Positions 1 to 64,000 of a stretch of DNA of 64,000 nt are shown one piece after another; within the stretch, counting starts at the first letter, position 1, and every line of letters begins with the position of its first letter. The notes beneath the pieces were generated by a model. The model did not search any database, had not been told where the DNA came from, and was given only the letters and a program-made list of their open reading frames with translations. The stretch spans positions 8,568 to 72,567 of the forward strand of contig JAGRAX010000001.1 of the NCBI GenBank assembly GCA_020434365.1. The letters run 5' to 3'. The stretch is from Bdellovibrionales bacterium (GTDB taxonomy: Bacteria; Bdellovibrionota_G; JALEGL01; JAGRMV01). The position numbers and the translations under genes were made by a program.

Positions 1-791
1 AGGTCTTTGCATTTTTGATAAAAGTTTTCGACCTCTGCCCGTTGAACTTTTTGATCTTCATCAAGAGACGTCATGAACTGTCGTTTTGAAGATTCATCTT
101 CGGACTCAACCGTGATCAAACCCATGTTAAAAAACAAAAACAGTGTTTGATAGATTAACAGTTTATCAAGAAAACTGGCTTCAAAAACTTCTTTGACACT
201 GGAGTTGTGTAAGAGCACATCAAATATACTTTGCTGCTCTTTGCTCAGCTCATTTCTTTCTTCTTTCGAAAGCAAAGACAGTTTGGTACTGCCCTCTTTT
301 AACTTAGGTGCGATGGAAAAAATTCGGTCAATAGAATATTCCTGAACCACACGTTCCAAAAAAGCTTTTCGAGAAAGAATCATAGGTACCGTAGCTGGAA
401 ATGTTTGATTGGCAAATACCAATTTGGATTCTTTTTCCCGAGCAATGTTTTGCAGGATATATTCTGCGAGCTCTTCTTTTTTTTGAGAAATTTCGTTAGG
501 TGAAAGCTCAAGATCTTTGACAGCCAAATCCCATTGACGAATGTTGGGGTCTGCGGCCTGAATCAAATAGCTTTCGTATTGCTTGGTGTTGAGGAGCTGT
601 TTTTGAAACAAAAAAGAACCCGGAAGCTCCATTTTTGCATTGGAGGAAACCACCAAACAGTCCCCATCTCTAAAAAGAATCTGCCGAATGCAATGCCCAT
701 TATCGATTTTTAGAATGCCGTTTAGACGATGTCGGTAAATAGAGGAAACTCCCTCGATGAAGTGCAGCTGAGAAAAGGCCTGTTCTTCCAC
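1..791 (-). CDS. DUF4388-like domain protein (C-terminal part beyond the window edge)
   Basis: Not in the ORF track because it runs off the window. The minus-strand frame is open from a GTG at 791..789 (overlapping the TAG stop of the upstream Hsp70 gene by 1 nt, TAGTG) to position 1. The N-terminal ~90 aa (..IEGVSSIYRHRLNGILKIDNGHCIRQILFRDGDCLVVSS..LPGSFLFQKQLLNTKQY..) fits the DUF4388 (PatA N-terminal-like) pattern as I remember it. Confidence 0.4.
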   Translation of the reverse strand, partial: MEEQAFSQLHFIEGVSSIYRHRLNGILKIDNGHCIRQILFRDGDCLVVSSNAKMELPGSFLFQKQLLNTKQYESYLIQAADPNIRQWDLAVKDLELSPNEISQKKEELAEYILQNIAREKESKLVFANQTFPATVPMILSRKAFLERVVQEYSIDRIFSIAPKLKEGSTKLSLLSKEERNELSKEQQSIFDVLLHNSSVKEVFEASFLDKLLIYQTLFLFFNMGLITVESEDESSKRQFMTSLDEDQKVQRAEVENFYQKCKD

Positions 792-2359
792 TATACAACT
801 CCAGGAGCCAGTTCTTCTGGAAGATTTTCAAGGGTTTTTAAACGTTCATTCTCTAGACGGCCCGAGGCCACCAAGCGAACGGACTGCGTATGTTTGGTCT
901 CTACATCTCTTGCCGTCACATTGAGGATTCCATTGGTGTCGATTTCAAAAGTGACTTCGATCGCCACCTCTCCCGCTGCAGCTTTTCGAAGACCGTCCAA
1001 AGTAAACTCGCCCAAAAGTTCATTGTCTTGGGCCTTTGCAGATTCTCCCTGAAAGATTCTAATTTTCACTGCGCTTTGTTCATCTACGTTCGTTGTAAAA
1101 TTTCGCGTATGATCCACAGGCAGAGGCGTATTGATATCAATGATTCTTTGAATGAATCCCCCCCGAATTTCAATGCCCAGAGATAGAGGCGTAAGATCCA
1201 CCAACACTACATCGGAGGTTTGGCCTCCGAGAACGCTTCCTTGAATCGCTGCCCCAACAGCCACAACTTGTTCCGGATCAATTTCAGTTTTGGGTTGTTT
1301 TTGAAAATAACTTTGAACAAATTCTCGAACTGTCGGCATTTTTGTGGGACCTCCGACAAGAATCAAACCATCTAAATTTGAAACCGAAAGATGCGCCTTT
1401 TGGAAGGCCTCATCCGAAACTAAGAATGTTCTTTGCATGAGCTCCTGAATGAGCTTTGCAAAAATGGTTCGAGTCAAAGACACTCGAAGATCAAAGCTCG
1501 TGGTTCCCGGTCTGAGAATGCCTGGAACAAAAATCTCGGCCCCTTCTTCTACTGAAAGAATGTGCTTGGCACGCTCACAGGCTTCTTGAACTTTTTGCAT
1601 CACAACCCGATCGGCTCGTAGATCACTTTGAAATTTTTCCTTTGCAAAGTCTACAACCCATGAAATCAATTTCTCATCGATATCATCTCCACCCAAATAC
1701 GTATCTCCAGCCGTAGAAACCACCTCAAAGACTCCATCTCCAAGCTCCAGGACCGAAACATCAAAAGTTCCTCCTCCTAGGTCATAGATCGCAACTCTTT
1801 GATGCCTTTGGCTTCCAAAACCATAGGCCAAAGCTGCGGCCGTGGGTTCGTTGATGATGCGAAGAACTTCAAGACCTGCGATTTTTCCTGCATCTACTGT
1901 AGCAGCTCGTTGATTGTCATTAAAATACGCAGGAACCGTGATTACAGCTTTGCTAAAACTCTCAGAAAAATATTTCTCTGCAATACTTTTCATTTTTTTG
2001 AGAACCATGGCTGAGATTTCCTGCAGCGTATACTGATTGTTACGAATGAGGAGCTCGATAGAATCGTTGGGCCCTTGAACAATCTTGTAAGGCTTAATCG
2101 ACTTGGCTTTTTCGACCTCTGGTGAGAAAAACTTACGACCAATCAAACGTTTGGCAGAGCTGATGGTATTTTCAGGATCAAGAATCAAATAGGGTTTGGC
2201 CTGGTGCCCCACCAAAATTTTTCCGTCCTCCCGAAAATGAACAATGGAAGGATGTACCTTTGCGCCGTTTTGATCGGGAATGATGAACGGTTTCCCATTG
2301 ACAACCACGGCTACTACCGAGGTCGTTGTACCCAAATCAATGCCTAAAATCTTCTCCAC
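791..2359 (-). CDS. Hsp70-family chaperone paralog (DnaK-like ATPase plus substrate-binding beta domain, no helical lid)
   Basis: 522-aa ORF. N-terminus [18 protein letters not shown] is the Hsp70 phosphate-1 motif, and [10 protein letters not shown] and [10 protein letters not shown] are the other ATPase motifs. The protein ends shortly after the SBD-beta region (..[14 protein letters not shown]..) and is about 100 aa shorter than DnaK. Confidence 0.85.
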
Positions 2360-2399
2360 AATTGACCCTCTACTTGTACAATGCTAGCTAGGGACTCAC

Positions 2400-3635
2400 A
2401 TGAAAGCACCCAAAACAGATGTGGTCCAACTCTCAGATATTGAAAGGGCGCAAAAGCGCATATCCGATTCTCTCTATTGTACACCATGCATTGAGTTTTT
2501 TTCTCCTTTTTTTTCAAAGCCTTCGCCCAAACTCTATCTAAAATTAGAAACCATGCATCAAACGGGCTGCTTCAAAGAACGTGGCGCGTTAAACAAACTT
2601 CTCTCCATTGATGAAAAAAATCTAGGCAAGCGGGTCATCGGAGCTTCTGCTGGGAACCATGCGCAGTCGGTTTCTTATCATGGGGCGCGTTTGGGATTTG
2701 AAGTCTCCATGATTATGCCGGAAAGCACGCCCAACAATAAAATTTTTGCCACCGAAAAATGGGGCGCGCATACGAGATTGCAAGGACATACCGTAGACGA
2801 AGGAATTGTCTTGGCTAAGGAGCAAGCCAAGAAAGAGGGTTGGGAATTTGTTCACGCCTTTGATGATCCAGAAGTTATTGCGGGACAGGGTACGCTGGGT
2901 CTAGAAATTTTGATGCAGGTTCCAGATGTAGAGTTGGTCGTGGTCCCTATCGGAGGAGGAGGATTCATTTCAGGGACTGCCGTCGCGATCAAACATCTCA
3001 AACCTTCTTGCAAAATTATCGGCGTGCAGAGTGAAAAGTTTCCCAGCATGTACCACAAATTTACACATACGCCCGCTCCCCCTCGAAGCCTGGAATCTAG
3101 CATTGCCGATGGAATTGCCGTGAAAGGACTTGGCAGCTATACGCAGCCTCTGATCGAAAAATACGTCGATGACATTGTTTTGGTTTCGGATGAAGAAATA
3201 GCTCAAAGCATTTTACAGCTTTTGGAAGCCCGAAAAATCCTTGCTGAAGGTGCTGGGGCTGCGGGACTAGCCGCCATTCTTCATGGAAAAATCCCGCAGG
3301 CGGACTCGAAAGTCACGGTCACGCCCATTTGCGGCGGCAATATCGATATGAATCTTCTATCTCGGATCATTGAGCGCGGATATATGAGACAAAAAAAGCT
3401 CATTCGTCTCAACGTGGTCATCTCAGATCGACCCGGCTCTCTACACAAACTAACCGGAGTGTTGGCAGAGCTAGGTGCCAATGTTCTTCAAATTCATCAT
3501 CAAAGAGCCTCCACAGAAATCCCTTTTTACAATACAGGAACCGATATCACCTTAGAGACTCGAGGAGAAAAACACAGCCAACAAATTCTCGAACGCCTAG
3601 AAAAAGAAACCTACAAAGTCACCATTAAGAATTAG
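2400..3635 (+). CDS. ilvA: threonine dehydratase (threonine ammonia-lyase), short form with one C-terminal ACT-like domain
   Basis: 411-aa ORF. The PLP-dependent fold-type II motifs SAGNHAQ and GGGG glycine loop are present, and a C-terminal regulatory domain follows. It is divergent from the Hsp70 gene with a 40-nt spacer. Confidence 0.85.
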   Translation: MKAPKTDVVQLSDIERAQKRISDSLYCTPCIEFFSPFFSKPSPKLYLKLETMHQTGCFKERGALNKLLSIDEKNLGKRVIGASAGNHAQSVSYHGARLGFEVSMIMPESTPNNKIFATEKWGAHTRLQGHTVDEGIVLAKEQAKKEGWEFVHAFDDPEVIAGQGTLGLEILMQVPDVELVVVPIGGGGFISGTAVAIKHLKPSCKIIGVQSEKFPSMYHKFTHTPAPPRSLESSIADGIAVKGLGSYTQPLIEKYVDDIVLVSDEEIAQSILQLLEARKILAEGAGAAGLAAILHGKIPQADSKVTVTPICGGNIDMNLLSRIIERGYMRQKKLIRLNVVISDRPGSLHKLTGVLAELGANVLQIHHQRASTEIPFYNTGTDITLETRGEKHSQQILERLEKETYKVTIKN

Positions 3636-3806
3636 AGACTGTTCTGTTCTTTTCTTTATCCCAATGGAAAGCCATTGAAAAAATATCTTTGCCCTTGACA
3701 TTACTCACTTCCCTATCCTAGGGTCATTTCAGATACAATATACGAGACCTAAAAGGAGGTATTTCAAATGAAATAATATATAGGGCGATATGCCATAGGA
3801 GCTTTT

Positions 3807-4277
3807 TTGGCGCTAATGGCCACAACTCAGGCTTATGGAGCGGATGCAAGCATCTCATACAAGATGATCAATGGGACAGAGAACACGTCGTGCAGCTATG
3901 AAGCGCAATGGATCACCGAAGACTCCGTAGATAAAAGTAATATTATCTCTAGAAATGATTTTACCGAAAAAGACTTAGGCAACTATGGGAATATTTACGC
4001 CCAAGTTATCAGAACCTACTACACTCAAAAAGGTAACTTCAAAAATCAAAGTCCAGAAAAACAAATACCGGGACAACAGTCATTTTGTGATTCATTCTCG
4101 GTTTGTGCTCTAACTTTTGTTTGTAAAAATACTGCTGAGAGCACACAAGTAGAAGTCACGATTCAAGATCACAAAGGAAAAACTTCAACCTACAACATCG
4201 ATGTTCATAAAAAAGGGGAAAAAGGGAAACCTTTCGAAGGATCTCATATAGATGGTGTAAGTGTATACGTAAAATAA
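3807..4277 (+). CDS. hypothetical small secreted protein
   Basis: 156-aa ORF with a TTG start, 7 nt after an AGGAG. It has a hydrophobic N-terminus and ends at a strong intrinsic terminator. I recognise no domain. Confidence 0.4.
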   Translation: MALMATTQAYGADASISYKMINGTENTSCSYEAQWITEDSVDKSNIISRNDFTEKDLGNYGNIYAQVIRTYYTQKGNFKNQSPEKQIPGQQSFCDSFSVCALTFVCKNTAESTQVEVTIQDHKGKTSTYNIDVHKKGEKGKPFEGSHIDGVSVYVK

Positions 4278-4298
4278 CTCTAAAAAAATACATACTTT

Positions 4299-4336
4299 AC
4301 CTCCTGGGTTTTCCAAACTCAGGAGGTTTTTTTTGT
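4299..4336 (+). terminator. rho-independent terminator
   Basis: Stem ACCTCCTG / CAGGAGGT with a 13-nt loop, followed by a run of 9 T, directly downstream of the 3807..4277 ORF. Confidence 0.8.
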
Positions 4337-4535
4337 TCGCTACATTTTTTTCATAAAGTCACAAAAGCTTATGTTTTTGAAGAATTCTGATCAATAGAGA
4401 AGAATTTTGATCTCGTAAGAATCTTGGAAATCCCCAAACATCTTTGTAGCTGATTTGAATCCAAGAAAAGGGCAGCATGTTTCTCTTTGAAAAATCTGGA
4501 TCGAACTTTATCTCTTTTGTGTCTGTGTTATATCT

Positions 4536-5096
4536 GTGACCATGTTTGCTTGGATTGTACTGGTGCAGTGGCTTGCACGTTTGATTTTTGCCCTTTTGAT
4601 TGCTCTTTCGATCTGGTCTGTTCGGATCATGTTGGAACGCAAAAAATATTTTGCTTCACTGAAGCTAGATCCTTCGAAAGACTTTGTGGAGCAAGCTGAC
4701 CAGAATGCGTTTTTCGCGCAGGCGCGTGCGTCTCTCTCCACAGCTTCAACTCCAGAATCTGTAGAACGAAAATATCAAAACCATCTTCATTTGATTTCAA
4801 AGGATCTTCAAAAAGATCTTGCAAGTTTGGGTACACTGGGAAGCATCAGTCCTTTTATAGGTCTATTGGGAACGGTGTGTGGAATCATTGCAGCTTTTGG
4901 AGATCTTTCGCAGGGAACGCAAAATACAAATCAGATGATGTTTTCTTTGGCCGAAGCGCTGCTTCTTACAGCTGTAGGTTTGGGCGTAGCCATTCCTGCT
5001 GTGGTTGCCTACAATTATTTTTCTCGTCAGGTCAAAGAAGTGCTGTCTCACCTTACTTGTCTTAAAAACGAACACCTAGAATCTATGGAAAGCTAA
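4536..5096 (+). CDS. exbB: MotA/TolQ/ExbB proton-channel protein
   Basis: 186 aa with three TM segments and the MotA/TolQ/ExbB C-terminal signature (..GLLGTVCGIIAAF..MMFSLAEALLLTAVGL..). It is followed by exbD, a tonB-like gene and a TonB-dependent receptor. Start is GTG at 4536 or ATG at 4542. Confidence 0.85.
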   Translation: MTMFAWIVLVQWLARLIFALLIALSIWSVRIMLERKKYFASLKLDPSKDFVEQADQNAFFAQARASLSTASTPESVERKYQNHLHLISKDLQKDLASLGTLGSISPFIGLLGTVCGIIAAFGDLSQGTQNTNQMMFSLAEALLLTAVGLGVAIPAVVAYNYFSRQVKEVLSHLTCLKNEHLESMES

Positions 5097-5500
5097 TGGC
5101 TTTTTCTCCTGAATCAGAAGACGGCATTTTTGACATCAACATCACGCCTTTTGTGGATGTCGTATTGGTTTTGCTCGTCATTTTTATGGTGACTGCGCCC
5201 ATGCTGGCCAAACAAGCTCTTACACTTACACTTCCCGACTCTAGCGTCTCTGACCCCATACAAGCTACAAGTCTGGGCATTTCGATTTCGGCCTCCGGTC
5301 AGTTCTCCATGTACGGTGAGCTCACTTCCGAAAAAGCCTTTGTGGAAAAAGCCGCGCAGGCCATGCAAAAAGACCCAAACACTCAAGCGATGATCGCAGC
5401 GGATGTCAACTGCGCCCATAAACATGTGATCAAAGTGATCAATCTCTTGCGCCAAGCGGGAGTTGAGCGCTACGCCTTTCAAGTCAGAGTAGAGGAGTGA
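5096..5500 (+). CDS. exbD: ExbD/TolR biopolymer transport protein
   Basis: 134 aa with one TM (ITPFVDVVLVLLVIFMVTAPM), typical of ExbD/TolR. Its start overlaps the exbB stop. Confidence 0.85.
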   Translation: MAFSPESEDGIFDINITPFVDVVLVLLVIFMVTAPMLAKQALTLTLPDSSVSDPIQATSLGISISASGQFSMYGELTSEKAFVEKAAQAMQKDPNTQAMIAADVNCAHKHVIKVINLLRQAGVERYAFQVRVEE

Positions 5501-5503
5501 TGC

Positions 5504-6169
5504 TTGCTCAGAGTTTCCAATCAAAAGCATTGGCTTGTTTCTATTTTTATTCACCTGTCATTGCTGATCATTTGCATCTTGTTGGCTTGGGTGTTTTCAA
5601 AAAATCCAGAAAAAATAGAACGTTTTGAGTTTACGATCAAAGAAGTTCCTGATTTTGAAACGGCTCCTATTGCGAAAAACATAGAAAAAAAAATGCAGCC
5701 CATCCAAAGCAGTACAAAAGAGATTGATACGAATCAAAATCAAAATGTTCCAGAAGTCTTCGGCATTCGAAAAGACTCTCTGAAAACAAGTGGCTCTTCA
5801 GGAATCCATGAAAAAGCAGGCAATACCCTAGGCAAAGATCCTGATTCGCTCATACTTGAGGATGATCGAGAACTCCCCACTCCCAAGCCGGCCTACTTGG
5901 TTTCCCAAATGCCCGTGCTCCTGGCTCAGATTGACCCTGTCTATCCAGAAGAAGCCCGAAAGAAAAATATCGAAGGGCAAGTCGTATTGAAAGTTCTCAT
6001 TGATGAAGAAGGAAAAGTTGCAAGGTCCATCATTGTAGAAGATCCTGGCTATGGTTTTGGAAAAGCTGCAAAGGAAGCCATGATGGACTATACCTTTAAA
6101 GCTGCGCGTATCGAAAATCAAAATGTAGCCGTAGAGATTCGCTATGTTGTGCGCTTTGAACTGAAGTAA
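5504..6169 (+). CDS. tonB: TonB-family energy transducer (C-terminal TonB domain)
   Basis: 221 aa with an N-terminal TM. The C-terminus (..YPEEARKKNIEGQVVLKVLIDEEGKVARSIIVEDPGYGFGKAAKEAMMDYTFKAA..) is a TonB C-terminal domain. Confidence 0.75.
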   Translation: MLRVSNQKHWLVSIFIHLSLLIICILLAWVFSKNPEKIERFEFTIKEVPDFETAPIAKNIEKKMQPIQSSTKEIDTNQNQNVPEVFGIRKDSLKTSGSSGIHEKAGNTLGKDPDSLILEDDRELPTPKPAYLVSQMPVLLAQIDPVYPEEARKKNIEGQVVLKVLIDEEGKVARSIIVEDPGYGFGKAAKEAMMDYTFKAARIENQNVAVEIRYVVRFELK

Positions 6170-6174
6170 ATGTT

Positions 6175-8433
6175 ATGAAATATTACAGCCTTCTCATATT
6201 TTTAATTGCCAGCTTACACAACCTGAGCTCTGTGACTTTTGCACAAGAAAAAATATGCTCTGTTGCATTTACGATCAAAGAAAAGGGCAGCAAAAAGAAA
6301 ATTTCCAATGCGAGCATGTTTCTCCTTCCCGAGGGCCTGGAAAAAATCTCCGATGATCAAGGACAACTGAGCTATGATCACCTAAGCTGCACAACACATG
6401 CTTGGGTCATCAATCTCACGGGCTACCTTCGAAGAGATCTTGAAATCAATGTGGAAGACTCCATGTCAAAAACCATTTTTTTGGAGGCCGCCAGCAGTAA
6501 TGAATTTGAAACCATTGTTACAGCAGATAAAAATACCCGAGATGGATCCAAAAGAAGTATTGCGCAGAAAGATTTTATCTCTGCCATTGGGAGTCGCGGG
6601 GATCCCATCATAGCCTTAGAAAATGAAGTGGGCTTTTCGGGTTTTGGCTCGCAAGGAGGTGTCGTTTTGCAAGGCGCGGATCCTGAAGATACGCGTTTTT
6701 ACATTCATGGACATGAGATTCCTCTGATTTTTCACAACCTAGGCTTTTCTTCGATTCTGATTCCCGACGTGGTGGATTCTGTGCAGCTTTACACTGCAGG
6801 GTTTGGTGCAGAGTACGGACGAAGCATCGGAGGGAACGTCAATTTGGAAACTGTCGATCCTCGAAGTGATCGCATTCATGGAATGAGCTATGTAGATTTG
6901 CTCAATGCCGCGGCATTGGTGGAGGGACCCATTGCAGATCATCACTCTTTTTGGATGGGCGGTCGAATCAGTTACATTGGTCCAATTTTTTCATTGGTAA
7001 CCATGAATGATGACAGTGTGTCTTTCAATCAGGTCCCACAATTTTTTGATCTTGAAGCTCAATACAAATGGGACATTTCAAAGAATCTACAGTTTGACCT
7101 TTTGGGCATTGGATCCAAAGACACTGTAAATGTCTTGCTTCGAAATACGGATGATCCTTATTTCAAAGGAGAACTTGGATCCACCACAGCCTTTTATCGT
7201 TTCATCCCTCGGATTCAATATACATGGAATGAGCAAAATCGATTTGAACTATCTATGGGTCTTGGAAAAGATTATGTAAAATTCTCTCTCGGAGATCAGT
7301 TTTTTGATGCCGAAATTTTTCAACCTACCTTAAGATCAGAATGGGAGCAGCATTGGAACGATCAGTGGATCTCGTATGTGGGTTTGGACTTTCAGTATCT
7401 TGACTTTCAAGCGGATGTAAATTTGCCTGCAGGATCTTTTCCCAATGCAGAGGATGAAAATGTGCCTTTGAGTTTGAGAGATGTCATTGTCAAAGAAATT
7501 GAGCAACAAGCACTGCAAGCTGGAGCATATCTGCGAGTTGATTTTTTGACTCAAGATCAGATTTGGAGATTTTCTCCCAATCTTCGTTTCGATTATTTTG
7601 GTCTCACACACAACCTACACATTCAACCAAGGCTCGAGATCGAATCTCGCATTGATAAGCATTGGCGCGCGAGGCTCTCAGGGGGATTGTACCATCAAGC
7701 TCCTCAACCTGCAGAACTGGAAAGCAGTTTTGGAAATCCAGATCTCGAAGATCCCTATGCCCTTCACTATGTTGTCAGTGCTTTGATGGATTTTAGAGAT
7801 AAAAAAGCAGAAGGTTTGTACGGAGATTTCAGCATTTTTTATAAGGACCTTTACAATCTTGTCGTAGACAGTGATGCGCTGATCACAAGAAATGGCAGCC
7901 TCGTCCCCCAAAGATATAGCAATGATGGCAGCGGCTACAGCATCGGAAATCAATGGTCACTCCGATACAATAAAGGCAGATGGTCTCATGCTTTGGCCTA
8001 TACGCTTCTTTGGTCAGAAAAATTCTCTCCCGATGAAGCGCTGTATCCATCATTAGGAGAGCAAAGACACAATGCAAATCTTCGATCGACGGTGAAGCTA
8101 GGAAACTGGTCATTGGGAGCGCGACTACGTGTCATTTCGGGTCAGCGCTATACGCCGGTGCTATCTGCAGCCTATGATGCGGACCAAGATATTTTCTTGC
8201 CTTCTTTTGGGGCGCGTAATTCTCGTCGCGGACCTTTGTTTTATCAATTGGATCTACGCCTGGATCGAAAATGGATCTATGATCAATGGATTCTTTCCTT
8301 TTATCTCGATATTCAAAATGTAACCAATCGAAATAATCCTTTCGAAGTTGAGTATAATTTTGACTACTCGGAGCAAGAGTACTCATCGGGCATTCCGATT
8401 TTGCCAACTTTTGGAATCAAAGGAGAGTTTTAA
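6175..8433 (+). CDS. TonB-dependent outer-membrane receptor with an N-terminal carboxypeptidase-regulatory-like extension
   Basis: 752 aa with a signal peptide, a plug-like region (..DPIIALENEVGFSGFGSQGGVVLQGADPEDTRFYIHG..), a long beta-barrel, and a C-terminal aromatic residue (..FGIKGEF). Confidence 0.8.
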   Translation: MKYYSLLIFLIASLHNLSSVTFAQEKICSVAFTIKEKGSKKKISNASMFLLPEGLEKISDDQGQLSYDHLSCTTHAWVINLTGYLRRDLEINVEDSMSKTIFLEAASSNEFETIVTADKNTRDGSKRSIAQKDFISAIGSRGDPIIALENEVGFSGFGSQGGVVLQGADPEDTRFYIHGHEIPLIFHNLGFSSILIPDVVDSVQLYTAGFGAEYGRSIGGNVNLETVDPRSDRIHGMSYVDLLNAAALVEGPIADHHSFWMGGRISYIGPIFSLVTMNDDSVSFNQVPQFFDLEAQYKWDISKNLQFDLLGIGSKDTVNVLLRNTDDPYFKGELGSTTAFYRFIPRIQYTWNEQNRFELSMGLGKDYVKFSLGDQFFDAEIFQPTLRSEWEQHWNDQWISYVGLDFQYLDFQADVNLPAGSFPNAEDENVPLSLRDVIVKEIEQQALQAGAYLRVDFLTQDQIWRFSPNLRFDYFGLTHNLHIQPRLEIESRIDKHWRARLSGGLYHQAPQPAELESSFGNPDLEDPYALHYVVSALMDFRDKKAEGLYGDFSIFYKDLYNLVVDSDALITRNGSLVPQRYSNDGSGYSIGNQWSLRYNKGRWSHALAYTLLWSEKFSPDEALYPSLGEQRHNANLRSTVKLGNWSLGARLRVISGQRYTPVLSAAYDADQDIFLPSFGARNSRRGPLFYQLDLRLDRKWIYDQWILSFYLDIQNVTNRNNPFEVEYNFDYSEQEYSSGIPILPTFGIKGEF

Positions 8434-9254
8434 TGAAGTCCTTAATTTTTTATTTTTTACTTTTTTGTCTTTCATCTTGCAGTGACCAGACCATTGAATA
8501 TTTTGAATTGGGAGAATTTAGATTTTTAACAGCCATTGCCAACCTACCGGAAGTCGATGGATCTGTGAGCAACATTGTAAGCATTACGCCTTACATTTCT
8601 GACATTGATGCTGGAGGCAGAACCATTGCTCTCGAAATTTATGCTTGTCCAGATCCTGGAATTTCAAATGGCCAAGAAGCTGCCTGTCAGCCTAGCCTAA
8701 GCACCACACAAAATATTTCCTATTCTTCCATTCACACTTCAAGTTTAGGAAGCAGTTTTACAGGCGCGCTGCCTTCGTTTTCAGTTTCCGTTCCGGCAGG
8801 TCTTTTGACAGGTCTTGCAGATGATGTTCGATTCAATGGGATAGATTTTATTGTCACAATGAATTTTTCTTTTGATCAGGAACATTTTTATACCTACAAA
8901 AGAATCAAAGTTTCGGAAAGGCTTTCAAAAAATACCAATCCTTCTATCAATGAAATTTTATTTTCTCAGAGCGCAAGCAAAGCCTTAGAAGACAAAGATG
9001 AGCTTTCGATTACCACAAGCGGAAATGCCGAAGAAAGTTATGAAATTGCCAAACCCAATACAAACGACAAAGAAACTCTGGAGGAAGAAGCTTTCGTGAC
9101 TTGGTTTACCTACCAAGGAACATCTGCCTTTTCTCGAACTTTTGTAGATGAAGGCACAAGCTTCGAACTTGGAAAAGAGGGAGATATCTCCAAAGCTTTT
9201 GTTGCCGCCATTCTCAGAGATGGCCGAGGCGGCGCAAGTTTTGCGATTCGTTAG
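8433..9254 (+). CDS. lipoprotein co-transcribed with the TonB-dependent receptor
   Basis: 273 aa with lipobox LSSC after an N-terminal hydrophobic segment. Its ATG overlaps the receptor stop (TAATG). No domain recognised. Confidence 0.5.
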   Translation: MKSLIFYFLLFCLSSCSDQTIEYFELGEFRFLTAIANLPEVDGSVSNIVSITPYISDIDAGGRTIALEIYACPDPGISNGQEAACQPSLSTTQNISYSSIHTSSLGSSFTGALPSFSVSVPAGLLTGLADDVRFNGIDFIVTMNFSFDQEHFYTYKRIKVSERLSKNTNPSINEILFSQSASKALEDKDELSITTSGNAEESYEIAKPNTNDKETLEEEAFVTWFTYQGTSAFSRTFVDEGTSFELGKEGDISKAFVAAILRDGRGGASFAIR

Positions 9255-9262
9255 GCACTGAT

Positions 9263-10102
9263 CTATAAAAAATTTTTGCTTTTGAGAGGCTTTTTTCTAG
9301 TTTCAGCAATGGTATCCAGCATCACTCGATGAAGTTTTTTGTTACTGGCTACAATTTGCCTGTTCCAAAAGTCTTTGATTTTTTTTCCCTCATAGTCTGT
9401 GACTTTTCCTCCCGCTTCTTCCACAAGTAGAATCCCCGCAGCCACATCCCAGGGATGAAGTCCCGGTTCCCAAAAGCCATCAAAGCGTCCACATGCAACT
9501 TGTGCCAAGTCTGTTGCTGCAGATCCCGGCCTACGCACGCATCTGGAACGAAGTTCAAAACGAACAAAAGCGGCCATGTTGTTTTCGTCGCTCTCTTTTC
9601 GATCATAGGGAAAACCCGTAGCCAGTAAGGCTTGAGAGAGTTTTTTTGTGGAAGAGACGGAAATTTTTTCTCCATTGCAGTATGCGCCTTTCCCAGACAC
9701 AGCTGTGTACGTTTCTTTCCACAAAGGATGTGCGATGACACCAAAGAGAATTTTTCCCTTGGATACAAAGGCAATGGAGACCGCAAATACCGGAAAGCCA
9801 TGCGCAAAGTTTGTGGTTCCATCAATGGGATCGATGATCCATACCTCACCTTTGCGTGGATCTACGCTGTGATCACTTTCTTCGGCCAAAATCTGATGCA
9901 AAGGAAAATGCTGCCTAATGATTTTTTTGATGGCCGCCTCGCTGGCCAAATCTGCGGTCGTAACCAAGTCGCTCTCGCCTTTCATTGATGTGACGAAATC
10001 CCTTTGTTTGTAATGTTTTCGAATGATGGCGCAGGCTTTTTGAGCCGCAAGTTTTCCTACGGTTTCTATATTTTCAAGATCAATCTTTGAAGTATGTTTC
10101 AT
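9263..10102 (-). CDS. suhB: inositol monophosphatase family protein (SuhB-like)
   Basis: 279 aa with the IMPase motifs ..WIIDPIDGTTNFAHG.. and ..WDVAAG... Confidence 0.85.
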   Translation of the reverse strand: MKHTSKIDLENIETVGKLAAQKACAIIRKHYKQRDFVTSMKGESDLVTTADLASEAAIKKIIRQHFPLHQILAEESDHSVDPRKGEVWIIDPIDGTTNFAHGFPVFAVSIAFVSKGKILFGVIAHPLWKETYTAVSGKGAYCNGEKISVSSTKKLSQALLATGFPYDRKESDENNMAAFVRFELRSRCVRRPGSAATDLAQVACGRFDGFWEPGLHPWDVAAGILLVEEAGGKVTDYEGKKIKDFWNRQIVASNKKLHRVMLDTIAETRKKPLKSKNFL

Positions 10103-10247
10103 GGTCTATTGTGCTTTCTATGCTTATGAGGCCATTTCTGAGTCATTTTTCAGCAAGAGGAACCTGTTTTTTCTCTTAGTGTAAACTTTTGATTCCATTT
10201 TTTTTGCCGCTTTTTTTTAACTAGTGAATATCATTAAAGCAATGCGC

Positions 10248-10262
10248 TGGCACTGCTTTTGC
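10248..10262 (+). promoter_or_regulatory. sigma-54 (RpoN) -24/-12 promoter
   Basis: TGGCACtgcttTTGCT has an exact GG-N10-GC spacing, a perfect -24 TGGCAC and a TTGCT -12 element. It lies ~320 nt upstream of a sigma-54 activator gene. Confidence 0.55.
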
Positions 10263-10437
10263 TAAGTATATGGGCATGAAACAAAGATCAAAAGAAAATC
10301 GAAGGATGGGAAGAATGATCCCTGATCTTATGGATCGCTAACAAAGGCCTGCAGCACTTGGGTCTTTTCTCTCAAGACTCAAGTTGAGGCCAAGGCCCTC
10401 ACAAGAGGGATTATGGTTACCACAACAACGCAAGTAA

Positions 10438-10472
10438 AAGCCTGAATCGCTACCCTGATTCGGGCTTTTTTC
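10438..10472 (+). terminator. intrinsic terminator or attenuator hairpin
   Basis: 11-bp stem AAGCCTGAATC / GATTCGGGCTT (one G-U wobble) with an 8-nt loop, followed by TTTTTTC. It sits ~175 nt downstream of the sigma-54 promoter and ~100 nt upstream of the activator start. Confidence 0.5.
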
Positions 10473-10501
10473 TTTGACTGCCGAAATAATGCACAAATCG
10501 C

Positions 10502-10531
10502 TTGGTTTTTGCGCACAACATCGCGTAAAAT
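10502..10531 (+). promoter_or_regulatory. candidate sigma-70 promoter for the activator gene
   Basis: -35 TTGGTT, an 18-nt spacer and -10 TAAAAT, ending ~48 nt upstream of the ATG at 10579. Confidence 0.35.
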
Positions 10532-10578
10532 AGTAGTCATCCCACCCATTTTTGAGCAGAAAGTAGGCAAACTACAGC

Positions 10579-12417
10579 ATGGAATATGAAAAAACCCAAC
10601 CGCAGTTCATGGACAAAATTGATGACGAAAAATCCGTCCCTCTTGAAAAATCCTATTTGGTCGCTATGACCGGTCCCCAAGCCGGTACTGTATTCACACT
10701 ATCTGATGGGTCCATGATTGTGGGAAGACAACCGACTGCAGATATTTTTCTTAATGATCATCAGGTCTCTCGAAATCATGCCGAATTTGTCACCAGCATG
10801 GGAGAAACGCAGGTCCATGATCTGGGCTCAACCAATGGAACCTTTCTCAATGGAGAAAAACTAGAAAAAAAAGTGGCGATCTCTGATGGAGATGAAGTTC
10901 AGCTGGGCGCAACTTGTTTTCGATTTTCGATTCACAACCCCATCGATGGAAATCGACTGGGCCTGAGCAATCACGGATATTTTGAAACGCGTTTGCACGA
11001 AGAACTCGATCGAGCCTCTAGGTACAAACGAGATCTGTCTGTGCTCATGATCAGTCCTGCCATCGATCCCAAAGAAATTTTAGACAAAGCCAAACTCCTC
11101 TCGGACCACTACCCTGACGTCGTTGAAAAAATTCGAGGCATCATTCGCACCATGGATTTGCTCGCGCACTATGGAAAATATGAATTGGAACTTCTTCTGC
11201 CAGAAACATCGAAAAAAGATGCGTTAATTCTAGCAGAAAGAATCTTGGCCGATGCTACTTTTGGAAAAGATGAAAACCTTTCCATTGGAATGGCTTCTTT
11301 TCCGGAAGATGGGCGCACTCCTGACATCCTTTTAGAGCGATCTCGATTGGCTTTGAAAAAAGCTCGAACGGAGAAAAAAACCAAACCCGTTGTAGACTTG
11401 GCAGAAGAAAGACATCGTCTCATTCTTTCCAATGAAAAAGAAGTCATCGTTCGAAGCGAAAAAATGAAGGAGCTTTTTGATGTTATCGAGCGCATCGCCA
11501 AATCTACCATCACCGTTTTAATTCAAGGGGAGACAGGCGTTGGAAAAGAGGTTGTCGCTGAAACCATTCACACCAAAAGTGATCGCTCTAAAGATCCATT
11601 GGTTTGTGTCAACTGCGCGGCGCTTACGGAAACGCTTCTAGAAAGCGAACTTTTTGGACATGAAAAAGGATCTTTCACTGGCGCAGATCAAACCAAAATT
11701 GGTCTTTTCGAAAGTGCCAATGGTGGAACCATTTTTTTGGATGAGATTGGAGAAATGCCGCTAAAAACTCAGGCCAAACTTCTTCGCGTACTTCAAGCCA
11801 AGAAAATCATGCGCGTGGGATCAAACAAAGAAATTAACACCGATGTGCGTATCATTGCTGCCACTAATAGAAAGCTCGAAAAGCAAGTAGAGGAGAAGAA
11901 TTTTCGCGAAGACTTATTCTATCGACTCAATGCCGCTACGCTCACCATACCTCCACTACGAGAAAGGAAAAAAGAGGTTCCCTATCTCGTACAAACTTTT
12001 ATCAAAGAATGCTGTGAAGAAAACGGCATCGACAACAAGGACATTTCACCCGATGCCCTAGATATTTTGATGAAATACTCCTGGCCTGGAAACATTCGAG
12101 AACTACGAAATACCGTAGAGCGCGCCGTTGTCATTTCTGAAGGTGAGACCATTTATAAAGAAGCCTTGACCAGCAGACTCACCTCTGATGTAGATCAGAT
12201 CACTTCTTCTTCTTCGATCGACAATCTAGATGCGGCCGTAGACTCTACCATGGTCGGAGACATGAAAGAGGTCATCGCCGCATACGAAAGAGATCTGATC
12301 ATCAACGCCCTGAAGAAAACGCAGTGGAATCAAACGAAGGCCTCAGAAATTTTAAATGTTCCCAGAAGAACACTGGTCTCAAAAATCAAAAAGTACAAAA
12401 TCAAAGAGGATGAATAG
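10579..12417 (+). CDS. sigma-54-dependent transcriptional activator with an N-terminal FHA domain and a degenerate GGDEF-like domain
   Basis: 612-aa ORF. FHA motifs are ..GRQPTADIFLNDHQVSRNHAEF..GSTNGTFLNGEKL... The GGDEF-like fold reads ..RYKRDLSVLMISPAID..IRTMDLLAHYGKYELELLLPETS... The AAA+ sigma-54 interaction motifs are VLIQGETGVGKE, ESELFGHEKGSFTGA and GGTIFLDEIGEM, and a C-terminal Fis-type HTH is NVPRRTLVSKIKKY. Confidence 0.85.
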   Translation: MEYEKTQPQFMDKIDDEKSVPLEKSYLVAMTGPQAGTVFTLSDGSMIVGRQPTADIFLNDHQVSRNHAEFVTSMGETQVHDLGSTNGTFLNGEKLEKKVAISDGDEVQLGATCFRFSIHNPIDGNRLGLSNHGYFETRLHEELDRASRYKRDLSVLMISPAIDPKEILDKAKLLSDHYPDVVEKIRGIIRTMDLLAHYGKYELELLLPETSKKDALILAERILADATFGKDENLSIGMASFPEDGRTPDILLERSRLALKKARTEKKTKPVVDLAEERHRLILSNEKEVIVRSEKMKELFDVIERIAKSTITVLIQGETGVGKEVVAETIHTKSDRSKDPLVCVNCAALTETLLESELFGHEKGSFTGADQTKIGLFESANGGTIFLDEIGEMPLKTQAKLLRVLQAKKIMRVGSNKEINTDVRIIAATNRKLEKQVEEKNFREDLFYRLNAATLTIPPLRERKKEVPYLVQTFIKECCEENGIDNKDISPDALDILMKYSWPGNIRELRNTVERAVVISEGETIYKEALTSRLTSDVDQITSSSSIDNLDAAVDSTMVGDMKEVIAAYERDLIINALKKTQWNQTKASEILNVPRRTLVSKIKKYKIKEDE

Positions 12418-12429
12418 ATCGGAGGATAG

Positions 12430-13038
12430 ATGAAAAAAATTGTTCCGCAAAAAAATCTGCACGAGTTTTTTTATCAGGAAATTCAATCCATCTTGGCTCA
12501 AGAACCTGACTCTATTGATCCTGCCGCAAGTTTTTATTTGGTCAATCTTCTCTCCACCATCTATCAAAAAAATGAAACGCAGCAATCTGTCATCAATTTT
12601 TTTGATGAACCCTTGGCCTTACTCCTAGCCCGAGCACATCACAGCAATGATCCAGAAGAAAGATTTACGCTCTTAAAGCATTTGGGAGATCGAGCATTAT
12701 ATATTTCTGGATTTTTTGGGGACAGTCTCGGACAAAGTGCGGTGGATCTTGACTATTATATGGCCATGGGTGGGACGGCCTATCGATCTCTTTCTTCCAT
12801 TTCCAAAGAAAAACCCCGACAAAAAAATCTGTCAGAGCTTTTTCAAAGTCTTGCCGCACATTTTGCGCAGCTTGTAGACATCATCTCACAAATCAGCGAA
12901 GCTTCGGGGATTACAAAAAATGAAGACCTCCTTAGACTTTATGAGAGATGGATTCACACCAAGAGTTCTAGACTTTTGCAAAAACTCAAAGATCAAGGCA
13001 TTGATCCACTAGAGCAACATAAAAAAATTCTTCACTAA
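12430..13038 (+). CDS. hypothetical protein
   Basis: 202-aa ORF 12 nt downstream of the activator gene, with a GGAGGATAG SD-like sequence just before it. No recognisable domain. Confidence 0.5.
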   Translation: MKKIVPQKNLHEFFYQEIQSILAQEPDSIDPAASFYLVNLLSTIYQKNETQQSVINFFDEPLALLLARAHHSNDPEERFTLLKHLGDRALYISGFFGDSLGQSAVDLDYYMAMGGTAYRSLSSISKEKPRQKNLSELFQSLAAHFAQLVDIISQISEASGITKNEDLLRLYERWIHTKSSRLLQKLKDQGIDPLEQHKKILH

Positions 13039-13046
13039 GCTTTCTA

Positions 13047-13697
13047 ATGTTGGGGCATTTTTTACATAAACGTCTTGAGTTGATTTATGGAGCTAGCAGT
13101 TCGTTGCGACTACACGATTTTATTCTTCCTCTCAAAGAGAATCAGGTATCAACAGTTTTTATGATAAGAAAAAAAACTGATGTATCCATCGCCGTCGGCC
13201 TGAAACCTCAAATTTTGGAACTCGCAAAGAGCAAGCAGATCTCTCATAGTTCTATGGAAAATTTTTGGGAACTGGTGGAAGAAATTTCTCATTTTACATA
13301 TTTGACTTTTTGTCTACGGATACAGAAACCCATAAGTCTTTTGGATATGGAAATGCAGGGAGAAATCGACAAGTATGTACTCACACAAGATTTGTTTGAT
13401 ACCGATCACACGCTCTACACAAAACTGTTTCACCAGTATTCATTGAGATCGCATTTAAATCCCGAAGAAAAGCAGCGCTACCATACCGCCAATCGATTGG
13501 GGGCAAAATTTATACGAAGTCTGACTCAGAAGAAATACGGACGTTTTTTTTGGTCTGAAGGGCTTTTGCGTAGGTTTAGAGATTTTTATCGAAGAGCATC
13601 TTTCGAAAAATGTCGTTGGGTTGAATCAAAGTTAAGCTTTTATTCCCGCAAGGAAATGGAGAAAATCTTTGCGCAATCAATGAGATCATGTAGGTAA
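13047..13697 (+). CDS. hypothetical protein
   Basis: 216-aa ORF tightly linked to the flanking genes on the same strand. No domain recognised. Confidence 0.5.
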   Translation: MLGHFLHKRLELIYGASSSLRLHDFILPLKENQVSTVFMIRKKTDVSIAVGLKPQILELAKSKQISHSSMENFWELVEEISHFTYLTFCLRIQKPISLLDMEMQGEIDKYVLTQDLFDTDHTLYTKLFHQYSLRSHLNPEEKQRYHTANRLGAKFIRSLTQKKYGRFFWSEGLLRRFRDFYRRASFEKCRWVESKLSFYSRKEMEKIFAQSMRSCR

Positions 13698-13707
13698 GGA
13701 GTCAAGC

Positions 13708-14052
13708 ATGAGCAAAGAACAAAGATCCGTAAAAAGAGTCCCTTTACAAATCAAAGTTGATTATAAATCCGAAGGTAATTTTCTTTTTGAAAATGCTACC
13801 AACATCAGTGAACACGGGATTTTTATCGAAACGGATCAACCTTTGGACCCCGGAACCGTTCTTCAACTTCAGTTTACCTTGCCTGAAACACGCAAGACAC
13901 TCAAGGTCATGGGTAAAGTCAAATGGATCAACCCTTTCCGAGAAAATGCCCAGGAGAATTACAATCCAGGCATGGGTGTGCAGTTTGAAAGTTTGGGAGA
14001 AGTAGATCGAGAAATTCTTCTCAATGCAATCAAACGCATTGCCGTATTATAA
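13708..14052 (+). CDS. PilZ-domain protein (single-domain c-di-GMP receptor candidate)
   Basis: 114 aa carrying an RxxxR motif (RSVKR) and an NxSxxG motif (NISEHG). It is a paralog of the ORFs at 15979 and 27610. Confidence 0.75.
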   Translation: MSKEQRSVKRVPLQIKVDYKSEGNFLFENATNISEHGIFIETDQPLDPGTVLQLQFTLPETRKTLKVMGKVKWINPFRENAQENYNPGMGVQFESLGEVDREILLNAIKRIAVL

Positions 14053-14622
14053 AATTTGCTTTTCTTTCACCTGTATAAGCTCACCCTTGGAGTTATACTG
14101 TATGTCCCATTGCACTTTAATCCCCAGACGATTTTCCGTTTGAAATTCCATCGTAAAATTTGAGCCCTTTTTGATGGGTAAAAAAGCAGCATTTTGATGA
14201 ATGAGTTTAGATTTTGGACGATGAACGCCTACAAAAGTTCGTACAAATTTTTCGTGATCTTCCAATTTTTGTATCTGAAATTTTTTTGCTGCAATCCATC
14301 CATTCCAAATCTTAATCTCTCTCACATCAAAAATTATGTATTCTGATCCAGATTTGCCCAGAACCCAAAAGGGGTTGGGGAAAAAATCCGTCGCACTGAC
14401 AAAGAACAGCTTCTCTTGAGGAAAAAGCGCGATAGATCTTTCGGAAATCAAAAAATTGCATTGCGCGCAAATGGGATCTCTTTTTTTTATGCTTTGCTCA
14501 ATTTTTTCTTGATCTACTGCAACGGCAGAAGAAGTCAAAAAAAGCGTCAGTCCCAACACCCATAAACATGTCTTAGGGATATGCAATGCCCACCTCCAGA
14601 TTCTCATAGACCGTAAACGCAT
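14047..14622 (-). CDS. hypothetical secreted protein
   Basis: 191 aa with an N-terminal signal-like segment (..CLWVLGLTLFLTSSAVA). The true start is probably one of the internal Met, which shortens the overlap with the upstream gene. Confidence 0.45.
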   Translation of the reverse strand: MRLRSMRIWRWALHIPKTCLWVLGLTLFLTSSAVAVDQEKIEQSIKKRDPICAQCNFLISERSIALFPQEKLFFVSATDFFPNPFWVLGKSGSEYIIFDVREIKIWNGWIAAKKFQIQKLEDHEKFVRTFVGVHRPKSKLIHQNAAFLPIKKGSNFTMEFQTENRLGIKVQWDIQYNSKGELIQVKEKQIL

Positions 14623-15877
14623 TTTTTATGCTTGAGGGGGAAAGTTGCCCTCTCTTTTTTTCCTTATTTAAGCGCTCGATGGCTCTGCGGAGACTTCCAT
14701 CTTTTTCTTTTTGAACGTAGACCATCGCCAAAGAAACGAGGTACTTTACCTCATCAGGCGAACTCGCGGCAGGATGGATGTATATTTTTTTGGAGGCGAC
14801 ATCAAAAATAACAGGCTGTTCTGGAAAGAAGTGTTCCAAACGAACAAAATGATCCACATTGACTACAATGTGTGACACCGTCTGCTCCAACAAGCTCTGA
14901 GTCTTTCTTCGTCCCAAAAGAGTCATCAAATTGGAGAAGTTTTTGTTTGCCGCGCGGCTCCATGGACCGCCACTCTGGTCTGTTTTTTGTAAAGACTCAA
15001 AAAACAGATGTTCAAAATCAATTTTAGATTCTGAAACATATCCCATGACCTGATTTGGCGGCAATGCTTCAAAAGATTCGAGTTCTTGCAAAAAGGAATA
15101 ACTACCTTTTTTTTCATACTGACGAGATTTTCCAATCCACCCTAGACCTCCATCCGCAGACATATGGACATTGCTGCTGGCAGCCACCATAAGCTGGGCC
15201 AAGTTTTCAACTGCAGCTCTGGCTGGAGCAAGCGAGCCCCCAGAAGGTGTACACGAGTTCATCATTTTTGCCATAGACACCGCACGATCCATGCCTGAGC
15301 TTCCCGATCCCCCTCCGCCTGCCACGGGATTTTGCTCTCCGCTCATCGCCTGATCCATTAGACGATTCCACTCCAACAGGTCTCCCAGTGATTTTTGCTC
15401 TCGGATGATTTGGTCACGTTGATCTGCCGGGTTATTTTTTTGACCGGGAACCAAACCTTCAAAAGAAAATATGAGCTCTGTCAAACGATCGGAGGAAAGC
15501 GAAGACCAAGATCCCGACCACAAATGGCTCGACACCAATTGATCCGGTGTTTTAACCCCTACAGTGCAGCGCCCTTCACTGTCGATCACCACACGATACT
15601 CGTTTGTCCCCACACGAAAACGGTAGGTACGGGTCGAAAAGCCTGCTCTTTCTTTAAGTTCTTTGGCCAGCAGAGGCTTGTTTCCAGTGCTTTGTAAGAG
15701 CTCGTTGAGCATTTTCTCAATTTTGGCTTCTTCAGCGGGAGTTTTGGCATAGGCCCCTTGAAAACAAGACAAAACCAGAAACGTCATGATCATATGGATT
15801 GTACCCGACTGCTTCATTTGCATTTCCATTGTATCATGCCAAGGGCCTAGATCCCATGCCTTTGCAATCATAGGCAT
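14573..15877 (-). CDS. hypothetical secreted protein
   Basis: 434 aa. A probable signal peptide starts at an internal Met (MKQSGTIHMIMTFLVLSCFQGAYA), and the protein has a Gly/Ser-rich central linker. No domain recognised. Confidence 0.5.
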   Translation of the reverse strand: MPMIAKAWDLGPWHDTMEMQMKQSGTIHMIMTFLVLSCFQGAYAKTPAEEAKIEKMLNELLQSTGNKPLLAKELKERAGFSTRTYRFRVGTNEYRVVIDSEGRCTVGVKTPDQLVSSHLWSGSWSSLSSDRLTELIFSFEGLVPGQKNNPADQRDQIIREQKSLGDLLEWNRLMDQAMSGEQNPVAGGGGSGSSGMDRAVSMAKMMNSCTPSGGSLAPARAAVENLAQLMVAASSNVHMSADGGLGWIGKSRQYEKKGSYSFLQELESFEALPPNQVMGYVSESKIDFEHLFFESLQKTDQSGGPWSRAANKNFSNLMTLLGRRKTQSLLEQTVSHIVVNVDHFVRLEHFFPEQPVIFDVASKKIYIHPAASSPDEVKYLVSLAMVYVQKEKDGSLRRAIERLNKEKKRGQLSPSSIKNAFTVYENLEVGIAYP

Positions 15878-15941
15878 TTTTGCTGTAAAGAAAGAGACTT
15901 TGAACTTTGATCATCCTCACAAGTTCAAGTAAACTGGCGGA

Positions 15942-15949
15942 TGTATAAT
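15942..15949 (+). promoter_or_regulatory. extended -10 promoter element (TGTATAAT)
   Basis: A TGnTATAAT consensus lies ~30 nt upstream of the PilZ gene start at 15979. Confidence 0.4.
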
Positions 15950-15978
15950 ATGCCTACACCCCATTAGGACTGCGAGAC

Positions 15979-16323
15979 ATGATAGAAAAACGTAAATACC
16001 CCCGGATTGAAGCCAAAATCAAAGTGAGCTTTCATAGCAAAGAAGAGCTCTCACTTGAATACACCAGAAACATCAGTGCAGGAGGGATTTTTCTCAAAAC
16101 TGATAAATTGCTCGACCCCAACTCAGAAATTGAACTGACCTTGGACTTACCGGAAAAACAGGGCGAAGTTCAAATCAAAGGAAAGGTGATGAGAGTCATG
16201 AGCATGAGTCATCCAGTGGATCCCGAAAAAATGGTCTACGGTGTGGGGGTCCGTTTCATCAACTTAACTCCAGAAATTTCTGAAAAAATTGAAACCTGCT
16301 TACAAAAACTAAGCGGCTCATAG
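15979..16323 (+). CDS. PilZ-domain protein
   Basis: 114 aa with RxxxR (RKYPR) and NxSxxG (NISAGG) motifs intact. Confidence 0.8.
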   Translation: MIEKRKYPRIEAKIKVSFHSKEELSLEYTRNISAGGIFLKTDKLLDPNSEIELTLDLPEKQGEVQIKGKVMRVMSMSHPVDPEKMVYGVGVRFINLTPEISEKIETCLQKLSGS

Positions 16324-16334
16324 AAGCCTATACC

Positions 16335-17603
16335 GTGAATTTTCTTCTTTCACTTTTTTCCCGTTCCCACTATCTGCCGATGTGGAGAAAATTTACGTTT
16401 CCGCTGCTTTCCATGATTGCATTTTTTGTGATGATCAACGCAGCTTGGACCTATTGGGTACTTTCTCAGGAAGTGGTCATTCGGGACTTGTTACAAACTT
16501 TAGCCACTCAACTTGAAATCAGGCCTTACAACGCTGTGGCCCTGTTTAGAGAGGATCTCGACAGTCAGCTGACAGACTACGGTCAAATTGCTTACATCAC
16601 CTATCAATCCCTGGTTAATGAAGATCGACATGGATACATAAACCTTCGCAGTTTTTCTCAAGGGGCTGGAAAGCTCGGCGATGTATTTTTTTTGCAGGGA
16701 GAAAAAAGAAGCTTAGAAGCCATTTTTCAAAATGAGAACTATTTTGCTTCTCCTTACCTAAAAGAACTGTCACAAAAAATTTATGACGGCCGCATTCCTG
16801 TGGGTCTACTCAAAGCGGGCTTTATTTTTCCAGGATATCATTCCTCATTGTCTTGGCTGGGCAGAGGTTTTGTCAGCATTCTTTTGCTTTTGAATATGTT
16901 GTGGGCCACATTGCTTCTTTTCTTTCTTCGAAAATCTCGACCCTTGCTCGAAAGATGCAAAAGATTAGAAGAGGCAGGAGACAAATTGATGGATCAAGAA
17001 ATTGAAGTCAAAATTTCCAAAGATTTAGCTTGGCTTAGTCATCCAAACGCAATGGATGCGCAGGACGACGAAGATACAAAAATCAATCAGCCGATCAAAG
17101 GAAAATGGAATGAATTATTTTCTGAGAACGATCTTCGACATATGAACTCGCAAGGACAATGGTATGTTCACAAACATCATGTCATTGGATTTCCCTGGGG
17201 AAGCTGCCTGACCATGAAAGAAAAATTGCATTCCCAATCTTATGATTTTGAGGTGGAGGTGCAAAAAATTTCTGGCATGGAAGGGTTTTTGCTTTTGTTT
17301 CCCTGCAATGGACATCAACTTTATTGGGTATTGGGTGGATGGAAAAACAAAAGAAGTGAAGTTGCCGGATATCCTCAAACCGTCTCCAAAAGCAAAATCG
17401 AAAGAGGCCGACGTTACTATTGCAAAATCGAGGTCGACGCGCATGAGGCACGTGGTTTTTTAGATGGGGTTCATGTTTGGACACTGCAAAGAGAAGAAAT
17501 TGATCGACCCTCCCCAGATGCCGGTCTTGCAAAAGGTCTGGGCGTAGGCGTTTGGAATTCTCTGACTCGCTTTGACCGCATCCGCATCGTTGAAAATATA
17601 TAA
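16335..17603 (+). CDS. hypothetical membrane protein, probably co-transcribed with the PilZ gene
   Basis: 422 aa with two to three predicted TM segments and a C-terminal ~170-aa soluble domain. It starts 12 nt after the PilZ stop. Confidence 0.5.
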   Translation: MNFLLSLFSRSHYLPMWRKFTFPLLSMIAFFVMINAAWTYWVLSQEVVIRDLLQTLATQLEIRPYNAVALFREDLDSQLTDYGQIAYITYQSLVNEDRHGYINLRSFSQGAGKLGDVFFLQGEKRSLEAIFQNENYFASPYLKELSQKIYDGRIPVGLLKAGFIFPGYHSSLSWLGRGFVSILLLLNMLWATLLLFFLRKSRPLLERCKRLEEAGDKLMDQEIEVKISKDLAWLSHPNAMDAQDDEDTKINQPIKGKWNELFSENDLRHMNSQGQWYVHKHHVIGFPWGSCLTMKEKLHSQSYDFEVEVQKISGMEGFLLLFPCNGHQLYWVLGGWKNKRSEVAGYPQTVSKSKIERGRRYYCKIEVDAHEARGFLDGVHVWTLQREEIDRPSPDAGLAKGLGVGVWNSLTRFDRIRIVENI

Positions 17604-17619
17604 ATTCTGATTCAAATAC

Positions 17620-18393
17620 TTATGAAATCGCAAAAAGCCTCTTGGCGTTTTCTGTACTCTTTTGAATGAATTCATGAATCCCCAGACCATGAAGTGCGGC
17701 CACGTGATTTGCTACATGTGCTACAAAAGCCGGTTCGTTGGTTTTTCCACGATGTGGCACAGGAGCCAAATAAGGACAGTCGGTTTCAATCAAAATTCGA
17801 TCTAAAGGGACAATTTTGCATGCTTCTTGAACACTTTGAGCTTTTGCAAAAGTAACAATTCCCGAAAAAGAAATGTATGCGCCTAAATCAATATATGCCC
17901 GGGCTTCGTCTGGACTTCCAGAAAAGCAATGAATCACACCTCCGACTTTGCGAAAAATATCTGTGGAGGTAAAAATTTCAATGGAGTCTGCTGCTGCTTC
18001 TCGGGTATGAATACATACAGGCTTGGCCACTTCAACGGCCAAATCTAAAAGCTGCGCCAAAACATTTTTTTGAACCTCTTTGTCAGAATGCTCATAGTAG
18101 TAGTCCAAACCAATCTCTCCCAATGCAACAACCTTTTCTTTCTTTGCATAGGATCTAAGAAGGTTCAGATGCTCCGATGTGAAATGTTTGGCATCATGCG
18201 GATGAAAGCCTGCAGCCATAAACAGCTGCGGCCACGCCTGCACAAGAGCATAGGCCTGATCATATTTTTCAAACTCAGGACCCAATGCGATTTGAATGAT
18301 ATGCGTAAGCCCCGCAGTTTTTGCTCTTTCTAAAATTTGATCCAATTGACCTTGATACTGCGGAAAATCTAAATGCGCATGCGTGTCGATCAT
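17620..18393 (-). CDS. tatD: TatD-family metal-dependent hydrolase
   Basis: 257 aa. The start MIDTHAHLD and the internal ..GEIGLDYY.. and ..ETDCPYLAP.. motifs are those of TatD. Confidence 0.9.
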   Translation of the reverse strand: MIDTHAHLDFPQYQGQLDQILERAKTAGLTHIIQIALGPEFEKYDQAYALVQAWPQLFMAAGFHPHDAKHFTSEHLNLLRSYAKKEKVVALGEIGLDYYYEHSDKEVQKNVLAQLLDLAVEVAKPVCIHTREAAADSIEIFTSTDIFRKVGGVIHCFSGSPDEARAYIDLGAYISFSGIVTFAKAQSVQEACKIVPLDRILIETDCPYLAPVPHRGKTNEPAFVAHVANHVAALHGLGIHEFIQKSTENAKRLFAIS

Positions 18394-19199
18394 AATTGAG
18401 GCTTTCGAAGGTGCAGCAAAAAATTCTCAAGACCCAGTTGGATATTTCCATATCGATGGTAGATGCTAGATTCCAATTCTAGACATTGAACATACTGAGT
18501 TTCCCAGTGATAAAAGAGGCTGCTATCCCTATGGGCTTGTAAGATTTGTCGCAGTTTTTTTTGGAGAAAGAAAAAAAACTCCCTAAGCTCTTCTCGATCC
18601 TTAGAAAAACTCTGAGAAAAATCTAAGATCTCTTTGGCCGAAACCTTCTGGTCCAAATCATTAATGTGTTCTAGTGCCTGCCCCCAAAAGGGTGGCTCTT
18701 TTTCTTGTTCTTGAAAAAAATGCACATTTGGGAACTGCACTGAAAAGCAGCGAGAGGTGATGGTCTTAAGCATCGAGCTTTCATTGGGCGCAGAAAGAAA
18801 GAGCGTGAGATAACTTGGCGGCTCTTCTAAAATTTTTAGGAGCGCGTTGGACGCCGCGGGATTGAGCCTTTCGGCTTCGGGTATACTTAGAACTTTGCTC
18901 GCGTTTTCTATGGGGCTACGATGGGCCCACTTCGAAAACTCTCGAACATCATCGACTTTGATCTGCGCTGCCTCACTTTGTAGACAATAAAAATCAGGGT
19001 GCGAAAGGTTTATAATTTTACTTGCTACTTTTTGTTTTCGTTCTGGGTCCTTCTCTTCTAGAGCCAGCAAATAGACCGCAAGATCTAAGACACATCGCGC
19101 TTTGAGTTCTGTATCTAGACCCAAAAAAAGAAATGCGTGGTGCAATCGGCCTTTTTTATGCATTTCTATGATACGTTCTGTAAGCAGTGACATTACCAA
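18390..19199 (-). CDS. holB: DNA polymerase III delta-prime subunit
   Basis: 269 aa with ..LHHAFLFLG.. and ..ASNALLKILEEPP..TLFLSAPNESSMLKTITSRC... It sits in a tmk-holB-tatD arrangement. Confidence 0.8.
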   Translation of the reverse strand: MVMSLLTERIIEMHKKGRLHHAFLFLGLDTELKARCVLDLAVYLLALEEKDPERKQKVASKIINLSHPDFYCLQSEAAQIKVDDVREFSKWAHRSPIENASKVLSIPEAERLNPAASNALLKILEEPPSYLTLFLSAPNESSMLKTITSRCFSVQFPNVHFFQEQEKEPPFWGQALEHINDLDQKVSAKEILDFSQSFSKDREELREFFFFLQKKLRQILQAHRDSSLFYHWETQYVQCLELESSIYHRYGNIQLGLENFLLHLRKPQL

Positions 19200-19822
19200 G
19201 AAGCTTTCCGGTCAATACTTTGAATCAATTGCTGAGATAAAAGAGTTGAATCTTGTGTGCCGTCAAACTCTTTGATCCTGTCAGATTGTTTCTTGCATAA
19301 ATCTTGATACCCTTGTCTCACCTTTTCATGAAATCTTTGATCTTGTTTTTCAAAACGATCCTTGTTTCCACTTTGCCGTTGGTCTACTCGCTCAAGAGAA
19401 AGCTCGACAGGAATATCCAAAAAAATTGTGAGATCTGGAACGAGACCTTGAGTGGCAAATGCATTGATCTGATGCACGGTATCTACATCCAAATCCCGAC
19501 CCGCAGATTGATAGGCCACGGAAGAGTCCATATAGCGATCACACAAAATCAAATCGTATTTTCCCATGGATGGAAGCAGCAATTCTTGAACATGTTGAGC
19601 TCTGGCTGCAGATACAAGCAAAAACTCGCAGCGATCGCTCATTTTTTCTTCTTGTGTAAAAAGCGCGCGCATGCGCTCTCCCAACTTGGTCCCTCCCGGC
19701 TCACGCGTAGACAAAACAGAACGGCCCTGGGCCTGATAGTGCTTTTGCAGAAGTGAAATTTGCGTGGATTTCCCGCTACCTTCTATGCCTTCGAAGCTGA
19801 CAAACAGCGTCTTCGATGACAT
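19193..19822 (-). CDS. tmk: thymidylate kinase
   Basis: 209 aa with a P-loop FVSFEGIEGSGKST and the ..REPGGT.. motif. Confidence 0.9.
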   Translation of the reverse strand: MSSKTLFVSFEGIEGSGKSTQISLLQKHYQAQGRSVLSTREPGGTKLGERMRALFTQEEKMSDRCEFLLVSAARAQHVQELLLPSMGKYDLILCDRYMDSSVAYQSAGRDLDVDTVHQINAFATQGLVPDLTIFLDIPVELSLERVDQRQSGNKDRFEKQDQRFHEKVRQGYQDLCKKQSDRIKEFDGTQDSTLLSQQLIQSIDRKASW

Positions 19823-19992
19823 CAGAAAGAATTAGGAAAGAGGTCCGAGAATAGAATCAAGCGAAGGAGTCGTACCCTTAGATCGAAGCTCACGCTTGCG
19901 ATCTTTACCCGCACGACGGTCTTTGCGTTTTCGAATCTTTTTTGTTTTTCGATAAGGCGATGCCATAACCCGACGCTTATAGTCTTTTTTGA

Positions 19993-20637
19993 CTAAGGAT
20001 GCAAGATGAAGCCTTCAATTTTTTTTCGCTTAAGGTGAGATAGGCTTTTTTGTGCCATGAGCTGCGTGGCATAGGGTCCCAGCCAGACCTTGAACAGGCT
20101 ATTTTCTTCATAAATTCCAATATTTACATCCCCTACCCGGTCTTCCATGCTCTGCGAGTATTTCTCGGCTGAGCCCTGACTCGAAAAACTTCCCAGCTGG
20201 ATGTAGGTCATGTTGCGCGCGCTTTGACGGGGTTTTTTCTCAATTTCGATCAATACTTTGGCCGTTCCACTCCCGATCATATCGATCTTTTCCGCAGCTC
20301 TTCGAGACAAATCAATCACGCGTCCTCGAACAAAGGGGCCACGGTCATTGACTTTGACCACCACGCTTTTTCCATTGCTCAGATTGGTCACGCGAACCCA
20401 TGTATGAAATGGAAGTGTCTTATGCGCCGCCGTCAATTTGTATTGATCATAGACTTCACCCGACGCAGTTTTTCGCCCGTGAAATTTTCCACCATACCAC
20501 GAAGCGTATCCATGAAGTTGCGATTTGGAAGTTCCCTGAGGGATCTGCGTTTTCGAATAACACCCGCTTAACAAAGCCATCCACAGACAAATCAAGAGGC
20601 CAAAGATTTTGTGTCCTTTTTTTGTTTTCAGCTTCAA
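19993..20637 (-). CDS. rlpA: septal ring lytic transglycosylase RlpA family lipoprotein (DPBB plus SPOR domains)
   Basis: 214 aa with lipobox LSGC. The DPBB signature is ..[44 protein letters not shown].. and a C-terminal SPOR-like domain follows. Confidence 0.8.
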
Positions 20638-20690
20638 ACTTTGCTACCCTACCGATCTACGATCAAGTTTACAAGAATTGAAGGTCAAAA

Positions 20691-21116
20691 ATGAAGCGCG
20701 CGCACTACATTCATCGCTTTGGAGCCAAGGCCATAGACTTAGGTCCATTTTTATTTTTCTATGGGGATCTATCTTTTTTTTGGCTTCTGCTTGCTGGCGC
20801 TTACATTGCATGTGCCGATGGCCTATTTAAGGGACAGAGCATAGGAAAACGCATTGTGGGTCTTCGAACCTTAGAAATCATAGATCCTGTAGATCATAAA
20901 ACACAAGCTTGTTCTTACTTGGCTTCGGCCATTCGTAACAGTCCCTTTGTCCTCATGCTTTTTTTGGGAAAAATTCCGCTTCTCAATATTTTATTTTGGT
21001 TGGTGGGCGGCCTCTTTGTGTTGGTCGAAATGTATTTTATTTACACCGATGAGGAGAGCACACGCATTGGTGACATCTATGCAAAAACGCAAGTCGTGGA
21101 AGCCGATCACTATTAA
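20691..21116 (+). CDS. RDD-family membrane protein
   Basis: 141 aa with an R..A..ID N-terminal motif and two or three TM segments. Confidence 0.5.
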   Translation: MKRAHYIHRFGAKAIDLGPFLFFYGDLSFFWLLLAGAYIACADGLFKGQSIGKRIVGLRTLEIIDPVDHKTQACSYLASAIRNSPFVLMLFLGKIPLLNILFWLVGGLFVLVEMYFIYTDEESTRIGDIYAKTQVVEADHY

Positions 21117-21142
21117 GGCCCGTAAGCATAAAATTTTCGTGA

Positions 21143-21835
21143 ATGAACGTCGGCACTAGAACATTATCATCGATAACTTTGATCGTTTTTTTCTGCATCT
21201 TGCAAGCCTGCGGGAAAAATTCTAAGCCTTCTTCTGTTTCATCCTCCAAGAAAAATACTTCCCTACGCATTGTGTGGATTACTTCTCTAGAACATGATCC
21301 ATGGTTTGATTCATTTCAAAAGTGTTTTTCTCATCAAAAAAATATTGTGCTTGTGAAAAAAAAAGAAGGCTCTGATCTTTATGATGCGTCGATGACCTTG
21401 ATCCCGGGAAAACTACCCTCACTGAAAGTAAAAAATAGCGCTTCTCCCGAAGGAAAAATGTTTTCCATGGATGAGAACCCAAGCTGTGAAACCTGGCAAT
21501 ATCTTGCAGGCTTTGTATTGATTTTTTCTTCGCCTCCCGGTGCAAATGTTTTTGTTGATGGAATGCAAAGACCTTCCGCACCGAGCTGGGCATTTGTAGA
21601 CAAGGGAACTCATGAACTTCGCTGCAGCTCCAAAGATCAAAGCTTCCGACAAAAGAATTTTTCTTTCCCCGAAAATCTACGACTCCTATGCGAAAGAGAG
21701 AACACTCAAACCACAACTCAAGAAGTGATGGACTTTGGCTCCGAAGATCAGGAAAAAAAGACAGCCTGGATCATGTATGTTTTTTTGGCCTTGGGCGCTG
21801 TAGGCAGTTTTCTTCTTCCTCTATTTATTTTCTAA
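21143..21835 (+). CDS. PEGA-domain lipoprotein with a C-terminal TM anchor
   Basis: 230 aa with lipobox LQAC and a PEGA-like segment (..SPPGANVFVDGMQ...KGTHELRCS..), ending in a hydrophobic helix. Confidence 0.45.
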   Translation: MNVGTRTLSSITLIVFFCILQACGKNSKPSSVSSSKKNTSLRIVWITSLEHDPWFDSFQKCFSHQKNIVLVKKKEGSDLYDASMTLIPGKLPSLKVKNSASPEGKMFSMDENPSCETWQYLAGFVLIFSSPPGANVFVDGMQRPSAPSWAFVDKGTHELRCSSKDQSFRQKNFSFPENLRLLCERENTQTTTQEVMDFGSEDQEKKTAWIMYVFLALGAVGSFLLPLFIF

Positions 21836-21845
21836 GGGTTTTGCT

Positions 21846-23399
21846 TTAGGGAACGATCAAACTTGTACCCGGATGAAGTGTGGCTTTTGGGCTTATTTGA
21901 TTGATCTGCGCCAAACTTGCTACCGTAATCCCATGCTTTCGAGAGATGTCCCAAAGAGAGTCTCCTTTTTGAACAAGATATTGCCTTTTGGGCTCATCTG
22001 ATTGCAATGAAGCATCGAGACCTTGGGAAGCATCACCTTTCACACGAATCCACTGACCTGGCCTGAGATCACGAGGACTCGTGATACCGTTCCATTGTTT
22101 CAAATTCGTTACGGTAACTCCGAAACTTTTGGCCAGATCCCACAAAGTGTCTCCATATTGAACTTTATACATTCCCTTTGCATTGGAATGATAGACTTTC
22201 TTGACCCTTTGAGGTGAGCGCGTAGTTCCTTGATTGGGAATGGGAATCACCAATTTTTGTCCGGCGCGAATTTGATGCGCTGACCGAAGGTTGTTGTAGC
22301 TCACAATGCTATACGTAGATACACCGTACTTTCTTGCAATCACTGAAAGTGCTTCACCTGAACGAACGCGATGAACCATCACATCTGTATATTCGTACTC
22401 TGGCAACTCCCCTAAGGCTGCAAGCAAGATCTCCCCTGTTCCTACAGGAACATGAAGTTCATACTGATCATACTTTGGAGGCGTAACGTCTCTCAAAAGG
22501 TCTGGATTGAGAAAGCGCAGATCTTGCACCGTAACCTCAATGGCTTTGGCGATATGTTTGAGTTCGATGGGTTTGGAAACAGGCACTCGGTCATAACTGA
22601 TAGGCTCTTCATAATGGATATCCGTAAACCCATAATGTTCTGGATTTGACGCAATCATCGCCGCTGCAAGCATTTTGGGAACATAGTTTTTGGTTTCTGG
22701 TTTTAGATATCGATATTTTGATATTTCCCAGTAGTCTTCTGTGCGATATCTAGATATAGCGCGCGCTATTTTTCCTTCGCCTGCGTTGTAACCTGCTGCA
22801 GCTAGGTACCAATGTTGAAATTCTTCATATAAATCTTTTAAATATGCAGCAGCCGCTATGGTTGATTTTTCAGGATGTCTGCGTTCATCAATCCACCAGT
22901 TGACCTTGAGTCCGTACCTCATACCTGTTCTTCGTACAAACTGCCAAGGTCCTACAGCTGCAGCTCTAGAATAAGCGTGAGGTGTAAAACCACTTTCGAT
23001 CATTGACAAATACACCAAGTTGTCGGGAAGTCCGTTTTCTCTCAGTATACTTTGCATCATCGGAATGTATCTTCCAGATCTCGCAAGCCAACGAGCAAAA
23101 GAGCCGCTACCTCGACCTTGAAAATACTCAATCCAGCGCTCGACTTTGTGATTTACCATTAGAGGCACATCAGGAATGCCCACTTCTTGGCTGGCAAACT
23201 CTTCTATTTCTTTTCGCTCCTGATCCGACATGGAACTGATCTGTGTCGTATCTTCAAGTTCTGCTCCTTGAAGTACTTGGGCAGGAGACTGTTTTGACAA
23301 AGACTGCGCTCTACGTGCTTTGATGGACTGACATCCCATACTCAAAAGCAATAAAGAGCCAAAGGCAAGGTGAAAAAATTTGCGATGATCGATCATCAT
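21846..23399 (-). CDS. mltD: membrane-bound lytic murein transglycosylase with three C-terminal LysM repeats (MltD-like)
   Basis: 517 aa with the SLT catalytic region ..YLSMIESGFTPHAYSRAAAVGPWQF... Three LysM repeats each carry Y.V..GD.L..IA or similar. Confidence 0.8.
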   Translation of the reverse strand: MMIDHRKFFHLAFGSLLLLSMGCQSIKARRAQSLSKQSPAQVLQGAELEDTTQISSMSDQERKEIEEFASQEVGIPDVPLMVNHKVERWIEYFQGRGSGSFARWLARSGRYIPMMQSILRENGLPDNLVYLSMIESGFTPHAYSRAAAVGPWQFVRRTGMRYGLKVNWWIDERRHPEKSTIAAAAYLKDLYEEFQHWYLAAAGYNAGEGKIARAISRYRTEDYWEISKYRYLKPETKNYVPKMLAAAMIASNPEHYGFTDIHYEEPISYDRVPVSKPIELKHIAKAIEVTVQDLRFLNPDLLRDVTPPKYDQYELHVPVGTGEILLAALGELPEYEYTDVMVHRVRSGEALSVIARKYGVSTYSIVSYNNLRSAHQIRAGQKLVIPIPNQGTTRSPQRVKKVYHSNAKGMYKVQYGDTLWDLAKSFGVTVTNLKQWNGITSPRDLRPGQWIRVKGDASQGLDASLQSDEPKRQYLVQKGDSLWDISRKHGITVASLAQINQISPKATLHPGTSLIVP

Positions 23400-23636
23400 G
23401 GTTCCTTACAGTAAAATAACTACAAAAAAATAAAACAACATCAATTTAAATACAGGGCTTTTGGCCCGATGCATTGATTTGTAAAAAATCCTACATCAAA
23501 ACTCAAAGAGTAAAGAAAGTCCTCTAGACTGTCAACCACATGCGGCTTTCAAAAACACTGATCCATGGAAGAGAATATCAAAGCTTTTGAATGGCGTGAA
23601 AGCTAGGCATTTGTATCGACAAATGCATCGACATTT

Positions 23637-26366
23637 TTGGGCCCCTCCCCTATGATGTGCAGCGTTTTGATTCGAAAAATTGTATTGGTTTTGGGCTGCG
23701 TCCTGCAAAGCTTCTGGGCACAAGCGTCTTCTCTTTCTGTTCACTATGACTTGAAAGTACAGATGCTCGATCCTAAAAGTCGTACTCTTGAGATTGAGCA
23801 AATCTCGACCATCGAAAACCATGGAAACAAAGAACATTCTCAGCTTACATGGCTGGTGTATCCCAACCGCTTTCAAAAACCTCTGCCTCATTTGGGAGAT
23901 CTCAACTATCACCGCATTTATCCACATGGCTTTTCAAAAGGTGAGATTGTATTTTCTCACATCTCTGTACCAGGACAGAAAAGCGCTGACCTTAAGGATT
24001 CTTTTTCAACCATATCTTTTTTGAATATGCCCAAAGGCATCGCCTACACTCAGCGCTTGGACAAAACGTTAAAACCCCAAGAGTCCATCACAGTCAAAAT
24101 GAACTATAAGCTAATCATCCCCAACAAACTTGGTTCTTTTGGTTTTTATCGCGATATCTTGACCCTCTCGGGAGGATGGACACCTTACCTTGCATCACTT
24201 AACCAAAACGAAGAATTTGATCTGCGCGCTCCACCAGAAAAGAGTTCTTGGAACATCAACATTGATAGCGCCTGGCCTTTTGTGATCAAACACAAGTACT
24301 ATCCAAAAGGACAACATCATATCGAAATGAAAGAAGTTTCTCAGGTGAATATGCAAAGCTCGCCTCGTTTTTTTTCTTATCAAACTACGCATGCAGGTCG
24401 TACTGTGGAAGTTTTTTATCCAAAGAAAAAAAATCGAAAAATTCAAAAAAACATGGAGATTTTTTTGCTGGAATTTTTACGCTACGTAGAAAAAAATTCA
24501 CAGCTCTTTGCACAAAGTCCTCATAGGCTTTCACTTTCTCAAGCACCTCTACGAGAGATGCTTGCAGTACAAACATCCGGAAGTTCTTATTTTTCAGATC
24601 GTACATTTAAAACTGTTGAGTTTTTGCGTAGCTTTCACACTTTTCCACTACTGCAAACTCTTTTTGGTCAATTGGTCTACGACAAAACCCATCGTCTCGA
24701 AAGCAATCTAGATGCTCTATGGGTCACAGAACTTTTAGCTCAAAAATTGACTCAAGAGTTTATTGCCTATCAAAAATATCAGCACACTGATGCACGAGAC
24801 ATTCAGGCCATCAAAACCTTAAGTATCTTTCCCATTGTAGATCAGGTCATTCATTCCCCGCAGTTTGCTTTTTTTGATGTTTTTTATGATTTTGCCTACC
24901 CTTATGACCCTGTCCGAGATGATTTTTTACGCTTCAATCATCGAAGAGCTTATGGAAGGTCTATGATGTCCAACATGGAGGATGTTGTTGGAGAAGAGCT
25001 TGTAGAAAAAACCATATATCAATACCTAGTTTCGTCTGAAAAAAACTTTATGCGTCTTTTGCAAGAGCACGAAGATGATGACCTTGGAAAATCTTTTTCG
25101 CAATGGATTGCGCCACGTCCTCCCATCAACTACAAATTGAGTTTTAGAAATACAGAAAAAAAAGATGGCCAGCTTTTCCATCAAGTTTCACTCATCAAAG
25201 AAGGTCCCAAAGATTTTGTCGAACCTGTTGAGCTACGAGTCAAAACAAAAGGCAAAGATCAACTTCTCATATGGGATGGGGAGGGAAGCACACATGAATT
25301 TGAATTTCAAAGTACGTATCCGATAAAACTGTTAGAGATTGACCCCAGACGCAGACTCCTAGAAACTGATCTTTCTGACAATCGAAAACCTGCCAAAAGA
25401 AAATTTGTTCTAACTGAAAGTTATTTCAATTATGACGTGGTAGCAGAACAGCCTCAAATTTTTATTGCGGGGCAGTTGCGAAAAACTCATGGAGGTGCCA
25501 ATCGCTTTAACGTTCGAGCTACGTATCTCAAAGATATCTATGGAGTGAATTTTTCCTATCTCAGACTTTTTGGAAGTTCTTTGGATCACATACGTTTGAG
25601 CCATGGAATCAGCGCTGGTATTTCCATCAATCGCATCGCAGATGATTTCGCGCTGGTCGATGCTGGATCTGGACCCACTGCAGTTCAAATCGGACAAGAA
25701 GGTTGGATCACTTCGGTCACCAGTTCCTATCTCTATGGAAATCAGGTGTCTTTTACCAACCCTCTGGAGGGTGGATACGGCTCTGTAAGTCTAAACCTTG
25801 GAACCACAATCCTGGGAGGGGATTCAAATTATTACCGCATTTCGACCCATCACGCATGGATTCTTCCTCTTCATCCCAATCATTTTCTCGCTTTTCGGGG
25901 ACAATTTGGAACCTCAGGACAAAGCGGCGTACCTAGCCAAGTGCAATTTCGCTTGGGGGGTATCGATGCAATGAGAGGTCTTCCACTAGACGACAATCGA
26001 TTTACAGGTCGTCACCTTCTCCTGTTGACTGGAGAGTATCGCCACTTTCTCTATCAAGACTTTGATGTTAATTTTTGGCTCTTTCGAGTTCGATCCATTC
26101 AGGGAGCTTTGTTTAGCAATGCGGGGCGTGTCACACACACCACTGAAGAAAAAGCCCTGCATTTGATTGACTCTACTTCTTCTGTTTCGGGGCTGGCCGA
26201 CTTATTTAGACCTGATCAGATGCTTGTAGATGTTGGATATGGTTTACGTTTTCACATTGAGTACTTTGGAGTTTCTCCAAGCCTCTTAACCTTTGACATT
26301 GCCCGCAGCATTTCTGATCTGGGAACAGGTCTACAATTTTATTTGGGCGTAACTCAAACTTTTTAA
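23637..26366 (+). CDS. large outer-membrane protein with an Omp85/BamA-like C-terminal beta-barrel and a ~600-aa N-terminal region of unknown function
   Basis: 909 aa with a signal peptide. The C-terminal region (..RLGGIDAMRGLPLDDNRFTGRHLLLLTGEYR.., ending ..LQFYLGVTQTF) resembles the bacterial surface antigen (D15) barrel. Confidence 0.45.
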   Translation: MGPSPMMCSVLIRKIVLVLGCVLQSFWAQASSLSVHYDLKVQMLDPKSRTLEIEQISTIENHGNKEHSQLTWLVYPNRFQKPLPHLGDLNYHRIYPHGFSKGEIVFSHISVPGQKSADLKDSFSTISFLNMPKGIAYTQRLDKTLKPQESITVKMNYKLIIPNKLGSFGFYRDILTLSGGWTPYLASLNQNEEFDLRAPPEKSSWNINIDSAWPFVIKHKYYPKGQHHIEMKEVSQVNMQSSPRFFSYQTTHAGRTVEVFYPKKKNRKIQKNMEIFLLEFLRYVEKNSQLFAQSPHRLSLSQAPLREMLAVQTSGSSYFSDRTFKTVEFLRSFHTFPLLQTLFGQLVYDKTHRLESNLDALWVTELLAQKLTQEFIAYQKYQHTDARDIQAIKTLSIFPIVDQVIHSPQFAFFDVFYDFAYPYDPVRDDFLRFNHRRAYGRSMMSNMEDVVGEELVEKTIYQYLVSSEKNFMRLLQEHEDDDLGKSFSQWIAPRPPINYKLSFRNTEKKDGQLFHQVSLIKEGPKDFVEPVELRVKTKGKDQLLIWDGEGSTHEFEFQSTYPIKLLEIDPRRRLLETDLSDNRKPAKRKFVLTESYFNYDVVAEQPQIFIAGQLRKTHGGANRFNVRATYLKDIYGVNFSYLRLFGSSLDHIRLSHGISAGISINRIADDFALVDAGSGPTAVQIGQEGWITSVTSSYLYGNQVSFTNPLEGGYGSVSLNLGTTILGGDSNYYRISTHHAWILPLHPNHFLAFRGQFGTSGQSGVPSQVQFRLGGIDAMRGLPLDDNRFTGRHLLLLTGEYRHFLYQDFDVNFWLFRVRSIQGALFSNAGRVTHTTEEKALHLIDSTSSVSGLADLFRPDQMLVDVGYGLRFHIEYFGVSPSLLTFDIARSISDLGTGLQFYLGVTQTF

Positions 26367-26386
26367 GTTACGCCAAGCGAAAACTT

Positions 26387-27457
26387 TTATGCTGTAATCG
26401 AAGAAGTTTGCTTACGTGAAGTTGTTTTTCTTGCGCTACTCTTGCGACGACTTTTTGTTTTGATTTTACTTACCGTATCGCTTGTTTTTTTGCTTTTGGT
26501 TTTTGAAGTGGATGTTTTTTCTGTTGGTGCTTTTGCAAGATAAATTTTTTCAATGGATTTTCTAAACTTGGGGTCTTTTGCATCTTTTCGAATTGCATCC
26601 AAAATGGACAAGGTCTTTTTTGGGTCCCTGCTGTTAAATACTTCTCCATTGGCATTGAGCTGAATGTAGGGTTGTGCTCGTTTCTTTTCCAACTCTACCC
26701 TTGAAACAAAAGAGATGCTTCCAACAGCTTGAGGAAATCGAAAGGCCAAATTGGATGGCTCTTGGTCAAACTCCACTACACGTTCCAAAATTTGATAATT
26801 ATCAATCATTTTTTTGGCATCTAAAACCGTCATGGTTTTTTTGTTTTCGTAGGGATCTTCATTTTCATTTTGTGCATCGTATTCAATAAAACGAATGTGT
26901 ACTTTACGTTCTCGGGTCATTCGTGCGATTTCTACAATTTCATCTTCGTTGATGCCTTTAAGCAAAAGAATATTGAGAACAATGTCGCTGTATTTTAGTT
27001 TCTCAACTTTATCGATACCGTCCAATACACGATACAAACTATCATGACCGGTAATGCGCTGATACTTCATAAAGTGAAGCGTATCAAAATTGACATCCAC
27101 TTTTTTAAGGCCCATTTTTCGCAAAGGATCTGCATAAGCTTTGAGATATGTACCGTTGGTAATCAAGCGAACGTCTTGAATTTTTTTGTTTGCATGTGCA
27201 GCTTTCACAAAACTTGGAGCATCTTTTCTAAGAAGCGGTTCTGCGCCTTCGATAAGTACTCGATTGATTCCAAACTCACCTACGATTTTTACAAATTTAT
27301 TTACGTCCGAAGCGCTCAAAGATTTTTTGAGCTCGAAAAATTCTTTGTCGTGTTCCAAAGCTTTGCAATAAAAACAATTTAAATTGCATTCCCCCGTGAT
27401 GGATAGTTTTAAGGTCCGAATGTCTCCCAGAGGTTCAAAATGCTTTGTTGCAGCCAC
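26387..27457 (-). CDS. MoaA-like radical-SAM protein lacking the C-terminal auxiliary-cluster cysteines, with a Lys/Ser/Thr-rich basic tail
   Basis: 356 aa. The CX3CX2C motif LSITGECNLNCFYC is clearly MoaA-like, as are ..GAEPLL.. and the twitch-like ..IRFIEY... The C-terminal 60 aa are a KTSTSKTKSKK..SRRKSSARK low-complexity tail. Confidence 0.7.
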   Translation of the reverse strand: MAATKHFEPLGDIRTLKLSITGECNLNCFYCKALEHDKEFFELKKSLSASDVNKFVKIVGEFGINRVLIEGAEPLLRKDAPSFVKAAHANKKIQDVRLITNGTYLKAYADPLRKMGLKKVDVNFDTLHFMKYQRITGHDSLYRVLDGIDKVEKLKYSDIVLNILLLKGINEDEIVEIARMTRERKVHIRFIEYDAQNENEDPYENKKTMTVLDAKKMIDNYQILERVVEFDQEPSNLAFRFPQAVGSISFVSRVELEKKRAQPYIQLNANGEVFNSRDPKKTLSILDAIRKDAKDPKFRKSIEKIYLAKAPTEKTSTSKTKSKKTSDTVSKIKTKSRRKSSARKTTSRKQTSSITA

Positions 27458-27609
27458 AAATACGCTCCTTAGTTATAAATTCGAAGAACATCAAAGTTGA
27501 TGTGCCAATCCGGCATTGAAACCGATCCTATATAGAAATTCAAAACTCTTTGTCAAGCTTTGCTTTTTTTGACGCGCTGAACCTCTTTATTTTTGACGTC
27601 TTGGAGAAA

Positions 27610-27954
27610 TTACTCTTTTTTTAATTTTTTGTACTTTCTGAAAAGCTTTGAAATGATCTGTTTGCCAGCATCATTGAGCTCCATAAACTGAATGCCCATG
27701 CCTTTTCTTTTGCTGGGGTCTTTTTCAACCCACTTTACAATTCCGGTACCTTGGATGCTCTCTTCTTGGTTTTTGACGCGAAACTCAAAATTAAGCTTGG
27801 TCCCTATGGGTTTTGGACTGTTTGTGACCAGGAACAATCCGCCTTCACTTAAATTTTCTAGGAGAACTTGATCCCGTTGATCTTCTTGCGCGAAAAGAAT
27901 CTTTACGTTGCTCTCTAAAAAAATACGGGCAAATTTACGGCGTTCATCAGACAT
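27610..27954 (-). CDS. PilZ-domain protein
   Basis: 114 aa with RxxxR (RKFAR) and NxSxxG (NLSEGG) motifs. Confidence 0.8.
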   Translation of the reverse strand: MSDERRKFARIFLESNVKILFAQEDQRDQVLLENLSEGGLFLVTNSPKPIGTKLNFEFRVKNQEESIQGTGIVKWVEKDPSKRKGMGIQFMELNDAGKQIISKLFRKYKKLKKE

Positions 27955-28059
27955 CAGCGGTACTTTCCTCTATTCCTTATGCTCAATTGGTGATAGTCTC
28001 CTAAGCTACTTGAAGGCATAAGTATCAACAATCAGTAGTATAAAATCATTGTAAGTCAG

Positions 28060-30507
28060 ATGTTTCAAAATTGGAAAAAATCTATCATGAAAATCTTTGC
28101 GGCCATGCTTGTTGTTGTGGCTTTGCTCGGTTTTGGCGTTCTGGGATATTTTTATTCCAACTTGCCTTCCATCGACATGCTTCGAAATTATCAACCTTAT
28201 TTGGCGACGGAGGTGTTCTCTAGAGAATACATTAAAATTGGAGAATTTTTTCAGGAGCGAAGAATTTTTACACCTCTCGAAGAGATTCCTCCCATGATTG
28301 CCAAGGCCTTCATTTCAGCTGAAGACGCAGATTTTTATTCTCATCGTGGAATTTCGCCGATTGCCATTGCCAGAGCCATGGTAAAAAATGCAATTGCAGG
28401 ATACAAAAAGCAAGGCGGAAGTACCATTACGCAGCAGGTAGCAAGAAGTGTGCTTCTGACTCGTAAAAAAAGCTACACACGAAAAATTCGGGAAGTTTTG
28501 CTCGCGCTAAAAATGGAGCGAGAACTGAGTAAAGATGAAATTTTAGAGATCTATCTCAATCATGTGTATCTCGGTCACAGTGCATATGGTGTGCAAGCCG
28601 CGGCCAAGGTGTACTACAATAAAAATCTCAAAGAGCTTTCCATTGCTGAACTTGCAGTCCTTGCGGGTCTTACCAAAGCTCCCAGCCGTGACAATCCATA
28701 CAGCAGCCTCGAAAAAGCCAAAGGGAGACAGGCCTACGTTTTGTCTCGATTGCAGGCAGAAGGTCATATTTCTGAAGGAGAAAAAAAAGAAGCGCTTTTG
28801 CAGCCTCTCATCATTCAATCAGAATCTGACATCAACCTTTCTGTGGCGCCCTATTTTGTCGAAAGCATTCGCCGCTACGCTATGGATAAATACGGAAGTC
28901 AAAAAATTTTGGGAGAGGGTTTACAGATCATCACCACACTCAAATACGACGCTGCACTTGCAGCCAATCATAGTCTCAAGCAAGGTGTGATTGAATTGGA
29001 TCAAAGACAAGGCTATCGAGGCCCCTTGGAGCAAATTCAAGAGGACCAGGTTGAGCAGCGCTTGGAGCAAATCAAAGCCAATCAAGAAAGTTTTGTACTG
29101 AGCACCGATCAAAACTATCAAGCCTTGGTCACTCAAGTGGATGATCAAAAAGGTATCAGCTACATCGACTTGGGTTTTGTCCAGGGCTCCATCGAAATCG
29201 AAAGCATGCAATGGGCACGAAAACCCAACTCGGATGTATTTTGGGAGAACAACAAAATTACCAAAGCTTCTCAGGCCCTGAAAAAAAACGATGTCATCCT
29301 TGTGCGTTGGAGAGATGAAAACAATGGCACGCAGCGATTTTTGCTGCATCAAGAACCCCTAGCCCAAGGCGCGCTTATTGCCATGGACCCACACACCGGT
29401 GCCATCGCAGCCATGAAAGGAGGATATGATTTTCGAAGCAGTCAATTCAATCGCATCATGCAAAGTGAGAGGCAACCTGGATCGAGTTTCAAACCTTTCA
29501 TTTATTCATCGGCCCTGGATCATAACTACACACCTGCAAGCATCATTGTGGATGCACCTCTTGTCTATGACGATCCCACAACTGAGCTTCGATGGAAACC
29601 CAAAAACTACGGCGGAAAGTTTTATGGTGATACCATTTTCCGAGACTGCTTGATCAAATCTAGAAACGTTCCAACCATCAAAATTGTTCAAGACTTGGGC
29701 ATTGATACCGTGATTGAATATGCTTCTCGTTTTGGATTTACAAGTTCATTAGATCGCAATTTTTCTCTGGCTTTGGGTTCCTCGGCACTCAAACCCATTG
29801 AACTGGTCAGTGCCTACGCTGTGTTTGCCAACGGAGGTACGCTTCCTCAGTATCATATGATCAAAAAAATTATGGATAAGGATGGGCAAATTTTGGAACG
29901 CCATAGTTTTGACGATCCAGCTTTGAGTATAGAAGAACAATTGCAAATCCGAAAACAAGCTCTGCTTGAAAAGCAAAAACATCGAGACGCCATCGTGCAG
30001 GGCTTGCAAGAGGAAAATAACATAGCAGAAAATTATGTGATTTCGCCCCAGACCGCCTATATGATGACGCATCTTTTGAAAGAGGTCATTACCTCAGGAA
30101 CAGGCAGAAGAGCTTTGAAACTCGGAAGGCCTGCTGCAGGAAAAACGGGCACAACCAATGACAACTTTGATGCATGGTTTGTTGGATATACACCACAGCT
30201 TGTAACTCTTGTCTGGTTGGGCTATGACCAAGCCAAAGACTTGGGCGTTCTCGAAGGTGGGGGAAGAACTGCCGTTCCTGTTTGGAGCGAGTTCATGCTC
30301 AAGACTCTCAAAGATGAACCCAAAATTGATTTTGATATTCCTCAAGGTTTGGTTTTTGCTCAAATTGATTCCCAAACTGGAAAACTTGCAAATGAAAAAA
30401 GTAAGGAAACGCTTTTCGAAATTTTCAGGGAGGGGTCTCAGCCTACCGGATATTCGGATCAAGCCATTGGTTCTTCGCAGTCGCAAGATTTTTTCCTTGA
30501 TGAGTAA
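28060..30507 (+). CDS. mrcA: penicillin-binding protein 1A (bifunctional glycosyltransferase/transpeptidase)
   Basis: 815 aa with GT51 motifs ..EDADFYSHRGI.. and ..GGSTITQQVAR.., transpeptidase SXXK (SSFKP) and KTG (AGKTGTT) motifs, and an N-terminal TM. Confidence 0.9.
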   Translation: MFQNWKKSIMKIFAAMLVVVALLGFGVLGYFYSNLPSIDMLRNYQPYLATEVFSREYIKIGEFFQERRIFTPLEEIPPMIAKAFISAEDADFYSHRGISPIAIARAMVKNAIAGYKKQGGSTITQQVARSVLLTRKKSYTRKIREVLLALKMERELSKDEILEIYLNHVYLGHSAYGVQAAAKVYYNKNLKELSIAELAVLAGLTKAPSRDNPYSSLEKAKGRQAYVLSRLQAEGHISEGEKKEALLQPLIIQSESDINLSVAPYFVESIRRYAMDKYGSQKILGEGLQIITTLKYDAALAANHSLKQGVIELDQRQGYRGPLEQIQEDQVEQRLEQIKANQESFVLSTDQNYQALVTQVDDQKGISYIDLGFVQGSIEIESMQWARKPNSDVFWENNKITKASQALKKNDVILVRWRDENNGTQRFLLHQEPLAQGALIAMDPHTGAIAAMKGGYDFRSSQFNRIMQSERQPGSSFKPFIYSSALDHNYTPASIIVDAPLVYDDPTTELRWKPKNYGGKFYGDTIFRDCLIKSRNVPTIKIVQDLGIDTVIEYASRFGFTSSLDRNFSLALGSSALKPIELVSAYAVFANGGTLPQYHMIKKIMDKDGQILERHSFDDPALSIEEQLQIRKQALLEKQKHRDAIVQGLQEENNIAENYVISPQTAYMMTHLLKEVITSGTGRRALKLGRPAAGKTGTTNDNFDAWFVGYTPQLVTLVWLGYDQAKDLGVLEGGGRTAVPVWSEFMLKTLKDEPKIDFDIPQGLVFAQIDSQTGKLANEKSKETLFEIFREGSQPTGYSDQAIGSSQSQDFFLDE

Positions 30508-32297
30508 TGCATCCAAGACATGTGTGTAGGTTTATGAAAATAAAAAAACTGCTTCATTGCAAGCCGTCTGACTACAAAAATAAATCCTATCTGCACCTTA
30601 TTTTTTTTCTCAGTTTATTTATGATTCCGGGATGTGGTCCTGTGCATGTTGGACCCAGTCCAGAGATACGCGTAACAAAAAAACCCAGAGTCATTTTGCA
30701 CCCTACACCTTTGGGAGATGGAGGATTTTTATCTAGAGATTTGTTTCGCAGTTATTGGACACCTCCATCTTCGGATGATGACTTGATCAGCATCGGCGTG
30801 GTGCTCTCCGAAGATGAAATTCAATTTCGTGGGGACAAAGATTTTTTGATTCGCATTTATAATGATCACACCTCTCTGGACATCGCGTCTCCTGCAGGTG
30901 TGTTGTGGAGAGTCAAAGACTTGCATATTACGCGACCGGCTCTCATTCGTTATTTTGCAATTACAGAAGAAATGCTTCTTTCCTCAACGCAAAGTCCAAA
31001 TCTTGCTGCACTAGAAAAACTTAAAGCCCAAGGTTTCGCATCAGCGCAGTGGATTGGCCCTCCCAAAATGGATGCCATGAAAAAAAATCCTGAACTTGGA
31101 AGGTGGTTTTTGAGTTATCAATCTTTTTCCAAAATCGATGCTGCCAAACAGTTTTGCTGGAGACAAAAAAAACAAGGACAAAAAAACTGCAAAGTCATTT
31201 CACGTGTGGGCATTCCCCCCTTGGCCTCGGGTACTTTAAAAGCGCATCAGAGCAGTTTTTCAAAACACTTTGAAGGCATCATTGAACTGATCTCTCCTCA
31301 AGGTCCGATAGAAATATTTGATGTAAAAAATCATTTGATGTCTGATGAGCTCTCTCATGGTCAGGCTTATGCTTCGAGGCTATTTATCATTCCCAATGCG
31401 GAATCGAAATTTTCTTTGGTCCAACAAACTTCATTTTCAGAATATCTCGAAGGCGTTGTCCCAGCAGAGACTTTTCCAGCGGCGCATATGGAGGCACTAA
31501 AAACTCAAGCCATCATTGCGCGAACCTACGCCCTAAGCCATGCGCCCATTGAGTTTTCTTCGATGCCTTTTTTTACCTGCGCGAGCACGCGCTGCCAGGT
31601 ATATCGAGGAGAGGGCGCAAAAACGCAGAGAACTTCTACCGCTGTGGAGCAAAGCAAAAACTTGGTTTTAAGAGACAGAGAAGGAAGATTTGCACATACA
31701 TACTATCATTCGGTGTGCGGTGGACATACCGAAGACAAAATCTCTAGTTTGGGAGGCAAAGGCTTTGACTATTTGAGAGGCCTACCCGATGGTCCCGGAC
31801 ATTTTATATCTTTACAAAATGAAAGGCAGCTTCAAGATTTTGTTCGAAATCCTCAGGGCGCCTATTGCGAAACATCCTCTTATTCCTCCAAATCAAAATA
31901 TCGCTGGACACAAACTCTCTCTCAAAACCAGCTCCGCAGCATTGCCAAAAGCCAAGGACTCGATGGTAGCCTCACAGACATCCGAGTACTGTCCAGAGGC
32001 GTATCTGGCCGAGCCGAGAAACTTTTACTCTCACATCGAGATCAGCAAAAAACCATTCATGGCGAGTTCAAGATTCGCAGCGCATTGGGGGGATTGCCCT
32101 CTTCTCTTTTTATCTTGGATTCTATGAAAAAAGGAGGAACCATACATAGCCTTCGAATTGAAGGCGGCGGCTTTGGCCACGGTGTTGGGCTGTGCCAAAT
32201 TGGGGCCATTGGCCGCGCAGAACAGGGTCAGAGTTTTCGAGACATCCTCCAGGCCTACTATCCGGGTTTGACTCTGGATCGAATCATTGAAAAATAG
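30507..32297 (+). CDS. SpoIID/LytB-domain protein (probable lipoprotein)
   Basis: 596 aa. The C-terminal region ..GGFGHGVGLCQIGAIGRAEQGQSFRDILQAYYPG.. is a SpoIID amidase-enhancer domain. The likely start is the internal Met (MKIKKLL) with lipobox MIPGC. Confidence 0.7.
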   Translation: MHPRHVCRFMKIKKLLHCKPSDYKNKSYLHLIFFLSLFMIPGCGPVHVGPSPEIRVTKKPRVILHPTPLGDGGFLSRDLFRSYWTPPSSDDDLISIGVVLSEDEIQFRGDKDFLIRIYNDHTSLDIASPAGVLWRVKDLHITRPALIRYFAITEEMLLSSTQSPNLAALEKLKAQGFASAQWIGPPKMDAMKKNPELGRWFLSYQSFSKIDAAKQFCWRQKKQGQKNCKVISRVGIPPLASGTLKAHQSSFSKHFEGIIELISPQGPIEIFDVKNHLMSDELSHGQAYASRLFIIPNAESKFSLVQQTSFSEYLEGVVPAETFPAAHMEALKTQAIIARTYALSHAPIEFSSMPFFTCASTRCQVYRGEGAKTQRTSTAVEQSKNLVLRDREGRFAHTYYHSVCGGHTEDKISSLGGKGFDYLRGLPDGPGHFISLQNERQLQDFVRNPQGAYCETSSYSSKSKYRWTQTLSQNQLRSIAKSQGLDGSLTDIRVLSRGVSGRAEKLLLSHRDQQKTIHGEFKIRSALGGLPSSLFILDSMKKGGTIHSLRIEGGGFGHGVGLCQIGAIGRAEQGQSFRDILQAYYPGLTLDRIIEK

Positions 32298-32320
32298 AGG
32301 CTTTTTCTCTCTATTGAGAG

Positions 32321-32938
32321 TTGAAAGCCATTTCCAGCCTCTATATAATAGAGGAAATCATGAGTTTAACCCGTTTTCAAGATGTGGAGCAAATCGAAAA
32401 GGACTTGGAAAAGCTATCTGCATCCATCGAAGAGCTTAAAATCAAGTACGAGCAGTATTTTATAGGTCTAAATAAGGAAGAGCCTGCCAAACTCAGAGAT
32501 AAAGTACAATCCATGGCCAGAAACTATTATGGCCTGAGCATTCAAAATGCTGGGCTCAAATTTCGCTATCAACAGGCCATTGCCAAGTACAACACCTACA
32601 GTACACTTTGGGATCGCACGCTCAAACGCATTGAAGAAGGCACGTATGAGAGAGACTTGTTCAAAGCGCGCATTCGATCCAGTGCCTATCAACAGGGTGC
32701 TCAAAGCCATAGATCAGAAGAGTCTTCAGATGATGGGCCTTCAAAACAGGAGCTCAATCAACTCTACCAAGAATATCAAGAAGCGGCTGGAAAGAAGCTC
32801 GACTTTGTTTCTTTTCGCCAAAACATCGCGCCAAAAATTATGGCGATCAAAGAAAGAACGCAAGACAAAGACGTTCAAATTCGCATCGTCAGAGAAGGCG
32901 CAAAAATTCGCGTAAAAGCCTACAAAAAGAAAAGTTAA
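32321..32938 (+). CDS. hypothetical protein (coiled-coil rich)
   Basis: 205-aa ORF. An alternative start lies at MSLTRFQD. No domain recognised. Confidence 0.4.
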   Translation: MKAISSLYIIEEIMSLTRFQDVEQIEKDLEKLSASIEELKIKYEQYFIGLNKEEPAKLRDKVQSMARNYYGLSIQNAGLKFRYQQAIAKYNTYSTLWDRTLKRIEEGTYERDLFKARIRSSAYQQGAQSHRSEESSDDGPSKQELNQLYQEYQEAAGKKLDFVSFRQNIAPKIMAIKERTQDKDVQIRIVREGAKIRVKAYKKKS

Positions 32939-33041
32939 TCATTATTTTTCTACTAGAGGCTTGATAGGCATAGGCTCTTTAGATTTTTTTGGGTATATTG
33001 CCTGGCCGATGTCATTGATCCTTCAAGAGTGTAAAAAAACC

Positions 33042-34370
33042 ATGCACCTCGCATGGCCGATGGTGATCTCTCAGCTCACGGGCGTGGCAATGGGAACCAT
33101 CGATACCATTATGGTGGGACAGCTTGGAACCAAAGAGCTCGCTGCAATGGCCATGGCAAATTCGCTACTCTATTTTTGTTTTGTTTTTGCCTTTGGCGTA
33201 CTTAATGCTTTGAGCCCTTTGGTCAGTGAACGTTTCGGTTCACGAGATCTCCATCAAATTCCTCCACTGGTTCGCCAAGGCATGCGCATTGCTATTTTGT
33301 TTTCGGTTTTTTCCATTGTGCTGTTCTTTTTTTCTCGTACTTTATTTGTTTGGATGCATCAGCAAGCAGATTTGATTGAACTCGGCCATCAGTATTTGCA
33401 ATATATATCTATAGGGATGCCCGCCTTGTTTTTGTTTTTGACCCTGCGGATTTTTATGGAAGCGGTATCTGACCCCAAACCCTCCATGTATGCAACACTG
33501 ATTGGAATTTGTCTTAACATTGTATTCAATCAAATTTTTATTTACGGGTACCTCGGTTTTCCTGCCATGGGCGTGGCCGGCTCAGGTCTTGCTACTTCGA
33601 TGGTGTATATCTGCATGTTTTTGTTTTTGCTTGTATACATTGAAACATCCAAAACATATGAGTCTATGAGAATTCTTGTAGGCCCTTTTGCGACGGACTG
33701 GAATCGAATCAAAATGATTTTTCAAATTGGTTTGCCTTTTGGACTCAGCTGGACCTTAGAAATCGCTTTCTTTATTTATACCTGTTTGATGGTGGGAAGT
33801 TTGGGGCATATGCAACTGGCTGCGCATCAGATTTCAATTAATTTTTGCGCGACAGTATTCATGCTCTGCGCAGGAACGGCTCTCGCCGTTTCGGTTCAAA
33901 TTGGACAAGATCGTGGTCGTGGAGATTGGCATTTGATCAGATTGCATGCATGGATTGGATACCTTGTGGTTGTGGCCGTGGGATTGTTATTTATGTTCGT
34001 CATTTTTCAATTCCCAGAATTCATTATTGGCATCTATACAAAAGATATTGAGCTTACAAAAATCACTATACCTATTGTCCTCATTGGGGCTTGGTTTTTG
34101 ATCACCGACGGTGCGCAGTCCATTGGAATGAATATCTTAAAAGGTCTCAAAGATACCACCACTCCTTTGATCAATTCATTGATTGCCTTCTGGATCATTG
34201 GTGCGCCTCTTTGTTATTATTTGTGCTTTGTTCAGGAGATGGAAGAAGCTGGCGTGTGGTGGGGAATGGTCGTGTCTCTTTGTTTGGCTGCTGTTTTTCA
34301 TTTGATTCGATTTTTGTGGGTGACCAAAAACTCACATATGAAAGAATATAAAAAAACACAGGCGACATAA
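33042..34370 (+). CDS. MATE-family multidrug efflux transporter
   Basis: About 12 TM segments and the typical MATE N-terminus (..LAWPMVISQLTGVAMGTIDTIMVGQLG..). The track ORF starts at 32961, but the MATE-typical Met is at 33042. Confidence 0.8.
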   Translation: MHLAWPMVISQLTGVAMGTIDTIMVGQLGTKELAAMAMANSLLYFCFVFAFGVLNALSPLVSERFGSRDLHQIPPLVRQGMRIAILFSVFSIVLFFFSRTLFVWMHQQADLIELGHQYLQYISIGMPALFLFLTLRIFMEAVSDPKPSMYATLIGICLNIVFNQIFIYGYLGFPAMGVAGSGLATSMVYICMFLFLLVYIETSKTYESMRILVGPFATDWNRIKMIFQIGLPFGLSWTLEIAFFIYTCLMVGSLGHMQLAAHQISINFCATVFMLCAGTALAVSVQIGQDRGRGDWHLIRLHAWIGYLVVVAVGLLFMFVIFQFPEFIIGIYTKDIELTKITIPIVLIGAWFLITDGAQSIGMNILKGLKDTTTPLINSLIAFWIIGAPLCYYLCFVQEMEEAGVWWGMVVSLCLAAVFHLIRFLWVTKNSHMKEYKKTQAT

Positions 34371-34427
34371 AACATTACACTTTATGTCGCCTGTCAGGGA
34401 AAAAGATTTTTGCATAAAAATCTTTTT
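34358..34427. terminator. bidirectional terminator region (two hairpins)
   Basis: A 14-bp perfect inverted repeat ACAGGCGACATAAA/TTTATGTCGCCTGT spans the MATE stop. A second 12-bp A/T-rich perfect inverted repeat is AAAAAGATTTTT/AAAAATCTTTTT. On the minus strand the GC-rich hairpin is followed by a T-run (hsp20 terminator). Confidence 0.55.
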
Positions 34428-34435
34428 GGAAAAAA

Positions 34436-34911
34436 TTACTGTGCCTTGATGGTAATTTTTTTCTGTGTTTTGGCTTCTTTGCTTTTTGGTAAAGTTACCG
34501 TGAGCACTCCTTTTGAAAACACGGCTTCAACTTCATCTTCATTAACTTCTGTAGGAAGCGTAAAGCTACGTGAGAAACTTCCGAAGCTACGTTCGACGTA
34601 ATAGTGATTTTCATCTTCTTTTTTATTTTCGGATTTTTTCTCTCCTTTGAGTGTGAGCACACCCTCATGAATGCTCACATCCACGTCTTGCTCCGAAAGA
34701 CCTGGAAGCTCTGCATGTAGCAGCAAGGCCTTAGGTGTTTCTTTTACATCAATTGCAGGAACAAAGCCCATCGCCTGCGACGAAGATGAAACCCCAGTCT
34801 GAAAATGGTTGAAGAGATCATTGACCTCGCTCCAGAGCGATCCAAAAGAAGGATCTACTCCAACACGGTCAAGACCTTGTTTGCGAAACGGTGAAAATTT
34901 TACGAGTGTCA
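34436..34911 (-). CDS. Hsp20/alpha-crystallin family small heat-shock protein
   Basis: An alpha-crystallin domain (..AIDVKETPKALLLHAELPGLSEQDVDVSIHEGVLTLKGEK...GVLTVTLPK) is present. I placed the start at the ATG preceded by AAGGAG (10-nt spacing); the track ORF extends upstream to 34942. Confidence 0.85.
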
Positions 34912-35032
34912 TAACATGACTCCTTTCTTGTTGTATGTACACAAGAAAGGCACAAAAAATATCTTGTCAAGAGCTCTGTAAGCAAATCAACCCTATGCAA
35001 TTGGTTTTTTCTTTTGATTAAGAATTGAATTT

Positions 35033-36031
35033 TTGTCATTCCAAAGATACAAATACGAGGCAATGAAACACCTTGTCTCTCCCTATCTCTTAGCTGGTCA
35101 TTCGATTGCTCCAGGGAGCCAGAAAAACTTTGAACTGCCCGCTTTTCGATTGCCTACACAAACCATGATCTCTCTGCCCATCTCGGTTATTCATGGGCAA
35201 AAGCCGGGACCCACTCTTGGGCTTTGCGCAGCGATACACGGCAACGAAATCAATGGAATTGAAAGCATTCGAAGAATTACAGAAAAGCTAGATCCTAAAA
35301 ATCTTTCAGGAACGGTCATTTGTGTTCCCGTAGTCAACGTGTATGGCTTTATGAGCGATTCTCGCTATCTTCCAGATGGCAGAGATCTCAATCGAAGTTT
35401 TCCGGGATCGAACCGAGGATCCATGGCCTCACGTTTGGCCTTTTTGTTTCGAACCGAGGTCATTGAACGCTGTGATCATGTCATTGATTTTCACACAGCC
35501 TCAAGTGGCAAAAAGAATCATCCTCAGATTCGATGTGATTTGACCCATCAGTCAAGCTTCAATTTGGCCAAGGTTTTTGCAGCTCCTTTGATTGTGCATT
35601 CAAAAACCATTTCAGGATCTTTACGGGAGTGCGCCGCGAGTACGGACTGCTCAATGCTCGTCTACGAGAGTGGAGAGCCCAGTCGTTTCAACCAAAGGTC
35701 GGTTCAAATTGCTGTGGAAGGCTGTTTTCGTGTGATGCGGCGATTAAAAATGGTGACCAAGGATCCTGAGGCCAAAAAAGGCAAAAGTGTGATTTGTGAA
35801 GAAACGCGATGGATTCGGGCATCTCGAAGTGGAATCTTTCTTTCACATGTAGATTTGGGCGATCGAGTCAAAAATCATCAAATCATTGGCAGCATCAACA
35901 ATATTTTTGGAAAACCTTTGAGCAATATCCGGAGCCCCTATGCTGGAGTGCTTGTAGGAATCTCCACTCACCCTTCTGTCCATCAGGGCGATGCCCTGAT
36001 CCATATTGGAAAACAAAACCCCTCTCTATAG
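35033..36031 (+). CDS. succinylglutamate desuccinylase/aspartoacylase family (M14-like) zinc hydrolase
   Basis: 332 aa. ..GLCAAIHGNEINGIESIRRI.. and the downstream His/Glu pattern are typical of the AstE/AspA family. Confidence 0.7.
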   Translation: MSFQRYKYEAMKHLVSPYLLAGHSIAPGSQKNFELPAFRLPTQTMISLPISVIHGQKPGPTLGLCAAIHGNEINGIESIRRITEKLDPKNLSGTVICVPVVNVYGFMSDSRYLPDGRDLNRSFPGSNRGSMASRLAFLFRTEVIERCDHVIDFHTASSGKKNHPQIRCDLTHQSSFNLAKVFAAPLIVHSKTISGSLRECAASTDCSMLVYESGEPSRFNQRSVQIAVEGCFRVMRRLKMVTKDPEAKKGKSVICEETRWIRASRSGIFLSHVDLGDRVKNHQIIGSINNIFGKPLSNIRSPYAGVLVGISTHPSVHQGDALIHIGKQNPSL

Positions 36032-36220
36032 ATAGGGACGTATATATTTGAGCTCCGACAGGTAGAACATACCTCCACCCATACCCAAAGGTCGCAGTTG
36101 AGAGTTTTTTGCTGAAAAATGGCACAAAGACGTCAATGGGTCACAAAACATTTTTCAAAATAAAAACAAATACTTATTTCCGACTCGCGATTGGCATGAG
36201 TCTTGAGATGAAAGTGGGGG

Positions 36221-37243
36221 ATGGATAAGGTGGAAAATACTATGAATACACTCACATTTCGACTCAGAGCCTCTTGGCTGCTTTTTGGTTTTGTATTTTT
36301 GATGGCTTGTCAGGAAGTGCCTCCTGCGGGAAAAAGCAGCGGTGGAGATGTTCTTTCAACGGTTACCTGCTCAGACGGAAGTGGAAGTTGTACGGTCCTT
36401 TCTTGGAGTGATTTGCAACAGTGGCTCAATACGCAGCTGATGGGCTACGTCAAATCTTCTGACCTAGAAGTACCCAGCATTTACAATCAACTCAAACAAG
36501 AGTGTACCTTGCAGTGCGTAAGCGCAGAAGATCCTAGCTGCGTTTCGGGAACTTTTCCCAATCAGACCATTTCGAGCTCAGGCAGTTGTCCAAGCCATGA
36601 AAATGTCTGCGAAAGTCGATGTGATGATTTTTTAAGTTCCATGATCGGAGGCTCTGAACCTCAAATTCAAATTCCTGAAAACTACCACGCTGTGAAAGTA
36701 GAAATTGATTTTTGTTCCAATCCGGGAACCAACCACTTGGTGTTTGAAGGACCTACTTTTCAATTCAAAAGAACACGCGGAGGCCTCATTGCTCCTCTTA
36801 GAACCTTCGTACCTCAAGAAGTGGGATATGGAGTGTTGTGTAAAAATCAAAACAATGGAAACACACGTAGAAATGCTCCCGTTCGAATCATTCCCCAAAC
36901 CGGCAACAATGTAACGCTTCCCAATGGTAAGCTTGTGTACATTGAACCGCTCACAGGTCTACCTGCAGTCATCGAAGGAAACTTGCGTAACCCTGCCATT
37001 CACCGCTTTGGCTTGCGTAGCCTGATCGACAAATCGGATTTGCATGATGTGATTTGGGTCGTCAACGACATCAGTCAAATCGGAGGATCGGTCAAACCCG
37101 CTCTGAAAAATCTAGAAAGTTATGACAATGGAATCATGGGATCAGCTCATTCTACAAGCATTCACTGGTTTCAATATCTAGCACAAGGAAAACAAACGAT
37201 CAGCATGTGGGCCTTCATTCCCCCAAGAGCCAAAGTACAGTAA
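36221..37243 (+). CDS. hypothetical Cys-rich lipoprotein
   Basis: 340 aa with lipobox LMAC and many Cys in the N-terminal half. No domain recognised. Confidence 0.45.
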   Translation: MDKVENTMNTLTFRLRASWLLFGFVFLMACQEVPPAGKSSGGDVLSTVTCSDGSGSCTVLSWSDLQQWLNTQLMGYVKSSDLEVPSIYNQLKQECTLQCVSAEDPSCVSGTFPNQTISSSGSCPSHENVCESRCDDFLSSMIGGSEPQIQIPENYHAVKVEIDFCSNPGTNHLVFEGPTFQFKRTRGGLIAPLRTFVPQEVGYGVLCKNQNNGNTRRNAPVRIIPQTGNNVTLPNGKLVYIEPLTGLPAVIEGNLRNPAIHRFGLRSLIDKSDLHDVIWVVNDISQIGGSVKPALKNLESYDNGIMGSAHSTSIHWFQYLAQGKQTISMWAFIPPRAKVQ

Positions 37244-37255
37244 GGAACAATTGAG

Positions 37256-38998
37256 ATGAAAAGGGTAGAACATATGAAAACAAAGTATATGAAAATGTAT
37301 CTTCAAGGAATTCTCAGTATGGTACTTGCGATTACAGCCACAGCTTGTGGCAATGGTACAAGCGAAGGAATTCCCGGAAGAACCTTGATCAGAAACCTGG
37401 AGGCTCCTTTCAACCTTTCTGCCCAGGCCATCTCAACCAACGCAATTGAACTGACTTGGAGCAACCCCAGCATCAGCGGAAGCTATCAAATTGGAATTGA
37501 AAAAAAACAGGCCAACAATAGCTCTGCTACATTTCAACCTTTGGCCATGTTAAATCAGTCTCAAAACTATACAGCTGTAGGTCTGGTTCCCAATACAGCC
37601 TATGAATTTCGCGTTTTTGTTAGCAACAACAGCAGCCAAAGTGAATATGCTGTTGCTACAGCGGTAACTTTCAATGTCATTGGCGCGCCAGATCCCGTCA
37701 CCAATCTTAGCGCTACGCTTACGCAAAACACTCCTCCATATGAAGTCACTTTGAGTTGGAATCACAATCTATCTTCAAGCGTAGATTATTATCTGGTCAC
37801 CAAAAGAGAAAATTCAAGCAACAATACTGCAGCGGTTCAGTATATTAGCAACACTTCATTTACAAGTCTCATTGACAACACCAGCAACTCATACTTTATG
37901 TATTCAGGTTCTTACCTAGGCTTTCAAAGTAACACCGCATACTACTATGAAGTACAAGCCTGTATTGTAGGTGCTTGCTCTGCAGCACAAAACATCACCC
38001 AAGCCATTCCAGGCGTGGGCACACAAAAACCTCATATTACAAGCTTTACAGCCTCAGACAACCAATCTGACAAAGTCGTTGTGGACTGGGCTTTTGATAT
38101 TCCCATCAACAATACCGTAAGCAGTATCACTGTAACCCGAGGCAGTGGCGGACAACCCTTATTTTTCTGGAATGGATCTGGTAACATCCTGACTCAAGTC
38201 ACTGACAATAACACCGTCAATGGAACCATCTATACTTACAAAATCAAAATGGTCTACACAGACAATAGTTTTGAGGAACTTATTGACGACGGTCAATCTG
38301 TTGCAAACTCAACACAAATGGCCCCGCCAACTTTTGAAAGTTTCAATATTGATCACTACGCACCCAATGCAACTCAGGTAGATTTTCGCTGGTCGCATGC
38401 CGATATCAATATGGGTACCAACGATTTCATCATCAAGAAAAAAATTGGAAATACCTATAGCAACATCTTTGGTACCGTTGTGTACAACTCCGGAACGCAG
38501 GACTTTAGAATGGATAACGTCTCTGTGGGTTGTGCGGATAGTTCGGTAAGTCATAACGTAAAAATTTCCATTGTGGCAAAGGATCCTTTGGCTTCGGGCA
38601 AATCTGACTCCACGGAAGTTCTGTCTACGATCTTTACCTGTTACTCTACTGTACCCGCGCCTACTTTGAATGCATTTATGATTGCAACTCCATCTCAAAC
38701 GCAACAAGGACAGTATGATTTTCCTTTGGGCTTTTCACACATCAGCGCTGTAAAGCCGGTGCTGACCTTTAACGGATTTGAGGCTCAGTACCGCAAAAAA
38801 GGAAATGGAAGTTCGACCTGGGGAAGCTATGTTACTGTCGGAAACAACTTTATCACTCAAAGTGGTTCAAGTTATACCGTCAAGGTTACCGATACCTGCC
38901 CTTCTGGAACGCAATTTCAATATCGAATTCGGTCCAAGAGTACGGCCTCAGGAGAAGAATCGGCATGGATCACAGGACCCACCGCGACTTGCAACTAA
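37256..38998 (+). CDS. lipoprotein with tandem fibronectin type III-like repeats, very Asn/Ser/Thr-rich
   Basis: 580 aa with lipobox ATAC. Repeated ..AIELTWSNP...YEFRVFV.. Fn3-like units are present, and the gene sits 12 nt downstream of the preceding lipoprotein gene. Confidence 0.5.
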   Translation: MKRVEHMKTKYMKMYLQGILSMVLAITATACGNGTSEGIPGRTLIRNLEAPFNLSAQAISTNAIELTWSNPSISGSYQIGIEKKQANNSSATFQPLAMLNQSQNYTAVGLVPNTAYEFRVFVSNNSSQSEYAVATAVTFNVIGAPDPVTNLSATLTQNTPPYEVTLSWNHNLSSSVDYYLVTKRENSSNNTAAVQYISNTSFTSLIDNTSNSYFMYSGSYLGFQSNTAYYYEVQACIVGACSAAQNITQAIPGVGTQKPHITSFTASDNQSDKVVVDWAFDIPINNTVSSITVTRGSGGQPLFFWNGSGNILTQVTDNNTVNGTIYTYKIKMVYTDNSFEELIDDGQSVANSTQMAPPTFESFNIDHYAPNATQVDFRWSHADINMGTNDFIIKKKIGNTYSNIFGTVVYNSGTQDFRMDNVSVGCADSSVSHNVKISIVAKDPLASGKSDSTEVLSTIFTCYSTVPAPTLNAFMIATPSQTQQGQYDFPLGFSHISAVKPVLTFNGFEAQYRKKGNGSSTWGSYVTVGNNFITQSGSSYTVKVTDTCPSGTQFQYRIRSKSTASGEESAWITGPTATCN

Positions 38999-39123
38999 TA
39001 TTTCTTACCATGATCTATCCATCTAAAAAGGGGGACGTAGAAGATTCTACCGTCTCCTCTTTTACCTATGAAAAGGTTCCATTGTAGAGCCTCAGCTATG
39101 TTATACTTCTCACAACGATAATC

Positions 39124-40068
39124 ATGAACAAAAAATCCAATCACAATGATCCATCTGCGGAAATCAATGCCTTGGCAGAGCGATATCTGCAACGCGCCCA
39201 AAGAGGTCAAACGAAAGAAGTTGATGAAAGTTATACCATCAATTTTGATGGGGAAGCCAGTAAGAGTTCTACGCTCGCGTCTATTGATCTGCAATCGGGC
39301 AACCCTCGAAGTCGTTTGACCGCCTATATTCTTTCGTGGATTTTCCCTTATGCCGGAGCGATGTACGCTCGATTGACTCTTTTTGCTTTGTTTTTTTTCT
39401 TATGTTTGAATTTTTCTCTTTATTTGCTCTTTGCTTTGATCCATCCGCAGACTTTAGACAACATCAAAAACTCTTCTGCTTTATGGGGAGAGCTTTATTC
39501 GCAGCCTTGGATATTTTCTTTTCTTGTTGGGCTCATTTATTTTTTTTGGACTTTGGGTTTTGTCGCTGGACCCCTGGCCATTCATCGAAGAAAAAAGAAA
39601 GAAAAGGAAAGCACATTGAGAAAGGCATTATGGATGTGGCTTCCTGCCTTTCATGAATTTGGAAGATCAAAAATATACAAAGGCTCTCTTCTTCACCTGT
39701 CTCTATCTTGGTCTTTATTTTTTCCTGTGATAGCGTTGTTACCTTGGATTCCAACTTTTGATATTCAAGATGCGCACTACAGTCATTTTCTTTCTTGGGG
39801 TTTGACTCTATTCGGTAGCAGCATTTTGATCTGTCTCTCGAGTTTTCTCTACCGTTTTTATATTTTGTTTCGAAAAGATCGAGGTCTAGCTAGGCTCCCT
39901 GGAATTTTTGTGTACACTGTGGCCTTAGCTTTTCTTATATTGTTTTTTGTAGGATCTTCTACAAAGACCAATGAATCAAACAATCAAGTCCAATCTTTTT
40001 TGGAGCTTTTTTCCTCAAAAGGTCTACATCAAAGCGCTGACTACCTTGGAGATGTTTTAAAAAAGTAA
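39124..40068 (+). CDS. hypothetical polytopic membrane protein
   Basis: 314 aa with several hydrophobic helices. It is convergent with atpC. Confidence 0.4.
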   Translation: MNKKSNHNDPSAEINALAERYLQRAQRGQTKEVDESYTINFDGEASKSSTLASIDLQSGNPRSRLTAYILSWIFPYAGAMYARLTLFALFFFLCLNFSLYLLFALIHPQTLDNIKNSSALWGELYSQPWIFSFLVGLIYFFWTLGFVAGPLAIHRRKKKEKESTLRKALWMWLPAFHEFGRSKIYKGSLLHLSLSWSLFFPVIALLPWIPTFDIQDAHYSHFLSWGLTLFGSSILICLSSFLYRFYILFRKDRGLARLPGIFVYTVALAFLILFFVGSSTKTNESNNQVQSFLELFSSKGLHQSADYLGDVLKK

Positions 40069-40092
40069 GCGCCCGAAAAAAAAGATATCCGC

Positions 40093-40494
40093 TTAAGAAC
40101 TTAGAGCCTGCTTCTGCGCATCTAGCCACTCTCTCTGCGCAAAAAGATGTTCCCGATCTTCAATCGATATCTCTTCCGAAAGAAGTTTGGTTTCCAAGTC
40201 CTCTAGTTCTCGATCGAGTTCGTTTTTTTGAATCTGATCAGGAAACAAAGCCTGATCGGCAAAAATCATGACATTGTTTTCGCGCACTTCAAAAAAACCA
40301 TCTCGAAGTGCAAGATGCTTTTTTTGATCGCCCTGATCGATCACCACAACACCTGTGCCAAGCACCGCCACGAGCCCTGCATGCTCAGGCAAAATGCCTT
40401 CCTGACCTTTGGCCGTGGGAAGATATACATCCACACAGGTCGTATCAAGCACATGCTTGGAGGGCGTCACAATGGAAAGCTTGAGCTGACTCAT
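40093..40494 (-). CDS. atpC: F0F1 ATP synthase epsilon subunit
   Basis: 133 aa with an epsilon-like N-terminal beta-sandwich (..LSIVTP...EGILPEHAGLVAVL..). It lies immediately downstream of atpD. Confidence 0.9.
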   Translation of the reverse strand: MSQLKLSIVTPSKHVLDTTCVDVYLPTAKGQEGILPEHAGLVAVLGTGVVVIDQGDQKKHLALRDGFFEVRENNVMIFADQALFPDQIQKNELDRELEDLETKLLSEEISIEDREHLFAQREWLDAQKQALSS

Positions 40495-40496
40495 TC

Positions 40497-41933
<1,437 letters not shown>

Positions 41934-41946
41934 CTAGTTTTTCTAT

Positions 41947-42813
41947 TTATTGAATTGCCTCAGCCCCTGAAATGATTTCTACCAATTCATTGGTAATGGC
42001 AGCCTGTCTCACACGGTTCATATGCAAGGTCAAACTGTCGATCATCTCTCCTGCATTTCTTGTGGCGGCGTCCATCGCCGTCATTCTCGCGCCATATTCA
42101 CTGGCCAAGGAATGCAAGTTGGCTTGATAAAAACTTCCTTCTACTGCTTTGGGCAAAAGCAGTTGGATGATTTGCGCTTTTCCGGGTTCAAACAAGTAGT
42201 CTATTTCTTGTTCCAAATCATTTTCCGCGCCCTGACTTTCTTCTTTTTGAAGAGGAAGCAAAGTCAAAGATTTTGGTTTTTGTGTCATGACAGATTGAAA
42301 TTCGTTGTACAAAATTTCAATGCGGTCGACCTTTCCATCCAAAAAATCTTGCGTCAGGTTTTGACAAAGGTTTTTTGCTTTTTGATGATCAAAGTCTGTC
42401 CAGTAGTCTTCCACAATGTGATGGATTTTATCTTTTTGATTTCGAAAATAACTGATGGCTTTTTTTCCAATCAGAATCAAAGAAGTCTCATACTCTGTTT
42501 GAGACAATGCGCTCTCAACTTTACGAAACAAACTTGCATTGAAAGCGCCACAAAGTCCACGGTCCGAAGACAGCACCACAAGATAACGTTTGTTTCCTTG
42601 AGGCCTTTTTAATAGTGGATCCACACTGTCTTCCACAAAAGGAAGAAGTTTGGCTAGCAAGCTTCGCACTTTTTCTTGATAGGCTTTGCTCTGAGACACA
42701 GCTTCTTGACTTCGACGAAGGCGCGCGGCTGCGACCATTTTCATGGCGCGCGTAATCTTCTGCGTAGAATTTACGCTGCGGATTCGATTGCGAATTGCTC
42801 GAAGATTGGCCAT
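41947..42813 (-). CDS. atpG: F0F1 ATP synthase gamma subunit
   Basis: 288 aa, MANLRAIRNRIRSVNSTQKITRAMKMVAAARL.. and a C-terminus ..ITNELVEIISGAEAIQ. Confidence 0.9.
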   Translation of the reverse strand: MANLRAIRNRIRSVNSTQKITRAMKMVAAARLRRSQEAVSQSKAYQEKVRSLLAKLLPFVEDSVDPLLKRPQGNKRYLVVLSSDRGLCGAFNASLFRKVESALSQTEYETSLILIGKKAISYFRNQKDKIHHIVEDYWTDFDHQKAKNLCQNLTQDFLDGKVDRIEILYNEFQSVMTQKPKSLTLLPLQKEESQGAENDLEQEIDYLFEPGKAQIIQLLLPKAVEGSFYQANLHSLASEYGARMTAMDAATRNAGEMIDSLTLHMNRVRQAAITNELVEIISGAEAIQ

Positions 42814-42819
42814 GAAAAA

Positions 42820-44343
42820 TTACAATCCTTGTTTAACGGGGTTAAATTCTTTTTTAAGCTCTTCCAAGGCTTTGACCAGAGAAGCTTTGACCTCGTCATT
42901 GACTTCTCCTTTTTCTCGGATCATGCGAAGCACTTCTGGATGTTTTTCATCCATAAAACTCAAAAGTTCTTTTTCATACTGCGCGATCGCCCAGGTTTCG
43001 TACTCATCCAAGTATCCATTGATCGCCGCATAAACCACAACAACTTGTTTCTCTACTGGGTAGGGAACATATTGTCCTTGTTTGAGAACTTCGACCAATC
43101 TTTCACCTCGAGCCAATTGTTTTTGTGTGGCTGCATCGAGATCCGAACTAAACTGCGAAAAAGCAGCGAGTTCTCGAAACTGCGCAAGTTCCAATCGCAG
43201 GGTTCCTGCAACTTTTTTCATGGCTTTGATCTGCGCAGACCCACCCACGCGAGACACTGAAAGACCTACGTTGATCGCAGGGCGAACACCCGCAAAAAAT
43301 AAATCTGATTCCAAATAAATCTGACCATCTGTGATCGAAATCACGTTGGTAGGAATATAGGCCGAAACATCTCCCGCTTGCGTTTCAATAATGGGAAGCG
43401 CGGTCAACGATCCACCACCAAGCTCGTCATTGAGTTTGGCTGCGCGTTCGAGCAAACGAGAATGCACATAAAACACATCCCCCGGGTAGGCTTCCCGGCC
43501 GGGAGGACGACGAAGCAAAAGTGACAACTGACGATAAGCTACCGCATGCTTGGACAAATCATCATACACAATCAAAGCGTGCATTCCGTTGTCTCTAAAA
43601 TATTCACCAATGGCCACACCTGCATAGGGCGCAATGAACTGCATGGGCGCAGATTCAGAAGCGTTGGCTGCAACGACGGTGGTGTACTCCATCGCGCCGT
43701 GTTTTTCGAGTTTGTCTACAACCTGAGCAACGGTGGATTGTTTTTGTCCAATGGCTACATAGATACAGTAGACGTCCAAACCTTTTTGGTTGATGATGGT
43801 ATCGATGGCTACCGCTGTTTTTCCCGTTTGACGATCACCAATGATGAGTTCTCGCTGACCTCGACCAATGGGAACCATTGAATCAATGGCTTTGAGTCCT
43901 GTTTGCAAAGGTTCATGTACAGATTTTCTTGTGACAATTCCTGGGGCTTTGAGTTCCACACGTCTTTGCTCTGCTGCCTGAATCTCTCCCTTGCCATCAA
44001 TGGCTTGTCCGAGTGCATTGACAACGCGCCCTACAAGTTCCTTACCGACAGGAACCTGAGCGATCTCTCCGGTTCGCTCTACAATGTCACCTTCTTTGAT
44101 GAGCGTATCATTTCCAAACAGCGTTGCACCTACGTTGTTTTCTTCAAGGTTAAGTGCCATGCCATATACATCATGAGGAAACTTCAAAAGTTCTCCGGCC
44201 ATGACATTTTCTAAACCATAAATTCGAGCAATCCCATCCCCAACAGAAATGACTTTTCCCGTTTCGGAGACTTCCATGCGCGTGTCATAGTCTCGCACCT
44301 GCGTTTTGATCAGCTGTGATATTTCTTCGGCTCTTATGTTCAT
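42820..44343 (-). CDS. atpA: F0F1 ATP synthase alpha subunit
   Basis: 507 aa with P-loop GDRQTGKT and other hallmark alpha-subunit sequence. Confidence 0.95.
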
Positions 44344-44372
44344 GATGTTTCCTTATTGTATCCTTACATTTT

Positions 44373-44915
44373 TTAACTTTGCTTACTCATTCGATCCAAA
44401 TATCCGAGAACAGAAGCATCAAACACAATGCCTCCAACCTGTGCTCGAACGCCCCCTATCAACTCTGGGCTTTCTTCGACCTGAAGGTTGATTTTTTTGC
44501 CCACAGCTTTTTCCAAAGCTTTTGTTATTTTATCTTGCTGCACTTGGCTCAAGGAAAAGGCTGTTTGCACAAAAGCTTTGGTTTGTGCGCGGAGCTCTGA
44601 AAGTTCTTTTTCAAAAGCCTGCGCCACTTCTTCCATCAAATAAAGGTGACCTAGCTGCGCCAAGCACTGCGTAAACCTTTGTATCGGGGCAGAGATTTTA
44701 TATGTCGTAAATATACTTTCGAGGACTTGGTTTTTTTCCTCAGCGTCGAATACAGGATTAGAAAAAAATCCCTTGATCTCACCTTGACTGAGAACGGAAA
44801 GCTGCTCAAGCTGCTGAGCGCTTTGATCATATGCTTTTTCATTGGCCTGTTCCTGAAGAACATCCAATAGAGCGTGCGCGTAGCGAGCTGCGAGCTGATC
44901 ACTTTTTTGTGCCAT
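44373..44915 (-). CDS. atpH: F0F1 ATP synthase delta (OSCP) subunit
   Basis: 180 aa (OSCP-like ..RYAHALLDV..). It sits between the b and alpha genes. Confidence 0.8.
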   Translation of the reverse strand: MAQKSDQLAARYAHALLDVLQEQANEKAYDQSAQQLEQLSVLSQGEIKGFFSNPVFDAEEKNQVLESIFTTYKISAPIQRFTQCLAQLGHLYLMEEVAQAFEKELSELRAQTKAFVQTAFSLSQVQQDKITKALEKAVGKKINLQVEESPELIGGVRAQVGGIVFDASVLGYLDRMSKQS

Positions 44916-45398
44916 TTAAATCTGCTCTCCTAACTGCGAAACAAACTGATCCACAAACTGATCGTGGTGTTTTGAACTCATTTGTTTTTTGAGCTCTAAC
45001 TTACTTTCTTCAAGAGCTTGGCCCATGAGTTTTTGTGCCAGCCTTTGCTGCGCAAGTTTTTGCTCTTTTTCAGCTTGGCGCTGCGCCGCCTCTACAATTT
45101 GATCTGCTTGTCTTTGCGCGCGTTGTAAAATTTTTTCTTTTTCAATTTGTCCGTCCTGTTGGGCCTTATGTAAGATATGCTCAACTTCTTGATCTAGAGC
45201 ATTGATTTTACGATCAATGTCTTTGAGCTTTTCTTCAGCTTGTTTTCGAAGTTTTTCACTCTCATCGATATTTTGTGCAATGTCTTCTTTACGCTGCGCC
45301 AAACTTTGAGCGACTGACTTTCTCATGAGAAAAAACAAGGCCAAAGCCAAAAGCACGAGATTTAAAAAAGGTGCAATCAATGACGACAATCCGTGCAT
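44916..45398 (-). CDS. atpF: F0F1 ATP synthase b subunit
   Basis: One N-terminal TM plus a long coiled coil. I placed the start at the internal ATG (MHGLSSLIAPF..), which gives a TAAtATG junction with the upstream b' gene; the track ORF extends to 45503. Confidence 0.75.
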   Translation of the reverse strand: MHGLSSLIAPFLNLVLLALALFFLMRKSVAQSLAQRKEDIAQNIDESEKLRKQAEEKLKDIDRKINALDQEVEHILHKAQQDGQIEKEKILQRAQRQADQIVEAAQRQAEKEQKLAQQRLAQKLMGQALEESKLELKKQMSSKHHDQFVDQFVSQLGEQI

Positions 45399-45399
45399 A

Positions 45400-45972
45400 T
45401 TATGAAGCCCTCGTTGCTTGAGTTTGGCTTTGCGCTCGAGGCCTTTGCTTCGCATCGACTTGTCCCAACACTTTTTCAACAATGCTTTGGGCAAGCTCAT
45501 CACGGTGAGAAGACAGCCCGCTTTGCGCGTCTTTTTCCTGTGAAGCGATTTTTTCTTTTTCTTTTTCTAGCCATTGGCTGGATTTTTCTCGGGTGGCTTC
45601 TAACGATTTTTTCTCTTCTTCTTCAGCTGCCAAAGCCAGCGCCTCACGAGTTTGCGTGGCCTTGATCTTGGCTTCTTCAATGCGCTGCTGATACATGTCC
45701 CATTTTTCCTGACTCAAGAGCTCGTCTTTTTCTGCGAGTTTTCTTTTTCCAAGGGTTTGAGCATCTCGCTCATCGGCTGTCCGTATATAAGGTTCAAATA
45801 CTGTCATCTGCAAAAGCAAAAGAAGTCCCAAAAACAACAAGCCTTGATACAAATATCCATGAGGAGCTTCGACTCCAATGGCTTTCCAAAATCCAACAAC
45901 AGGAAGCAAGAGCGCAAAGGCGGAGAAAACTCCAGCCAAAACAAAAATGTAGGTAAAGGAATGTTTTTTCAT
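45400..45972 (-). CDS. F0F1 ATP synthase b' (second b-type stator) subunit
   Basis: 190 aa with an N-terminal TM (IFVLAGVFSAFALLLPVVGFW) and a charged coiled coil. It lies directly upstream of atpF. Confidence 0.7.
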   Translation of the reverse strand: MKKHSFTYIFVLAGVFSAFALLLPVVGFWKAIGVEAPHGYLYQGLLFLGLLLLLQMTVFEPYIRTADERDAQTLGKRKLAEKDELLSQEKWDMYQQRIEEAKIKATQTREALALAAEEEEKKSLEATREKSSQWLEKEKEKIASQEKDAQSGLSSHRDELAQSIVEKVLGQVDAKQRPRAQSQTQATRAS

Positions 45973-45975
45973 CGC

Positions 45976-46461
45976 TTAGGCTTGAGGACTGATTCCGTTT
46001 TTGCTTTTGTCGGCTGTGGCCTTGACTGCAGCAAAGGGCGCATTTTTCTTTTGATGAGCAGACTTACTCATGCTGCACTTTCCATCAAACTGTACTCCAT
46101 CTTCGATAACAAGGGATGGGGTATCAATGTCTGCTTCTACAACTGCATTTTTGTGGAGTTCAACGCGGGTTTTTGCATGAATGTTTCCCTGAAAACTTCC
46201 CGAAATGGATACTGAACCCACATTGATGTCACCTTCGACTTTTCCGCTTTCGCCGATGACCATGTGTGATTCGGAATAAATTTGACCCTTAAATGTGCCG
46301 TCGATGCGAACCGTACCCTCAAAGGTGAGCTTGCCTTCGAACTCACTACCACGATCTAAAATCGCATTGAAGCCACCGACAGGGGTCGTTACTTTGTGAC
46401 CTGCTCCGTTGGTACTGAAACTCTCGCTCTGTGTACTTCGTTCATTTTTTAGGATTCCCAT
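45976..46461 (-). CDS. bactofilin (polymer-forming cytoskeletal protein, DUF583)
   Basis: 161 aa with the bactofilin beta-helical repeat pattern (..GKLTFEGTVRIDGTFKGQIYSESHMVIGESGKVEGDINVGSVSISGSFQGNIHAKTRVELHKNAVVEADIDTPSLVIEDGVQFDGK..). Only 3 nt separate it from the downstream b' gene. Confidence 0.85.
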   Translation of the reverse strand: MGILKNERSTQSESFSTNGAGHKVTTPVGGFNAILDRGSEFEGKLTFEGTVRIDGTFKGQIYSESHMVIGESGKVEGDINVGSVSISGSFQGNIHAKTRVELHKNAVVEADIDTPSLVIEDGVQFDGKCSMSKSAHQKKNAPFAAVKATADKSKNGISPQA

Positions 46462-46684
46462 GATTTTTTCTCCTCGAGCTACTTGGGCCGTATACAGACG
46501 GATTGACAGCCCACAAAGCCTACGCCGGAACTATAAAATTCGCTCTCAACTGTCAAGGAAAGAGTGGCTCAGGGGCGCTTTTGGCATGCTTTTGCTGCAA
46601 TGCTACCTAAAAATCTTACGCTGCCGATATGATATGAGTCTGACTCGTGACGTCGCTGCTTTTTTGATCTACACTTAAAGCCAC

Positions 46685-47623
46685 ATGCCAAAACCCACCC
46701 TTCTTTTTCTGCTTGTCATCGTATCTTGTTCCCGGCTATGGGCTCAGGAAAAATCTCATCCAGAGGACGCTTTTCCTTGGGTTGAGTTTCGGCAAAGGCC
46801 TTTTTCTATCCAAAAGCCGGAGCGTATTCGACATCAGGTTTGGCACAGCGCCTGGATCAAGGGCATTCATAGGAAGTTCATTCTACAAAACAAGACCCAA
46901 GATCCACCAACTGGACCTACGATCTGCGCGCCTGTGAAAGAGTTAGACCATGCGTATCTTTGCATCAGTGCGAGGCAGGAGGACCAAAATCGGCTCTTTT
47001 CTCGTATGTCGATTTTTTCAGAAGGCACCAAGGCTCTCGCTCCTGGAACCTGGGTGGAACTTTCAAACCCTTGGTATCAATACTATAGTTATATGGTCGG
47101 TGGTCACGATCTGAGACAGAGCGTTCTTCAGGATTTTTTCTCTCACAGCCAAGCAAGCAAGCGGCCTTTATCTCCAAGGGAAGATGCTTTTTATAGGGAG
47201 GTATTTCTTCCTCTGGAAAAGAAATATTTCGACCCCTCGCCACAAGCTGAAAACATAAAAGACTTTGGATCCATGCAAGCCTATTCGATCATTACAGCAT
47301 CTGTACAAAGTCATTTGGATTTTGAGGTGGTTGTAACGCATGAGTTTTTGCATGCGCAGTTTTATCTAGACTCTCAACTTCAAAAACTTTTGTTAGAATA
47401 TTGGAAACGTAAACTTACAGAAAAAGAAAGGGCGGACATCACCCTCGCTCTTTCGAAAGCTGGATATCACAAAGAGGATTTGTATGTTGTCATCAAAGAA
47501 TTTTATGCCTACCTTTTTCAGAAAGATGCGCAGCACTCACGCATGAAACCTTGGGTCAACACTCATCAAAAAAAAATTCGCCGAAGATTAAAAAAAGCAG
47601 GCATTCCCGCATACACATTTTAG
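46685..47623 (+). CDS. hypothetical secreted protein with an HExxH motif
   Basis: 312 aa with a signal peptide and a single HEFLH motif. No confident family assignment. Confidence 0.4.
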   Translation: MPKPTLLFLLVIVSCSRLWAQEKSHPEDAFPWVEFRQRPFSIQKPERIRHQVWHSAWIKGIHRKFILQNKTQDPPTGPTICAPVKELDHAYLCISARQEDQNRLFSRMSIFSEGTKALAPGTWVELSNPWYQYYSYMVGGHDLRQSVLQDFFSHSQASKRPLSPREDAFYREVFLPLEKKYFDPSPQAENIKDFGSMQAYSIITASVQSHLDFEVVVTHEFLHAQFYLDSQLQKLLLEYWKRKLTEKERADITLALSKAGYHKEDLYVVIKEFYAYLFQKDAQHSRMKPWVNTHQKKIRRRLKKAGIPAYTF

Positions 47624-47626
47624 TGT

Positions 47627-48544
47627 TTATAAAGATGAAAAGCCAAAAGACTCTAGCGCAGCTTTTGCAACTTGCTCGCCATGCTCTTGTACAAAATGCC
47701 CCGCCTGCGAAAGACATAGCGGAGGCGGGCAGTTGGCAATAACTTTGCTCATGGGTAGCATCACATCCGGTCCAAGAATGGGATCTTTCATCCCAATGGC
47801 CATAAAACTGTCTCCACTCCAAGAAGTCTTCCACCACGCAAGAGCTTGCTGCGAAAGTTTGGCAATTGGGTCGTCAGATGAGGTAGGTACAAGATCTGGA
47901 AAACGTCGTACTCCAGCGCAGTAACGTCCATTTGGAAAAGGCGCGCTATAGGCCGATGCTTCTTCTTGGCGTATTGAAGGTTCCCATTTTTGCATCAGCC
48001 TGTCCACGTGAAGAAAGTCATGCTTTCGATTGAAATCTCTCCACTGCAAAAAAGCCTCGTTGACCTTTCCGATTCCAAAACCCGTATTCATGATTAACAG
48101 TCTTGTGAAAAGACTTGGCATTTCCATGGGAAGCGTTAAGCCCAAAAGACCTCCCCAGTCCTGGCAAACCAAGGTGATATTTGTAAGCTCTAGTTTTTCG
48201 ATCAAGGCAATCAAAAGGTTGCGATGAAAGTTAAAGGTATACACTTCATCGTCAACAGGTTTGTCTGATTGTCCAAATCCGAAAAAATCTGGAGCCACAA
48301 CGCGAATCCCCTTTTGCACAAAAACAGGAATCATTTTTCGGTAGAGATAACTCCATGTCGGCTGGCCATGCAAACACAAAAAAATATCTTTGGAATCTTT
48401 TGGACCTTCATCGAGATAAGCAAGACTCAATCCCTCATAGCCAGGTACATTTTCGAGTCTGAGTGTAGAGAATGAATACCCTGGCAAAGCTTCGAAGTTT
48501 TCCTGCGGCGTCCGAAGAACTTGAGTTGATCGCATCAGACTCAA
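47627..48544 (-). CDS. haloalkane dehalogenase-like alpha/beta hydrolase (HLD-I / DhlA-like)
   Basis: 305 aa with long stretches resembling Xanthobacter DhlA as I recall it. ..FLCLHGQPTWSYLYRKMIPVF.. and ..APDFFGFGQSDKP.. are present, as is ..ITLVCQDWGGLLGLTLPM.. with the Asp nucleophile in QDWGG and catalytic His in ..AGHFVQEHGEQVA... Its ATG abuts the parB stop. Confidence 0.7.
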   Translation of the reverse strand: MSLMRSTQVLRTPQENFEALPGYSFSTLRLENVPGYEGLSLAYLDEGPKDSKDIFLCLHGQPTWSYLYRKMIPVFVQKGIRVVAPDFFGFGQSDKPVDDEVYTFNFHRNLLIALIEKLELTNITLVCQDWGGLLGLTLPMEMPSLFTRLLIMNTGFGIGKVNEAFLQWRDFNRKHDFLHVDRLMQKWEPSIRQEEASAYSAPFPNGRYCAGVRRFPDLVPTSSDDPIAKLSQQALAWWKTSWSGDSFMAIGMKDPILGPDVMLPMSKVIANCPPPLCLSQAGHFVQEHGEQVAKAALESFGFSSL

Positions 48545-49480
48545 CTAGTTTCGAAGTTTATCAAAAAAACCTTGCAGCTCCGATCGCGAAAAATAGCTGA
48601 TCGTGATCTCACCCTTTTCATGGGTTTTGGGTTTGATTTGTACTTTGGTTCCCAATTGTCTTTGTAAATTTTCTTGAAAGTTTCGAAGAAACACATCCAA
48701 ATCCGAAGTGCTTTGAGTTTTTTTACTCTTGCGGTTGGGGTTTGCAATTTCGTTTTTTACAAGATTTTCAATCTGCCTCACAGAGAGATCTTCTGCGATG
48801 CTTCTTTGGGCTAAGCGTGTTTGTTTGTTGGGATCTGAACTTGCAAGCAGCGCACGTGCATGCCCCATGCTCAATTGTTTTTCGCTTACAAGTTTTTGAA
48901 CAGAGTTGGGAAGTTTGAGCAAGCGAAGCATATTGGTCACCGTGCTTCGATTTTTTCCTGCTTTTTGTGCGAGTTCTTCATGACTCAAAGAAAACTCTTT
49001 TTGAAGGCGCTGATAGGCAAGAGCTTCTTCGATGGGATCCAAATCTTCCCGTTGTAAATTTTCAATGAGCGCGATTTCCAATTGTTCTTGGTCTGTGCTG
49101 GAACGAACAATGACGGGAACATTTGTAAGTCCGAGTTTTTTGCAAGCTCGAAGTCTTCGCTCACCCGCAATGAGTTCATAGTGAATGCCCACACGTCTGG
49201 CAACCAAAGGCTGAATGACTCCATGCTCTTTGATGGAGGCAACCAGATCTTCCAGGGCTTCATCCCGAAAATATTTTCGAGGTTGGCGTGGATTGACTTG
49301 GATGTCCTGAATTAAAACATCTCGAACAAGCGCGCTGGTTTCAAAATTTTTTTCTTCCGTAACACTATTTTTGCTCACTGTAGATGCGTTTGTAGAAACT
49401 GCACTTTGAGCCTTTTCATCAAAGGATTTTTTTTGAGGAATCAGTGAAGAGAGTCCTCTTCCGAGTCTTTTTTCTTTCAT
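48545..49480 (-). CDS. parB: chromosome partitioning protein ParB
   Basis: 311 aa with ParB box motifs (..GERRLRACKKLGL..) and an HTH. It is downstream of parA. Confidence 0.9.
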   Translation of the reverse strand: MKEKRLGRGLSSLIPQKKSFDEKAQSAVSTNASTVSKNSVTEEKNFETSALVRDVLIQDIQVNPRQPRKYFRDEALEDLVASIKEHGVIQPLVARRVGIHYELIAGERRLRACKKLGLTNVPVIVRSSTDQEQLEIALIENLQREDLDPIEEALAYQRLQKEFSLSHEELAQKAGKNRSTVTNMLRLLKLPNSVQKLVSEKQLSMGHARALLASSDPNKQTRLAQRSIAEDLSVRQIENLVKNEIANPNRKSKKTQSTSDLDVFLRNFQENLQRQLGTKVQIKPKTHEKGEITISYFSRSELQGFFDKLRN

Positions 49481-49483
49481 TGC

Positions 49484-50317
49484 TTACAGCCTTTCTATGT
49501 TTGCAGGTTCTGAGTTTGTTTGCAGTTCTTGCAGGGGCGCTTGTTGTTTTTGTTTTTGTCGGTCAAAAAACTCTTTGGCGAGAGCCAGATAGTTTTGCGC
49601 ACCACTACTGCGAATGTCATACATCAAAATAGGTTTTCCAAAACTCGGTGCTTCACTTACGCGTACATTTCTTGGAATTTTTGTTCGATACAAAATCCGT
49701 CCGAAATGATTTTTGACTTCGAGTTCTACCTGATGACAGAGAGAATTTCGTTTGTCGAACATGGTCAGAAGTATGCCTTCCAATCGAAGTTTGGCATTGA
49801 GGTTTTCTCGGACGAGATCAATGGTTTGAACCAACCGACTCAAACCCTCTAAGGCGTAATACTCCGCTTGCAGGGGAACAATCACTTGGTCTGCGCAGCT
49901 CAAGGCGTTGACTGTGAGTAGGCCCAATGATGGTGGGCAGTCAATAAGAATGTAGTCGTACTGCTCGCTCACCTGCTGCAAAAGTTTTTTGAGTTGGTAT
50001 TCCCTCTCGGGCAAATCTACAGCTTCGATTTCAAAACCAATCAAATCTGGTGTCGTAGGCATGACATCCAAAAAAGGTGTGTCCGTTTTTTTAATGATCT
50101 GCTCTGCACTGCTCTGTCCAATCAATCCGTCATATAGCAGATGCTCTTGACCTGCGGTCACACCTACGCCGCTGCTTGTATTGGCTTGTGGATCTAAATC
50201 AACCAAAAGAACTTTTTTTTCTTGAACCGCAATAGAGGCTCCCAGGTTGATGGTGGAGGTGGTTTTACCCACACCACCTTTTTGATTGGACATGGCGATG
50301 ATTGTAGCTTTGCTCAT
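49484..50317 (-). CDS. parA: chromosome partitioning ATPase ParA (Soj)
   Basis: 277 aa with a deviant Walker A KGGVGKTT. Its start overlaps the mnmG stop. Confidence 0.9.
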
Positions 50318-52197
50318 GAATTCTCCTTGATGGATTGGCTTTGGAATTTCTTTACGTACATAGAAACAATACTCACAGCTGCGGGCGTAACACCGGAAAT
50401 TCTAGAGGCCTGTCCCAGTGTGTGAGGTCTGATGCGTGAGAGTTTTTCTCGAACTTCTGTGGAAAGACTTGGAAGCTGAGCATAGTCAAAAGTTTTTGGA
50501 ATCACCGTGTGCTGCTCTTTTTCACTTCTGGAAATGTCTTGCTGCTCGCGCGAGATATATCCCTCATATTTGCAAGCAATGTGAAGGTTTTCAATGTAGT
50601 CATGCTGCTCTTTTTCCAACTGTGGTGCCAAAACTTGTAAATGTTTCCACTCCACTTCCGGCCTTTTGAGAAAGTCCCACAAACTGTTGGGACTCTTGAG
50701 CGGTGTCAAACCCATCTGCGTGATTTTTTCGTTGGTTGCGGGTGTGGGTGTAAGTCGAAGGCTTTGAAGTTTTTGTTTGCTGTGCTCGATGAGGTGGTTT
50801 TTTTCCTTAAACTTTTGATAACTCCACTCCTCAACCGTTCCAAGAGCATAGCCTTTTTCTAGCAGTCTTTGATCTGCATTGTCTTCCCTTAAGTGCAGGC
50901 GATGCTCTGCCCGTGAGGTAAACATGCGATATGGCTCCGTCGTCCCTTTGGTTACAAGATCATCGACCAAAACGCCGATGTAGCTTTCTGACCTAGACAG
51001 CACAAAGGGTTCAAAGTTTTTGTCTAGAGACTTTGCAGCATTCACACCTGCAAGCCAGCCTTGAGCTGCGGCTTCTTCATAACCTGTGGTTCCATTGATC
51101 TGCCCTGCATGAAAAAGTCCCGGAATTTTTTTCACCTCAAGCCACGGCGAAAGTTCGGTAGGATCAATATAGTCATATTCAACGGCATAGCCCGGGCGCA
51201 TCACTTCAACCTTTTCCAGGCCTTTCATACTACGGAGAAACTCCACCTGTGTTGCCAAAGGCAAGGAATTGGACAGGCCGTTGGGATAGATTTCTGCTGT
51301 TTCTAGGCCCTCAGGTTCTAAAAACACTTGATGTGCGTCTTTGTCAGCAAATCGAACAATCTTGTCCTCAATGCAGGGGCAGTAGCGGGGACCGACACTT
51401 TGGATTTTTCCGCTATACATGGCAGATTGTGAAAGTTTGGATTGGATGATTTGATGAGTCCGAGCATTGGTATAGGTCACATGGCAGGGAAGCTGCTTTT
51501 GACGAGTAGGTGTTCGGAAAAAAGAAAACTGTGGCGTGGGCTCGTCCCCAGGTTGCTCTTCTAAGATATTGAAATTAATAGTTTTTTTATCAAGTCTGGG
51601 CACGGTTCCTGTTTTCATCCGCCCTCTGCGAAGCCCCACACCCAAAAGAGTTTCACTCAAAGACTTCGAGGCCTTGTCGCCAGAGCGACCTCCGGACAGA
51701 CTCAAAGCTCCGATATGCATCAGACCATTGAGAAAGGTTCCGGTTGTCAAAATGACGGCCCCCGCTCTGAGCTCTTCACCAAAGTGAGTGACAACACCCA
51801 CACATCGACCTTGATCCAAGATAAGGTCCTCTACCATAGCCTCTCGGCATACAATAGAAGAGTGAGATTCAATGATACTTTTGGTTTTTCGTGCGTAGAG
51901 ATCTTTGTCAGCCTGCGCCCGCGTTGCCCAAACCGCTGGGCCTTTGCGTGTATTCAGGGTTCGAAATTGTATACCTGTTTCATCAATAGCCCAGGCCATC
52001 ACTCCACCCAAGGCCTCGACTTCTTTTACCAAGTGTGACTTTCCCAAACCCCCAATTGCCGGATTGCAGGACATATGCCCAATTCGATCTAAATTACTGG
52101 AAACCAAAGCTACTTTTGCTCCCATTTGAGCCGCGGCCCAGGACGCTTCGATCCCGGCATGACCTCCTCCAACAACAATGACATCAAAAGTGTTCAT
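50314..52197 (-). CDS. mnmG: tRNA uridine-5-carboxymethylaminomethyl modification enzyme MnmG (GidA)
   Basis: 627 aa with an FAD-binding N-terminus [14 protein letters not shown] and conserved MnmG blocks throughout. Confidence 0.95.
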
Positions 52198-52198
52198 G

Positions 52199-52921
52199 TT
52201 ACCGTCTCACCAAGCTTTCAGTTTCATAATAACGATTGGCCACAGAGACATTGGGATACACAAGACAAGCTGGGGCCATCAGCACACCGGGGTTTAAAAC
52301 GCTGTTACATCCTGTTTGACAGCCGTCACCTATAATGGCGCCCATTTTTCTCAAGCCTGACTCTATGTCATCCCCTTGAATTCGAAGCTTGACTTCTCCA
52401 TCCGTAATTTTCAAGTTCGAAACTTTCGTACCCGCTCCCAAATTGACCTCATTGCCAAGAATGCTGTCCCCAACATAGGCAAAGTGCGCGGCCTTAGCGC
52501 CGTTACAAAAAATAGAACTTTTCACCTCTGTCGCATGACCAATCACACAGTGTTCTCCTGCAATCAAACCTCCCCGGATATAGGCTGATTGGCGAATCTG
52601 ACTGTGAGGACCTATAATACTGGGTCCCTGAATGTAGGCTCCAGGCTCAACGGTCACACCTTCTCCAAGCTCAACCTCTCCCTCAAAGTAAGCTCCAGCT
52701 TTAATATAGACCTTTCCTCCCCCTCTGGACCTTAATTCTGTATCTTCTAAAATCAGTCCCTGTGGAGTGTTCGGTGAAATTTGACTTTCAATCCACTCTT
52801 CTTTTACTCCCTTTGACAAAATATCCCAGGCAAATTCTAGATCTTGAAAAAGATCACGAAACCACAAAAGCTTTGTGTCGACATAGTGATCAATATTATA
52901 TGTTTCACGTGAAACATTCAT
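52199..52921 (-). CDS. hexapeptide-repeat (left-handed beta-helix) protein, probable acyl/nucleotidyl-transferase-like
   Basis: 240 aa with repeated [LIV]G..x..x hexads through the central region. It lies 1 nt upstream of mnmG, and its first codons contain an 18-bp palindrome. Confidence 0.5.
52900..52917. promoter_or_regulatory. perfect 18-bp palindrome ATGTTTCACGTGAAACAT (copy 1)
   Basis: 9+9 perfect inverted repeat overlapping the start codon region of the 52199..52921 gene. An identical core occurs at 53064..53083. Confidence 0.5.
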
Positions 52922-53063
52922 GGCTGGAAACTATACCTTCTTTTCTTCCTCAAGTGGAGCAGAAAAACTCTTCAATGAATGAATTTTTCGTTTTCGAAAT
53001 AATTTTATAGTAATCCTATAAAATCGATCACATTCTATAAATAAAAGTGGTTAAAAAATCTGT

Positions 53064-53083
53064 CATGTTTCACGTGAAACATG
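53064..53083. promoter_or_regulatory. perfect 20-bp palindrome CATGTTTCACGTGAAACATG (copy 2)
   Basis: Starts 15 nt downstream of the dnaN stop. It shares the core of copy 1 with one extra base pair on each side. Confidence 0.5.
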
Positions 53084-53097
53084 GAACTACTTTATCT

Positions 53098-54222
53098 TCA
53101 GACACGCATAGGCATAATGACACCAAAATAGCTTGGGTCATCAGGAATTCGAACTACCCCAGGGCTTTGCTCGTGGTTAAACTCAAAAACAACTTTGTCT
53201 CCTTGACTTGCGCTCAAGGCATCCAAAACATATTTGGCGTTAAAACCAATATTGAGTTCTCCCCCATCAAACTCGCCAAAAATTTCTTCCTCTGCTTCTC
53301 CCAACTCTGGTGAGTTGGCTCGAAGTAATACTCCCTGTCCATGGATTCCAAATTTTACACATTTGGATTTTCCTTCTGAAAGAAGCGAAACTCTACGTAA
53401 ACTCTGATAAAAAGATTCTTTTTCCAAGGTAAGTTTTTTGTTGTTGTTTTTAGGGATGACAGCTGTGTAATCTGGAAACTCTCCTACAACCAGTCTCATA
53501 AAAAGTTTAGTGTCTTTAACTTTACATACGGCATTACCTTGACTCACAGCAAAATCTATCTCATTTTCTTTGGCATCCGAAAGAAGTTTTTTCAATTCAA
53601 AAACACCTTTTCTGGGTAATATAACACTCTTATCAAGGTTAAAATTCTCATTTTCATCTAAGTCTTTGTTATAAAAAGCTAAACGGTGTCCATCTGTCGC
53701 AACCATTCTAAATATTTTTTTTCCATTACCTAACGTTTCTGTTTCTATAAGCGAGCCGTTGAGATTATATCTCATCTCATCAGTACAAATGGCAAAAGAG
53801 GTTCGATCAATGGCATACTTGAGTGTGTTGGTTTGCAGACGAGAAAATTCTATATCTGAAGACGAGGGCATCTTTGGAAATTCACTGCCATCTACGCCTG
53901 CGATTTTAAATTGGGCCTTGCCACTGTGAATTGTAATCCAAGATTGATCGCTGGATACAAGTTCGCCCTGCTCTGCAGGAAGTTCCTTAATAATGCTTAT
54001 AAAATAACTCGAAGGAACGCAGATCCGTCCCGGCTCTTCAACTTTAGCTTCGATCTGAGTTTGAATTCCTATTTCTAAGTCTGTGGCTTGAATCAAAAGA
54101 CATTGGTCTTTGGCTTGAATTAAAATATTTCCCAAAATGGGCATTGTAGTTTTTTTCTCAGCTACGCTGGAGACACGACTCAATGCTTTAAGAAAAGGAA
54201 CTTTATCAAACTGAACTTTCAT
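53098..54222 (-). CDS. dnaN: DNA polymerase III beta sliding clamp
   Basis: MKVQFDKVPFLKALSRVSS...TMPILGNILIQ.. aligns with the E. coli DnaN N-terminus, and the C-terminus is ..VIMPMRV. The track ORF starts 3 codons upstream at 54231. Confidence 0.9.
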   Translation of the reverse strand: MKVQFDKVPFLKALSRVSSVAEKKTTMPILGNILIQAKDQCLLIQATDLEIGIQTQIEAKVEEPGRICVPSSYFISIIKELPAEQGELVSSDQSWITIHSGKAQFKIAGVDGSEFPKMPSSSDIEFSRLQTNTLKYAIDRTSFAICTDEMRYNLNGSLIETETLGNGKKIFRMVATDGHRLAFYNKDLDENENFNLDKSVILPRKGVFELKKLLSDAKENEIDFAVSQGNAVCKVKDTKLFMRLVVGEFPDYTAVIPKNNNKKLTLEKESFYQSLRRVSLLSEGKSKCVKFGIHGQGVLLRANSPELGEAEEEIFGEFDGGELNIGFNAKYVLDALSASQGDKVVFEFNHEQSPGVVRIPDDPSYFGVIMPMRV

Positions 54223-54231
54223 TACACACAC

Positions 54232-54479
54232 TCCCTTAAGATAGTATATTCTTTAATATAAAATTCGTCGTAATAGAAGATCTTGTGGATAATTTTTTTC
54301 TTCTATACAAGTTATGAATTTTATTTATGAAATCGTTAAAAAACCCCTGTGGAAAAAAACCATTTTGTAAAAGTTTATTCCAAGACATGTATTTTCCAAA
54401 GTTGCAAACCTGTGGAAGATAGAGCAATTTTCCACAGAAGTTCACATGCTTTGTGGATAAGATAGTAAAAAAAAGTTTA
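54232..54479. other. candidate oriC: DnaA-box cluster in the dnaA-dnaN intergenic region
   Basis: Perfect TTATCCACA boxes (as the complement TGTGGATAA) lie at 54283..54291 and 54451..54459. Near-perfect boxes lie at 54347..54355, 54411..54419 and 54427..54435. AT-rich stretches are at 54249..54280 and 54460..54479. Confidence 0.6.
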
Positions 54480-55826
54480 TTAGACATGCTCATGAAGGGC
54501 CTGCTGAAGGATTTGCATCGTCTGATGAAGCTGTGGATCCTGACTTAAGGTTTTAGAAATTTTAGAAACGCCGTGCAAAATGGTGGAGTGATCCTTTCCT
54601 CCAAAAGCTTGACCCAATTCAGGAAAAGATTGTTTGGTTAATTGTCGACAAAGATACATCGCAATTTGTCTGGGTTGTGCGACAACTTTATGTCTTTTGT
54701 TTGATTTAAGATCAGAAACTTTGAGATGAAAAAATTTTGCAACGGTCTGAAGAATCATTTCCACTGTGATTTCTTTTTCTTTGGGGGTCATCGAATGAAG
54801 AATTTGTTTGGCAACAGTCAAAGAAATAGGCTGCCCCGAAAGAGAAGTATACGCGCCCAAACGAATCAAACAACCTTCCAAAACACGAACATTGGTTTTC
54901 ACCTGGCTCGCAATGTAATAAGACACCTCGTCTGGAAGGTCTATATGATCGGCCAAAGATTTTTTTCTAATGATCGCAACCCTTGTCTCTACGTCCGGAG
55001 CTTGAATGTCACAGAAAAGACCAGATTGAAATCTAGATCTAAGCCGTTCATCCAAATCGGGAATTTCATGAGGCATACGATCAGAAGTTAAAACAATCTG
55101 TTTATTGTTTTGAAAAAGTTTATTGAAAGTATGAAAAAACTCTTCTTGAGTTCTTTCTTTCTTTGCAAAAAACTGAATGTCGTCAAGTAGAAGCAAATCA
55201 CATTGCCTTCGATACTGATCTCTAAACCTTTCAGTCTGGCCGTTTCGAATGGATTGAATCAACTCATTGACAAACTCTTCAGAACTTCGGTACAAAACTT
55301 TCGCCCTAGGGTTTTTGTCAAGCCACACATGTCCAATGGCATGAAGCAAATGAGTTTTTCCCAAACCCACTCCCCCATAAATCAGCAAAGGGTTGTAGCT
55401 TTTTCCAAGTTTACTGGCTACGGCTTGCGCCGCAGCATGCGCAAATTGATTGTTTGGCCCCACAACAAACTCATCGAAACGATATTTTTGATTCAAACGT
55501 AAAGAAGGTCCAAACTCCTTTTTTTCTTTCAAAGAGACTATGGAGGGTTTCTCTTCCAAATCAGGTGTATGCATTTGTTTTTCAACTTGCGCAGAGATCG
55601 AGAGCCTTACTTCGCCACCCAGGCGTCCAGAGTGATGTACCAACATTTTCTCAATGGTGGAAAGGTAATCCTTTTGAACCCTAATTTTATAAAACACATT
55701 GGGAACTTCTAGGATCCAACCCTTTCCCGAGTTTTTGCAATCCAAAGGCTTGATCCAAGTATTGAATGCGTGAGTTGAAAGCTGCTCCTTGAGTTCCGCT
55801 TGAGTTTTTTGCCAACAGTCGTTCAT
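54480..55826 (-). CDS. dnaA: chromosomal replication initiator DnaA
   Basis: 448 aa with AAA+ Walker A GGVGLGKTHLL and Walker B LLLLDDIQF. The C-terminal DNA-binding domain reads ..IAMYLCRQLT..SFPELGQAFGGKDHSTILHGVSKI... Confidence 0.95.
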   Translation of the reverse strand: MNDCWQKTQAELKEQLSTHAFNTWIKPLDCKNSGKGWILEVPNVFYKIRVQKDYLSTIEKMLVHHSGRLGGEVRLSISAQVEKQMHTPDLEEKPSIVSLKEKKEFGPSLRLNQKYRFDEFVVGPNNQFAHAAAQAVASKLGKSYNPLLIYGGVGLGKTHLLHAIGHVWLDKNPRAKVLYRSSEEFVNELIQSIRNGQTERFRDQYRRQCDLLLLDDIQFFAKKERTQEEFFHTFNKLFQNNKQIVLTSDRMPHEIPDLDERLRSRFQSGLFCDIQAPDVETRVAIIRKKSLADHIDLPDEVSYYIASQVKTNVRVLEGCLIRLGAYTSLSGQPISLTVAKQILHSMTPKEKEITVEMILQTVAKFFHLKVSDLKSNKRHKVVAQPRQIAMYLCRQLTKQSFPELGQAFGGKDHSTILHGVSKISKTLSQDPQLHQTMQILQQALHEHV

Positions 55827-55939
55827 AAATTTTTTTAAGGTTCTAAAGTGTTACTCGTGTAACGGGTGTAAAAATTATGTCTATATCGAACTTCAGGTGG
55901 TACCGGCATAAGGAAGTTTTGGTCAAGAAAGAAAACTTT

Positions 55940-56400
55940 CCCTTTTTTCAAAACGCTTATCCACAACTATATCTTTCAAATTAAAAAATTGTAAGGCTTT
56001 GAAAATGCAACCAATAGTCAGACAATTTCGATTCTCCCAATCAAAGAAAAAAAAGATTCCTATCCACAGTTTCACCTTCGGTCACCGCAGACCGAAAAAA
56101 ATACGCGCCCAAATTCTTCTTCACTATCAAAGACTAAGAAATTCATTGTACATGTTGTTCTATAAGTCATCGACCATAAGCTTTTAAAATCAAGACAAAA
56201 AACCAAAGGAAAAAAATCACATACTCATTTTACCAGGTGTTTCTAGGTCCAAACCTAAAACGAAGACATTCCCTGTGGACAAATAAAAAAGACAAAAGCT
56301 CATAAAAAAAAATCCAAAACAAGAAACGTAAATATCTAAGAAAAAAAACCATGTGATACTAAGCGATTACATGAAATTTAAAGAAGAATTTGCAGAATAT
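55940..56400. other. second DnaA-box/AT-rich region upstream of dnaA (possible bipartite origin or dnaA autoregulatory region)
   Basis: A perfect TTATCCACA lies at 55947..55955 and a one-mismatch box (TTGTCCACA) at 56275..56283. Positions 56150..56400 are strongly A-rich, inside an ~870-nt non-coding gap between dnaA and rpmH. Confidence 0.45.
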
Positions 56401-56697
56401 ATATTTCTCATTTTTTTCAATGGCCTGCCCCAGGCCTGTGAAAAGATCTTGCCGCGAGAAACTTTTGATCGTTGACTTGAGGATCAACATATGGTCTAAG
56501 CATTCTGATCTCTTAGGTCGCTAGCATTCCAGGCACAGCAATGCTCAGGTTTATTATGTGTCAATATGAGGAAGGCCCTACAAAAGAGACCCTCGCAGCC
56601 AGGAAATGAAACTGGCCGAGAGCAAGCCCGCTTTTAGGGATATGAAGCAAAAAAGCTTCAAAAAATTAACGAGTTGAACATTTAGGGAAGAAAAAAA

Positions 56698-56847
56698 ATG
56701 AAACGTACATATCAGCCGAGCAACATCAGCAGACTACGCACACACGGTTTTTTAAGTCGCATGGCCACAAAATCAGGTCAAAACGTCATCAAAGCCAGAC
56801 GAAGAAAAGGTCGCAAAAGACTCTCTGTTTCAGCTGCGAGCAAATAA
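56698..56847 (+). CDS. rpmH: 50S ribosomal protein L34
   Basis: Not in the ORF track (49 aa). [49 protein letters not shown] matches the L34 consensus. It is preceded by GGGAAG and followed by rnpA. Confidence 0.9.
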
Positions 56848-56850
56848 GAC

Positions 56851-57222
56851 ATGTCTCAGGTCCAGGCTGGACCTTTGTCTTTTTCTGCCAACATGAGAGT
56901 TCGAAAGGCTTCGGATTTTCGATATATTAAAGAAAGAGCTCAGGTGCAGCACTCTACAACAATGCTTCTGTTGTCTGCAACACAGGAGCAAGGCCGAGCC
57001 AGATTGGGTTTGGTCGTAACCAAAAAAACCGGATGCGCGGCTGTGCGAAATCGTTGGAAGCGCAAAATCCGTGAATACTTTAGACTTCACCCTGAAAACT
57101 TTCACAACGATCAGGACTACGTTTTTATCGTTAAGTCCAAAACCAAAGGCATGCCTGGTACAAGGCTGGAGCAAGAAATTGAATATCTGCTTCGAAAGCA
57201 AGACCAGGGGAGGATGCTTTGA
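56851..57222 (+). CDS. rnpA: ribonuclease P protein component
   Basis: 123 aa, basic, with the RnpA-type ..[11 protein letters not shown].. motif. It sits between rpmH and yidD. Confidence 0.85.
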
Positions 57223-57440
57223 TGAGGCTATTGATTCGTATGTATCAAATTGCGCTTTCACCTTTTTTACCCGCGAGTTGTAGGTTTCATCCGACTTGCT
57301 CGCATTATGCTCTAGAAGCTTTTGAGCAGAAAGGTGCGCTCAAAGCTCTGGGCCTCACACTGCTTCGCTTGTCCAAATGTCACCCCTTCCACCCTGGTGG
57401 ATTTGATCCAGTTCCTCAACCCAAAAGAGAAAGATCCTAA
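57219..57440 (+). CDS. yidD: membrane protein insertion efficiency factor YidD
   Basis: 73 aa with ..[49 protein letters not shown].. Confidence 0.9.
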
Positions 57441-57441
57441 G

Positions 57442-59079
57442 ATGTCGACTGAAAAAAGAATGCTGCTGGCCATCGTGCTCATCATGGGCGTAACCTTTGT
57501 TTGGTCCAAACTGTTTTTTCCGCAGCAGTCTCAACAAAGTACAAACGCAAAAAATATCATTGCTGAACAGAACTCAGACCAAGCTGCTCAAACCGCGACC
57601 GAAAGCCTCCCTCAAGTTTTGGATCTTACACCCGATCGCAAAAAAACAAGTCAGGCCAAAGTCATTGCCTTGCAAAATATTGAATTTGAAACTCCAGAAA
57701 GTTTTGGAACTGTAAGTAGTCATATGGCGAGCTTGCAATCGTTTGAACTGACAACATACAAGCTCCAGCAAAAACAAGGGGCTCCAGGCGTGTCCTTGGT
57801 TCCCTTTACTCCTGATTCCAAAGCTCCTCTGCAGTGGAAGTACACGCTAGGTGAAAAAACTTTTTTTGATCGAGACCTTTACTATCAAGTTGTTGAAAAA
57901 GACACAGATCATGTGAGTTTTCGCGCGCAGCTTCTGCCACAAGTTTTTGTAGAAAAAACTTGGTACTTTCAAAGCAAACCTTATGTTCTGGATCTAGATC
58001 TTAGAATCATCAATCAGAGCTTAAGTGATCAGGCCTTAAACGTTCAAATTCAAAACTTTGCGCGCCCGAAAGAAAACACAAAGAAAACAGGAATCTTTTC
58101 GATGTTTTCTTCCCGTGAACAGCCTCTGCGAGCCATGGCTTATGTAAACGAAAAAAACTATCACTGGACCTATGAAGACATTTTGGATGGTGAGAACCTC
58201 TCGCCCAAAGGCTCTGTGTCATGGCTTGGCTTTGATTCGCAGTATTTTGTTTTTTCTGTGCTTCCTGATCAGGGCAATTGGTCTGGCGTTGAGGCTTCTA
58301 CCCAAGACGAGCAAGCTGTGATTTCAGCAATCTATCCAGATCGAACCCTTGCCTCGGGCAAGGTCCAGGAGTTTTCTGTAAAAGTATATGCGGGTCCTAA
58401 AGACATTGATCTTCTTCGTGAAGTTGGAAATGATTTGGACCTGAGTATTGATTACGGAATTTGGGGACCGATTGCACGACCCATCTTGAGTTTGCTTCGT
58501 TGGATTCATGGCTTTGTTCCCAACTATGGTTTTGCCATCATTATTTTAACCCTTTTGGTTCGGGCTTTGATGTTTCCCTTGGTCCAAAAGCAAGCGCGTT
58601 CGATGAAAAAAATGCAGGCGCATCAACCTGCAATGAATGCTCTGAAAGAAAAACATGGTGAAGATAAAGAGGCCTATACACGCGAACTCATGACCTATAT
58701 GCGCACCCATAAAATCAACCCCATGGGAGGTTGTTTGCTTTTGCTACCGCAAATGCCCATTTTCTTTGCTTTGTATCGGGTGCTCTACAATGCTGTTGAG
58801 CTACGTCATGCGCCCTTTGCACTTTGGATCAAAGACCTTTCGAGTCACGATCCTTTTTACGTTTTGCCGGTGCTTGTGGGAATCACCTTTTTCCTACAGT
58901 CCAAACTCAATCCCACACCCACCAGCGATCCAGCACAACAAACAATGATGAAAATCATGCCAGTCATGTTTTCTGTTTTTATGGTTTTTCTCCCTTCGGG
59001 CTTAAATCTGTATATTTTTGTAAGCACCGTTTGGGGAATCGTTCAACAATACATTGTCCAGAGAAAGCCGGCCGTATAG
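57442..59079 (+). CDS. yidC: membrane protein insertase YidC
   Basis: Probable start at ATG 57442 (MSTEKRMLLAIVLIMGVTFVW..); the track ORF starts at 57322 and overlaps yidD. The conserved C-terminal insertase core is ..GFAIIILTLLVRALMFPL..PMGGCLLLLPQMPIFFALY... Confidence 0.9.
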   Translation: MSTEKRMLLAIVLIMGVTFVWSKLFFPQQSQQSTNAKNIIAEQNSDQAAQTATESLPQVLDLTPDRKKTSQAKVIALQNIEFETPESFGTVSSHMASLQSFELTTYKLQQKQGAPGVSLVPFTPDSKAPLQWKYTLGEKTFFDRDLYYQVVEKDTDHVSFRAQLLPQVFVEKTWYFQSKPYVLDLDLRIINQSLSDQALNVQIQNFARPKENTKKTGIFSMFSSREQPLRAMAYVNEKNYHWTYEDILDGENLSPKGSVSWLGFDSQYFVFSVLPDQGNWSGVEASTQDEQAVISAIYPDRTLASGKVQEFSVKVYAGPKDIDLLREVGNDLDLSIDYGIWGPIARPILSLLRWIHGFVPNYGFAIIILTLLVRALMFPLVQKQARSMKKMQAHQPAMNALKEKHGEDKEAYTRELMTYMRTHKINPMGGCLLLLPQMPIFFALYRVLYNAVELRHAPFALWIKDLSSHDPFYVLPVLVGITFFLQSKLNPTPTSDPAQQTMMKIMPVMFSVFMVFLPSGLNLYIFVSTVWGIVQQYIVQRKPAV

Positions 59080-59109
59080 CTTTGAGTGGCAATATAAGGA
59101 GTAAATAAA

Positions 59110-60141
59110 ATGGGTATGTTTAATATTTTTAAAAATCTGACCAAGAAAAAAGAAACCTCGCATGTTCGTCACGGACAAAATGACGAATGGATTGAAATCA
59201 AAGCCAGCGACAAAAAAGAAGCCATTGAGAGAGCGTGCAACGCCCTCAACATTCAGCGTTCGCATGTGGAGATCGAAGACCTAGGTGGAGGAAGAATCAG
59301 AGCCAGAAAAAAATCAGCCAAAGCCAACACACAAACAGAGGAAAACGAAGGCAGAGAAAAGAAACCTCGAAGAAAAAACTACAAAAAAAAACCAGCGCAA
59401 AAAAAACGCGTTCAAGAAAGAAAAGAAGCCAGCAATAAATCCTCAGATGAGGATGAGTATTACGGTGAGAATGAAAGAACGGTAAGCCGAAAAAATCCCT
59501 TTGACTATGATGAGTCCGAACTGGTTGGAGATCAGTTTGAGGAAGAAGTCGAAGAGGAAACCGAGCAAGGCAAAGTTGCCAAAGAGTATTTGGAAAAAAT
59601 CGTTGCACAAATCAAAGAAGGCACAACGGTTGAACTTTTTGAAACCAACAGGCAAATTCGTTTAGAAATTGAAAGCGATGAATCAGGACTCTTTATCGGA
59701 AAGCATGGTTCTACATTAGAAGCGATTCAACATTTGCTTTCAAAAATGTGCCGTGCGGGAGAAGACGAAAACAAACGCATTGTCATCGATGCCGAAGACT
59801 ATCGCGTGCGTCGAGAAGAAGCCTTAGAAGCCAAAGCGCAAAAGCTTGCAAAAAAAGCTCGCAAAGAAAGAAGGCCTGTAAGCGCAGAGCCTATGAATGC
59901 AATGGATCGACGTGTATTGCATATGGCTCTCAAAGGTGAGCCTGGCGTAGAGACCAAAAGCGTGGGTGAAGGTAGTGGAAGACGTGTATTGATCGTTCCC
60001 AAAAATGCTCGACCAAACTCTTCCCGAAATGGTGGTCGAAGAAACTCCAGAAGCGAGGACAGAGGCAATCGAAGAGAGCGTTTTGAATCTTATGAAATGC
60101 CCAGCCATGACGATAACTTTGGCAACAACGACTACGAATAA
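59110..60141 (+). CDS. jag: Jag/KhpB RNA-binding protein (Jag-N, KH and R3H domains) with a long Lys/Glu-rich linker
   Basis: 343 aa with a KH-like ..GLFIGKHGSTLEAIQHLL.. and an R3H ..PMNAMDRRVLHMAL... It lies downstream of yidC as in other bacteria. Confidence 0.8.
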   Translation: MGMFNIFKNLTKKKETSHVRHGQNDEWIEIKASDKKEAIERACNALNIQRSHVEIEDLGGGRIRARKKSAKANTQTEENEGREKKPRRKNYKKKPAQKKRVQERKEASNKSSDEDEYYGENERTVSRKNPFDYDESELVGDQFEEEVEEETEQGKVAKEYLEKIVAQIKEGTTVELFETNRQIRLEIESDESGLFIGKHGSTLEAIQHLLSKMCRAGEDENKRIVIDAEDYRVRREEALEAKAQKLAKKARKERRPVSAEPMNAMDRRVLHMALKGEPGVETKSVGEGSGRRVLIVPKNARPNSSRNGGRRNSRSEDRGNRRERFESYEMPSHDDNFGNNDYE

Positions 60142-60188
60142 AAAACGCAGCTTTTCAACCAACCGATTCTCGGAGACCGATTGTAGTA

Positions 60189-60215
60189 TGGCACCTTTTC
60201 CGGGAAAAGGTGCCA
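60189..60215 (+). other. perfect 11-bp stem / 5-nt loop hairpin between jag and mnmE
   Basis: TGGCACCTTTT ccggg AAAAGGTGCCA. No T-run follows, and the mnmE start is 18 nt downstream. Confidence 0.5.
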
Positions 60216-60232
60216 GGCACCATTTGGGTTAG

Positions 60233-61597
60233 GTGGCTGTGGATACGATTGTTGCGATTTCTACCTCTACGGCGAGTGCTTCGGGCATTGGTGTGATTCG
60301 GCTTTCGGGTCCTAAGGCCAAAGAAATCGCGCAGCGCTGTTTTTTTTCATCAGAAAAAAAAATTCAAAGTCATCGCGTGTATTATGGACGCTTTGTAGAT
60401 GTTAACGAGCACGTTCTCGATGATGGTTTGATGGTTTTTATGAAATCTCCCAAAAGTTTTACGGGAGAGGACCTGGTAGAAATTTCCTTGCACGGAAACC
60501 CCTTGATTTTATCTCAGGCGGTAGAAACTTTGATTGTCAGAGGCGCACGCCTTGCCCGTCCTGGAGAATTTAGTGAGCGGGCGTTTTTGTCGGGAAAACT
60601 CGATCTCATGCAGGTGGAAGCCATCGCACAGCTGATCGCATCTGGGAGCAGCGAAGAAGCGCGTCAGGCCAGAAGACGCTTAGATGGAAAAAGCTCTTTG
60701 TTGATCACGCAGCTCATGGAAAAGACCACGCACCTGCTTGCGCAACTCGAAGCGGATATTGATTTTCCTGAGGAGGATATAGATCCGGATGTAGAGGATC
60801 AGCTCCTGCAAAAATGTCAGGAATTGATGGATCTTTCCAAAACACTTTTGTCGAGTTATGCCCATATCCAAAAACTTTCGTCCGGGTATCATGTTCTTAT
60901 TGCAGGTCTTCCCAATGCAGGTAAAAGTACGCTATTTAATGCGCTTCTTGGAAGTGAGCGCGCCATTGTGACCGACATCGCGGGCACGACTCGTGACACG
61001 CTCGAAGAAGAAATATGGATTGAGGGTCGAAACATTCGTTTAATCGATAGCGCGGGCTATGCACCCCAAACCCAAGATCCCATAGAAAAACAGGGCATAT
61101 CGCGCATGGAAGACAAACTCAAACATGTCGATTTGCTGTGCTGGATATGCGACGTCTCAGATCCTGACTTTGAAGCTGCGCACAAAATCTTTGCCTCCGT
61201 CCCCCCACATCGGCGTTGGTGGATCTGGTCCAAAACAGACTTGCCTTCTCCACTTCCCCCAAAGCCAGATCTTGAGCTGGACCATGTTTTGGGCTTGAGC
61301 GCCAAAAGTGGCCAAGGTTTGGAAGCCTTCCGGCAGGATCTACAAAAACGATTTTCTACGCAAGTTCAGGACATTGAGGGGGGAGGCATCGCCAATGATC
61401 GCCAAAAAAATCTCCTAGAAGCCTTTTATCAATCTTGTTTTCAAACCTCCCAATCTATTGCCAGGCATGACTCCCCTGAGCTTATTGCTTTTGAACTGAG
61501 GCAAGGCTATCGAAATCTTCAGGACATGCTGGGCCAGGATATAGATATGGAAAAAGTCTATGATGAAATTTTTTCCACTTTTTGTGTGGGAAAATAA
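60233..61597 (+). CDS. mnmE: tRNA modification GTPase MnmE (TrmE)
   Basis: 454 aa with G-domain motifs GLPNAGKST and DSAG, and a C-terminal CxGK (FCVGK). Confidence 0.9.
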   Translation: MAVDTIVAISTSTASASGIGVIRLSGPKAKEIAQRCFFSSEKKIQSHRVYYGRFVDVNEHVLDDGLMVFMKSPKSFTGEDLVEISLHGNPLILSQAVETLIVRGARLARPGEFSERAFLSGKLDLMQVEAIAQLIASGSSEEARQARRRLDGKSSLLITQLMEKTTHLLAQLEADIDFPEEDIDPDVEDQLLQKCQELMDLSKTLLSSYAHIQKLSSGYHVLIAGLPNAGKSTLFNALLGSERAIVTDIAGTTRDTLEEEIWIEGRNIRLIDSAGYAPQTQDPIEKQGISRMEDKLKHVDLLCWICDVSDPDFEAAHKIFASVPPHRRWWIWSKTDLPSPLPPKPDLELDHVLGLSAKSGQGLEAFRQDLQKRFSTQVQDIEGGGIANDRQKNLLEAFYQSCFQTSQSIARHDSPELIAFELRQGYRNLQDMLGQDIDMEKVYDEIFSTFCVGK

Positions 61598-61760
61598 GAC
61601 CTCGAAACGCCGTTTATTTGTATTTGAGTAGTTTTTTAGGAATTTATTTGATTTTTGACTTTATCTTCGTTGATAATAGTACTGTTCTAACCCGGACATT
61701 TCTTCTTGCTCCCCATAATACTTTGTAACTTTGTAACCCTCAGCAAAGGAAGTTTATCCT

Positions 61761-62237
61761 ATGAAAAATCGCTGCTCGGCAAGTGGCATGCCTGGACCTG
61801 ACACTCCACAAGAAACAAGCCAAAATATGGACTCAATTTCAGAATCCCTCCGCAAAAAAAAACTCATACTACTCGTAGATGATGAGCCCGATCTTCGAGA
61901 AGTGATTTCTTTGAGACTCCGAACCGCGGGTTTTGATGTGGTTGTGGCGAGCAATGGTCGTCAGGCTGTGAACATGGCCAGAAACTTCAAACCTGATCTC
62001 ATTGTGATGGATCTGTACATGCCCGAAATGGATGGACACCAAGCCATCGAGGCCATTCGAAAAGAAATTCCAGAGCATTTCCCTGTTATCATTTTAACAG
62101 CGAGCAATGAGATGGAAGATGTCATGAATGCATGTGTCAATGAGGCGGATGCCTACCTGACCAAACCTTTTAATCCAGCCGAGCTGATCAAAACGGCGGA
62201 CCAGCTGCTAGCCAAAAAGTTTCAAGGAAAAAAATAA
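61761..62237 (+). CDS. single-domain response regulator (CheY-like receiver) with a 35-aa N-terminal extension
   Basis: 158 aa with ..LLVDDEPD.., the phospho-acceptor context ..LIVMDLYMPEMDG.. and ..YLTKPF... AAGGAAG lies 10 nt upstream of the ATG. Confidence 0.85.
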   Translation: MKNRCSASGMPGPDTPQETSQNMDSISESLRKKKLILLVDDEPDLREVISLRLRTAGFDVVVASNGRQAVNMARNFKPDLIVMDLYMPEMDGHQAIEAIRKEIPEHFPVIILTASNEMEDVMNACVNEADAYLTKPFNPAELIKTADQLLAKKFQGKK

Positions 62238-62291
62238 GAGCCCTAGACTCACGCATGGTTTTTTGTGCAAGCCTTTAAGGCTGACCCTTGT

Positions 62292-63815
62292 TTATGTTTC
62301 AACTTTGAACGAGCCTTTGAGCTTGGAGCAAAAAGCTTGCAAACTCAATTCATTGAAATGTCTCTTTTCAAAGTTTTGATGCGCAACTTCTATGCCTTGA
62401 TCTTCTTCAGAGGGCTTTACAAACCTATGAACGATGCTGCGCAAGTTCTCTTCTCTTTTTTTGATCATCAAAATGATGTAGCCCTGTTCTAGATAGTCAT
62501 TCATGACCTCATCTTTTCTTGCAATTTGCTGAATGCGCTCCCATATCGGAGCATTGTCAGAGCCCATGTGATGATTTTTAAAGATAACAAGCCCGATGCT
62601 ATCAGAGCTTTCTTGAAAATTTTTCATAGAGCGCAATCGATCGATCAAGCTACTAAAATGAGGATTGATGTTTTGGTAGAGTGGAAGCTGAAAACAAAAG
62701 GTAGCACCCTTTCCGATTTCGCTGATGAGTTTGAGTTCACTACCATGCATTTCCACAAGCTTTTTGGAAATGGCCAGCCCCAAACCTGTGCCCTGTTTTC
62801 CGGGTTTGTATTTTCGATTAATCTGAACAAAACTATCAAAGACGCGGATCTGATTTTCTTGGCTGATCCCAGGCCCTTTATCTTTGACCGAAATCTCGAT
62901 TCCATTTTCTTTTTTTTCTACTTCTAAAAATACTTCCCCCTCTTCCGGTGTAAATTTCAAGGCATTGCCCATCAAATTCATCATGACTTGAAAAATTTTG
63001 GATTCATCCATAAAAACATCGGGAAGATTTTCGTCCATTTTTAGGCGAATCTTTCGATTGCGATGAGATTTCTGAAATTGCTCCACGATCGAAGTTAAAA
63101 GTTTGTCGATGGAGCCTTTTTTCCTAATGACCTCAAGTCTTCCAGAATTGATTTTTTCCAAATCCAAAACATCATTGATCAAATCCGTCAAACGATTGCA
63201 GTTTTTTACACAGGCGCTTAGAGCCTCTTTTTGTTCTTTGCTTAGAGCGCCCATAGAACCCTCATACAAAAGAGAACAATATTCCTTAACCACGGTCAAA
63301 GGTGTGCGAATTTCATGAGACACCACAGAAACAAATTCTGATTTGTGCCGGTTGATATCTTGCAGGGCCTTGATGGATTCTTTTTGAGCCTCAATGGCGT
63401 GTTGTTTGGTTTGTTCAATTCTGTAATGGTCCAAGACCAATTGAATGCTTTTTTCAAGTCTGGTGGTGTTGATTTGCTCTTTGATCAAATAATCTTGCAC
63501 ACCACTTTTAAAAGAAGAAACGGCGGTTTTTTCATCACCCCTTCCTGTGAGCATAATGATGGGAATGTCGATCTGCTGACTGCGTATATTTTTTACAATT
63601 TCAACCCCGTTTTGTGGCATCATTTGATAGTCACAAAAAACAATGTCACTGTTTTTAATTTCTTCTTGATGTTTCTGAAGATCAAAATCTAGTTCATAGT
63701 GGACTTGAGCTTTGAATTTTTCAAATCGTTTGCAAAGCTCAATGAAATAATCAATGTCCGCTATGGAATCATCAATCAGATAAATTCGAAGCTCTTCCTG
63801 TGTTTCATTTGTCAT
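62292..63815 (-). CDS. hybrid sensor histidine kinase: N-terminal receiver, HisKA, HATPase_c, and an uncharacterised ~130-aa C-terminal domain
   Basis: 507 aa. The REC domain reads ..IYLIDDS..CDYQMMPQNG..IIMLTG.., the H-box is SVVSHEIRTPL, and the N/G boxes are ..NALKFT.., DKGPGI and GTGLGLAI... Confidence 0.85.
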   Translation of the reverse strand: MTNETQEELRIYLIDDSIADIDYFIELCKRFEKFKAQVHYELDFDLQKHQEEIKNSDIVFCDYQMMPQNGVEIVKNIRSQQIDIPIIMLTGRGDEKTAVSSFKSGVQDYLIKEQINTTRLEKSIQLVLDHYRIEQTKQHAIEAQKESIKALQDINRHKSEFVSVVSHEIRTPLTVVKEYCSLLYEGSMGALSKEQKEALSACVKNCNRLTDLINDVLDLEKINSGRLEVIRKKGSIDKLLTSIVEQFQKSHRNRKIRLKMDENLPDVFMDESKIFQVMMNLMGNALKFTPEEGEVFLEVEKKENGIEISVKDKGPGISQENQIRVFDSFVQINRKYKPGKQGTGLGLAISKKLVEMHGSELKLISEIGKGATFCFQLPLYQNINPHFSSLIDRLRSMKNFQESSDSIGLVIFKNHHMGSDNAPIWERIQQIARKDEVMNDYLEQGYIILMIKKREENLRSIVHRFVKPSEEDQGIEVAHQNFEKRHFNELSLQAFCSKLKGSFKVET

Positions 63816-63834
63816 AGGTAGTAACTTTTTACGT

Positions 63835-64000
63835 TATTTTGGAAGTGTAAAATGGATGAGGATTCCAATTTTGTCTTGAGGCTCCTCAATGTGAATTTCC
63901 CCTCCATGAAGTTCGATGGATTTTTTGCATATTGCGAGTCCCATGCCCACGCCCTCATATTGATCTTTGGAATGGAGTTTTTGAAACAAATCAAAAATTT
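63835..64000 (-). CDS. histidine kinase, C-terminal HATPase fragment (5' part beyond window edge)
   Basis: The minus-strand frame reads ..IFDLFQKLHSKDQYEGVGMGLAICKKSIELHGGEIHIEEPQDKIGILIHFTLPK with a stop at 63837..63835 (G2 box GxGxGL present). The ORF-track entry at 63812..63994 is a different, spurious frame. Confidence 0.6.

Follow-up and report, generated by a model that had tools for sequence, protein, structure and literature searches.

For two adjacent genes at the start of the analysed window, a stretch of 64,000 nucleotides of DNA from a Bdellovibrionales bacterium, we found evidence of a dedicated Hsp70/J-domain protein (JDP) machine, in which a lidless ATPase derived from DnaK would work together with a class-C J protein of its own. 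We give this reading a probability of roughly 0.7. The first-pass annotation had already proposed a dedicated, non-canonical Hsp70 module rather than the housekeeping DnaK, and this proposal gains from the absence of the lid in about 120 relatives, from scores below the equivalog cut-offs and from the adjacency of the two genes in all 13 loci compared. The two genes are located as follows.

791..2359, minus strand: lidless DnaK-type Hsp70 gene, with a GTG start at 2359 and a TAG stop at 793..791, encoding 522 aa
1..791, minus strand: 5' part of the partner gene, 263 codons, cut by the window end

The Hsp70 is 100% identical to a protein database entry (P0001) named 'Hsp70 family protein' from a Bdellovibrionales bacterium, and it matches the Pfam family HSP70 (PF00012) with an E-value of 4e-177 over profile positions 1-512 of 599. 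When aligned to E. coli DnaK (2kho), its residues 1-508 pair with DnaK 1-513 at 46% identity, and the catalytic residues D8, K70, E171, D194, T199 and D201 are all kept, together with R167, N170 and T173, which are involved in the contact with J proteins, and with D393 of the linker. The protein is divided into the following parts.

1211..2359, minus strand: nucleotide-binding domain, aa 1-383, with (own numbering) D8, K70, E171, D193, T198 and D200, and R167/N170/T173
1196..1210, minus strand: interdomain linker VVLVD, aa 384-388, equivalent to DnaK 389-393 (VLLLD)
854..1195, minus strand: beta-sandwich substrate-binding domain, aa 389-502, gapless against DnaK 394-507
794..853, minus strand: C-terminal stub, aa 503-522, equivalent to the beginning of helix A in DnaK

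The features that define an Hsp70 are thus present as far as the actin-like nucleotide-binding domain and the linker aspartate with the beta-sandwich, and the alpha-helical lid (helices A-E) with the C-terminal tail is missing from the window protein. Its C-terminus falls at about DnaK 527, some 20 residues past the beta-sandwich, which leaves no tail, none of the lid helices B-E and, of helix A, no more than a stub. Both the Pfam match and the alignment to DnaK therefore uphold what had been read from the sequence at first, namely a 522-aa Hsp70 with intact ATPase motifs that ends after the beta-sandwich without a lid. The residue map against DnaK further revealed changes in the arch (M404->R, A429->N) and in the partner of the lid latch (R467->A). 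The nearest Hsp70 cluster representatives, about 120 in number, are all about 516-533 aa long (median 522 aa), and the tails of these 120 representatives share a ...SGRL..E.(L/I)K.L... pattern. Judged from these sequences, the loss of the lid is family-wide, natural, ancient and conserved.

The border between the two genes and the region upstream of hsp70 contain two further features.

789..802, minus strand: coupling junction, with GGAG at 802..799, TAG at 793..791 and GTG at 791..789, one base being shared (TAGTG)
2360..2399, no strand: divergent intergenic region of 40 nt between hsp70 and a PALP+ACT gene

The overlap of stop and start, in which the TAG shares its G with the GTG, had been described correctly from the start. 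This GTG is the earliest possible start of the downstream reading frame, which follows an in-frame TGA at 830..828, and the GGAG sits 7 nt upstream of it, inside the hsp70 gene. No consensus promoter-like or terminator-like site was found at the hsp70/partner junction. With a stop/start overlap, an internal Shine-Dalgarno sequence and no intervening promoter or terminator, the junction has the sequence features of a translationally coupled operon, and the partner gene is probably both co-transcribed with hsp70 and translationally coupled to it. In the related loci anchored on the Hsp70, the gap between the two genes is between -4 and +16 nt in 6 of 7 and +79 nt in the remaining one (L012). On the other side, a GAGGG stands 6 nt ahead of the hsp70 GTG, and the divergent PALP+ACT neighbour is a threonine-dehydratase-like gene. 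The same 40-nt divergent arrangement of hsp70 and PALP+ACT is found in the related locus L001, and 3 other ENA/Logan samples contain contigs that encode an identical PALP+ACT protein, next to a gene that is cut and stands where hsp70 would be.

The window cuts the partner gene directly before the position at which its orthologs have a J-like domain. All 262 visible residues align, with 63% identity, to the N-terminus of a 637-aa protein of L001, in which a DUF4388/PATAN-like N-terminus is followed by a J-like domain without HPD, TPRs, an HPD J domain and a TPR-like tail. The true J domain of this ortholog matches DnaJ (PF00226) with an E-value of 1.3e-21 and has its HPD at residue 520, and the first J-like stretch, at 266-333, has none. 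Across 17 aligned partner relatives, H520, P521 and D522 are invariant and the first J-like domain is without HPD throughout; moreover, each of the full-length relatives has an HPD J domain near residue 520. On the basis of the ortholog and of these full-length relatives, the window partner is predicted to be a class-C J-domain co-chaperone of about 630 aa. The first-pass annotation had stated that neither dnaJ nor grpE is adjacent, and to the letter this stands, as tblastn found no second Hsp70-like, GrpE-like or J-domain-like sequence in the whole 64-kb window. As a premise about dnaJ it is wrong in substance, since the orthologs of the partner carry an HPD J domain and the partner would by orthology be a J-domain protein itself. 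The relatives were found by an exhaustive HMMER scan, whereas word-indexed searches for homologs, whether started from the partner fragment or from the family alignment, came back empty; a contig scan with the single partner fragment gave no match, and a contig search with a 6-sequence partner alignment returned only two MAGs that were already known.

The visible part of the partner can be divided into two regions.

312..761, minus strand: DUF4388/PATAN-like region, about aa 11-160, with a helix, three strands, a helical insertion and a strand
1..311, minus strand: helical/winged-helix-like region and long linker helix, ending where the J-like domain of the orthologs starts

The DUF4388 pattern first seen in this N-terminus did not survive in its plain form. 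Pfam, an HMM search of the kind that had been named beforehand as a way to refute it, gave no DUF4388 match for the visible part of 263 codons, with a limit as loose as E<=1, and close relatives reach 13-24 bits at the matching N-terminal position, below the gathering threshold of PF14332 (25 bits). As a remote homology it holds better. Aligned with hhalign, the family alignment A2 matched the first DUF4388 domain of P0153 at 94.7% (E 5.9e-8, 194 columns), and P0153 scores 165 bits on PF14332 in total, over two stretches. Furthermore, phmmer links the partner to P0148 (E 3e-6), of which residues 91-242 score 65.6 bits on PF14332, and 21 of 39 partner relatives match this family. It is thus supported, via profile methods only, that the partner N-terminus is a remote DUF4388/PATAN homolog. 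For this region AF2 gave a pLDDT of 92.5. In P0148 and P0152, PilZ or receiver domains precede the same PATAN-J-TPR core.

Adjacency of the Hsp70 and the J partner was found in 13 of 13 loci, whichever gene served as the anchor: on the same strand in 8/8 loci anchored on the Hsp70, the window itself counted, and in 5/5 metagenome loci anchored on the partner. The pair is retained in L009, L010 and L012 although all flanks differ. In two distant loci the lidless Hsp70 stands beside a J-only protein of 179-183 aa, without the DUF4388 part, so that the conservation expected earlier for the Hsp70-DUF4388 pair applies to the Hsp70-J pair in every locus, and the DUF4388 part is not universal. With 32% identity (2e-21), these small J proteins match the large partner over its C-terminal J+tail module, which points to the J module as the conserved core and to PATAN as an add-on. 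The conserved neighbourhood yielded no type IV pilus gene and no gene for another obvious target, and we found no description in the literature of an architecture that combines PATAN with DnaJ/Hsp70. The Bdellovibrionota loci also share genes for PALP, an inositol monophosphatase, an FHA-GGDEF-sigma54 activator, an RHS protein, NYN and ClpB. The RHS neighbour in relatives prompted us to consider a role in anti-phage defence, which was ruled out, as PADLOC defence-system models gave no match for the Hsp70, the partner fragment or the full-length ortholog.

Several known systems can be compared with this pair. In E. coli, HscC with DjlC/DjlB likewise stands apart from the housekeeping system: the lid of this Hsp70 is altered or shortened, and HscC has class-C J proteins of its own in place of DnaJ and is thought to be GrpE-independent (PMC8215388). 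HscC proteins, which are 550-580 aa long, have DnaK 76-101 deleted, a 4-8 aa insertion in L1,2 and a deletion of 9 residues in helix B (PMC8215388), whereas the window Hsp70 retains segment 76-101, has no L1,2 insertion and has lost almost the whole lid; it is also 46% identical to DnaK, against about 28% for HscC. The HscC subfamily was ruled out, since the protein is gapless against DnaK over 1-103 and 389-513, is 522 aa long and has no helix B. DjlC, moreover, is membrane-anchored, unlike the J partner here with its predicted PATAN/TPR architecture. The HscA-HscB system for Fe-S clusters is similar in that an Hsp70 and a JDP, whose genes lie together, form a dedicated pair and serve a narrow range of clients, but HscA keeps a full lid and no isc genes lie near the window pair. 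HscA was itself ruled out, by a score of 534.1 on TIGR01991 (cut-off 708.55) and by the GrpE-signature segment (DnaK 290-295), which is present in length and not deleted. With DnaK-DnaJ-GrpE the pair shares the chemistry of the nucleotide-binding domain, linker and beta-sandwich and the logic of the HPD J domain; unlike it, the window module has no lid, tail or grpE, and its class-C JDP is without the G/F, zinc-finger and C-terminal domains. In domain content, the window Hsp70 equals the laboratory 'lidless' DnaK, for which ATPase activity and allostery are retained and substrate release is faster (PMC8215388), but here the truncation is natural and conserved and comes with M404->R, A429->N and the loss of latch R467. 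M. xanthus, from a related phylum, has in MXAN_2747 an Hsp70 that is DnaK-like and whose lid is strongly shortened, likened here by its published description and as a lead only; it has a much shorter SBD-alpha, is non-essential and up-regulated in development, and the JDP MXAN_2745 is encoded two genes away (PMC8265645, PMC11019930).

On the side of the partner, the PATAN/DUF4388 module is found in the cyanobacterial PatA-type PATAN-REC regulators PixE and PixG, where PATAN is the output domain and has PilB1 and PilC, motor proteins of the pilus, as its binding partners (bioRxiv 10.1101/2021.06.11.447907). In the present family J domains and TPRs take the place of the receiver, and PATAN has diverged beyond Pfam detection. 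The partner would also combine a degenerate, HPD-less J-like domain with a functional HPD J domain. Such a combination is known from Pam16/Pam18, in which a J-like domain regulates a true J domain, although here both J domains would be in one polypeptide with TPRs between them. A regulatory contact between the two domains of the partner is pure conjecture, as the modelled arrangement of the domains has a pTM of 0.51.

Rather than binding clients as an independent chaperone, the lidless Hsp70 could instead be an accessory or regulator of canonical DnaK, Hsp110-like or nucleotide-exchange-like, with the J protein mainly feeding the housekeeping DnaK. A 2026 review proposed accessory and regulator roles for derivatives of bacterial DnaK in which domains are truncated (PMC13580251), and no GrpE lies near the pair in the window or in related loci. 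MXAN_2745 and MXAN_3015 of M. xanthus, JDPs whose genes lie close to those of atypical Hsp70s, co-immunoprecipitate with the canonical DnaK1 (PMC11019930), which means that such a JDP may also, or instead, serve the housekeeping DnaK. However, the tested catalytic residues and R167 are invariant in 119-120 of the 120 family representatives, the equivalent of linker D393 in 120/120 and the substrate-pocket V436 across the lidless family, and a divergence of the Hsp110 type is not expected to keep them. A private HPD J protein next to the Hsp70 in every one of the 13 loci also speaks against this reading, which we consider unlikely. A variant housekeeping DnaK-DnaJ operon for general proteostasis would agree with the 46% identity to E. 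coli DnaK, with DnaK being the best model match (PRK00290, 637.9 bits) and with a ClpB gene nearby in several relatives. It is nevertheless very improbable, given that the protein lies below every DnaK equivalog cut-off (648, 822, 1002 and 1019 bits), including NF001413 (637.9 vs 648) and TIGR02350 (621.2 vs 822.55), as it does below those of HscA and other equivalogs, and that lid, tail and grpE are absent. At the same time, Pfam found in the partner ortholog only DnaJ, TPR and a weak DUF4388, with no DnaJ zinc-finger or C-terminal domains, and its score against the full DnaJ equivalog TIGR02349 is 78.5 (cut-off 377). MXAN_2747, similar by its published description, cannot substitute for DnaK (PMC8265645).

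We give slightly less credit again to the idea that adjacency reflects shared ancestry within one clade and that the two proteins are functionally unlinked. Much of the wider neighbourhood is indeed conserved among the Bdellovibrionota loci, but the pair persists where all flanks are different and where the partner is cut down to its J+tail module, and there is an obvious biochemical reason for an Hsp70 to stand beside a J protein. Finally, the idea that a truncated pseudogene, or an artefact of assembly or gene calling, lies behind the short Hsp70, with an accidental overlap with the next reading frame, has only the unusual length in its favour and is effectively refuted by the same length and conserved C-terminal stub in the 120 nearest representatives from many samples, by the cut gene beside an identical PALP+ACT protein in the 3 other samples, and by the partner starting no more than 79 nt from the Hsp70 stop in every locus, which leaves no space for a lid.

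For the dedicated Hsp70/JDP machine, we hypothesise that the PATAN and TPR parts would bind a specific target or cellular site and that the HPD J domain would then trigger ATP hydrolysis in the lidless Hsp70, which would clamp the target. Specialised Hsp70s are known to co-evolve with their own JDPs (HscA/HscB, HscC/DjlC), truncation of the lid accelerates substrate release, and the lid is not required to close over folded clients (PMC8215388). Without a lid, binding and release could be fast and bulky or folded clients could fit, and such a machine would be better suited to remodelling or regulating one protein complex than to general refolding. We infer in this way the physical contact between the Hsp70 and the J protein, the targeting through PATAN/TPR, the kinetic effects of lid loss and the type of client. 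PATAN is described as an output domain for contacts between proteins, with PilB/PilC among those it binds (bioRxiv 10.1101/2021.06.11.447907). In a more specific and doubtful possibility, the PATAN-J protein is a gated adaptor that docks on a specific machine, as PATAN does in cyanobacteria; a polarity complex would be one candidate, and an ATPase of the type IV pilus or type II secretion type another. The HPD-less J-like domain would keep the true J domain off until docking, and the lidless Hsp70 would then fire locally as an ATP-driven remodelling switch on a folded client. If this were true, the relatives with PilZ or receiver domains (P0148, P0152) would be versions controlled by c-di-GMP or phosphorylation, and all these proteins would make up a family of Hsp70 recruiters under the control of signals.

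Specialised Hsp70-JDP pairs are already known, and the locus adds no new principle to them. It does offer a clean, conserved case of the natural removal of the Hsp70 lid, otherwise mostly studied through engineered truncations, in which the lidless Hsp70 appears teamed with a private J protein that would carry, besides a PATAN domain for interaction, both a pseudo-J and a real J domain. The pair could serve as a tractable two-protein system for asking what the lid is for and how JDPs steer Hsp70s to single targets, and it bears on whether PATAN domains, which have been linked to pilus motors and cell polarity, may make use of chaperone power.

The Hsp70 gene, its partner and its divergent neighbour were placed as follows.

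791..2359, minus strand: hsp70, an ORF of 522 codons with a GTG start (ORF reading)
up to 791, minus strand, running off the window edge: 5' part of the partner gene, 263 codons within the window (translation)
2400..3635, divergent from hsp70: PALP+ACT (threonine-dehydratase-like) gene (sequence, domain annotation)

The hsp70 ORF, with a GAGGG 6 nt 5' of its GTG, matches Pfam HSP70 (E 4e-177) over profile positions 1-512 of 599 only. Aligned against solved structures, residues 1-508 correspond to E. coli DnaK 1-513 (2kho; 46% identity), interrupted only by a single-residue gap near DnaK 184 and by the missing DEVD loop (four residues, DnaK 208-211), which is likewise absent from Thermus DnaK. 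The protein ends 14 residues beyond this alignment, at about DnaK residue 527, keeping only the start of helix A and lacking lid helices B-E and the disordered tail. In DnaK numbering, the catalytic residues D8, K70, E171, D194, T199 and D201, the J-domain contact residues R167, N170 and T173 and the pocket residues F426, V436 and I438 are all kept, and the linker reads VVLVD (VLLLD in DnaK) with D393 kept. This bears out the first-pass account, a lidless Hsp70 whose ATPase motifs are intact. The residue map against DnaK also shows replacement of the lid-latch partner R467 by Ala and of the arch residues M404 and A429 by Arg and Asn. Among the 120 best-scoring cluster representatives from a 5.8-billion-protein collection (51-100% identity to the query), the median length is 522 aa, with 510-539 aa in 116, the C-terminal stub ...SGRL..E..K.L... 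is common to them, and 119-120 of them keep each of D8, K70, E171, D194, T199, D201, R167, D393 and V436. Conservation across the whole family excludes a pseudogene or artefact and, on sequence grounds, marks the truncation as a family trait rather than damage. By their source labels the representatives are proteins of MAGs from Bdellovibrionota, Myxococcota or 'Deltaproteobacteria'; the entry identical to the window's Hsp70 (P0001) comes from a Bdellovibrionales MAG and is titled 'Hsp70 family protein'. Scores fall under every NCBIfam equivalog cut-off (DnaK PRK00290, 637.9 vs 648; TIGR02350, 621 vs 822; HscA, 534 vs 708). HscC or HscA identity was rejected because the defining indels, taken from PMC8215388, are missing in the DnaK alignment: the DnaK 76-101 segment is retained, the L1,2 insertion is absent, and no deletion shortens the 290-295 segment. 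Together, these scores and missing indels argue that the protein represents a separate paralog family derived from DnaK.

The partner fragment (263 codons) had no match in NCBIfam or PADLOC and no relatives from word-indexed homolog searches; searching 1.84 billion representatives exhaustively with HMMER returned 38 relatives, mostly 628-669 aa. A complete partner gene is present at L001, the Bdellovibrionota MAG locus of an 84%-identical Hsp70, where it overlaps the end of hsp70 by 4 nt and encodes a 637-aa product, 63% identical to the window fragment across all 262 residues. This ortholog carries two DnaJ-type stretches: the first (~266-333) starts exactly at the position where the window stops and reads ADP instead of the signature tripeptide HPD, and the second (492-560; E 1e-21) keeps HPD, at residue 520. 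Across 17 aligned relatives, H520, P521 and D522 are invariant, and HPD is absent from the first J-like domain in all. TPR repeats lie between the two J-type domains of the relatives and a TPR-like tail follows. The AlphaFold model of the L001 protein has a mean pLDDT of 88.4, with most 10-residue blocks above 85, and a pTM of 0.51, which leaves the relative domain arrangement undefined. In Pfam scans, neither the ortholog nor its relatives matched the zinc-finger or C-terminal domain of DnaJ, and the score for TIGR02349, the full DnaJ equivalog, was 78.5 (cut-off 377). By orthology, these features predict that the partner is a class-C J-domain protein (JDP). The statement that no dnaJ is adjacent holds for window content, tblastn over the 64 kb having detected no J domain, no GrpE and no other Hsp70, and fails in substance, since the orthologous partner is itself a J-domain protein.

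The partner's N-terminus had been said to fit DUF4388 (PF14332, PatA_N, PATAN). A plain HMM search, the refuting check named with that claim, does not recover this, the fragment having no Pfam match, DUF4388 included, even at E<=1; remote homology does emerge through relatives. Close relatives consistently score 13-24 bits against PF14332 at the same N-terminal position, below the cut-off of 25, and 21 of the 39 relatives overall match it at E<=0.01 (best E 7e-49). The fragment aligns to the distant relative P0148 (whole-library E 3e-6) across its Pfam DUF4388 region (65.6 bits), and a profile of 23 family N-termini matches the first DUF4388 domain of P0153 over 194 columns (94.7% probability, E 5.9e-8), a domain that the sequence search had missed, its alignment of the query falling on P0153 residues 409-644. 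A remote DUF4388 homolog is therefore supported at this N-terminus. P0148 (PilZ-DUF4388-J-TPR), P0152 (REC-DUF4388-J-TPR) and P0153 (tandem DUF4388...DUF4388-J-TPR) are J proteins with a signal-input domain ahead of the same core, and the PilZ and receiver domains suggest signal-controlled versions of the partner.

At the junction, the hsp70 TAG (793..791) and the partner GTG (791..789) have one base in common on the minus strand, confirming the reported 'TAGTG' overlap. This GTG is the earliest possible start past an in-frame TGA at 830..828, has a GGAG 7 nt upstream within the end of hsp70, and is a sound call because orthologs align from residue 2-3 onward. Consensus scans placed no promoter-like or terminator-like site there, and we infer probable translational coupling.

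The pair is conserved together in relatives, being adjacent in 13 of 13 loci. In eight Hsp70-anchored loci (the window and seven with Hsp70s of 84, 63, 63, 58, 55, 55 and 54% identity), a J-domain protein lies directly 3' of hsp70 on the same strand, the window's by orthology, with gaps of -4 to +79 nt, even with completely different flanks in three (L009, L010, L012). In all five metagenomic loci anchored on a partner motif, an Hsp70 of the lidless type, 59-63% identical and aligning with residues 1-515/520, ends ~15-75 nt 5' of the partner. GrpE was not called near any of the 13. Two distant loci have a partner of just 179-183 aa, which matches the large protein's C-terminal J+tail module at 32% identity (2e-21); this argues that the lidless Hsp70 and J module form the conserved core and that the PATAN/pseudo-J/TPR extension, present in 11 of 13, is an elaboration on it. 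L009, where the lidless Hsp70 has a small J partner only, encodes a 483-aa REC + PatA_N (PF14332) protein ~1 kb upstream on the opposite strand (3487-4938), so PATAN may be supplied in trans there.

The hsp70 and PALP+ACT start codons are only 40 nt apart (2360-2399), in the window and L001, and both promoters must therefore sit within neighbouring coding regions; no sigma-70-like site was found for the minus strand. Beyond the window's left edge, four Bdellovibrionota relatives carry, after the pair and on its strand, a DUF6531/RHS/YD-shell protein (~565 aa) and NYN_YacP (~170 aa) (L001:14131-16401, L002:9490-11693, L008:10793-13000, L013:8201-10434), followed in three by a convergent ClpB. 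This cluster is missing from the more distant L009, L010 and L012, and could be functionally linked to the pair or merely syntenic. Within the window, an ExbB/ExbD/TonB block (L003 annotation) with 752-aa and 273-aa proteins lacking a Pfam match (4536-9254) separates the PALP and inositol-monophosphatase genes; these are adjacent in L001, L002 and L013, so the block is a lineage-specific insertion into a conserved neighbourhood. An FHA-GGDEF-sigma54-activator-HTH_8 protein (612 aa) and two ~200-aa proteins without a Pfam match follow (10579-13697); L001 and L008 have this trio and PilZ proteins flanking the pair, L002 and L013 part of the set, which hints at c-di-GMP-related regulation nearby. 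GC is ~0.38-0.47 throughout 1-64000, with no sharp compositional island, and the 64 kb contain no tRNA genes.

A dedicated Hsp70/JDP machine is the best-supported reading of the pair, analogous in logic to HscA/HscB and HscC/DjlC (PMC8215388). The partner's HPD J domain would trigger ATP hydrolysis in the fully competent NBD/linker/SBD-beta engine, and its non-J parts would set where and on what the Hsp70 acts. Judging from published lid truncations, faster substrate binding and release would be expected of a lidless SBD, and closure of the lid over folded clients is not a requirement (PMC8215388); both would fit a part in remodelling or regulating one defined target. In Myxococcus xanthus, canonical DnaK1 co-purifies with JDPs whose genes neighbour those of atypical Hsp70s (PMC11019930), so the partner may also engage canonical DnaK. 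An Hsp110-like accessory role for the lidless protein (idea from PMC13580251) is a less likely alternative, fitting poorly with invariant catalytic and substrate-pocket residues and a private J protein encoded alongside. A housekeeping role is unlikely for an Hsp70 that scores under the equivalog thresholds, lacks both a lid and a neighbouring grpE, and has a class-C JDP as its partner.

As for possible targets, PATAN is a protein-interaction output module that in Synechocystis binds the pilus motor proteins PilB1 and PilC (bioRxiv 10.1101/2021.06.11.447907), and links between DnaK/DnaJ systems and both type IV pili and polysaccharide control exist in cyanobacteria (PMC9239167) and M. xanthus (PMC4319316); pilus, polysaccharide and signal-control links are potential leads for the pair. 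The conserved neighbourhood yielded no obvious target gene, type IV pilus genes included. M. xanthus MXAN_2747, described as having a 'much shorter SBD-alpha' and as non-essential and developmentally up-regulated (PMC8265645), may belong to the same family. Both proteins are already in databases under generic names, and we found no description in the literature of a lidless-Hsp70/PATAN-J pairing or a pseudo-J + J architecture. The pair, a conserved and well-defined system that lends itself to experiment, is best seen as a variant of specialised Hsp70-JDP pairs and not a new principle.

Follow-up and report, generated by a model that had tools for sequence, protein, structure and literature searches.

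The window, as we call the whole 64-kb stretch of DNA analyzed here, contains a 476-nt spacer between an inositol-monophosphatase-family (IMPase) gene and a divergently oriented gene for an enhancer-binding protein (EBP), and the question raised by this locus is what the spacer encodes. The initial annotation had offered two readings of a predicted σ54 promoter and terminator found within it: either a σ54-dependent small RNA, or a leader under terminator control that would couple expression of the activator to RpoN activity. The present study supports the former and disfavors the latter, because the activator gene has a promoter of its own and eight orthologous lineages are leaderless. Specifically, comparison with orthologous loci combined with structure prediction suggests that the spacer probably carries an independent, lineage-specific, σ54-dependent gene for a trans-acting noncoding RNA of ~200 nt. 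The features of the locus are given below, where L163 denotes the sole close relative found.

9263..10102, minus strand: IMPase gene, divergent from the activator gene
10139..10165, plus strand: block 1, TGAGTCATTTTTCAGCAAGAGGAACCT, candidate enhancer (UAS), spanning roughly −135 to −109 relative to the predicted start
10178..10197, plus strand: block 2, AGTGTAAACTTTTGATTC, candidate site for an activator or architectural protein, 17 of 20 columns identical to L163
10198..10233, plus strand: two T8 tracts, then TTTAACTA and AATATCA, with the T-tracts at the same places in L163
10248..10263, plus strand: predicted σ54 promoter TGGCACtgcttTTGCT, with a −24 TGGCAC, a 5-nt spacer, and a −12 TTGCT
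10270..10336, plus strand: conserved A/G-rich 5′ segment, ATGGGCATGAAACAAA ... TCGAAGGAWGGGAAGAAT ... TGGATC, candidate seed or protein-binding region
10272..10475, plus strand: predicted small RNA, ~200 nt, with its putative start at the GGG of 10272–10274 and its 3′ end in the T-run
10346..10409, plus strand: variable central hairpins, a long stem-loop (10346–10392) and a short one (10396–10409)
10422..10429, plus strand: linker ACAACAAC directly before the terminator, the same in L163 (at 2824), with no pairing predicted in either genome
10436..10475, plus strand: intrinsic terminator, AAAAGCCUGAAUCG, loop, UGAUUCGGGCUUUU, and U-run, called by a scan tool (z = −4.7)
10502..10531, plus strand: predicted σ70-type promoter of the activator gene, TTGGTT-18 nt-TAAAAT, 8 of 12 consensus positions
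10579..12417, plus strand: EBP gene, with FHA, degenerate GGDEF, σ54 AAA+, and Fis-type HTH domains (Pfam)

A predicted σ54-dependent transcription unit

The sequence TGGCACtgcttTTGCT is the only site in the 64-kb window, both strands included, at which TGGCAC-N5-TTGCW is matched without a mismatch; by chance, 0.08 exact matches are expected (8 of 100 dinucleotide shuffles had at least one). The four matches with a single mismatch (20795, 45815, 47734, and 50615) all fall within long ORFs; the exact match is intergenic, is directed toward the terminator, and has its GG (−24) and GC (−12) exactly 10 nt apart. The exact RpoN consensus and spacing first reported at 10248..10262 thus stand, but the element spans 16 nt and ends at 10263. 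We infer from these features that the promoter is σ54 (RpoN) dependent. No rpoN, hfq, or csrA gene was found within the 64-kb window; a σ54 system is nevertheless implied by the adjoining EBP, because it has a full Sigma54_activat domain (Pfam, E = 5e-73), in agreement with the earlier assignment of this gene as a σ54 activator, together with a GSFTGA loop. The EBP is without a receiver domain, and its degenerate GGDEF domain keeps an RxxD I-site (residues 190–193). Judged by its domain composition, it may sense phospho-threonine signals through the FHA domain and possibly also c-di-GMP through the degenerate GGDEF domain and its I-site. It reaches the cut-off of no named NCBIfam equivalog and has an orthologue family in Bdellovibrionota MAGs, at 49–100% identity. 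A protein identical to it is annotated in a Bdellovibrionales MAG and is also found on metagenome contigs.

The predicted transcription start lies 10–12 nt after the GC of the −12 element, and the sequence from 10274 to 10475 has a folding energy of −64.9 kcal/mol (z = −4.0). Within it, the region of the central hairpins (10343–10420) folds at −31.4 kcal/mol (z = −3.6). The terminator hairpin (10436..10469) has 14 pairs, including A-U and G-U pairs, and a 6-nt loop, is followed by TTTTTTCTTT to 10475, and by itself folds at −19.2 kcal/mol. The clean terminator originally described as an 11-bp stem at 10438..10472 is therefore real, the 11-bp stem being the G+C core of this 14-pair hairpin. A role for the hairpin on the minus strand was considered and rejected: there is no convergent gene, and on the minus strand the hairpin is followed by a poor U-run. 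Because no plus-strand gene lies upstream, a transcript ended by the hairpin must begin inside the spacer. As expected of a small-RNA gene, the predicted RNA is delimited by its own promoter and a Rho-independent terminator, and the gene upstream of it is divergent.

Together with the candidate UAS blocks, the promoter, RNA, and terminator form a module that spans 10139..10475 in the window. Block 1 is identical to L163 at 22 of 28 aligned columns, and the segments that flank it are 36% and 25% identical. It begins (at TGAGTCAT...) 109 nt upstream of the −24 element in the window and 110 nt upstream in L163, and the distance from block 1 to the IMPase start codon is 37 nt in the window versus 59 nt in L163. 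In block 2, both genomes have TGTAAACTTTTG with its start exactly 68 nt ahead of the −24 element, and TTTAACTA and AATATCA likewise keep their distances in both, at 32 and 21 nt, respectively. Sequences in 10139–10197 that might be bound by an activator are TGAGTCAT...TCAGCA and GTGTAAACTTTTG. From its conservation and position, block 1 would function as a UAS. By analogy with other σ54 promoters, the T-tract stretch probably is bent, or can be bent, so as to link enhancer and promoter. The upstream blocks could also partly serve the divergent IMPase promoter.

Distribution and conservation of the module

Orthologous loci were gathered protein by protein and comprise the window, L163, and eight more distant lineages. 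Scans of sequence collections (genome and metagenome contigs, by alignment of the activator N-terminal half) gave one useful locus, L083; these scans were dominated by a generic FHA motif, STNGT[FI][VL]NG. The gene order activator, two unknown genes, PilZ is common to the orthologous loci (L083 being compared on its upstream side), and at every locus but L083 the activator gene is preceded by the IMPase gene; in L083 a PALP-ACT gene is its direct upstream neighbor. In L163, where the activator is 88% identical, the IMPase–activator spacer measures 486 nt, versus 476 nt in the window, and the same module is present. At the eight more distant loci, where the activator is 60–72% identical, the spacers are 26–206 nt long and the module is absent. 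A scan of the orthologous loci for a spacer GG-N10-GC motif with up to two mismatches returned the window and L163 only, and at the same tolerance no further σ54 promoter was found in the intergenic regions around the orthologous activator genes. Likewise, paralogous RNA copies were sought with an nhmmer profile built on the conserved 5′ segment; among the window and all 174 loci it recovered only its source sequences, as did motif searches for further copies. Because the module is found in two genomes and is cleanly absent from eight syntenic lineages, it is, by this comparison, a lineage-specific and recent addition of ~300 bp to a conserved locus of IMPase, activator, two unknown genes, and PilZ.

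Four-fold degenerate sites are 32–42% identical between the window and L163 in four shared genes (35% overall), and the divergence of the two genomes is therefore saturated; parts of the spacer that appear unselected are 25–36% identical. Against this background, the promoter keeps 10 of its 11 specified bases and 0 of its 5 spacer bases. The homologous element in L163, TGGCATcagaaTTGCT, has the same 10-nt GG–GC spacing, and the one specified base to differ is the sixth, where T replaces C. Conservation resumes at 10270, which in both genomes is 22 nt after the −24 T and 7 nt past the −12 element, and over 10270–10322 the two sequences are identical at 45 of 55 columns (82%), whereas four-fold sites reach 35% (P about 1e-12, taking p = 0.35). 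This 5′ segment is predicted to be unstructured in L163 (empty centroid, z = +2.0) and weakly structured in the window (z = −1.95). The central part is 27% identical, and in L163 its hairpins are shorter and different. With 82% identity in the 5′ third versus 27% in the middle, at saturated divergence, the data fit a model of a σ54 promoter that has its enhancer region upstream and drives an RNA of which the 5′ third would be the functional part. A conserved accessible seed combined with variable structural parts is a pattern that the predicted RNA fits, in a comparison of two sequences only.

The terminator of L163 has a 14-bp stem and a U9 run (z = −7.8). The base of the stem is identical in the two genomes; its top differs on both arms and yet pairs, as AUC/GAU versus GAG/CUC, which constitutes compensatory change. 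The covariation consists of a few terminator pairs from two genomes. Conservation of the −24/−12 element and the hairpin in relatives had been put forward as a check on the initial annotation, and both are kept in L163, the sole relative with such a spacer, despite saturated neutral sites.

The σ70-like promoter originally placed between the terminator and the activator ATG was found at 10502..10531 and is conserved across orthologous lineages. The window element scores just under the threshold of the scan tool, and the tool calls equivalent promoters in L164 and L173 (TTGGCG-18-TATCAT and TTGGCG-18-TATGAT, respectively). The corresponding position in L163, L164, L165, L170, L172, L173, L174, and L083 carries the pattern (T/A)TGG(C/T)(G/T)-18 nt-TAnnnT; all ten lineages examined, the window included, have the activator’s own promoter at this position. 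L163 has a further insertion of 28 nt, which forms a hairpin, between the terminator and this promoter. Because the same architecture precedes the activator across the orthologous lineages, the activator’s own promoter is, on comparative grounds, ancestral, and the σ54 module was added upstream of it. Relatives carry a palindrome, TGGCGAAAWWTYGCCA, ahead of the activator gene, and it was considered as a degenerate σ54 promoter. It was rejected as such, both for its GG–GC distance, which is mostly 9 nt and is 10 nt in two cases, and because the palindrome coincides with the −35/spacer region of the σ70-type promoter.

Candidate roles of the predicted RNA

In the model that we favor, an enhancer-binding protein, likeliest the EBP encoded 100 bp downstream, would bind the blocks 70–135 bp upstream of the start, and the T-tract spacer would allow it to contact the closed complex at TGGCAC-N5-TTGCT. 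ATP hydrolysis would then open the promoter, and transcription would run from about 10272–10274 until it was ended by the hairpin and U-run. The resulting RNA would act in trans, likeliest by base-pairing of its 5′ segment with mRNAs and less likely by protein titration, and the activator gene would be transcribed separately, from the σ70-type promoter at 10502..10531. In this scheme transcription, its RpoN dependence, the acting activator, and the mode of action of the RNA are all predictions from sequence. The neighboring EBP is most likely the cognate activator of the RNA promoter; it is presumed to be so because the two genes adjoin, which is the one link between them, and by analogy with GlmY/GlrR, Pxr/Nla19, Qrr/LuxO, CrcZ/CbrB, and NrsZ/NtrC.

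Alternatively, the σ54 transcript could mainly serve the activator mRNA as its 5′ leader, with the terminator acting as a regulated attenuator and RpoN providing feedback. The RNA and the activator gene do share an orientation, and just 104 nt separate them. However, both genomes have a strong terminator, with 14 bp and a U-run (z = −4.7 in the window and −7.8 in L163), the activator promoter conserved in ten lineages sits after it, and eight orthologous lineages are without any such leader. Moreover, no conserved antiterminator pairing was seen in the alignment, in which the segment before the terminator is 27% identical, and the 28-nt insertion of L163 separates terminator and promoter further. 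The read-through case of Proteus, with neither terminator nor internal promoter, is the opposite of the arrangement in the window (PMC8745638). The locus therefore lacks the marks of an attenuation leader on three counts, namely the intervening promoter, the absence of the leader from eight lineages, and the unconserved pre-terminator segment, and we regard a leader as distinctly unlikely. The independent small-RNA gene is favored over it because the terminators are strong, the pre-terminator segment is the least conserved, and L163 has an extra 28-nt hairpin; read-through coupling is the minor alternative, and some read-through into the activator gene may occur. Another alternative is that the transcript encodes a small protein. 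As had been noted from the outset, an ORF scan finds between promoter and terminator only a 23-codon ORF, MGMKQRSKENRRMGRMIPDLMDR (10270..10341); no other plus-strand ORF within the predicted RNA reaches 20 codons, and no GGAGG-like (Shine–Dalgarno) sequence precedes this one. Either this ORF or one from a second ATG at 10276 could be translated, and an ATG-initiated ORF is present in both genomes, with the first five residues, MGMKQ, in common. However, a 2-nt indel in the conserved 5′ segment puts TCGAAGGAWGGGAAGAAT in different frames in the two genomes, so that the frame changes after codon 6 and the peptides, MGMKQRSKENRRMGRMIPDLMDR in the window (23 residues) and MGMKQTFKMKLEGREE in L163 (16 residues), are wholly different from there on, whereas nucleotide conservation runs on across the frame shift. 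In addition, the predicted transcript begins at the first ATG or downstream of it. Because the indel shifts the frame inside a conserved nucleotide block, the ORF is judged not to be coding, and a small-protein gene is extremely unlikely. ORFs on the minus strand share six residues and then diverge, and these six stem from the conserved activator 5′ UTR.

The conserved sequence might also be a DNA-level element for the IMPase or activator gene, such as a roadblock formed by inactive holoenzyme, with the hairpin incidental. The IMPase promoter must fall somewhere in 10103–10250, and in Salmonella many σ54 binding sites drive no obvious gene, which would accord with such a role. We nevertheless consider it very unlikely: conservation extends 55–65 nt past the predicted start and reappears at ACAACAAC and the terminator, which control of a divergent gene at the DNA level would not account for, the upstream blocks hold their spacing to the −24 element and not to the IMPase start codon, and a canonical terminator without an upstream plus-strand gene is kept in both genomes. 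The remaining alternative concerns the mode of action of the RNA, which may titrate a CsrA/RsmA- or Hfq/Crc-type RNA-binding protein instead of base-pairing; CrcZ and RsmY/Z-type RNAs act by sequestering RNA-binding proteins. Here, the GGA-containing motifs AAGGAW, GGGAAG, UGGAUC, and GGGAU are kept in both genomes, as are the A/CA-rich stretches GAAACAAA and ACAACAAC, and a purine-rich conserved 5′ part is unusual for pairing with Shine–Dalgarno sequences. On the other side, the 200 nt contain four GGA motifs where base composition would by our estimate yield about 2.6, so that these are not enriched, the predicted folds do not place them in repeated hairpin loops, and the 64-kb window holds no csrA or hfq gene for comparison. 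Because the GGA and CA-rich motifs show conservation without enrichment, titration is treated as secondary, and we judge it unlikely as the way in which the RNA works.

For the base-pairing that we favor, no mRNA target emerged. The best RNAduplex hybrid of the 5′ segment with the 57 translation-start regions of the window has an energy of −39.1 kcal/mol, which is within the range of shuffled sequences (−31 to −41), and no complementary 7-mers are common to both genomes at six orthologous genes. Two individual candidates were rejected, a pairing of RNA positions 10358–10369 with activator codons 4–7 (11 of 12) and a resemblance of the RNA 5′ end to the start of the IMPase mRNA (15 of 18); neither is conserved in L163, and both are at chance level in a repeat scan.

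A bolder reading, which goes beyond a small-RNA gene as such, is that the lineage swapped activator feedback from a DNA operator to an RNA, with a newborn small RNA placed under an activator that would sense phospho-threonine signals and perhaps c-di-GMP. The palindromic operator TGGCGAAAWWTYGCCA lies on the activator’s own promoter in all other lineages and is lost in the RNA-carrying lineage, a loss that would coincide with insertion of the RNA gene. We hold this rewiring to be doubtful. If true, it would tie a σ54 small RNA to c-di-GMP and Ser/Thr-kinase signaling in Bdellovibrionota, for which we know of no earlier example, and would represent a clean case of small-RNA birth. Independently of it, two carriers versus eight syntenic noncarriers make a tidy case of a small-RNA gene arising in a pre-existing intergenic region.

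Comparison with known σ54-dependent small RNAs

To our knowledge, the well-studied σ54-dependent small RNAs are all from Gammaproteobacteria or Myxococcota. In Vibrio the Qrr RNAs, with LuxO, and in Pseudomonas CrcZ, with CbrB, and NrsZ, with NtrC, are σ54 small RNAs under the control of an EBP and are often encoded beside the activator gene. Qrr, GlmY/GlmZ, CrcZ, NrsZ, and Pxr act as central switches, and the processes that they govern are quorum sensing, envelope synthesis, carbon catabolite control, and development. At gathering thresholds, Rfam gives no match in the entire window, neither to a c-di-GMP riboswitch nor to a known small RNA, the Qrr, GlmY_tke1/GlmZ_SraJ, CrcZ, NrsZ, and Pxr families included. 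With E values up to 10, the region 10100–10600 gives only sub-threshold noise driven by the terminator, namely Thr_leader at 20.5 bits (threshold 55) and RAGATH-25 at 18.7 bits (threshold 49). Qrr RNAs are about 100 nt long, Hfq-dependent, and have a known seed, and CrcZ is about 400 nt long and has repeated CA motifs; these patterns are not reproduced in the window, and Qrr, CrcZ, and NrsZ have no Rfam homology to the window RNA.

In Myxococcus, pxr has a predicted σ54 promoter and adjoins nla19, a gene for an NtrC-like activator (PMC5568312). Published accounts describe Pxr as an RNA of multiple stem-loops, with conserved 5′ stems versus a variable 3′ stem, and with a narrow phylogenetic range (PMC5568312, PMC5684412). 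The window RNA is like Pxr in being a predicted σ54 small RNA beside an NtrC-like activator gene, in pairing a conserved 5′ part with a variable part, and in its narrow distribution. However, pxr lies downstream of its activator gene, whereas the window RNA lies upstream of its own; Pxr is about 108 nt long versus ~200 nt, with no similarity at the level of Rfam; and the conserved part of Pxr consists of stems, whereas that of the window RNA is predicted to be single-stranded.

The closest parallel in layout is GlmY with GlrK/GlrR (QseE/QseF) of the Enterobacteriaceae, where a σ54 small RNA of ~150–200 nt likewise has the activator genes directly downstream in the same orientation. In Escherichia coli, glmY is σ54 dependent and ends in a Rho-independent terminator (PMC8745638), and GlrK/GlrR are encoded just downstream of it and transcribed independently, and the GlrR sites precede glmY by more than 100 bp (PMC3045617). 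In Proteus mirabilis, by contrast, glmY has neither a terminator nor an internal promoter and is cotranscribed with the downstream genes (PMC3045617, PMC8745638). The window, with its terminator and separate activator promoter, matches the E. coli type, unlike P. mirabilis. The likeness does not extend to the RNA itself, which has no sequence or structure similarity to GlmY and no GlmY_tke1/GlmZ score up to E = 10. It also does not extend to signal input: the GlmY system has a receiver domain and a partner kinase, whereas the window activator has an FHA and a degenerate GGDEF domain, which point to Ser/Thr-kinase or c-di-GMP signals and not to a histidine kinase. In the window there is, moreover, no evident overlapping σ70 promoter, and no TGTC-N10-GACA sites were seen. 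GlmY belongs to another phylum, and the window module is present in two genomes only.

Collectively, the value of these observations lies in an annotated, testable candidate, and would be larger if the link to the FHA/GGDEF activator, and with it to c-di-GMP or Ser/Thr-kinase signaling, holds. The locus adds another instance of a regulatory layout that is already known; it fits into no existing RNA family and changes no concept. With it, the design of a small-RNA gene beside an independently transcribed activator gene, as in E. coli glmY, would extend to an uncultured lineage of Bdellovibrionota.

The activator promoter and the flanks of the small RNA

Seven orthologous activator loci, each from a different lineage, share a 16-bp palindrome, TGGCGAAAWWTYGCCA, that resembles an operator; in the promoter belonging to the activator gene itself, it overlaps the -35 element and the spacer.

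Positions of the promoter palindrome in the orthologous loci (locus coordinates)
L083, 2416-2431
L164, 2948-2963
L165, 2907-2922
L170, 1425-1440
L172, 1502-1517
L173, 1463-1478
L174, 1445-1460

The corresponding position in the window is ~10502-10520, and the palindrome is absent from the window and from L163, the closest relative locus, which are the two genomes that carry the sigma-54 promoter and predicted small RNA. In L172 (region 1501-1580), the palindrome falls within the annotated N-terminal extension of the 636-aa activator P0016; the conserved start, MENDKTLPKF, lies downstream of it, and the annotated start is probably too far upstream.

Two further blocks are kept in the window and L163: TGCCGAAAWAATGCACAA, directly upstream of the activator promoter (window 10480-10499), and TGAGCAGAAAGTAGGCA, within the activator 5' UTR (window 10553-10569). 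The heptamer TGCACAA is found in these two loci and also in L164. Immediately past the terminator, L163 carries a 28-nt insertion (2872-2899) that folds as a separate hairpin (ATCGTCCC ... GGGACGAT) and has no counterpart in the window.

Local resemblances of the small RNA to neighboring transcripts

Two short matches link the predicted small RNA to the genes on either side. Its 5' end, CAUGAAACAAAGAUCAAA (10275-10292), agrees at 15 of 18 positions with the opening 18 nt of the mRNA from the divergent inositol-monophosphatase-family gene (10086-10103). In the activator mRNA, codons 4-7 (10588-10599) are complementary to segment 10358-10369 of the small RNA at 11 of 12 positions. L163 keeps neither the resemblance nor the complementarity, and chance pairs similar to both were present in the same scan.

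Gene neighborhood of the locus

Between the PALP-ACT gene and the inositol-monophosphatase-family gene lies a block that is missing from L163 and the other relatives and is therefore a window-specific insertion adjoining the small-RNA locus. On its other side, the activator heads a conserved cluster in which the genes 12430-13038 and 13047-13697, neither with a Pfam or NCBIfam match, sit between the activator and PilZ genes in all fetched loci with gene calls. The final gene of the cluster (13708-14052) matches family TIGR02266 and encodes one of three single-domain PilZ proteins located within 15 kb. The replication-origin neighborhood (48545-61597) includes dnaA, which is ~45 kb from the small-RNA locus.

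Features of the neighborhood (window coordinates)
3807-9254, the inserted block
3807-4277, in the block, 156-aa ORF with no Pfam match
within 3807-9254, ExbB, ExbD and TonB genes
within 3807-9254, 752-aa and 273-aa ORFs, neither with a Pfam match
13708-14052, 15979-16323 and 27610-27954, single-domain PilZ proteins
within 48545-61597, minus strand, parB, parA, gidA/mnmG, dnaN, dnaA
55827-57321, gap without a long ORF, after the parB-dnaA group and before yidC
after the gap, yidC, KH/R3H protein gene, mnmE

Input domains of the activator

The activator (10579-12417) has an FHA domain at its N-terminus, lacks a receiver domain, and contains a GGDEF domain (residues 128-267) that is degenerate, with GKYEL replacing GGDEF/GGEEF. 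An RxxD motif (R190-T-M-D193) is invariant in this domain and stands exactly five residues before GKYEL. The combination of an FHA domain with a degenerate, RxxD-bearing GGDEF domain and no receiver is an unusual input architecture among sigma-54 activators. The placement of RxxD relative to the degenerate motif (residues 190-203) is the same as that in I-site c-di-GMP receptors.

Follow-up and report, generated by a model that had tools for sequence, protein, structure and literature searches.

An enhancer-binding protein (EBP) encoded in the window, i.e., the whole 64-kb stretch of DNA analysed, is, judging from its sequence and structural model, a DgcB-type module of Thr-containing tail, FHA domain and GGDEF domain fused to a sigma-54 motor. 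The best explanation of the whole, which we hold with moderate confidence, is that this protein adjusts sigma-54-dependent transcription in response to both phospho-Thr signalling and c-di-GMP, with a likely target just upstream. It probably reads two signals because the catalytic site of its cyclase domain has been lost while the predicted c-di-GMP binding site has been kept. The source organism is an uncultured Bdellovibrio-like bacterium known as a MAG, and the protein is an exact match to NCBI MCB0325993.1, annotated as 'sigma 54-interacting transcriptional regulator' of a Bdellovibrionales MAG. The gene and its parts are as follows.

10579..12417, + strand: EBP gene, 612 aa (open reading frame, Pfam domains, exact database match)
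10579..10650, + strand: N-terminal tail, residues 1-24, motif M-E-x-x-K5-T6-x-P8 (ortholog and DgcB alignments)
10651..10932, + strand: FHA domain, residues ~25-118 (Pfam, GarA/OdhI structure matches, family alignment)
10933..11388, + strand: degenerate GGDEF domain, residues ~119-270 (Pfam, phmmer against the PDB, AF2, Foldseek, alignment)
11146..11157, + strand: I-site-like RxxD, R190-T-M-D193 (aligned to RESD of TpbB)
11173..11187, + strand: degenerate pentapeptide G199-K-Y-E-L203 at the GG(D/E)EF position (alignment to solved cyclases)
11239..11241, + strand: codon of R221, 31 residues past R190, equivalent of DgcB R249 and third primary I-site residue
11446..12195, + strand: sigma-54 AAA+ module and lid, residues 290-539 (Pfam Sigma54_activat, AAA_lid_14)
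12283..12396, + strand: Fis-type HTH_8 DNA-binding domain, residues 569-606 (Pfam HTH_8)

Each of the four domains that a sequence-only reading of this DNA had assigned to the protein is found by Pfam: FHA (residues 47-110, E 1e-18), GGDEF (residues 128-267, E 3.6e-10, scoring 40.3 bits where the gathering cutoff is 23.8), Sigma54_activat (residues 290-455, E 5e-73) with AAA_lid_14 (E 3.5e-24), and HTH_8 (residues 569-606, E 1e-12). These scores, like those of the PilZ protein described below, are well past chance level. An NCBIfam search of the EBP returned generic EBP similarity alone, with every score under the equivalog cutoff. The AAA+ motor and the Fis-type HTH are intact, the former with a Walker A motif (GETGVGKE, 317-324), a GSFTGA loop (364-369) and a Walker B motif (DEIGEM, 388-393).

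The FHA domain is 40-45% identical to the FHA structures of GarA and OdhI. Its pThr-binding residues (G49-R50, S64-R65-x-H67 and S84-T85-N86-G87) are invariant in 9/9 aligned family members, and the canonical R50, S64, R65, H67 and N86 are all kept, in line with the proposed recognition of phospho-threonine. The preceding tail, which is probably disordered because its pLDDT in the AF2 model is low, contains K5, T6 and P8, invariant among 7 orthologs. T6 aligns with T14 of DgcB, and a Thr occupies the equivalent column in 52 of 56 standalone FHA-GGDEF proteins, making T6 a candidate phospho-acceptor. By analogy with DgcB and GarA, the target of the FHA domain is probably the protein's own tail (T6) and not necessarily a foreign phosphoprotein.

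Downstream of the EBP gene lie three further genes, and a promoter-like element precedes the cluster.

10502..10531, + strand: sigma-70-like promoter of the EBP cluster (TTGGTT 10502-10507, 18-nt spacer, TAAAAT 10526-10531; read directly from the sequence)
12430..13038, + strand: ORF2, 202 aa, all-helical TPR-like repeat protein with a strong SD sequence (GGAGG) 7 nt upstream
13047..13697, + strand: ORF3, 216 aa, function unassigned, fast-evolving partner of ORF2
13708..14052, + strand: PilZ1, 114 aa, single-domain PilZ of the TIGR02266 family (Pfam, TIGR02266) with an SD sequence (AAGGAG) upstream

The four same-strand ORFs are exactly as first described, and 12, 8 and 10 nt separate them in order. 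The last gene is indeed a PilZ gene (Pfam PilZ E 8e-16; TIGR02266 82 bits, cutoff 68.7) with both c-di-GMP motifs intact, RxxxR as RSVKR and [DN]xSxxG as NISEHG, and its product is 88, 62 and 55% identical to its counterparts in loci L084, L082 and L088, respectively. ORF2 belongs to a large, unannotated family (851 matches) and adjoins the EBP gene in the window and in L081, L082, L084, L088 and L089. ORF3, of which the 216-aa version is backed by N-terminal conservation in L084 (the NCBI call is 178 aa), is present in L081, L084, L088 and L089. The proposed operon headed by the EBP gene and ending in PilZ is supported by gene order, which is kept at all informative loci of the clade; the PilZ linkage is specific to that clade and not family-wide. 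The four genes could instead be mere neighbours, with ORF2-ORF3 a self-contained, housekeeping-type pair lying between EBP and PilZ by chance, a reading that we regard as possible although on balance doubtful. ORF2-ORF3 is in fact an independent, widespread module, the pair occurring without a nearby EBP or PilZ gene in L086 and L087 and ORF2 alone in L085, and ORF3 is missing from L082. Conservation of all four genes as a cluster is confined to the Bdellovibrionota clade to which the window belongs, and deeper members of the EBP family have unrelated downstream genes and no PilZ linkage. The architecture of the EBP is shared by four more cluster representatives. Against mere neighbourhood, the order EBP-ORF2-(ORF3)-PilZ is kept in every clade locus that extends far enough, down to ~59-66% EBP identity, and the gaps of 8-12 nt are furnished with SD sequences, a + strand scan of these gaps finding no terminator. 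The sigma-70-like site was not called by a strict consensus promoter scan; its hexamers are conserved in L084, where the spacer varies, and equivalent sites occur in L081, L082, L083 and L088.

Further upstream, three elements point to a possible target of the activator.

10139..10155, + strand: conserved block TGAGTCATTTTTCAGCA, possible enhancer (UAS), ~95 bp upstream of the -24 element
10248..10262, + strand: sigma-54 -24/-12 element TGGCACTGCTTTTGC, zero mismatch, intergenic; candidate EBP target promoter
10274..10476, + strand: candidate sigma-54-dependent small RNA, ~200 nt, with an intrinsic terminator (stem 10436-10469 and T-run)

The element TGGCACTGCTTTTGC is the only zero-mismatch sigma-54 site in the 64 kb, lies 330 bp upstream of the EBP start codon and is conserved as TGGCATCAGAATTGC in L084, the closest relative. 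This perfect promoter is the most likely direct target of the EBP in this genome and appears to drive the terminator-ended unit of ~200 nt. The unit folds with a z of -4.6 (-5.1 for its L084 counterpart). Conservation between the two loci covers the 5' blocks, and their terminator stems differ in sequence. Rfam gave no match for it, and the frame of a small ORF within it is not conserved. The conserved unit may be a small-RNA target of the EBP. Promoter and unit were found in the window and L084 only, being absent upstream of the EBP gene in L081, L082, L083 and L088. The block TGAGTCATTTTTCAGCA, also conserved in L084, is tentatively proposed as a UAS; the rest of the window shows no enrichment of this motif, and a search for an inverted repeat gave no clear one.

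The middle domain is GGDEF-like by every approach used: Pfam places it above cutoff, phmmer against the PDB aligns it with TpbB, PleD and WspR, and an AF2 model of residues 1-293 (mean pLDDT 85.7, exceeding 90 across most of the GGDEF domain) has full-length DgcB (6HBZ, E 2e-19) as its top Foldseek match, followed by the FHA domains of GarA/OdhI and by GGDEF domains, the matches of the GGDEF fold including 6HBZ, 4IOB and 4URG. In a residue-level alignment G199-K-Y-E-L203 falls on the GGDEF of solved cyclases, as had been noticed from the letters. The pentapeptide is GK(Y/F)EL in 7 orthologs and different in each deeper lineage. The domain also lacks the metal-binding Asp and the DxLTGLxNR turn, and a 9-residue deletion has removed the guanine-binding segment KxxNDxxGHxxGD. 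With active-site, metal and substrate residues lost, the domain is predicted to be catalytically dead. The allosteric I-site triad R190, D193 and R221, however, is retained in the sequence. R190-T-M-D193, five residues before the degenerate motif (spacer LLAHY), falls on RESD of TpbB/YfiN, and R221 is presumably the equivalent of PleD R390. Across the EBP family the residue at this +31 position is Arg in 10/13, Lys in 2/13 and Glu in 1/13; the Lys and Glu members count against reading it as a conserved c-di-GMP I-site.

The degenerate domain might alternatively be a ligand-free dimerisation or spacer scaffold between FHA and AAA+, with regulation by phospho-Thr and FHA alone, which we consider unlikely. 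The domain is much eroded, with several deletions; +31 is not Arg in every member; conservation of RxxD could be structural; and the hairpin HYGK(Y/F)ELE is invariant among orthologs (residues 186-210 are 72% invariant, against 40% for the whole domain), a hint that it forms a new interface between proteins instead of serving nucleotide chemistry. There is also a precedent in TmoK of Myxococcus xanthus, whose GGDEF domain neither makes nor binds c-di-GMP (PMC4877007). A mere scaffold, however, fits poorly with the retention of RxxD in 13/13 members of the EBP-fused family, against 29/56 active standalone FHA-GGDEF relatives, while the adjoining A-site drifts freely over 8 different pentapeptides (GG(D/E)EF in 0/13; active motif in 55/56 of the relatives). 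Likewise, only 16 residues of the domain are invariant in 9 deeply diverged sequences, including Myxococcota homologs of ~33% identity, and two of them are R190 and D193. It is quite improbable that another nucleotide, e.g., GTP or 3',3'-cGAMP, is sensed, whether at the I-site or at what used to be the active site. There are degenerate GGDEF domains with GTP as ligand, e.g., the regulatory GGDEF domains of GGDEF-EAL proteins, but a GTP pocket is unlikely in the EBP because the guanine-binding segment and metal-binding Asp are deleted or replaced. We know of no evidence for an I-site preference for cGAMP. Bdellovibrio does make cGAMP with a GGDEF enzyme (PMC9140294); Bd0367 is an example of such Hypr enzymes. 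Finally, a residual weak cyclase activity is barely conceivable: some non-canonical motifs, e.g., AGDEF, stay active (PMC3974145) and one family member has AADEF, but the EBP lacks both Gly, the context of the catalytic Asp/Glu pair, the metal-binding Asp and the Asn/Asp that bind guanine.

For an EBP integrating phospho-Thr and c-di-GMP, the following course can be proposed. A Hanks-type Ser/Thr kinase encoded away from the locus (a kinase motif search of the 64-kb window found none) would phosphorylate T6. As happens in DgcB and GarA, the phospho-tail would then dock in the cleft of an FHA domain, either its own or that of a dimer partner, and the FHA/GGDEF pair would re-pack, altering the ability of the AAA+ domains to form an active ring. 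Intercalated c-di-GMP at the I-sites would cross-link two degenerate GGDEF domains, in the manner of the DgcB dimer inhibited by its product, most likely keeping the activator non-hexameric (off), although the sign of the effect could be opposite. The DxLT turn and coiled-coil linker that relay activation in DgcB are deleted in the EBP, and coupling must therefore differ.

Individual parts of this design have known counterparts. An inactive GGDEF domain retaining RxxD is a c-di-GMP receptor in PelD, PopA and Bdellovibrio CdgA. The same is true of SgmT (PMC4877007). These proteins act on polysaccharide synthesis, as proteolysis adaptors or in histidine-kinase localisation; unlike the EBP, they are not sigma-54 activators and carry no FHA domain with a pThr tail. 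GarA and OdhI, the closest FHA sequences, work as switches in which the FHA domain binds an N-terminal phospho-Thr of the same protein, but they are small stand-alone metabolic regulators without nucleotide-binding or transcription domains. FHA-type EBPs of M. xanthus, reportedly described by Jelsbak and colleagues in 2005 as coupling signals from Ser/Thr kinases to sigma-54-dependent transcription, and the FHA-GAF-AAA+ EBPs seen in Acidobacteriota (L004, L045) share the N-terminal FHA domain on a sigma-54 activator, but without a GGDEF fold before the AAA+ domain and without a reported conserved self-tail. Among NtrC-family EBPs tuned by c-di-GMP, FleQ/FlrA, FlrC, VpsR, EpsI/Nla24 and BerB (PMC10333796, PMC4877007, PMC5552954) are likewise AAA+ plus HTH activators. 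In FleQ, FlrA and VpsR, however, the AAA+ domain is what binds c-di-GMP, in FleQ through LFRS, R-N after Walker A and ExxxR (PMC10333796), whereas the candidate sensor of the EBP is a separate degenerate GGDEF I-site and the residues after its Walker A are E-T; the N-termini of FleQ, VpsR and Nla24 (REC or FleQ-type) also differ. The nearest relative in design is DgcB (Bd0742) of Bdellovibrio bacteriovorus, a known predation-control enzyme and FHA-GGDEF diguanylate cyclase (PDB 6HBZ, 6HC0, 6HC1) whose FHA domain binds pT14 of the K13-T14 tail and which contacts c-di-GMP through R218, D221 and R249 (PMC6733907). The N-terminal region of the EBP is homologous to this enzyme over its full length. 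DgcB shares with the EBP the module order (tail with Lys-Thr, FHA, GGDEF fold), the FHA pThr-binding residues and the I-site spacing (R190/D193/R221 in the EBP). DgcB differs in being ~300 aa long and active, its GGEEF motif, DxLT turn and helical linker all being lost in the EBP, in lacking the sigma-54 AAA+ and HTH output, and in having a hydrophobic Val at +3 from the Thr, where Gln or Lys is found in the EBP and its orthologs, a difference that counts against the proposed mechanism. A literature search found no published GGDEF-containing EBP. If the proposal is true, this EBP would join phospho-Thr and c-di-GMP inputs in one sigma-54 activator.

The ORF calls agree with the four-gene layout at 10579..14052 with small gaps that had been proposed in the sequence-only reading: the gene for the sigma-54 enhancer-binding protein (EBP), ORF2, ORF3 and PilZ1 all lie on the + strand, and the intergenic gaps measure 12, 8 and 10 nt. 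The combination of an FHA domain, a GGDEF-fold domain, a sigma-54 AAA+ module and a Fis-type HTH that this reading had assigned to the 612-aa EBP is matched in full by Pfam HMM searches:

10579-12417, + strand: EBP gene, 612 aa (ORF call)
12430-13038, + strand: ORF2, 202 aa (ORF call)
13047-13697, + strand: ORF3, 216 aa (ORF call)
13708-14052, + strand: PilZ1, 114 aa (ORF call)
EBP residues 47-110: FHA domain (Pfam, E 1e-18)
EBP residues 128-267: GGDEF domain (Pfam, 40.3 bits; gathering cutoff 23.8)
EBP residues 290-455: Sigma54_activat (PF00158), E 5e-73, profile positions 2-167 of 168
EBP: AAA_lid_14 (Pfam match)
EBP residues 569-606: C-terminal Fis-type HTH, HTH_8 (PF02954), E 1e-12

The EBP core of the protein is intact, with a Walker A motif (GETGVGKE, 317-324), a Walker B motif (DEIGEM, 388-393) and a sigma-54 contact loop (GAFTGA) that reads GSFTGA at 364-369 and GSFTGA or GAFTGA in the orthologs. 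Its public record (MCB0325993.1, from the NCBI Bdellovibrionales MAG) is titled only "sigma 54-interacting transcriptional regulator". Within NCBIfam the protein resembles many EBP equivalogs generically, and every score falls far under the respective cutoff, so that none of the named activators is its ortholog.

The middle domain of the EBP is a catalytically dead GGDEF fold (dGGDEF). In the AlphaFold2 model of residues 1-293 (mean pLDDT 85.7) helices and strands alternate as expected, and Foldseek matches this model to the GGDEF structures 4IOB, 4URG, 3IGN and 5M3C, and also to 6HBZ. The loss of catalysis is seen when the EBP and three orthologs are aligned with nine standalone FHA-GGDEF proteins: the metal-binding Asp is replaced (ISPAID), the KxxNDxxGHxxGD guanine-binding segment (Asn/Asp) has been lost via a 9-residue deletion, and the Gly pair of GG(D/E)EF is gone (GKYEL). 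Alignment also reveals that the DxLTGLxNR turn has given way to RLGLSNHGYF and that the linker between the FHA and GGDEF domains is shorter by about 13 residues. The allosteric c-di-GMP site (I-site, RxxD) is kept. Against solved cyclases, R190-T-M-D193 falls on the RESD of TpbB/YfiN and G199-K-Y-E-L203 on GGDEF, with the five residues LLAHY separating D193 from G199. The position of RTMD five residues before a GKYEL that occupies the GG(D/E)EF site, and with it the loss of the GGDEF signature alongside I-site retention, had been read from the sequence and holds at residue level.

For the 1-293 model as a whole, the top Foldseek hit is full-length DgcB (Bd0742; 6HBZ, E 2e-19), the FHA-GGDEF diguanylate cyclase that licenses prey invasion by Bdellovibrio. 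In DgcB, the FHA domain binds the protein's own N-terminal tail, phosphorylated at T14, which activates the enzyme; the contacts involve K13-T14 and V17 at +3 in the tail and R61, K72, S75, R76, T96 and N97 in the FHA domain (PMC6733907). In the inhibited state, an intercalated c-di-GMP dimer held by R218, D221 (RxxD), T242, V246 and R249 cross-links two DgcB GGDEF domains (PMC6733907). The EBP begins with M-E-Y-E-K5-T6-Q-P8, of which K5, T6 and P8 are invariant in 7/7 orthologs; of the standalone FHA-GGDEF relatives, 52/56 have Thr in the T6 column and 32/56 have Lys/Arg at -1. The pThr-binding residues of the FHA domain (R50, S64, R65, H67, S84 and N86) are invariant in 9/9 aligned family members, including the Myxococcota homologs L001 and L025, which are about 33% identical; T85 is invariant in the seven orthologs and Arg in these two homologs. 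The nearest sequences to this FHA domain are those of GarA/OdhI (40-45% identity), proteins that also switch through binding their own phospho-Thr tail. DgcB and the EBP have in common a Lys-Thr tail (K13-T14 and K5-T6, respectively), the FHA domain, the GGDEF fold and an equal spacing of 31 residues between I-site arginines (R218 to R249 and R190 to R221, respectively), whereas the DxLT activation turn, the helical linker and the cyclase output of DgcB are all missing from the EBP. R221 is thus the third primary I-site Arg of the EBP, at +31 from R190 and on the helix that follows; its counterparts are R249 in DgcB and R390 in PleD. From the matching tail, FHA residues and I-site spacing it follows that the regulatory half of the EBP is a complete DgcB-type tail-FHA-GGDEF module minus catalysis. 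This exceeds the description given in the sequence-only reading; to the extent that sequence and predicted structure can show, the interpretation made there is supported.

The I-site and the active site (A-site) have fared differently in the family in which this module is fused to an EBP. Thirteen fused members were compared: seven orthologs (the window protein and those of L081-L084, L088 and L089), L001 and L025 out of reference genomes, and four cluster representatives out of an exhaustive HMMER search, of which P0246, P0274 and P0365 carry Pfam FHA, GGDEF, Sigma54_activat and HTH_8 domains and P0389 the same set with a sub-threshold GGDEF. RxxD is present at the I-site in 13/13 fused members and in 29/56 standalone FHA-GGDEF relatives, whereas a canonical active-site motif is found in 0/13 and 55/56 (as GG(D/E)E(F/Y)), respectively; Arg at +31 occurs in 10/13 (Lys in two, Glu in one) and 27/56. 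At the GGDEF position, fused members show eight different pentapeptides (GKYEL, GKFEL, ASDEI, GQRDL, AADEF, SQDTV, AGDDY and LPGQF). Just 16 positions of the 152-residue dGGDEF are invariant over nine deeply diverged sequences, R190 and D193 among them, and the hairpin 186-210 is 72% invariant among orthologs, compared with 40% over the whole domain. Counts of this kind ignore phylogeny; with roughly seven independent lineages, the naive probability of RxxD retention is about 0.52^7, i.e., about 0.01. The I-site (R190, D193, R221) and the tail Thr have been kept while catalysis was lost, and a fixed I-site next to a drifting A-site is the pattern expected of a c-di-GMP receptor, supporting such a role rather than proving it. 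A different binding mode is known from FleQ, which binds c-di-GMP on its AAA+ domain with R185/N186, right after Walker A, an LFRS motif and an ExxxR motif (PMC10333796). Judged by the first two of these, this mode is unlikely in the EBP, in which the segment following Walker A (VVAETIH) has E-T instead of R-N and no LFRS motif lies ahead of the AAA+ domain.

We infer the function of the EBP from DgcB and from the contrast between I-site and A-site conservation. In the proposed mechanism, a Hanks-type kinase encoded elsewhere would phosphorylate T6, and docking of the phospho-T6 tail in the FHA cleft would re-pack the FHA/dGGDEF pair. Two dGGDEF domains would be cross-linked by c-di-GMP at their I-sites, in the manner of inhibited DgcB, and both inputs would jointly set the assembly of the AAA+ ring. 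By analogy with the locked DgcB dimer, we favour an assignment in which c-di-GMP would switch the activator off and the phospho-tail would switch it on. The coupling in the EBP must nevertheless differ from that in DgcB, because the DxLT turn and the linker are missing.

The fused family is small, and the members recovered are a lower bound: they come from seven loci with orthologs and from at least six lineages that branch deeper, and every one belongs to uncultured Bdellovibrionota or Myxococcota. The best 150 matches of the exhaustive HMMER search were mostly multi-FHA proteins, and the search yielded at least four extra full-length members; a contig pattern scan, swamped by the generic AAA+ pattern FLDEIGEM, missed known near relatives, L084 among them, and is no measure of rarity. 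Full-text literature searches, a table of c-di-GMP receptors in a 2023 review and the DgcB paper yielded no account of a GGDEF-containing EBP, and a census of 17 GGDEF proteins of M. xanthus names no EBP among those described. All components are already known, namely FHA-type EBPs, degenerate GGDEF I-site receptors (PelD, PopA, SgmT, CdgA), c-di-GMP-responsive EBPs (FleQ/FlrA, FlrC, VpsR, Nla24, BerB) and DgcB; the combination is new and involves no new principle. Two Acidobacteriota loci (L004 6001-7884 and L045 5561-7573) encode FHA-GAF-AAA+-HTH activators, with a GAF domain where the EBP has the dGGDEF. Frameshifts break the orthologous activator gene into two to three called genes on three of the metagenome contigs (L081 8001-9845, L082 7175-9018, L083 168-2015); similarity runs unbroken across these splits in tblastn, and they are probably assembly or long-read errors, not pseudogenes.

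A candidate target of the activator lies upstream of its gene, in a region with the following features:

10139-10155, + strand: conserved block TGAGTCATTTTTCAGCA, common to L084 and some 95 bp ahead of the -24 element; possible enhancer
10248-10262, + strand: sigma-54 -24/-12 element TGGCACTGCTTTTGC, intergenic, upstream of the EBP gene
10502-10507 and 10526-10531, + strand: sigma-70-like promoter (TTGGTT, 18-nt spacer, TAAAAT), between the upstream terminator and the EBP ATG

TGGCACTGCTTTTGC is the sole zero-mismatch sigma-54 element within the 64-kb window and is oriented towards the EBP gene; other sigma-54-like sites in the window, at 20795, 45830 and 47734, were rejected as lying inside ORFs. 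Downstream of the element, a 14-bp hairpin with a T-run at 10436-10469 forms a strong intrinsic terminator. Promoter and a unit of about 200 nt span 10248-10476 (+) in the window and 4829-5020 in L084, the closest relative (EBP 88% identical), which keeps the whole unit: the promoter there is TGGCATCAGAATTGC, two 5' sequence blocks of the unit are shared, and the terminator stem differs in sequence with its pairing maintained. The upstream block TGAGTCAWWWWTCAGCA is also kept in L084, about 95 bp 5' of the promoter. A search for enhancers found neither a conserved inverted repeat ahead of the sigma-54 promoter nor a clear one within the block, and the block motif shows no enrichment in the rest of the window. 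The frame of a short ORF inside the unit is not conserved in L084, no Rfam family matches the unit, and its folding, far better than that of shuffled sequences in both versions (z -4.6 in the window, -5.1 in L084), is mainly terminator-driven. Among the fetched loci the motifs of the unit occur in L084 only, the promoter and RNA unit being absent upstream of the EBP gene in L081, L082, L083 and L088; two sequences are too few for covariation. The unit is a candidate sigma-54-dependent small RNA beside the gene of its putative activator. Small RNAs of this kind that adjoin the gene of their activator include qrr1/luxO, glmY/glrR and pxr/nla19.

The operon headed by the EBP gene is conserved within the clade. 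The order EBP-ORF2 is kept in the window, L081, L082, L084, L088 and L089; ORF3 comes next in L081, L084, L088 and L089 and is missing from L082; and PilZ1 lies downstream in each locus that reaches far enough (L082, L084, L088; 55-88% identity). Co-transcription of the four genes is likely, given gaps in which no + strand terminator was found, Shine-Dalgarno sequences that are strong for ORF2 (GGAGG) and PilZ1 (AAGGAG), and the conserved sigma-70-like promoter, whose hexamers are kept in L084 with a diverged spacer and for which comparable sites precede the gene in L081, L082, L083 and L088. Each of these last four sites has a -35 that overlaps a palindrome, TGGCGAAAAATCGCCA. ORF3 has no Shine-Dalgarno sequence and starts 8 nt past the ORF2 stop, which suggests translational coupling. 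Its start in the public annotation is an internal Met (178 aa, KDD52_00100); the 216-aa start is more likely because protein-level conservation with L084 extends over the 38 extra codons (13047-13160). ORF2 is built of TPR-like helical repeats and is one of a large family of unannotated proteins of about 200 aa (851 database matches), and a word-based search with ORF3 gave just three matches. Because ORF2-ORF3 homologs also occur as a pair with no EBP or PilZ gene nearby in distant lineages (L086 7001-8259, L087 6849-8119), they form a self-standing, widespread two-gene module.

The last gene does encode a PilZ protein, as had been read (PF07238, E 8e-16; TIGR02266 over cutoff), with intact RxxxR (RSVKR) and [D/N]xSxxG (NISEHG) motifs. 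Genes downstream of the deeper EBP family members are unrelated (IMPDH, SRP54, SmpB), and the PilZ link is thus specific to the window's clade. Among solved structures, PilZ1 is closest to PilZ proteins that serve type IV pilus assembly in Xanthomonas and Pseudomonas (3DSG, 4F48, 7LKQ), which lack the c-di-GMP binding motifs that PilZ1 keeps. Two more single-domain PilZ genes with both motifs intact lie at 15979-16323 (+) and 27610-27954 (-), and a six-frame motif scan of the window found just these three PilZ genes and no kinase, phosphatase or c-di-GMP enzyme. The PilZ gene at 15979-16323, the next 422-aa ORF and two convergent ORFs at 14047-15877 are syntenic in L082, L084 and L088. The stop of PilZ1 overlaps by 6 nt (14047-14052) the 3' end of a convergent 191-aa ORF (14047-14622, -), with no terminator between the two.

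Taken in full, the proposal that the EBP represents an undescribed class of sigma-54 activator, in which a dead DgcB module serves as a two-input gate (self phospho-Thr tail and I-site c-di-GMP) and which directly switches on the adjacent small RNA in this lineage, is tentative and in our judgement rather improbable. If it is true, the signals that license prey invasion in Bdellovibrio, from a kinase and from c-di-GMP, would be wired into a transcriptional and post-transcriptional programme. The immediate impact of the fused family is specialist, given its small size and its origin in Bdellovibrionota and Myxococcota that are uncultured. All c-di-GMP-responsive sigma-54 activators named in a recent review, FleQ/FlrA, FlrC and VpsR, sense the nucleotide on the AAA+ domain (PMC10333796). 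Should the fused family use a recycled GGDEF I-site instead, c-di-GMP would have a second and independent route to sigma-54 transcription, and the family would be a clear case of the product-inhibition site of an enzyme turned receptor. As the module derives from DgcB, one phospho-Thr signal may govern both gene expression and c-di-GMP synthesis, and if so this shared signal would offer a concrete handle on the kinase pathway that activates DgcB.

Follow-up and report, generated by a model that had tools for sequence, protein, structure and literature searches.

Stand-alone PilZ genes of an uncultured Bdellovibrionota bacterium lie in separate conserved neighbourhoods, two of them proposed c-di-GMP signalling operons

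Three stand-alone PilZ genes lie within 14.3 kb in the 64-kb stretch of Bdellovibrionota DNA analysed here (the window), which raises the question of whether they serve one local c-di-GMP-controlled module, as the preliminary description had suggested, or belong to separate systems. Our analysis confirmed the three ORFs of 114 aa each (PilZ1, PilZ2, and PilZ3), and no further PilZ ORF was found in the window. All three matched Pfam PF07238 above the gathering cut-off of 22.5 bits (PilZ1, 58.7 bits, E 8e-16; PilZ2, 64.1 bits, E 2e-17; PilZ3, 46.4 bits, E 5e-12). Against TIGR02266, the Myxococcus-type paralogous PilZ family, they scored 82.1, 68.0, and 63.6 bits, respectively (NCBIfam cut-off 68.7). 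Both c-di-GMP-binding motifs are intact, as had been stated: RxxxR reads RSVKR, RKYPR, and RKFAR, and NxSxxG reads NISEHG, NISAGG, and NLSEGG. The three had also been called mutually similar paralogs. They do belong to one family, but their pairwise identities are only 34%, 27%, and 25%, which indicates an ancient divergence within the family rather than recent duplication. PilZ1 and PilZ2 form distinct orthologous groups. Since RxxxR and D/NxSxxG are invariant across the orthologs within both groups, the PilZ proteins appear to be functional c-di-GMP receptors. Bdellovibrio bacteriovorus HD100 has 15 PilZ genes per 3.8 Mb (PMC3271064). At this rate, a rough proxy taken from another species, about 0.25 PilZ genes would be expected per 64 kb against the three observed (Poisson P ~0.002), so the window is enriched in PilZ genes.

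Table 1. Positions of the PilZ genes, their neighbours, and putative regulatory elements in the window.
Feature	Position	Strand	Basis or context
Sigma-54 enhancer-binding protein, 612 aa, first gene of PilZ1 operon	10579..12417	+	Pfam
p202, 202-aa cytoplasmic protein, second operon gene	12430..13038	+	12-nt gap after activator
p216, 216-aa cytoplasmic protein, third operon gene	13047..13697	+	
PilZ1, stand-alone PilZ, last operon gene	13708..14052	+	10-nt gap after p216
191-aa probable exported protein, variable accessory gene	14047..14622	-	ORF; last 6 nt shared with end of PilZ1
434-aa (as listed) probable exported protein	14573..15877	-	ORF; divergent from PilZ2
Inverted repeat TTGAACTT-N13-AAGTTCAA, candidate operator	15900..15928	.	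Divergent promoter region
TG + TATAAT, probable -10 of PilZ2 promoter	15941..15948	+	Sequence
PilZ2, stand-alone PilZ, first gene of two-gene operon	15979..16323	+	
422-aa membrane protein, PilZ2 partner	16335..17603	+	Starts 11 nt after PilZ2 stop
PilZ3, stand-alone PilZ	27610..27954	-	PBP1A operon, then PilZ3, then radical-SAM gene

The relatives used for comparison (lineages designated by L numbers) are all metagenome-derived and uncultured. Among them, the orthologs of PilZ3 (56–83% identity) always lie between the PBP1A operon and the radical-SAM gene. These flanks recur in L017 and L019–L022, where the far side is occupied by TatA/TatC and methylmalonyl-CoA mutase, not by the PilZ1/PilZ2 block, and PilZ3 is found near PilZ1/PilZ2 only in the present lineage and one close relative. 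The neighbourhood has no link to the PilZ1/PilZ2 block in more distant relatives. This speaks against the idea of one local module. PilZ3 appears to be an independent receptor tied to the PBP1A/radical-SAM neighbourhood, and judging from its motifs it would bind c-di-GMP. The three PilZ genes thus represent two or three separate conserved modules, not one secretion module.

PilZ1 closes a four-gene operon (operon A) that begins with a sigma-54 activator gene not mentioned in the preliminary description. The activator contains FHA, degenerate GGDEF, AAA+, and HTH_8 domains (Pfam FHA, GGDEF, Sigma54_activat, HTH_8), and its identity as a sigma-54 enhancer-binding protein is given by PF00158 (E 5e-73), HTH_8 (E 1e-12), and a GAFTGA-type loop reading GSFTGA. 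On alignment with the GGDEF domain of TpbB, the GGDEF position reads GKYEL, and an RxxD I-site is retained five residues upstream of it (RTMD, aligned to RESD of TpbB). Both the I-site and the degenerate GGDEF (GKYEL or GKFEL) are invariant in five activator orthologs. The replacement of GG[DE]EF by GKYEL/GKFEL led us to reject the activator as an active diguanylate cyclase. By its motif, the domain qualifies as a putative c-di-GMP receptor of the I-site kind, a concept described in PMC3271064. The two genes in between encode proteins that matched no described family: p202 had no match in Pfam, NCBIfam, or PDB, and p216, which carries the conserved motifs EEISHFxYL and SLLDxExQGEIDK, had none in family searches including Pfam and NCBIfam. 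Orthologs of p202 occupy the same position in L004, L008, L009, and L013, with a partial one in L011; those of p216 were found in all five. Six PilZ1 orthologs all keep RxxxR and NISEHG unchanged, and they also conserve the C-terminal IKRIAVL. The gene order activator-p202-p216-PilZ1 is kept in the window, L004, L008, L009, and L013, while in L011 p216 and PilZ1 are present and the contig is cut upstream.

PilZ2 opens the second operon (operon B), whose other gene encodes the 422-aa protein. RKYPR and NISxGG of PilZ2 are conserved in 10 orthologs. The membrane protein with a soluble C-terminal domain reported previously was borne out, as two hydrophobic helices were seen (TM1 ~20–43; TM2 ~177–200). 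Between them lies an alpha/beta loop domain of ~130 aa (~44–176), predicted to lie outside, whose fold was not identified by the comparisons made. TM2 is followed by a K/R-rich and then acidic linker and a C-terminal ConA-like beta-sandwich (~258–420), which is ConA/CBM66/DUF1080-like and superposable on known members of the ConA-like lectin/glucanase fold. The beta-sandwich is predicted to be cytoplasmic on the sole basis of the positive-inside rule, which would be unusual because ConA-like, DUF1080-like, and CBM domains are mostly found outside the cytoplasm. No described family for the protein was found in searches including Pfam and NCBIfam. It had no Pfam match above threshold, and its homolog P0005 reached 21.9 bits against PF06439 (DUF1080/3-keto-disaccharide hydrolase), short of the 26.8-bit gathering cut-off. 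At the start of the gene, a relative retains the GTG and shows synonymous changes beyond it; gene callers took a later ATG (396 aa).

A synteny check in relatives had been named beforehand as a test that might refute the association of PilZ2 with the membrane protein. The pair came through it: PilZ2 is directly followed by its partner, with a gap of 2–35 nt, in all 10 lineages examined. This constant pairing with an uncharacterised membrane protein is the new point of the locus. The same-strand gaps argue for co-transcription beyond mere linkage, and the two genes are probably translationally coupled. PilZ2 is 84% identical to its L004 ortholog and 52–64% identical to those of distant relatives, whose partner proteins share only 25–32%.

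The genes for the 191-aa and 434-aa proteins had been described as a divergent or convergent pair of secreted-protein genes. In fact, they are arranged in tandem, both on the minus strand, and their listed reading frames share 50 nt. Both proteins are probably exported; the label "secreted" has as its sole basis the N-terminal hydrophobic signal-like segments conserved in the orthologs. The 191-aa protein shares this segment and a CxxC with L004, L007, L010, and L011, with only 30% identity to the L004 protein. The true start of the 434-aa protein is probably near M17–M21. All its orthologs (L004, L007, L009, L011, and L013; 17–46% identity in alignment) carry signal-like N-termini, a motif SMAKMMNxC is conserved, and L005 gave a 23% tblastn match. 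No family match was found for this protein (including Pfam and NCBIfam), and a search of 5.8 billion proteins returned no match but itself. Both genes are present in the window, L004, L007, and L011, the 434-aa type alone in L009 and L013, and the 191-aa type alone in L010; L008 has neither, and there PilZ1 directly adjoins PilZ2. Therefore, the bracketing of secreted-protein genes by PilZ genes is not a conserved design. These are fast-evolving, dispensable accessory genes and the least conserved part of the block.

In the divergent promoter region, a perfect TATAAT at 15943–15948 with TG directly 5′ agrees with the promoter proposed earlier for PilZ2, and relatives have TGnTAAAAT (canonical) or TGnTAGAAT at the matching place. 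There is no recognisable -35, and a consensus scan does not report this promoter because the -35 fails. The inverted repeat occurs once in the window (0 expected by shuffling). Its core is conserved in L004, and a different palindrome, TAACATGTTA, stands at the matching position in relatives, once per locus. No sigma-54 promoter was found before PilZ2 or the exported-protein genes. The latter share the promoter region of PilZ2 and may be co-regulated with it.

From the genes, domains, motifs, fold, operon spacing, and synteny observed, we propose that the region holds a pair of neighbouring operons for c-di-GMP signalling, which an uncultured Bdellovibrionota clade conserves, plus an unrelated third PilZ gene, and we hold this to be about as probable as its opposite. 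Operon A would be a c-di-GMP-responsive transcription module, in which the I-site domain and/or PilZ1 senses c-di-GMP and modulates the sigma-54 activator; contact between PilZ1 and the activator, like any output, is presumed. In operon B, PilZ2 with c-di-GMP would dock on the cytoplasmic part of the 422-aa protein and switch its state, by analogy with other single-domain PilZ adaptors that act on membrane partners. Protein partners are a common route of action for single-domain PilZ proteins (bioRxiv 10.1101/2020.02.11.943704). A bolder version, which we consider rather improbable, sees PilZ2 and the 422-aa protein as an undescribed transmembrane c-di-GMP device, parallel to a sigma-54 activator sensing c-di-GMP through its I-site together with PilZ1. 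Loading of PilZ2 onto the lectin-like beta-sandwich would be relayed inside-out to the periplasmic loop domain, and the altered loop domain would control the fast-evolving exported proteins of the adjacent genes. If so, both systems would be confined to one Bdellovibrionota clade, uncultured and possibly predatory.

The two-operon proposal has to be weighed against the conservation of the wider region. Within the block, conservation is highest for PilZ1, PilZ2, and the activator: against L004, PilZ1 and the activator are each 88% identical and the three together span 84–88%, their neighbours 30–58%, and TatD, HolB, and Tmk 55–68%. However, the whole neighbourhood (TatD, HolB, Tmk, RlpA-like, RDD, SLT, and Omp85) is syntenic and near oriC/dnaA, so adjacency alone is weak evidence of functional coupling, and the case for coupling depends on the genes being on one strand and at most 35 nt apart. 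In L007 and L010, PilZ2 and its partner occur with no PilZ1 upstream (10 kb covered in L007, ~3.1 kb in L010), which shows that operons A and B are separable.

The same synteny would fit simple inheritance. In that case, the order of the genes would just be frozen in a conserved core region close to the origin, and the targets of PilZ1 and PilZ2, for instance the type IV pilus ATPase, would lie far from this locus. The gammaproteobacterial type IV pilus PilZ gene sits in a tmk-holB-pilZ-tatD operon; here a tmk-holB-tatD cluster directly adjoins operon B, and the best solved-structure matches were PilZ proteins of similar length for type IV fimbriae assembly in Xanthomonas (PilZ1, E 2e-5; PilZ2, E 2e-3). 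We nevertheless regard this as unlikely. The pilus assembly PilZ (PA2960/XC1028/XAC1133) has lost RxxxR and c-di-GMP binding, whereas both motifs are kept here; the lack of RxxxR in the pilus type is reported in bioRxiv 10.1101/2020.02.11.943704. In addition, PilZ2 shares an operon with the 422-aa gene on the strand opposite to tmk-holB-tatD, no pilus genes were found in the window, and the short gaps in 10 lineages point to co-transcription. An assignment of PilZ1 and PilZ2 to the PA2960/XC1028 type was rejected, since RxxxR is retained in all orthologs and neither gene is in the tmk-holB-tatD operon.

LapD/LapG-like inside-out signalling, in which PilZ2/c-di-GMP would make the loop domain of the 422-aa protein bind or release the 434-aa and/or 191-aa protein, is in our view quite unlikely. 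The predicted layout of an inner-membrane protein with two helices around a ~130-aa periplasmic domain resembles LapD as far as PMC3032553 outlines its architecture. The cytoplasmic c-di-GMP input would also be alike, and the exported-protein genes adjoin; in 8 of the 10 lineages they diverge from one short promoter region shared with PilZ2. However, there is no HAMP-GGDEF-EAL module, so that the input would come via a separate PilZ; the comparisons made identified no fold for the loop domain, the exported proteins match no protease (LapG-like included) or adhesin family in searches including Pfam and NCBIfam, and the PilZ2-partner pair persists in L008 with no exported-protein gene. The 422-aa protein was thus rejected as a LapD-type receptor.

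One local envelope or secretion module, with the exported proteins as cargo or effectors and the membrane protein as machinery, is very unlikely. The clustering of the three PilZ genes, the location of the exported-protein genes between PilZ1 and PilZ2 with a common promoter region, and nearby envelope genes (PBP1A, SpoIID, SLT, Omp85, and RlpA-like) would fit it, but the PilZ3 neighbourhood is conserved independently (apart in L019–L022), the exported-protein genes are missing or partial in four lineages (L008; L009, L010, and L013), PilZ1 shares its operon with a transcription factor gene and not with them, and no component resembles any secretion system in searches including Pfam, NCBIfam, and PADLOC. 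The PADLOC search for anti-phage systems likewise gave no system-specific component, only generic AAA/HTH and radical-SAM matches. That the PilZ domains are degenerate adaptors no longer binding c-di-GMP is hardly credible, for although large single-domain PilZ clusters are non-binders (bioRxiv 10.1101/2020.02.11.943704), here every ortholog keeps both motifs intact and unchanged, unlike the members of those clusters.

Compared with known systems, the proposed operons combine familiar and unfamiliar parts. Degenerate-GGDEF I-site receptors include PelD, PopA, and CdgA of Bdellovibrio, and FleQ and VpsR are c-di-GMP-responsive sigma-54 activators. The activator of operon A is like the former in its inactive GGDEF (GKYEL) with an RxxD I-site in register, a putative binding site. 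In activators of the FleQ type, it is the AAA+ domain that binds c-di-GMP, whereas the candidate site here is the I-site. No description of an FHA-dead GGDEF-AAA+-HTH architecture was found in the literature searched. The beta-sandwich of the 422-aa protein shares 12–17% identity with DUF1080 (PF06439)/CBM66. The known members, which are carbohydrate binders or enzymes, are secreted or located in the periplasm; the present one, in contrast, is predicted to be cytoplasmic. Single-domain PilZ adaptors act with membrane or motor partners, such as HapZ with SagS, YcgR/FlgZ/MotL with stators, and MapZ with CheR1. PilZ2 is similar to them as a ~115-aa stand-alone PilZ with canonical RxxxR and D/NxSxxG and a specific protein partner, an interaction suggested here by operon structure only, and c-di-GMP-dependent docking would be expected. 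Such adaptors are covered in PMC8203827 and bioRxiv 10.1101/2020.02.11.943704. Their partners are a kinase, a stator, or a methyltransferase, whereas that of PilZ2 is a two-helix membrane protein with a predicted cytoplasmic lectin-like beta-sandwich.

The three ORFs of 114 aa assigned to PilZ in the preliminary description (PilZ1, PilZ2 and PilZ3) were recovered by our analysis; the 64-kb window contains no other PilZ ORF. All three matched Pfam PilZ well above threshold in a profile scan. In an NCBIfam scan they matched TIGR02266, the Myxococcus-type PilZ family, with PilZ1 above the cut-off, PilZ2 just below it and PilZ3 below it. The two putative c-di-GMP-binding motifs described earlier, RxxxR and NxSxxG, are present in each of them. 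As members of the PilZ family they are ordinary. They had also been described as mutually similar paralogs; kinship at the family level is real, but a recent duplication is not supported. Pairwise alignment gave identities of 34% (PilZ1/PilZ2), 27% (PilZ1/PilZ3) and 25% (PilZ2/PilZ3), against 52–64% for distant orthologs, and a recent-paralog origin of the three genes was therefore rejected. Bdellovibrio-like bacteria are unusually rich in PilZ genes, with 15 in B. bacteriovorus HD100 (PMC3271064), and for most single-domain PilZ proteins the partner is unidentified (bioRxiv 10.1101/2020.02.11.943704).

Positions of the features discussed, in the window unless another locus is named
Feature	Position	Strand	Remark
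Hsp70-family protein	791-2359	-	522 aa
Sigma-54 promoter consensus	10248-10262	+	TGGCAC-N5-TTGC, perfect
Candidate small RNA or leader	10248-10475	+	
Intrinsic-terminator hairpin	10436-10469		
Sigma-54 activator	10579-12417	+	612 aa; FHA, GGDEF-like, AAA+, HTH_8
202-aa protein	12430-13038	+	
216-aa protein	13047-13697	+	
PilZ1	13708-14052	+	
191-aa probable exported protein	14047-14622	-	
434-aa probable exported protein	14573-15877	-	
PilZ2	15979-16323	+	
Membrane partner of PilZ2	16335-17603	+	422 aa
tmk, holB, tatD	17620-19822	-	
MoaA-like radical-SAM protein	26387-27457	-	
PilZ3	27610-27954	-	
PBP1A, SpoIID-domain, 205-aa protein, MatE	28060-34370	+	divergent from PilZ3
Origin-marker genes (dnaA, dnaN, yidC, gidA, ATP synthase)	40497-44343; 53098-55826; 57322-59079	-; -; +	
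TAACATGTTA in L005	976-985		
TAACATGTTA in L007	9533-9542		
TAACATGTTA in L009	9375-9384		
TAACATGTTA in L011	3501-3510		
Insert in L008	3282-6948		~3.6 kb

Identical proteins trace to a metagenome-assembled Bdellovibrionales genome. The window adjoins the chromosomal replication origin, since dnaA, dnaN, gidA, the atp operon and yidC all lie within it. Related loci were recovered by exact look-up (L004, from the Bdellovibrionota MAG ABC1.69, and L005), by a genome scan with an 11-sequence alignment (L007–L009) and by a metagenome scan (L010–L016). L007 (JAZDDX010000026.1) comes from a MAG of high G+C content labelled Pseudomonadota. The arrangement of its genes (434-aa and 191-aa homologs, PilZ2, partner, tatD-holB-tmk, RlpA-like, RDD, SLT, Omp85) is nonetheless that of Bdellovibrionota, so this label is probably wrong. 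No Rfam families were found within window positions 10000–18000, and no defence systems were found by PADLOC. An Hsp70-family protein in the window matches only positions 1–512 of the 599-position Hsp70 profile, which indicates that its C-terminal end is missing. The PilZ-DnaK proteins of Myxococcus (PMC10313047) have a PilZ domain, which this protein lacks.

In each of the ten lineages for which upstream sequence exists, the synteny check placed a PilZ2 ortholog ahead of the partner gene in the same orientation, with 2–35 nt to the first possible start codon. In the window, the 422-aa ORF starts with GTG; PilZ2 had been placed 12 nt upstream of it, and its close upstream position was confirmed, with a measured gap of 11 nt from the PilZ2 stop. 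Gene callers gave a 396-aa form with a later start. However, the GTG and the first 26 codons are kept in L004 with several synonymous changes, and the 422-aa form is preferred for this reason. PilZ2 is 84% identical in L004 and 52–64% in distant relatives, while the partner is 58% and 25–32% identical, respectively; conservation is thus far higher for PilZ2. Because the whole neighbourhood is syntenic in the clade, the argument for coupling is the tight same-strand spacing and not adjacency alone.

No Pfam, NCBIfam or PDB sequence match was found for the partner. A word-indexed search with it returned three matches; an exhaustive profile search yielded ~32 representatives with E below 1e-30, mostly full-length proteins of 370–470 aa. 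The family comprises about 30 sequence clusters, all without annotation. Hundreds of weaker profile matches cover only the C-terminal domain, in multidomain glycoside hydrolases and TPR proteins, and carry PF06439 (DUF1080, 3-keto-disaccharide hydrolase). An AlphaFold2 model built on a 31-sequence alignment reached a pLDDT of 84.6; a 3-sequence alignment gave 36, which was unusable. The model agrees with the earlier description of a membrane protein with a C-terminal soluble domain. The predicted order is a membrane helix, an alpha/beta domain (~64–164), a second membrane helix (177–200), a long helix, a disordered acidic linker and a C-terminal beta-sandwich (258–420). This lectin-like domain seems to face the cytoplasm.

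The promoter region shared by PilZ2 and the 434-aa gene contains a palindrome, TTGAACTT-N13-AAGTTCAA, which is unique in the window and kept in L004. Four more distant loci each contain, exactly once, a different 10-nt palindrome, TAACATGTTA, and the palindrome of the window and L004 sits at the corresponding place. TAACATGTTA is always found some 70 nt before the PilZ2 ortholog, overlapping an extended -10 of the TGnTAAAAT type. This overlap supports the extended -10 promoter previously called for PilZ2 and suggests putative repressor control of the region. Upstream of PilZ2 and of the 434-aa gene, no convincing sigma-54 promoter was identified in the window or in nine loci; a near-match in L007, TGGCAC...TTTGC, has the wrong spacing.

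The two genes for probable exported proteins between PilZ1 and PilZ2 had been described both as a divergent and as a convergent pair, yet they lie in tandem on the minus strand. They are transcribed towards PilZ1, where the stop codons overlap by 6 nt, and away from PilZ2. Orthologs of both types keep N-terminal segments predicted to be hydrophobic and a short motif with cysteine, which is CxxC for the 191-aa type and SMAKMMNxC for the 434-aa type. Both diverge fast, with 30% (191-aa) and 46% (434-aa) identity to L004, and a search of 5.8 billion proteins with the 434-aa protein returned only itself. Both types are present in the window, L004, L007 and L011. L009 and L013 have only the 434-aa type and L010 only the 191-aa type; L005, whose contig is cut, has at least the 434-aa type. 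L008 has neither, and there PilZ1 and PilZ2 are directly adjacent. This shows that the flanking of secreted-protein genes by two PilZ genes is not a conserved design. The exported-protein genes are, from their distribution and sequence, accessory, and it is plausible that they were inserted later into an original PilZ1-PilZ2 tandem.

PilZ1 closes a series of four genes on one strand with gaps of 8–12 nt, an operon overlooked in the preliminary description. It follows the sigma-54 activator, the 202-aa protein and the 216-aa protein. PDB sequence and profile searches and Pfam and NCBIfam scans gave nothing credible for the 202-, 216-, 191- or 434-aa proteins. L004, L008, L009 and L013 share the four-gene order, as does L011 in the part that its contig covers. 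In L008, an insert encoding a 146-aa HTH-like protein, a 393-aa membrane protein and a 336-aa protein separates the activator gene from the rest of its operon. Window and L004 are 88% identical in both the activator and PilZ1, the highest values in the block. Alignment of the GGDEF-like domain with the cyclase TpbB showed that GKYEL replaces GGDEF, while the inhibitory-site RxxD is in register as RTMD; both features are invariant in five activator orthologs. A seemingly dead GGDEF with a kept RxxD is the signature of I-site c-di-GMP receptors, a concept described in PMC3271064, and the activator is possibly a c-di-GMP-sensing enhancer-binding protein.

Just upstream of the activator gene there is a sigma-54 promoter consensus, followed by a conserved stretch of ~190 nt and a terminator hairpin with compensatory changes in L004. 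This segment may represent a small RNA or leader that depends on sigma-54. It has no Rfam match, and a short ORF inside it shows no frame conservation. The promoter was found only in the window and L004 and is absent from L008, L009 and L013.

PilZ3 had been counted with the other two in one local module, but it belongs to a separate one. Its orthologs (56–83% identical) always lie between a divergent operon (PBP1A, SpoIID, a 200-aa protein and MatE) and a MoaA-like radical-SAM gene. Every PilZ3 locus examined has the PBP1A-MatE arrangement, and this hints at a link of PilZ3 to cell-wall synthesis. On the far side, L019–L022 have TatA/TatC and methylmalonyl-CoA mutase rather than the Omp85...PilZ2 block. 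PilZ3 is therefore near PilZ1 and PilZ2 only in the window organism and ABC1.69. The radical-SAM gene, downstream of PilZ3 and always paired with its orthologs, scored 190 bits against the MoaA cut-off of 284, and its product has a long basic C-terminal tail rich in K, S and T.

We propose two adjacent c-di-GMP modules. Module A would be a sigma-54 transcription module in which the I-site of the dead GGDEF domain, PilZ1 or both sense c-di-GMP, with the 202- and 216-aa proteins, of no known family, as co-factors. In module B, PilZ2 would be a c-di-GMP-dependent adaptor for the two-helix membrane protein, docking on its cytoplasmic part, on the model of single-domain PilZ proteins that act on partners (bioRxiv 10.1101/2020.02.11.943704). 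The most interesting, if faint, possibility by analogy is a LapD-like inside-out signal to the periplasmic loop domain of the partner. Three features are new. A PilZ gene is invariably paired with a family of membrane proteins that carry no annotation, the lectin-like domain of these proteins is apparently cytoplasmic, and a sigma-54 activator combining FHA with a dead GGDEF is encoded together with a PilZ gene. No description of FHA, degenerate GGDEF, AAA+ and HTH in combination, or of FHA/GGDEF with sigma-54, was found in the literature searched. The region thus offers two testable receptor-partner pairs, PilZ2 with the membrane-protein family and PilZ1 with the unusual activator. If the proposal is true, they would give c-di-GMP signalling a new output class and sigma-54 activators a new combination of regulatory domains; otherwise the region is simply a group of hypothetical genes that uncultured bacteria conserve.

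The best solved-structure relatives of these PilZ proteins are the pilus-assembly PilZ proteins of Xanthomonas. The pilZ gene of gammaproteobacteria adjoins tmk-holB-tatD, in the order tmk-holB-pilZ-tatD in Pseudomonas and Xanthomonas. Similarly, tmk, holB and tatD adjoin the PilZ2 operon, convergent to it across a 16-nt gap, which could be an ancient linkage or a coincidence; a literature search on pilZ together with holB and tmk found nothing relevant. However, no pilus genes are near, PilZ2 is on the strand opposite to tmk-holB-tatD, and the binding motifs are kept.
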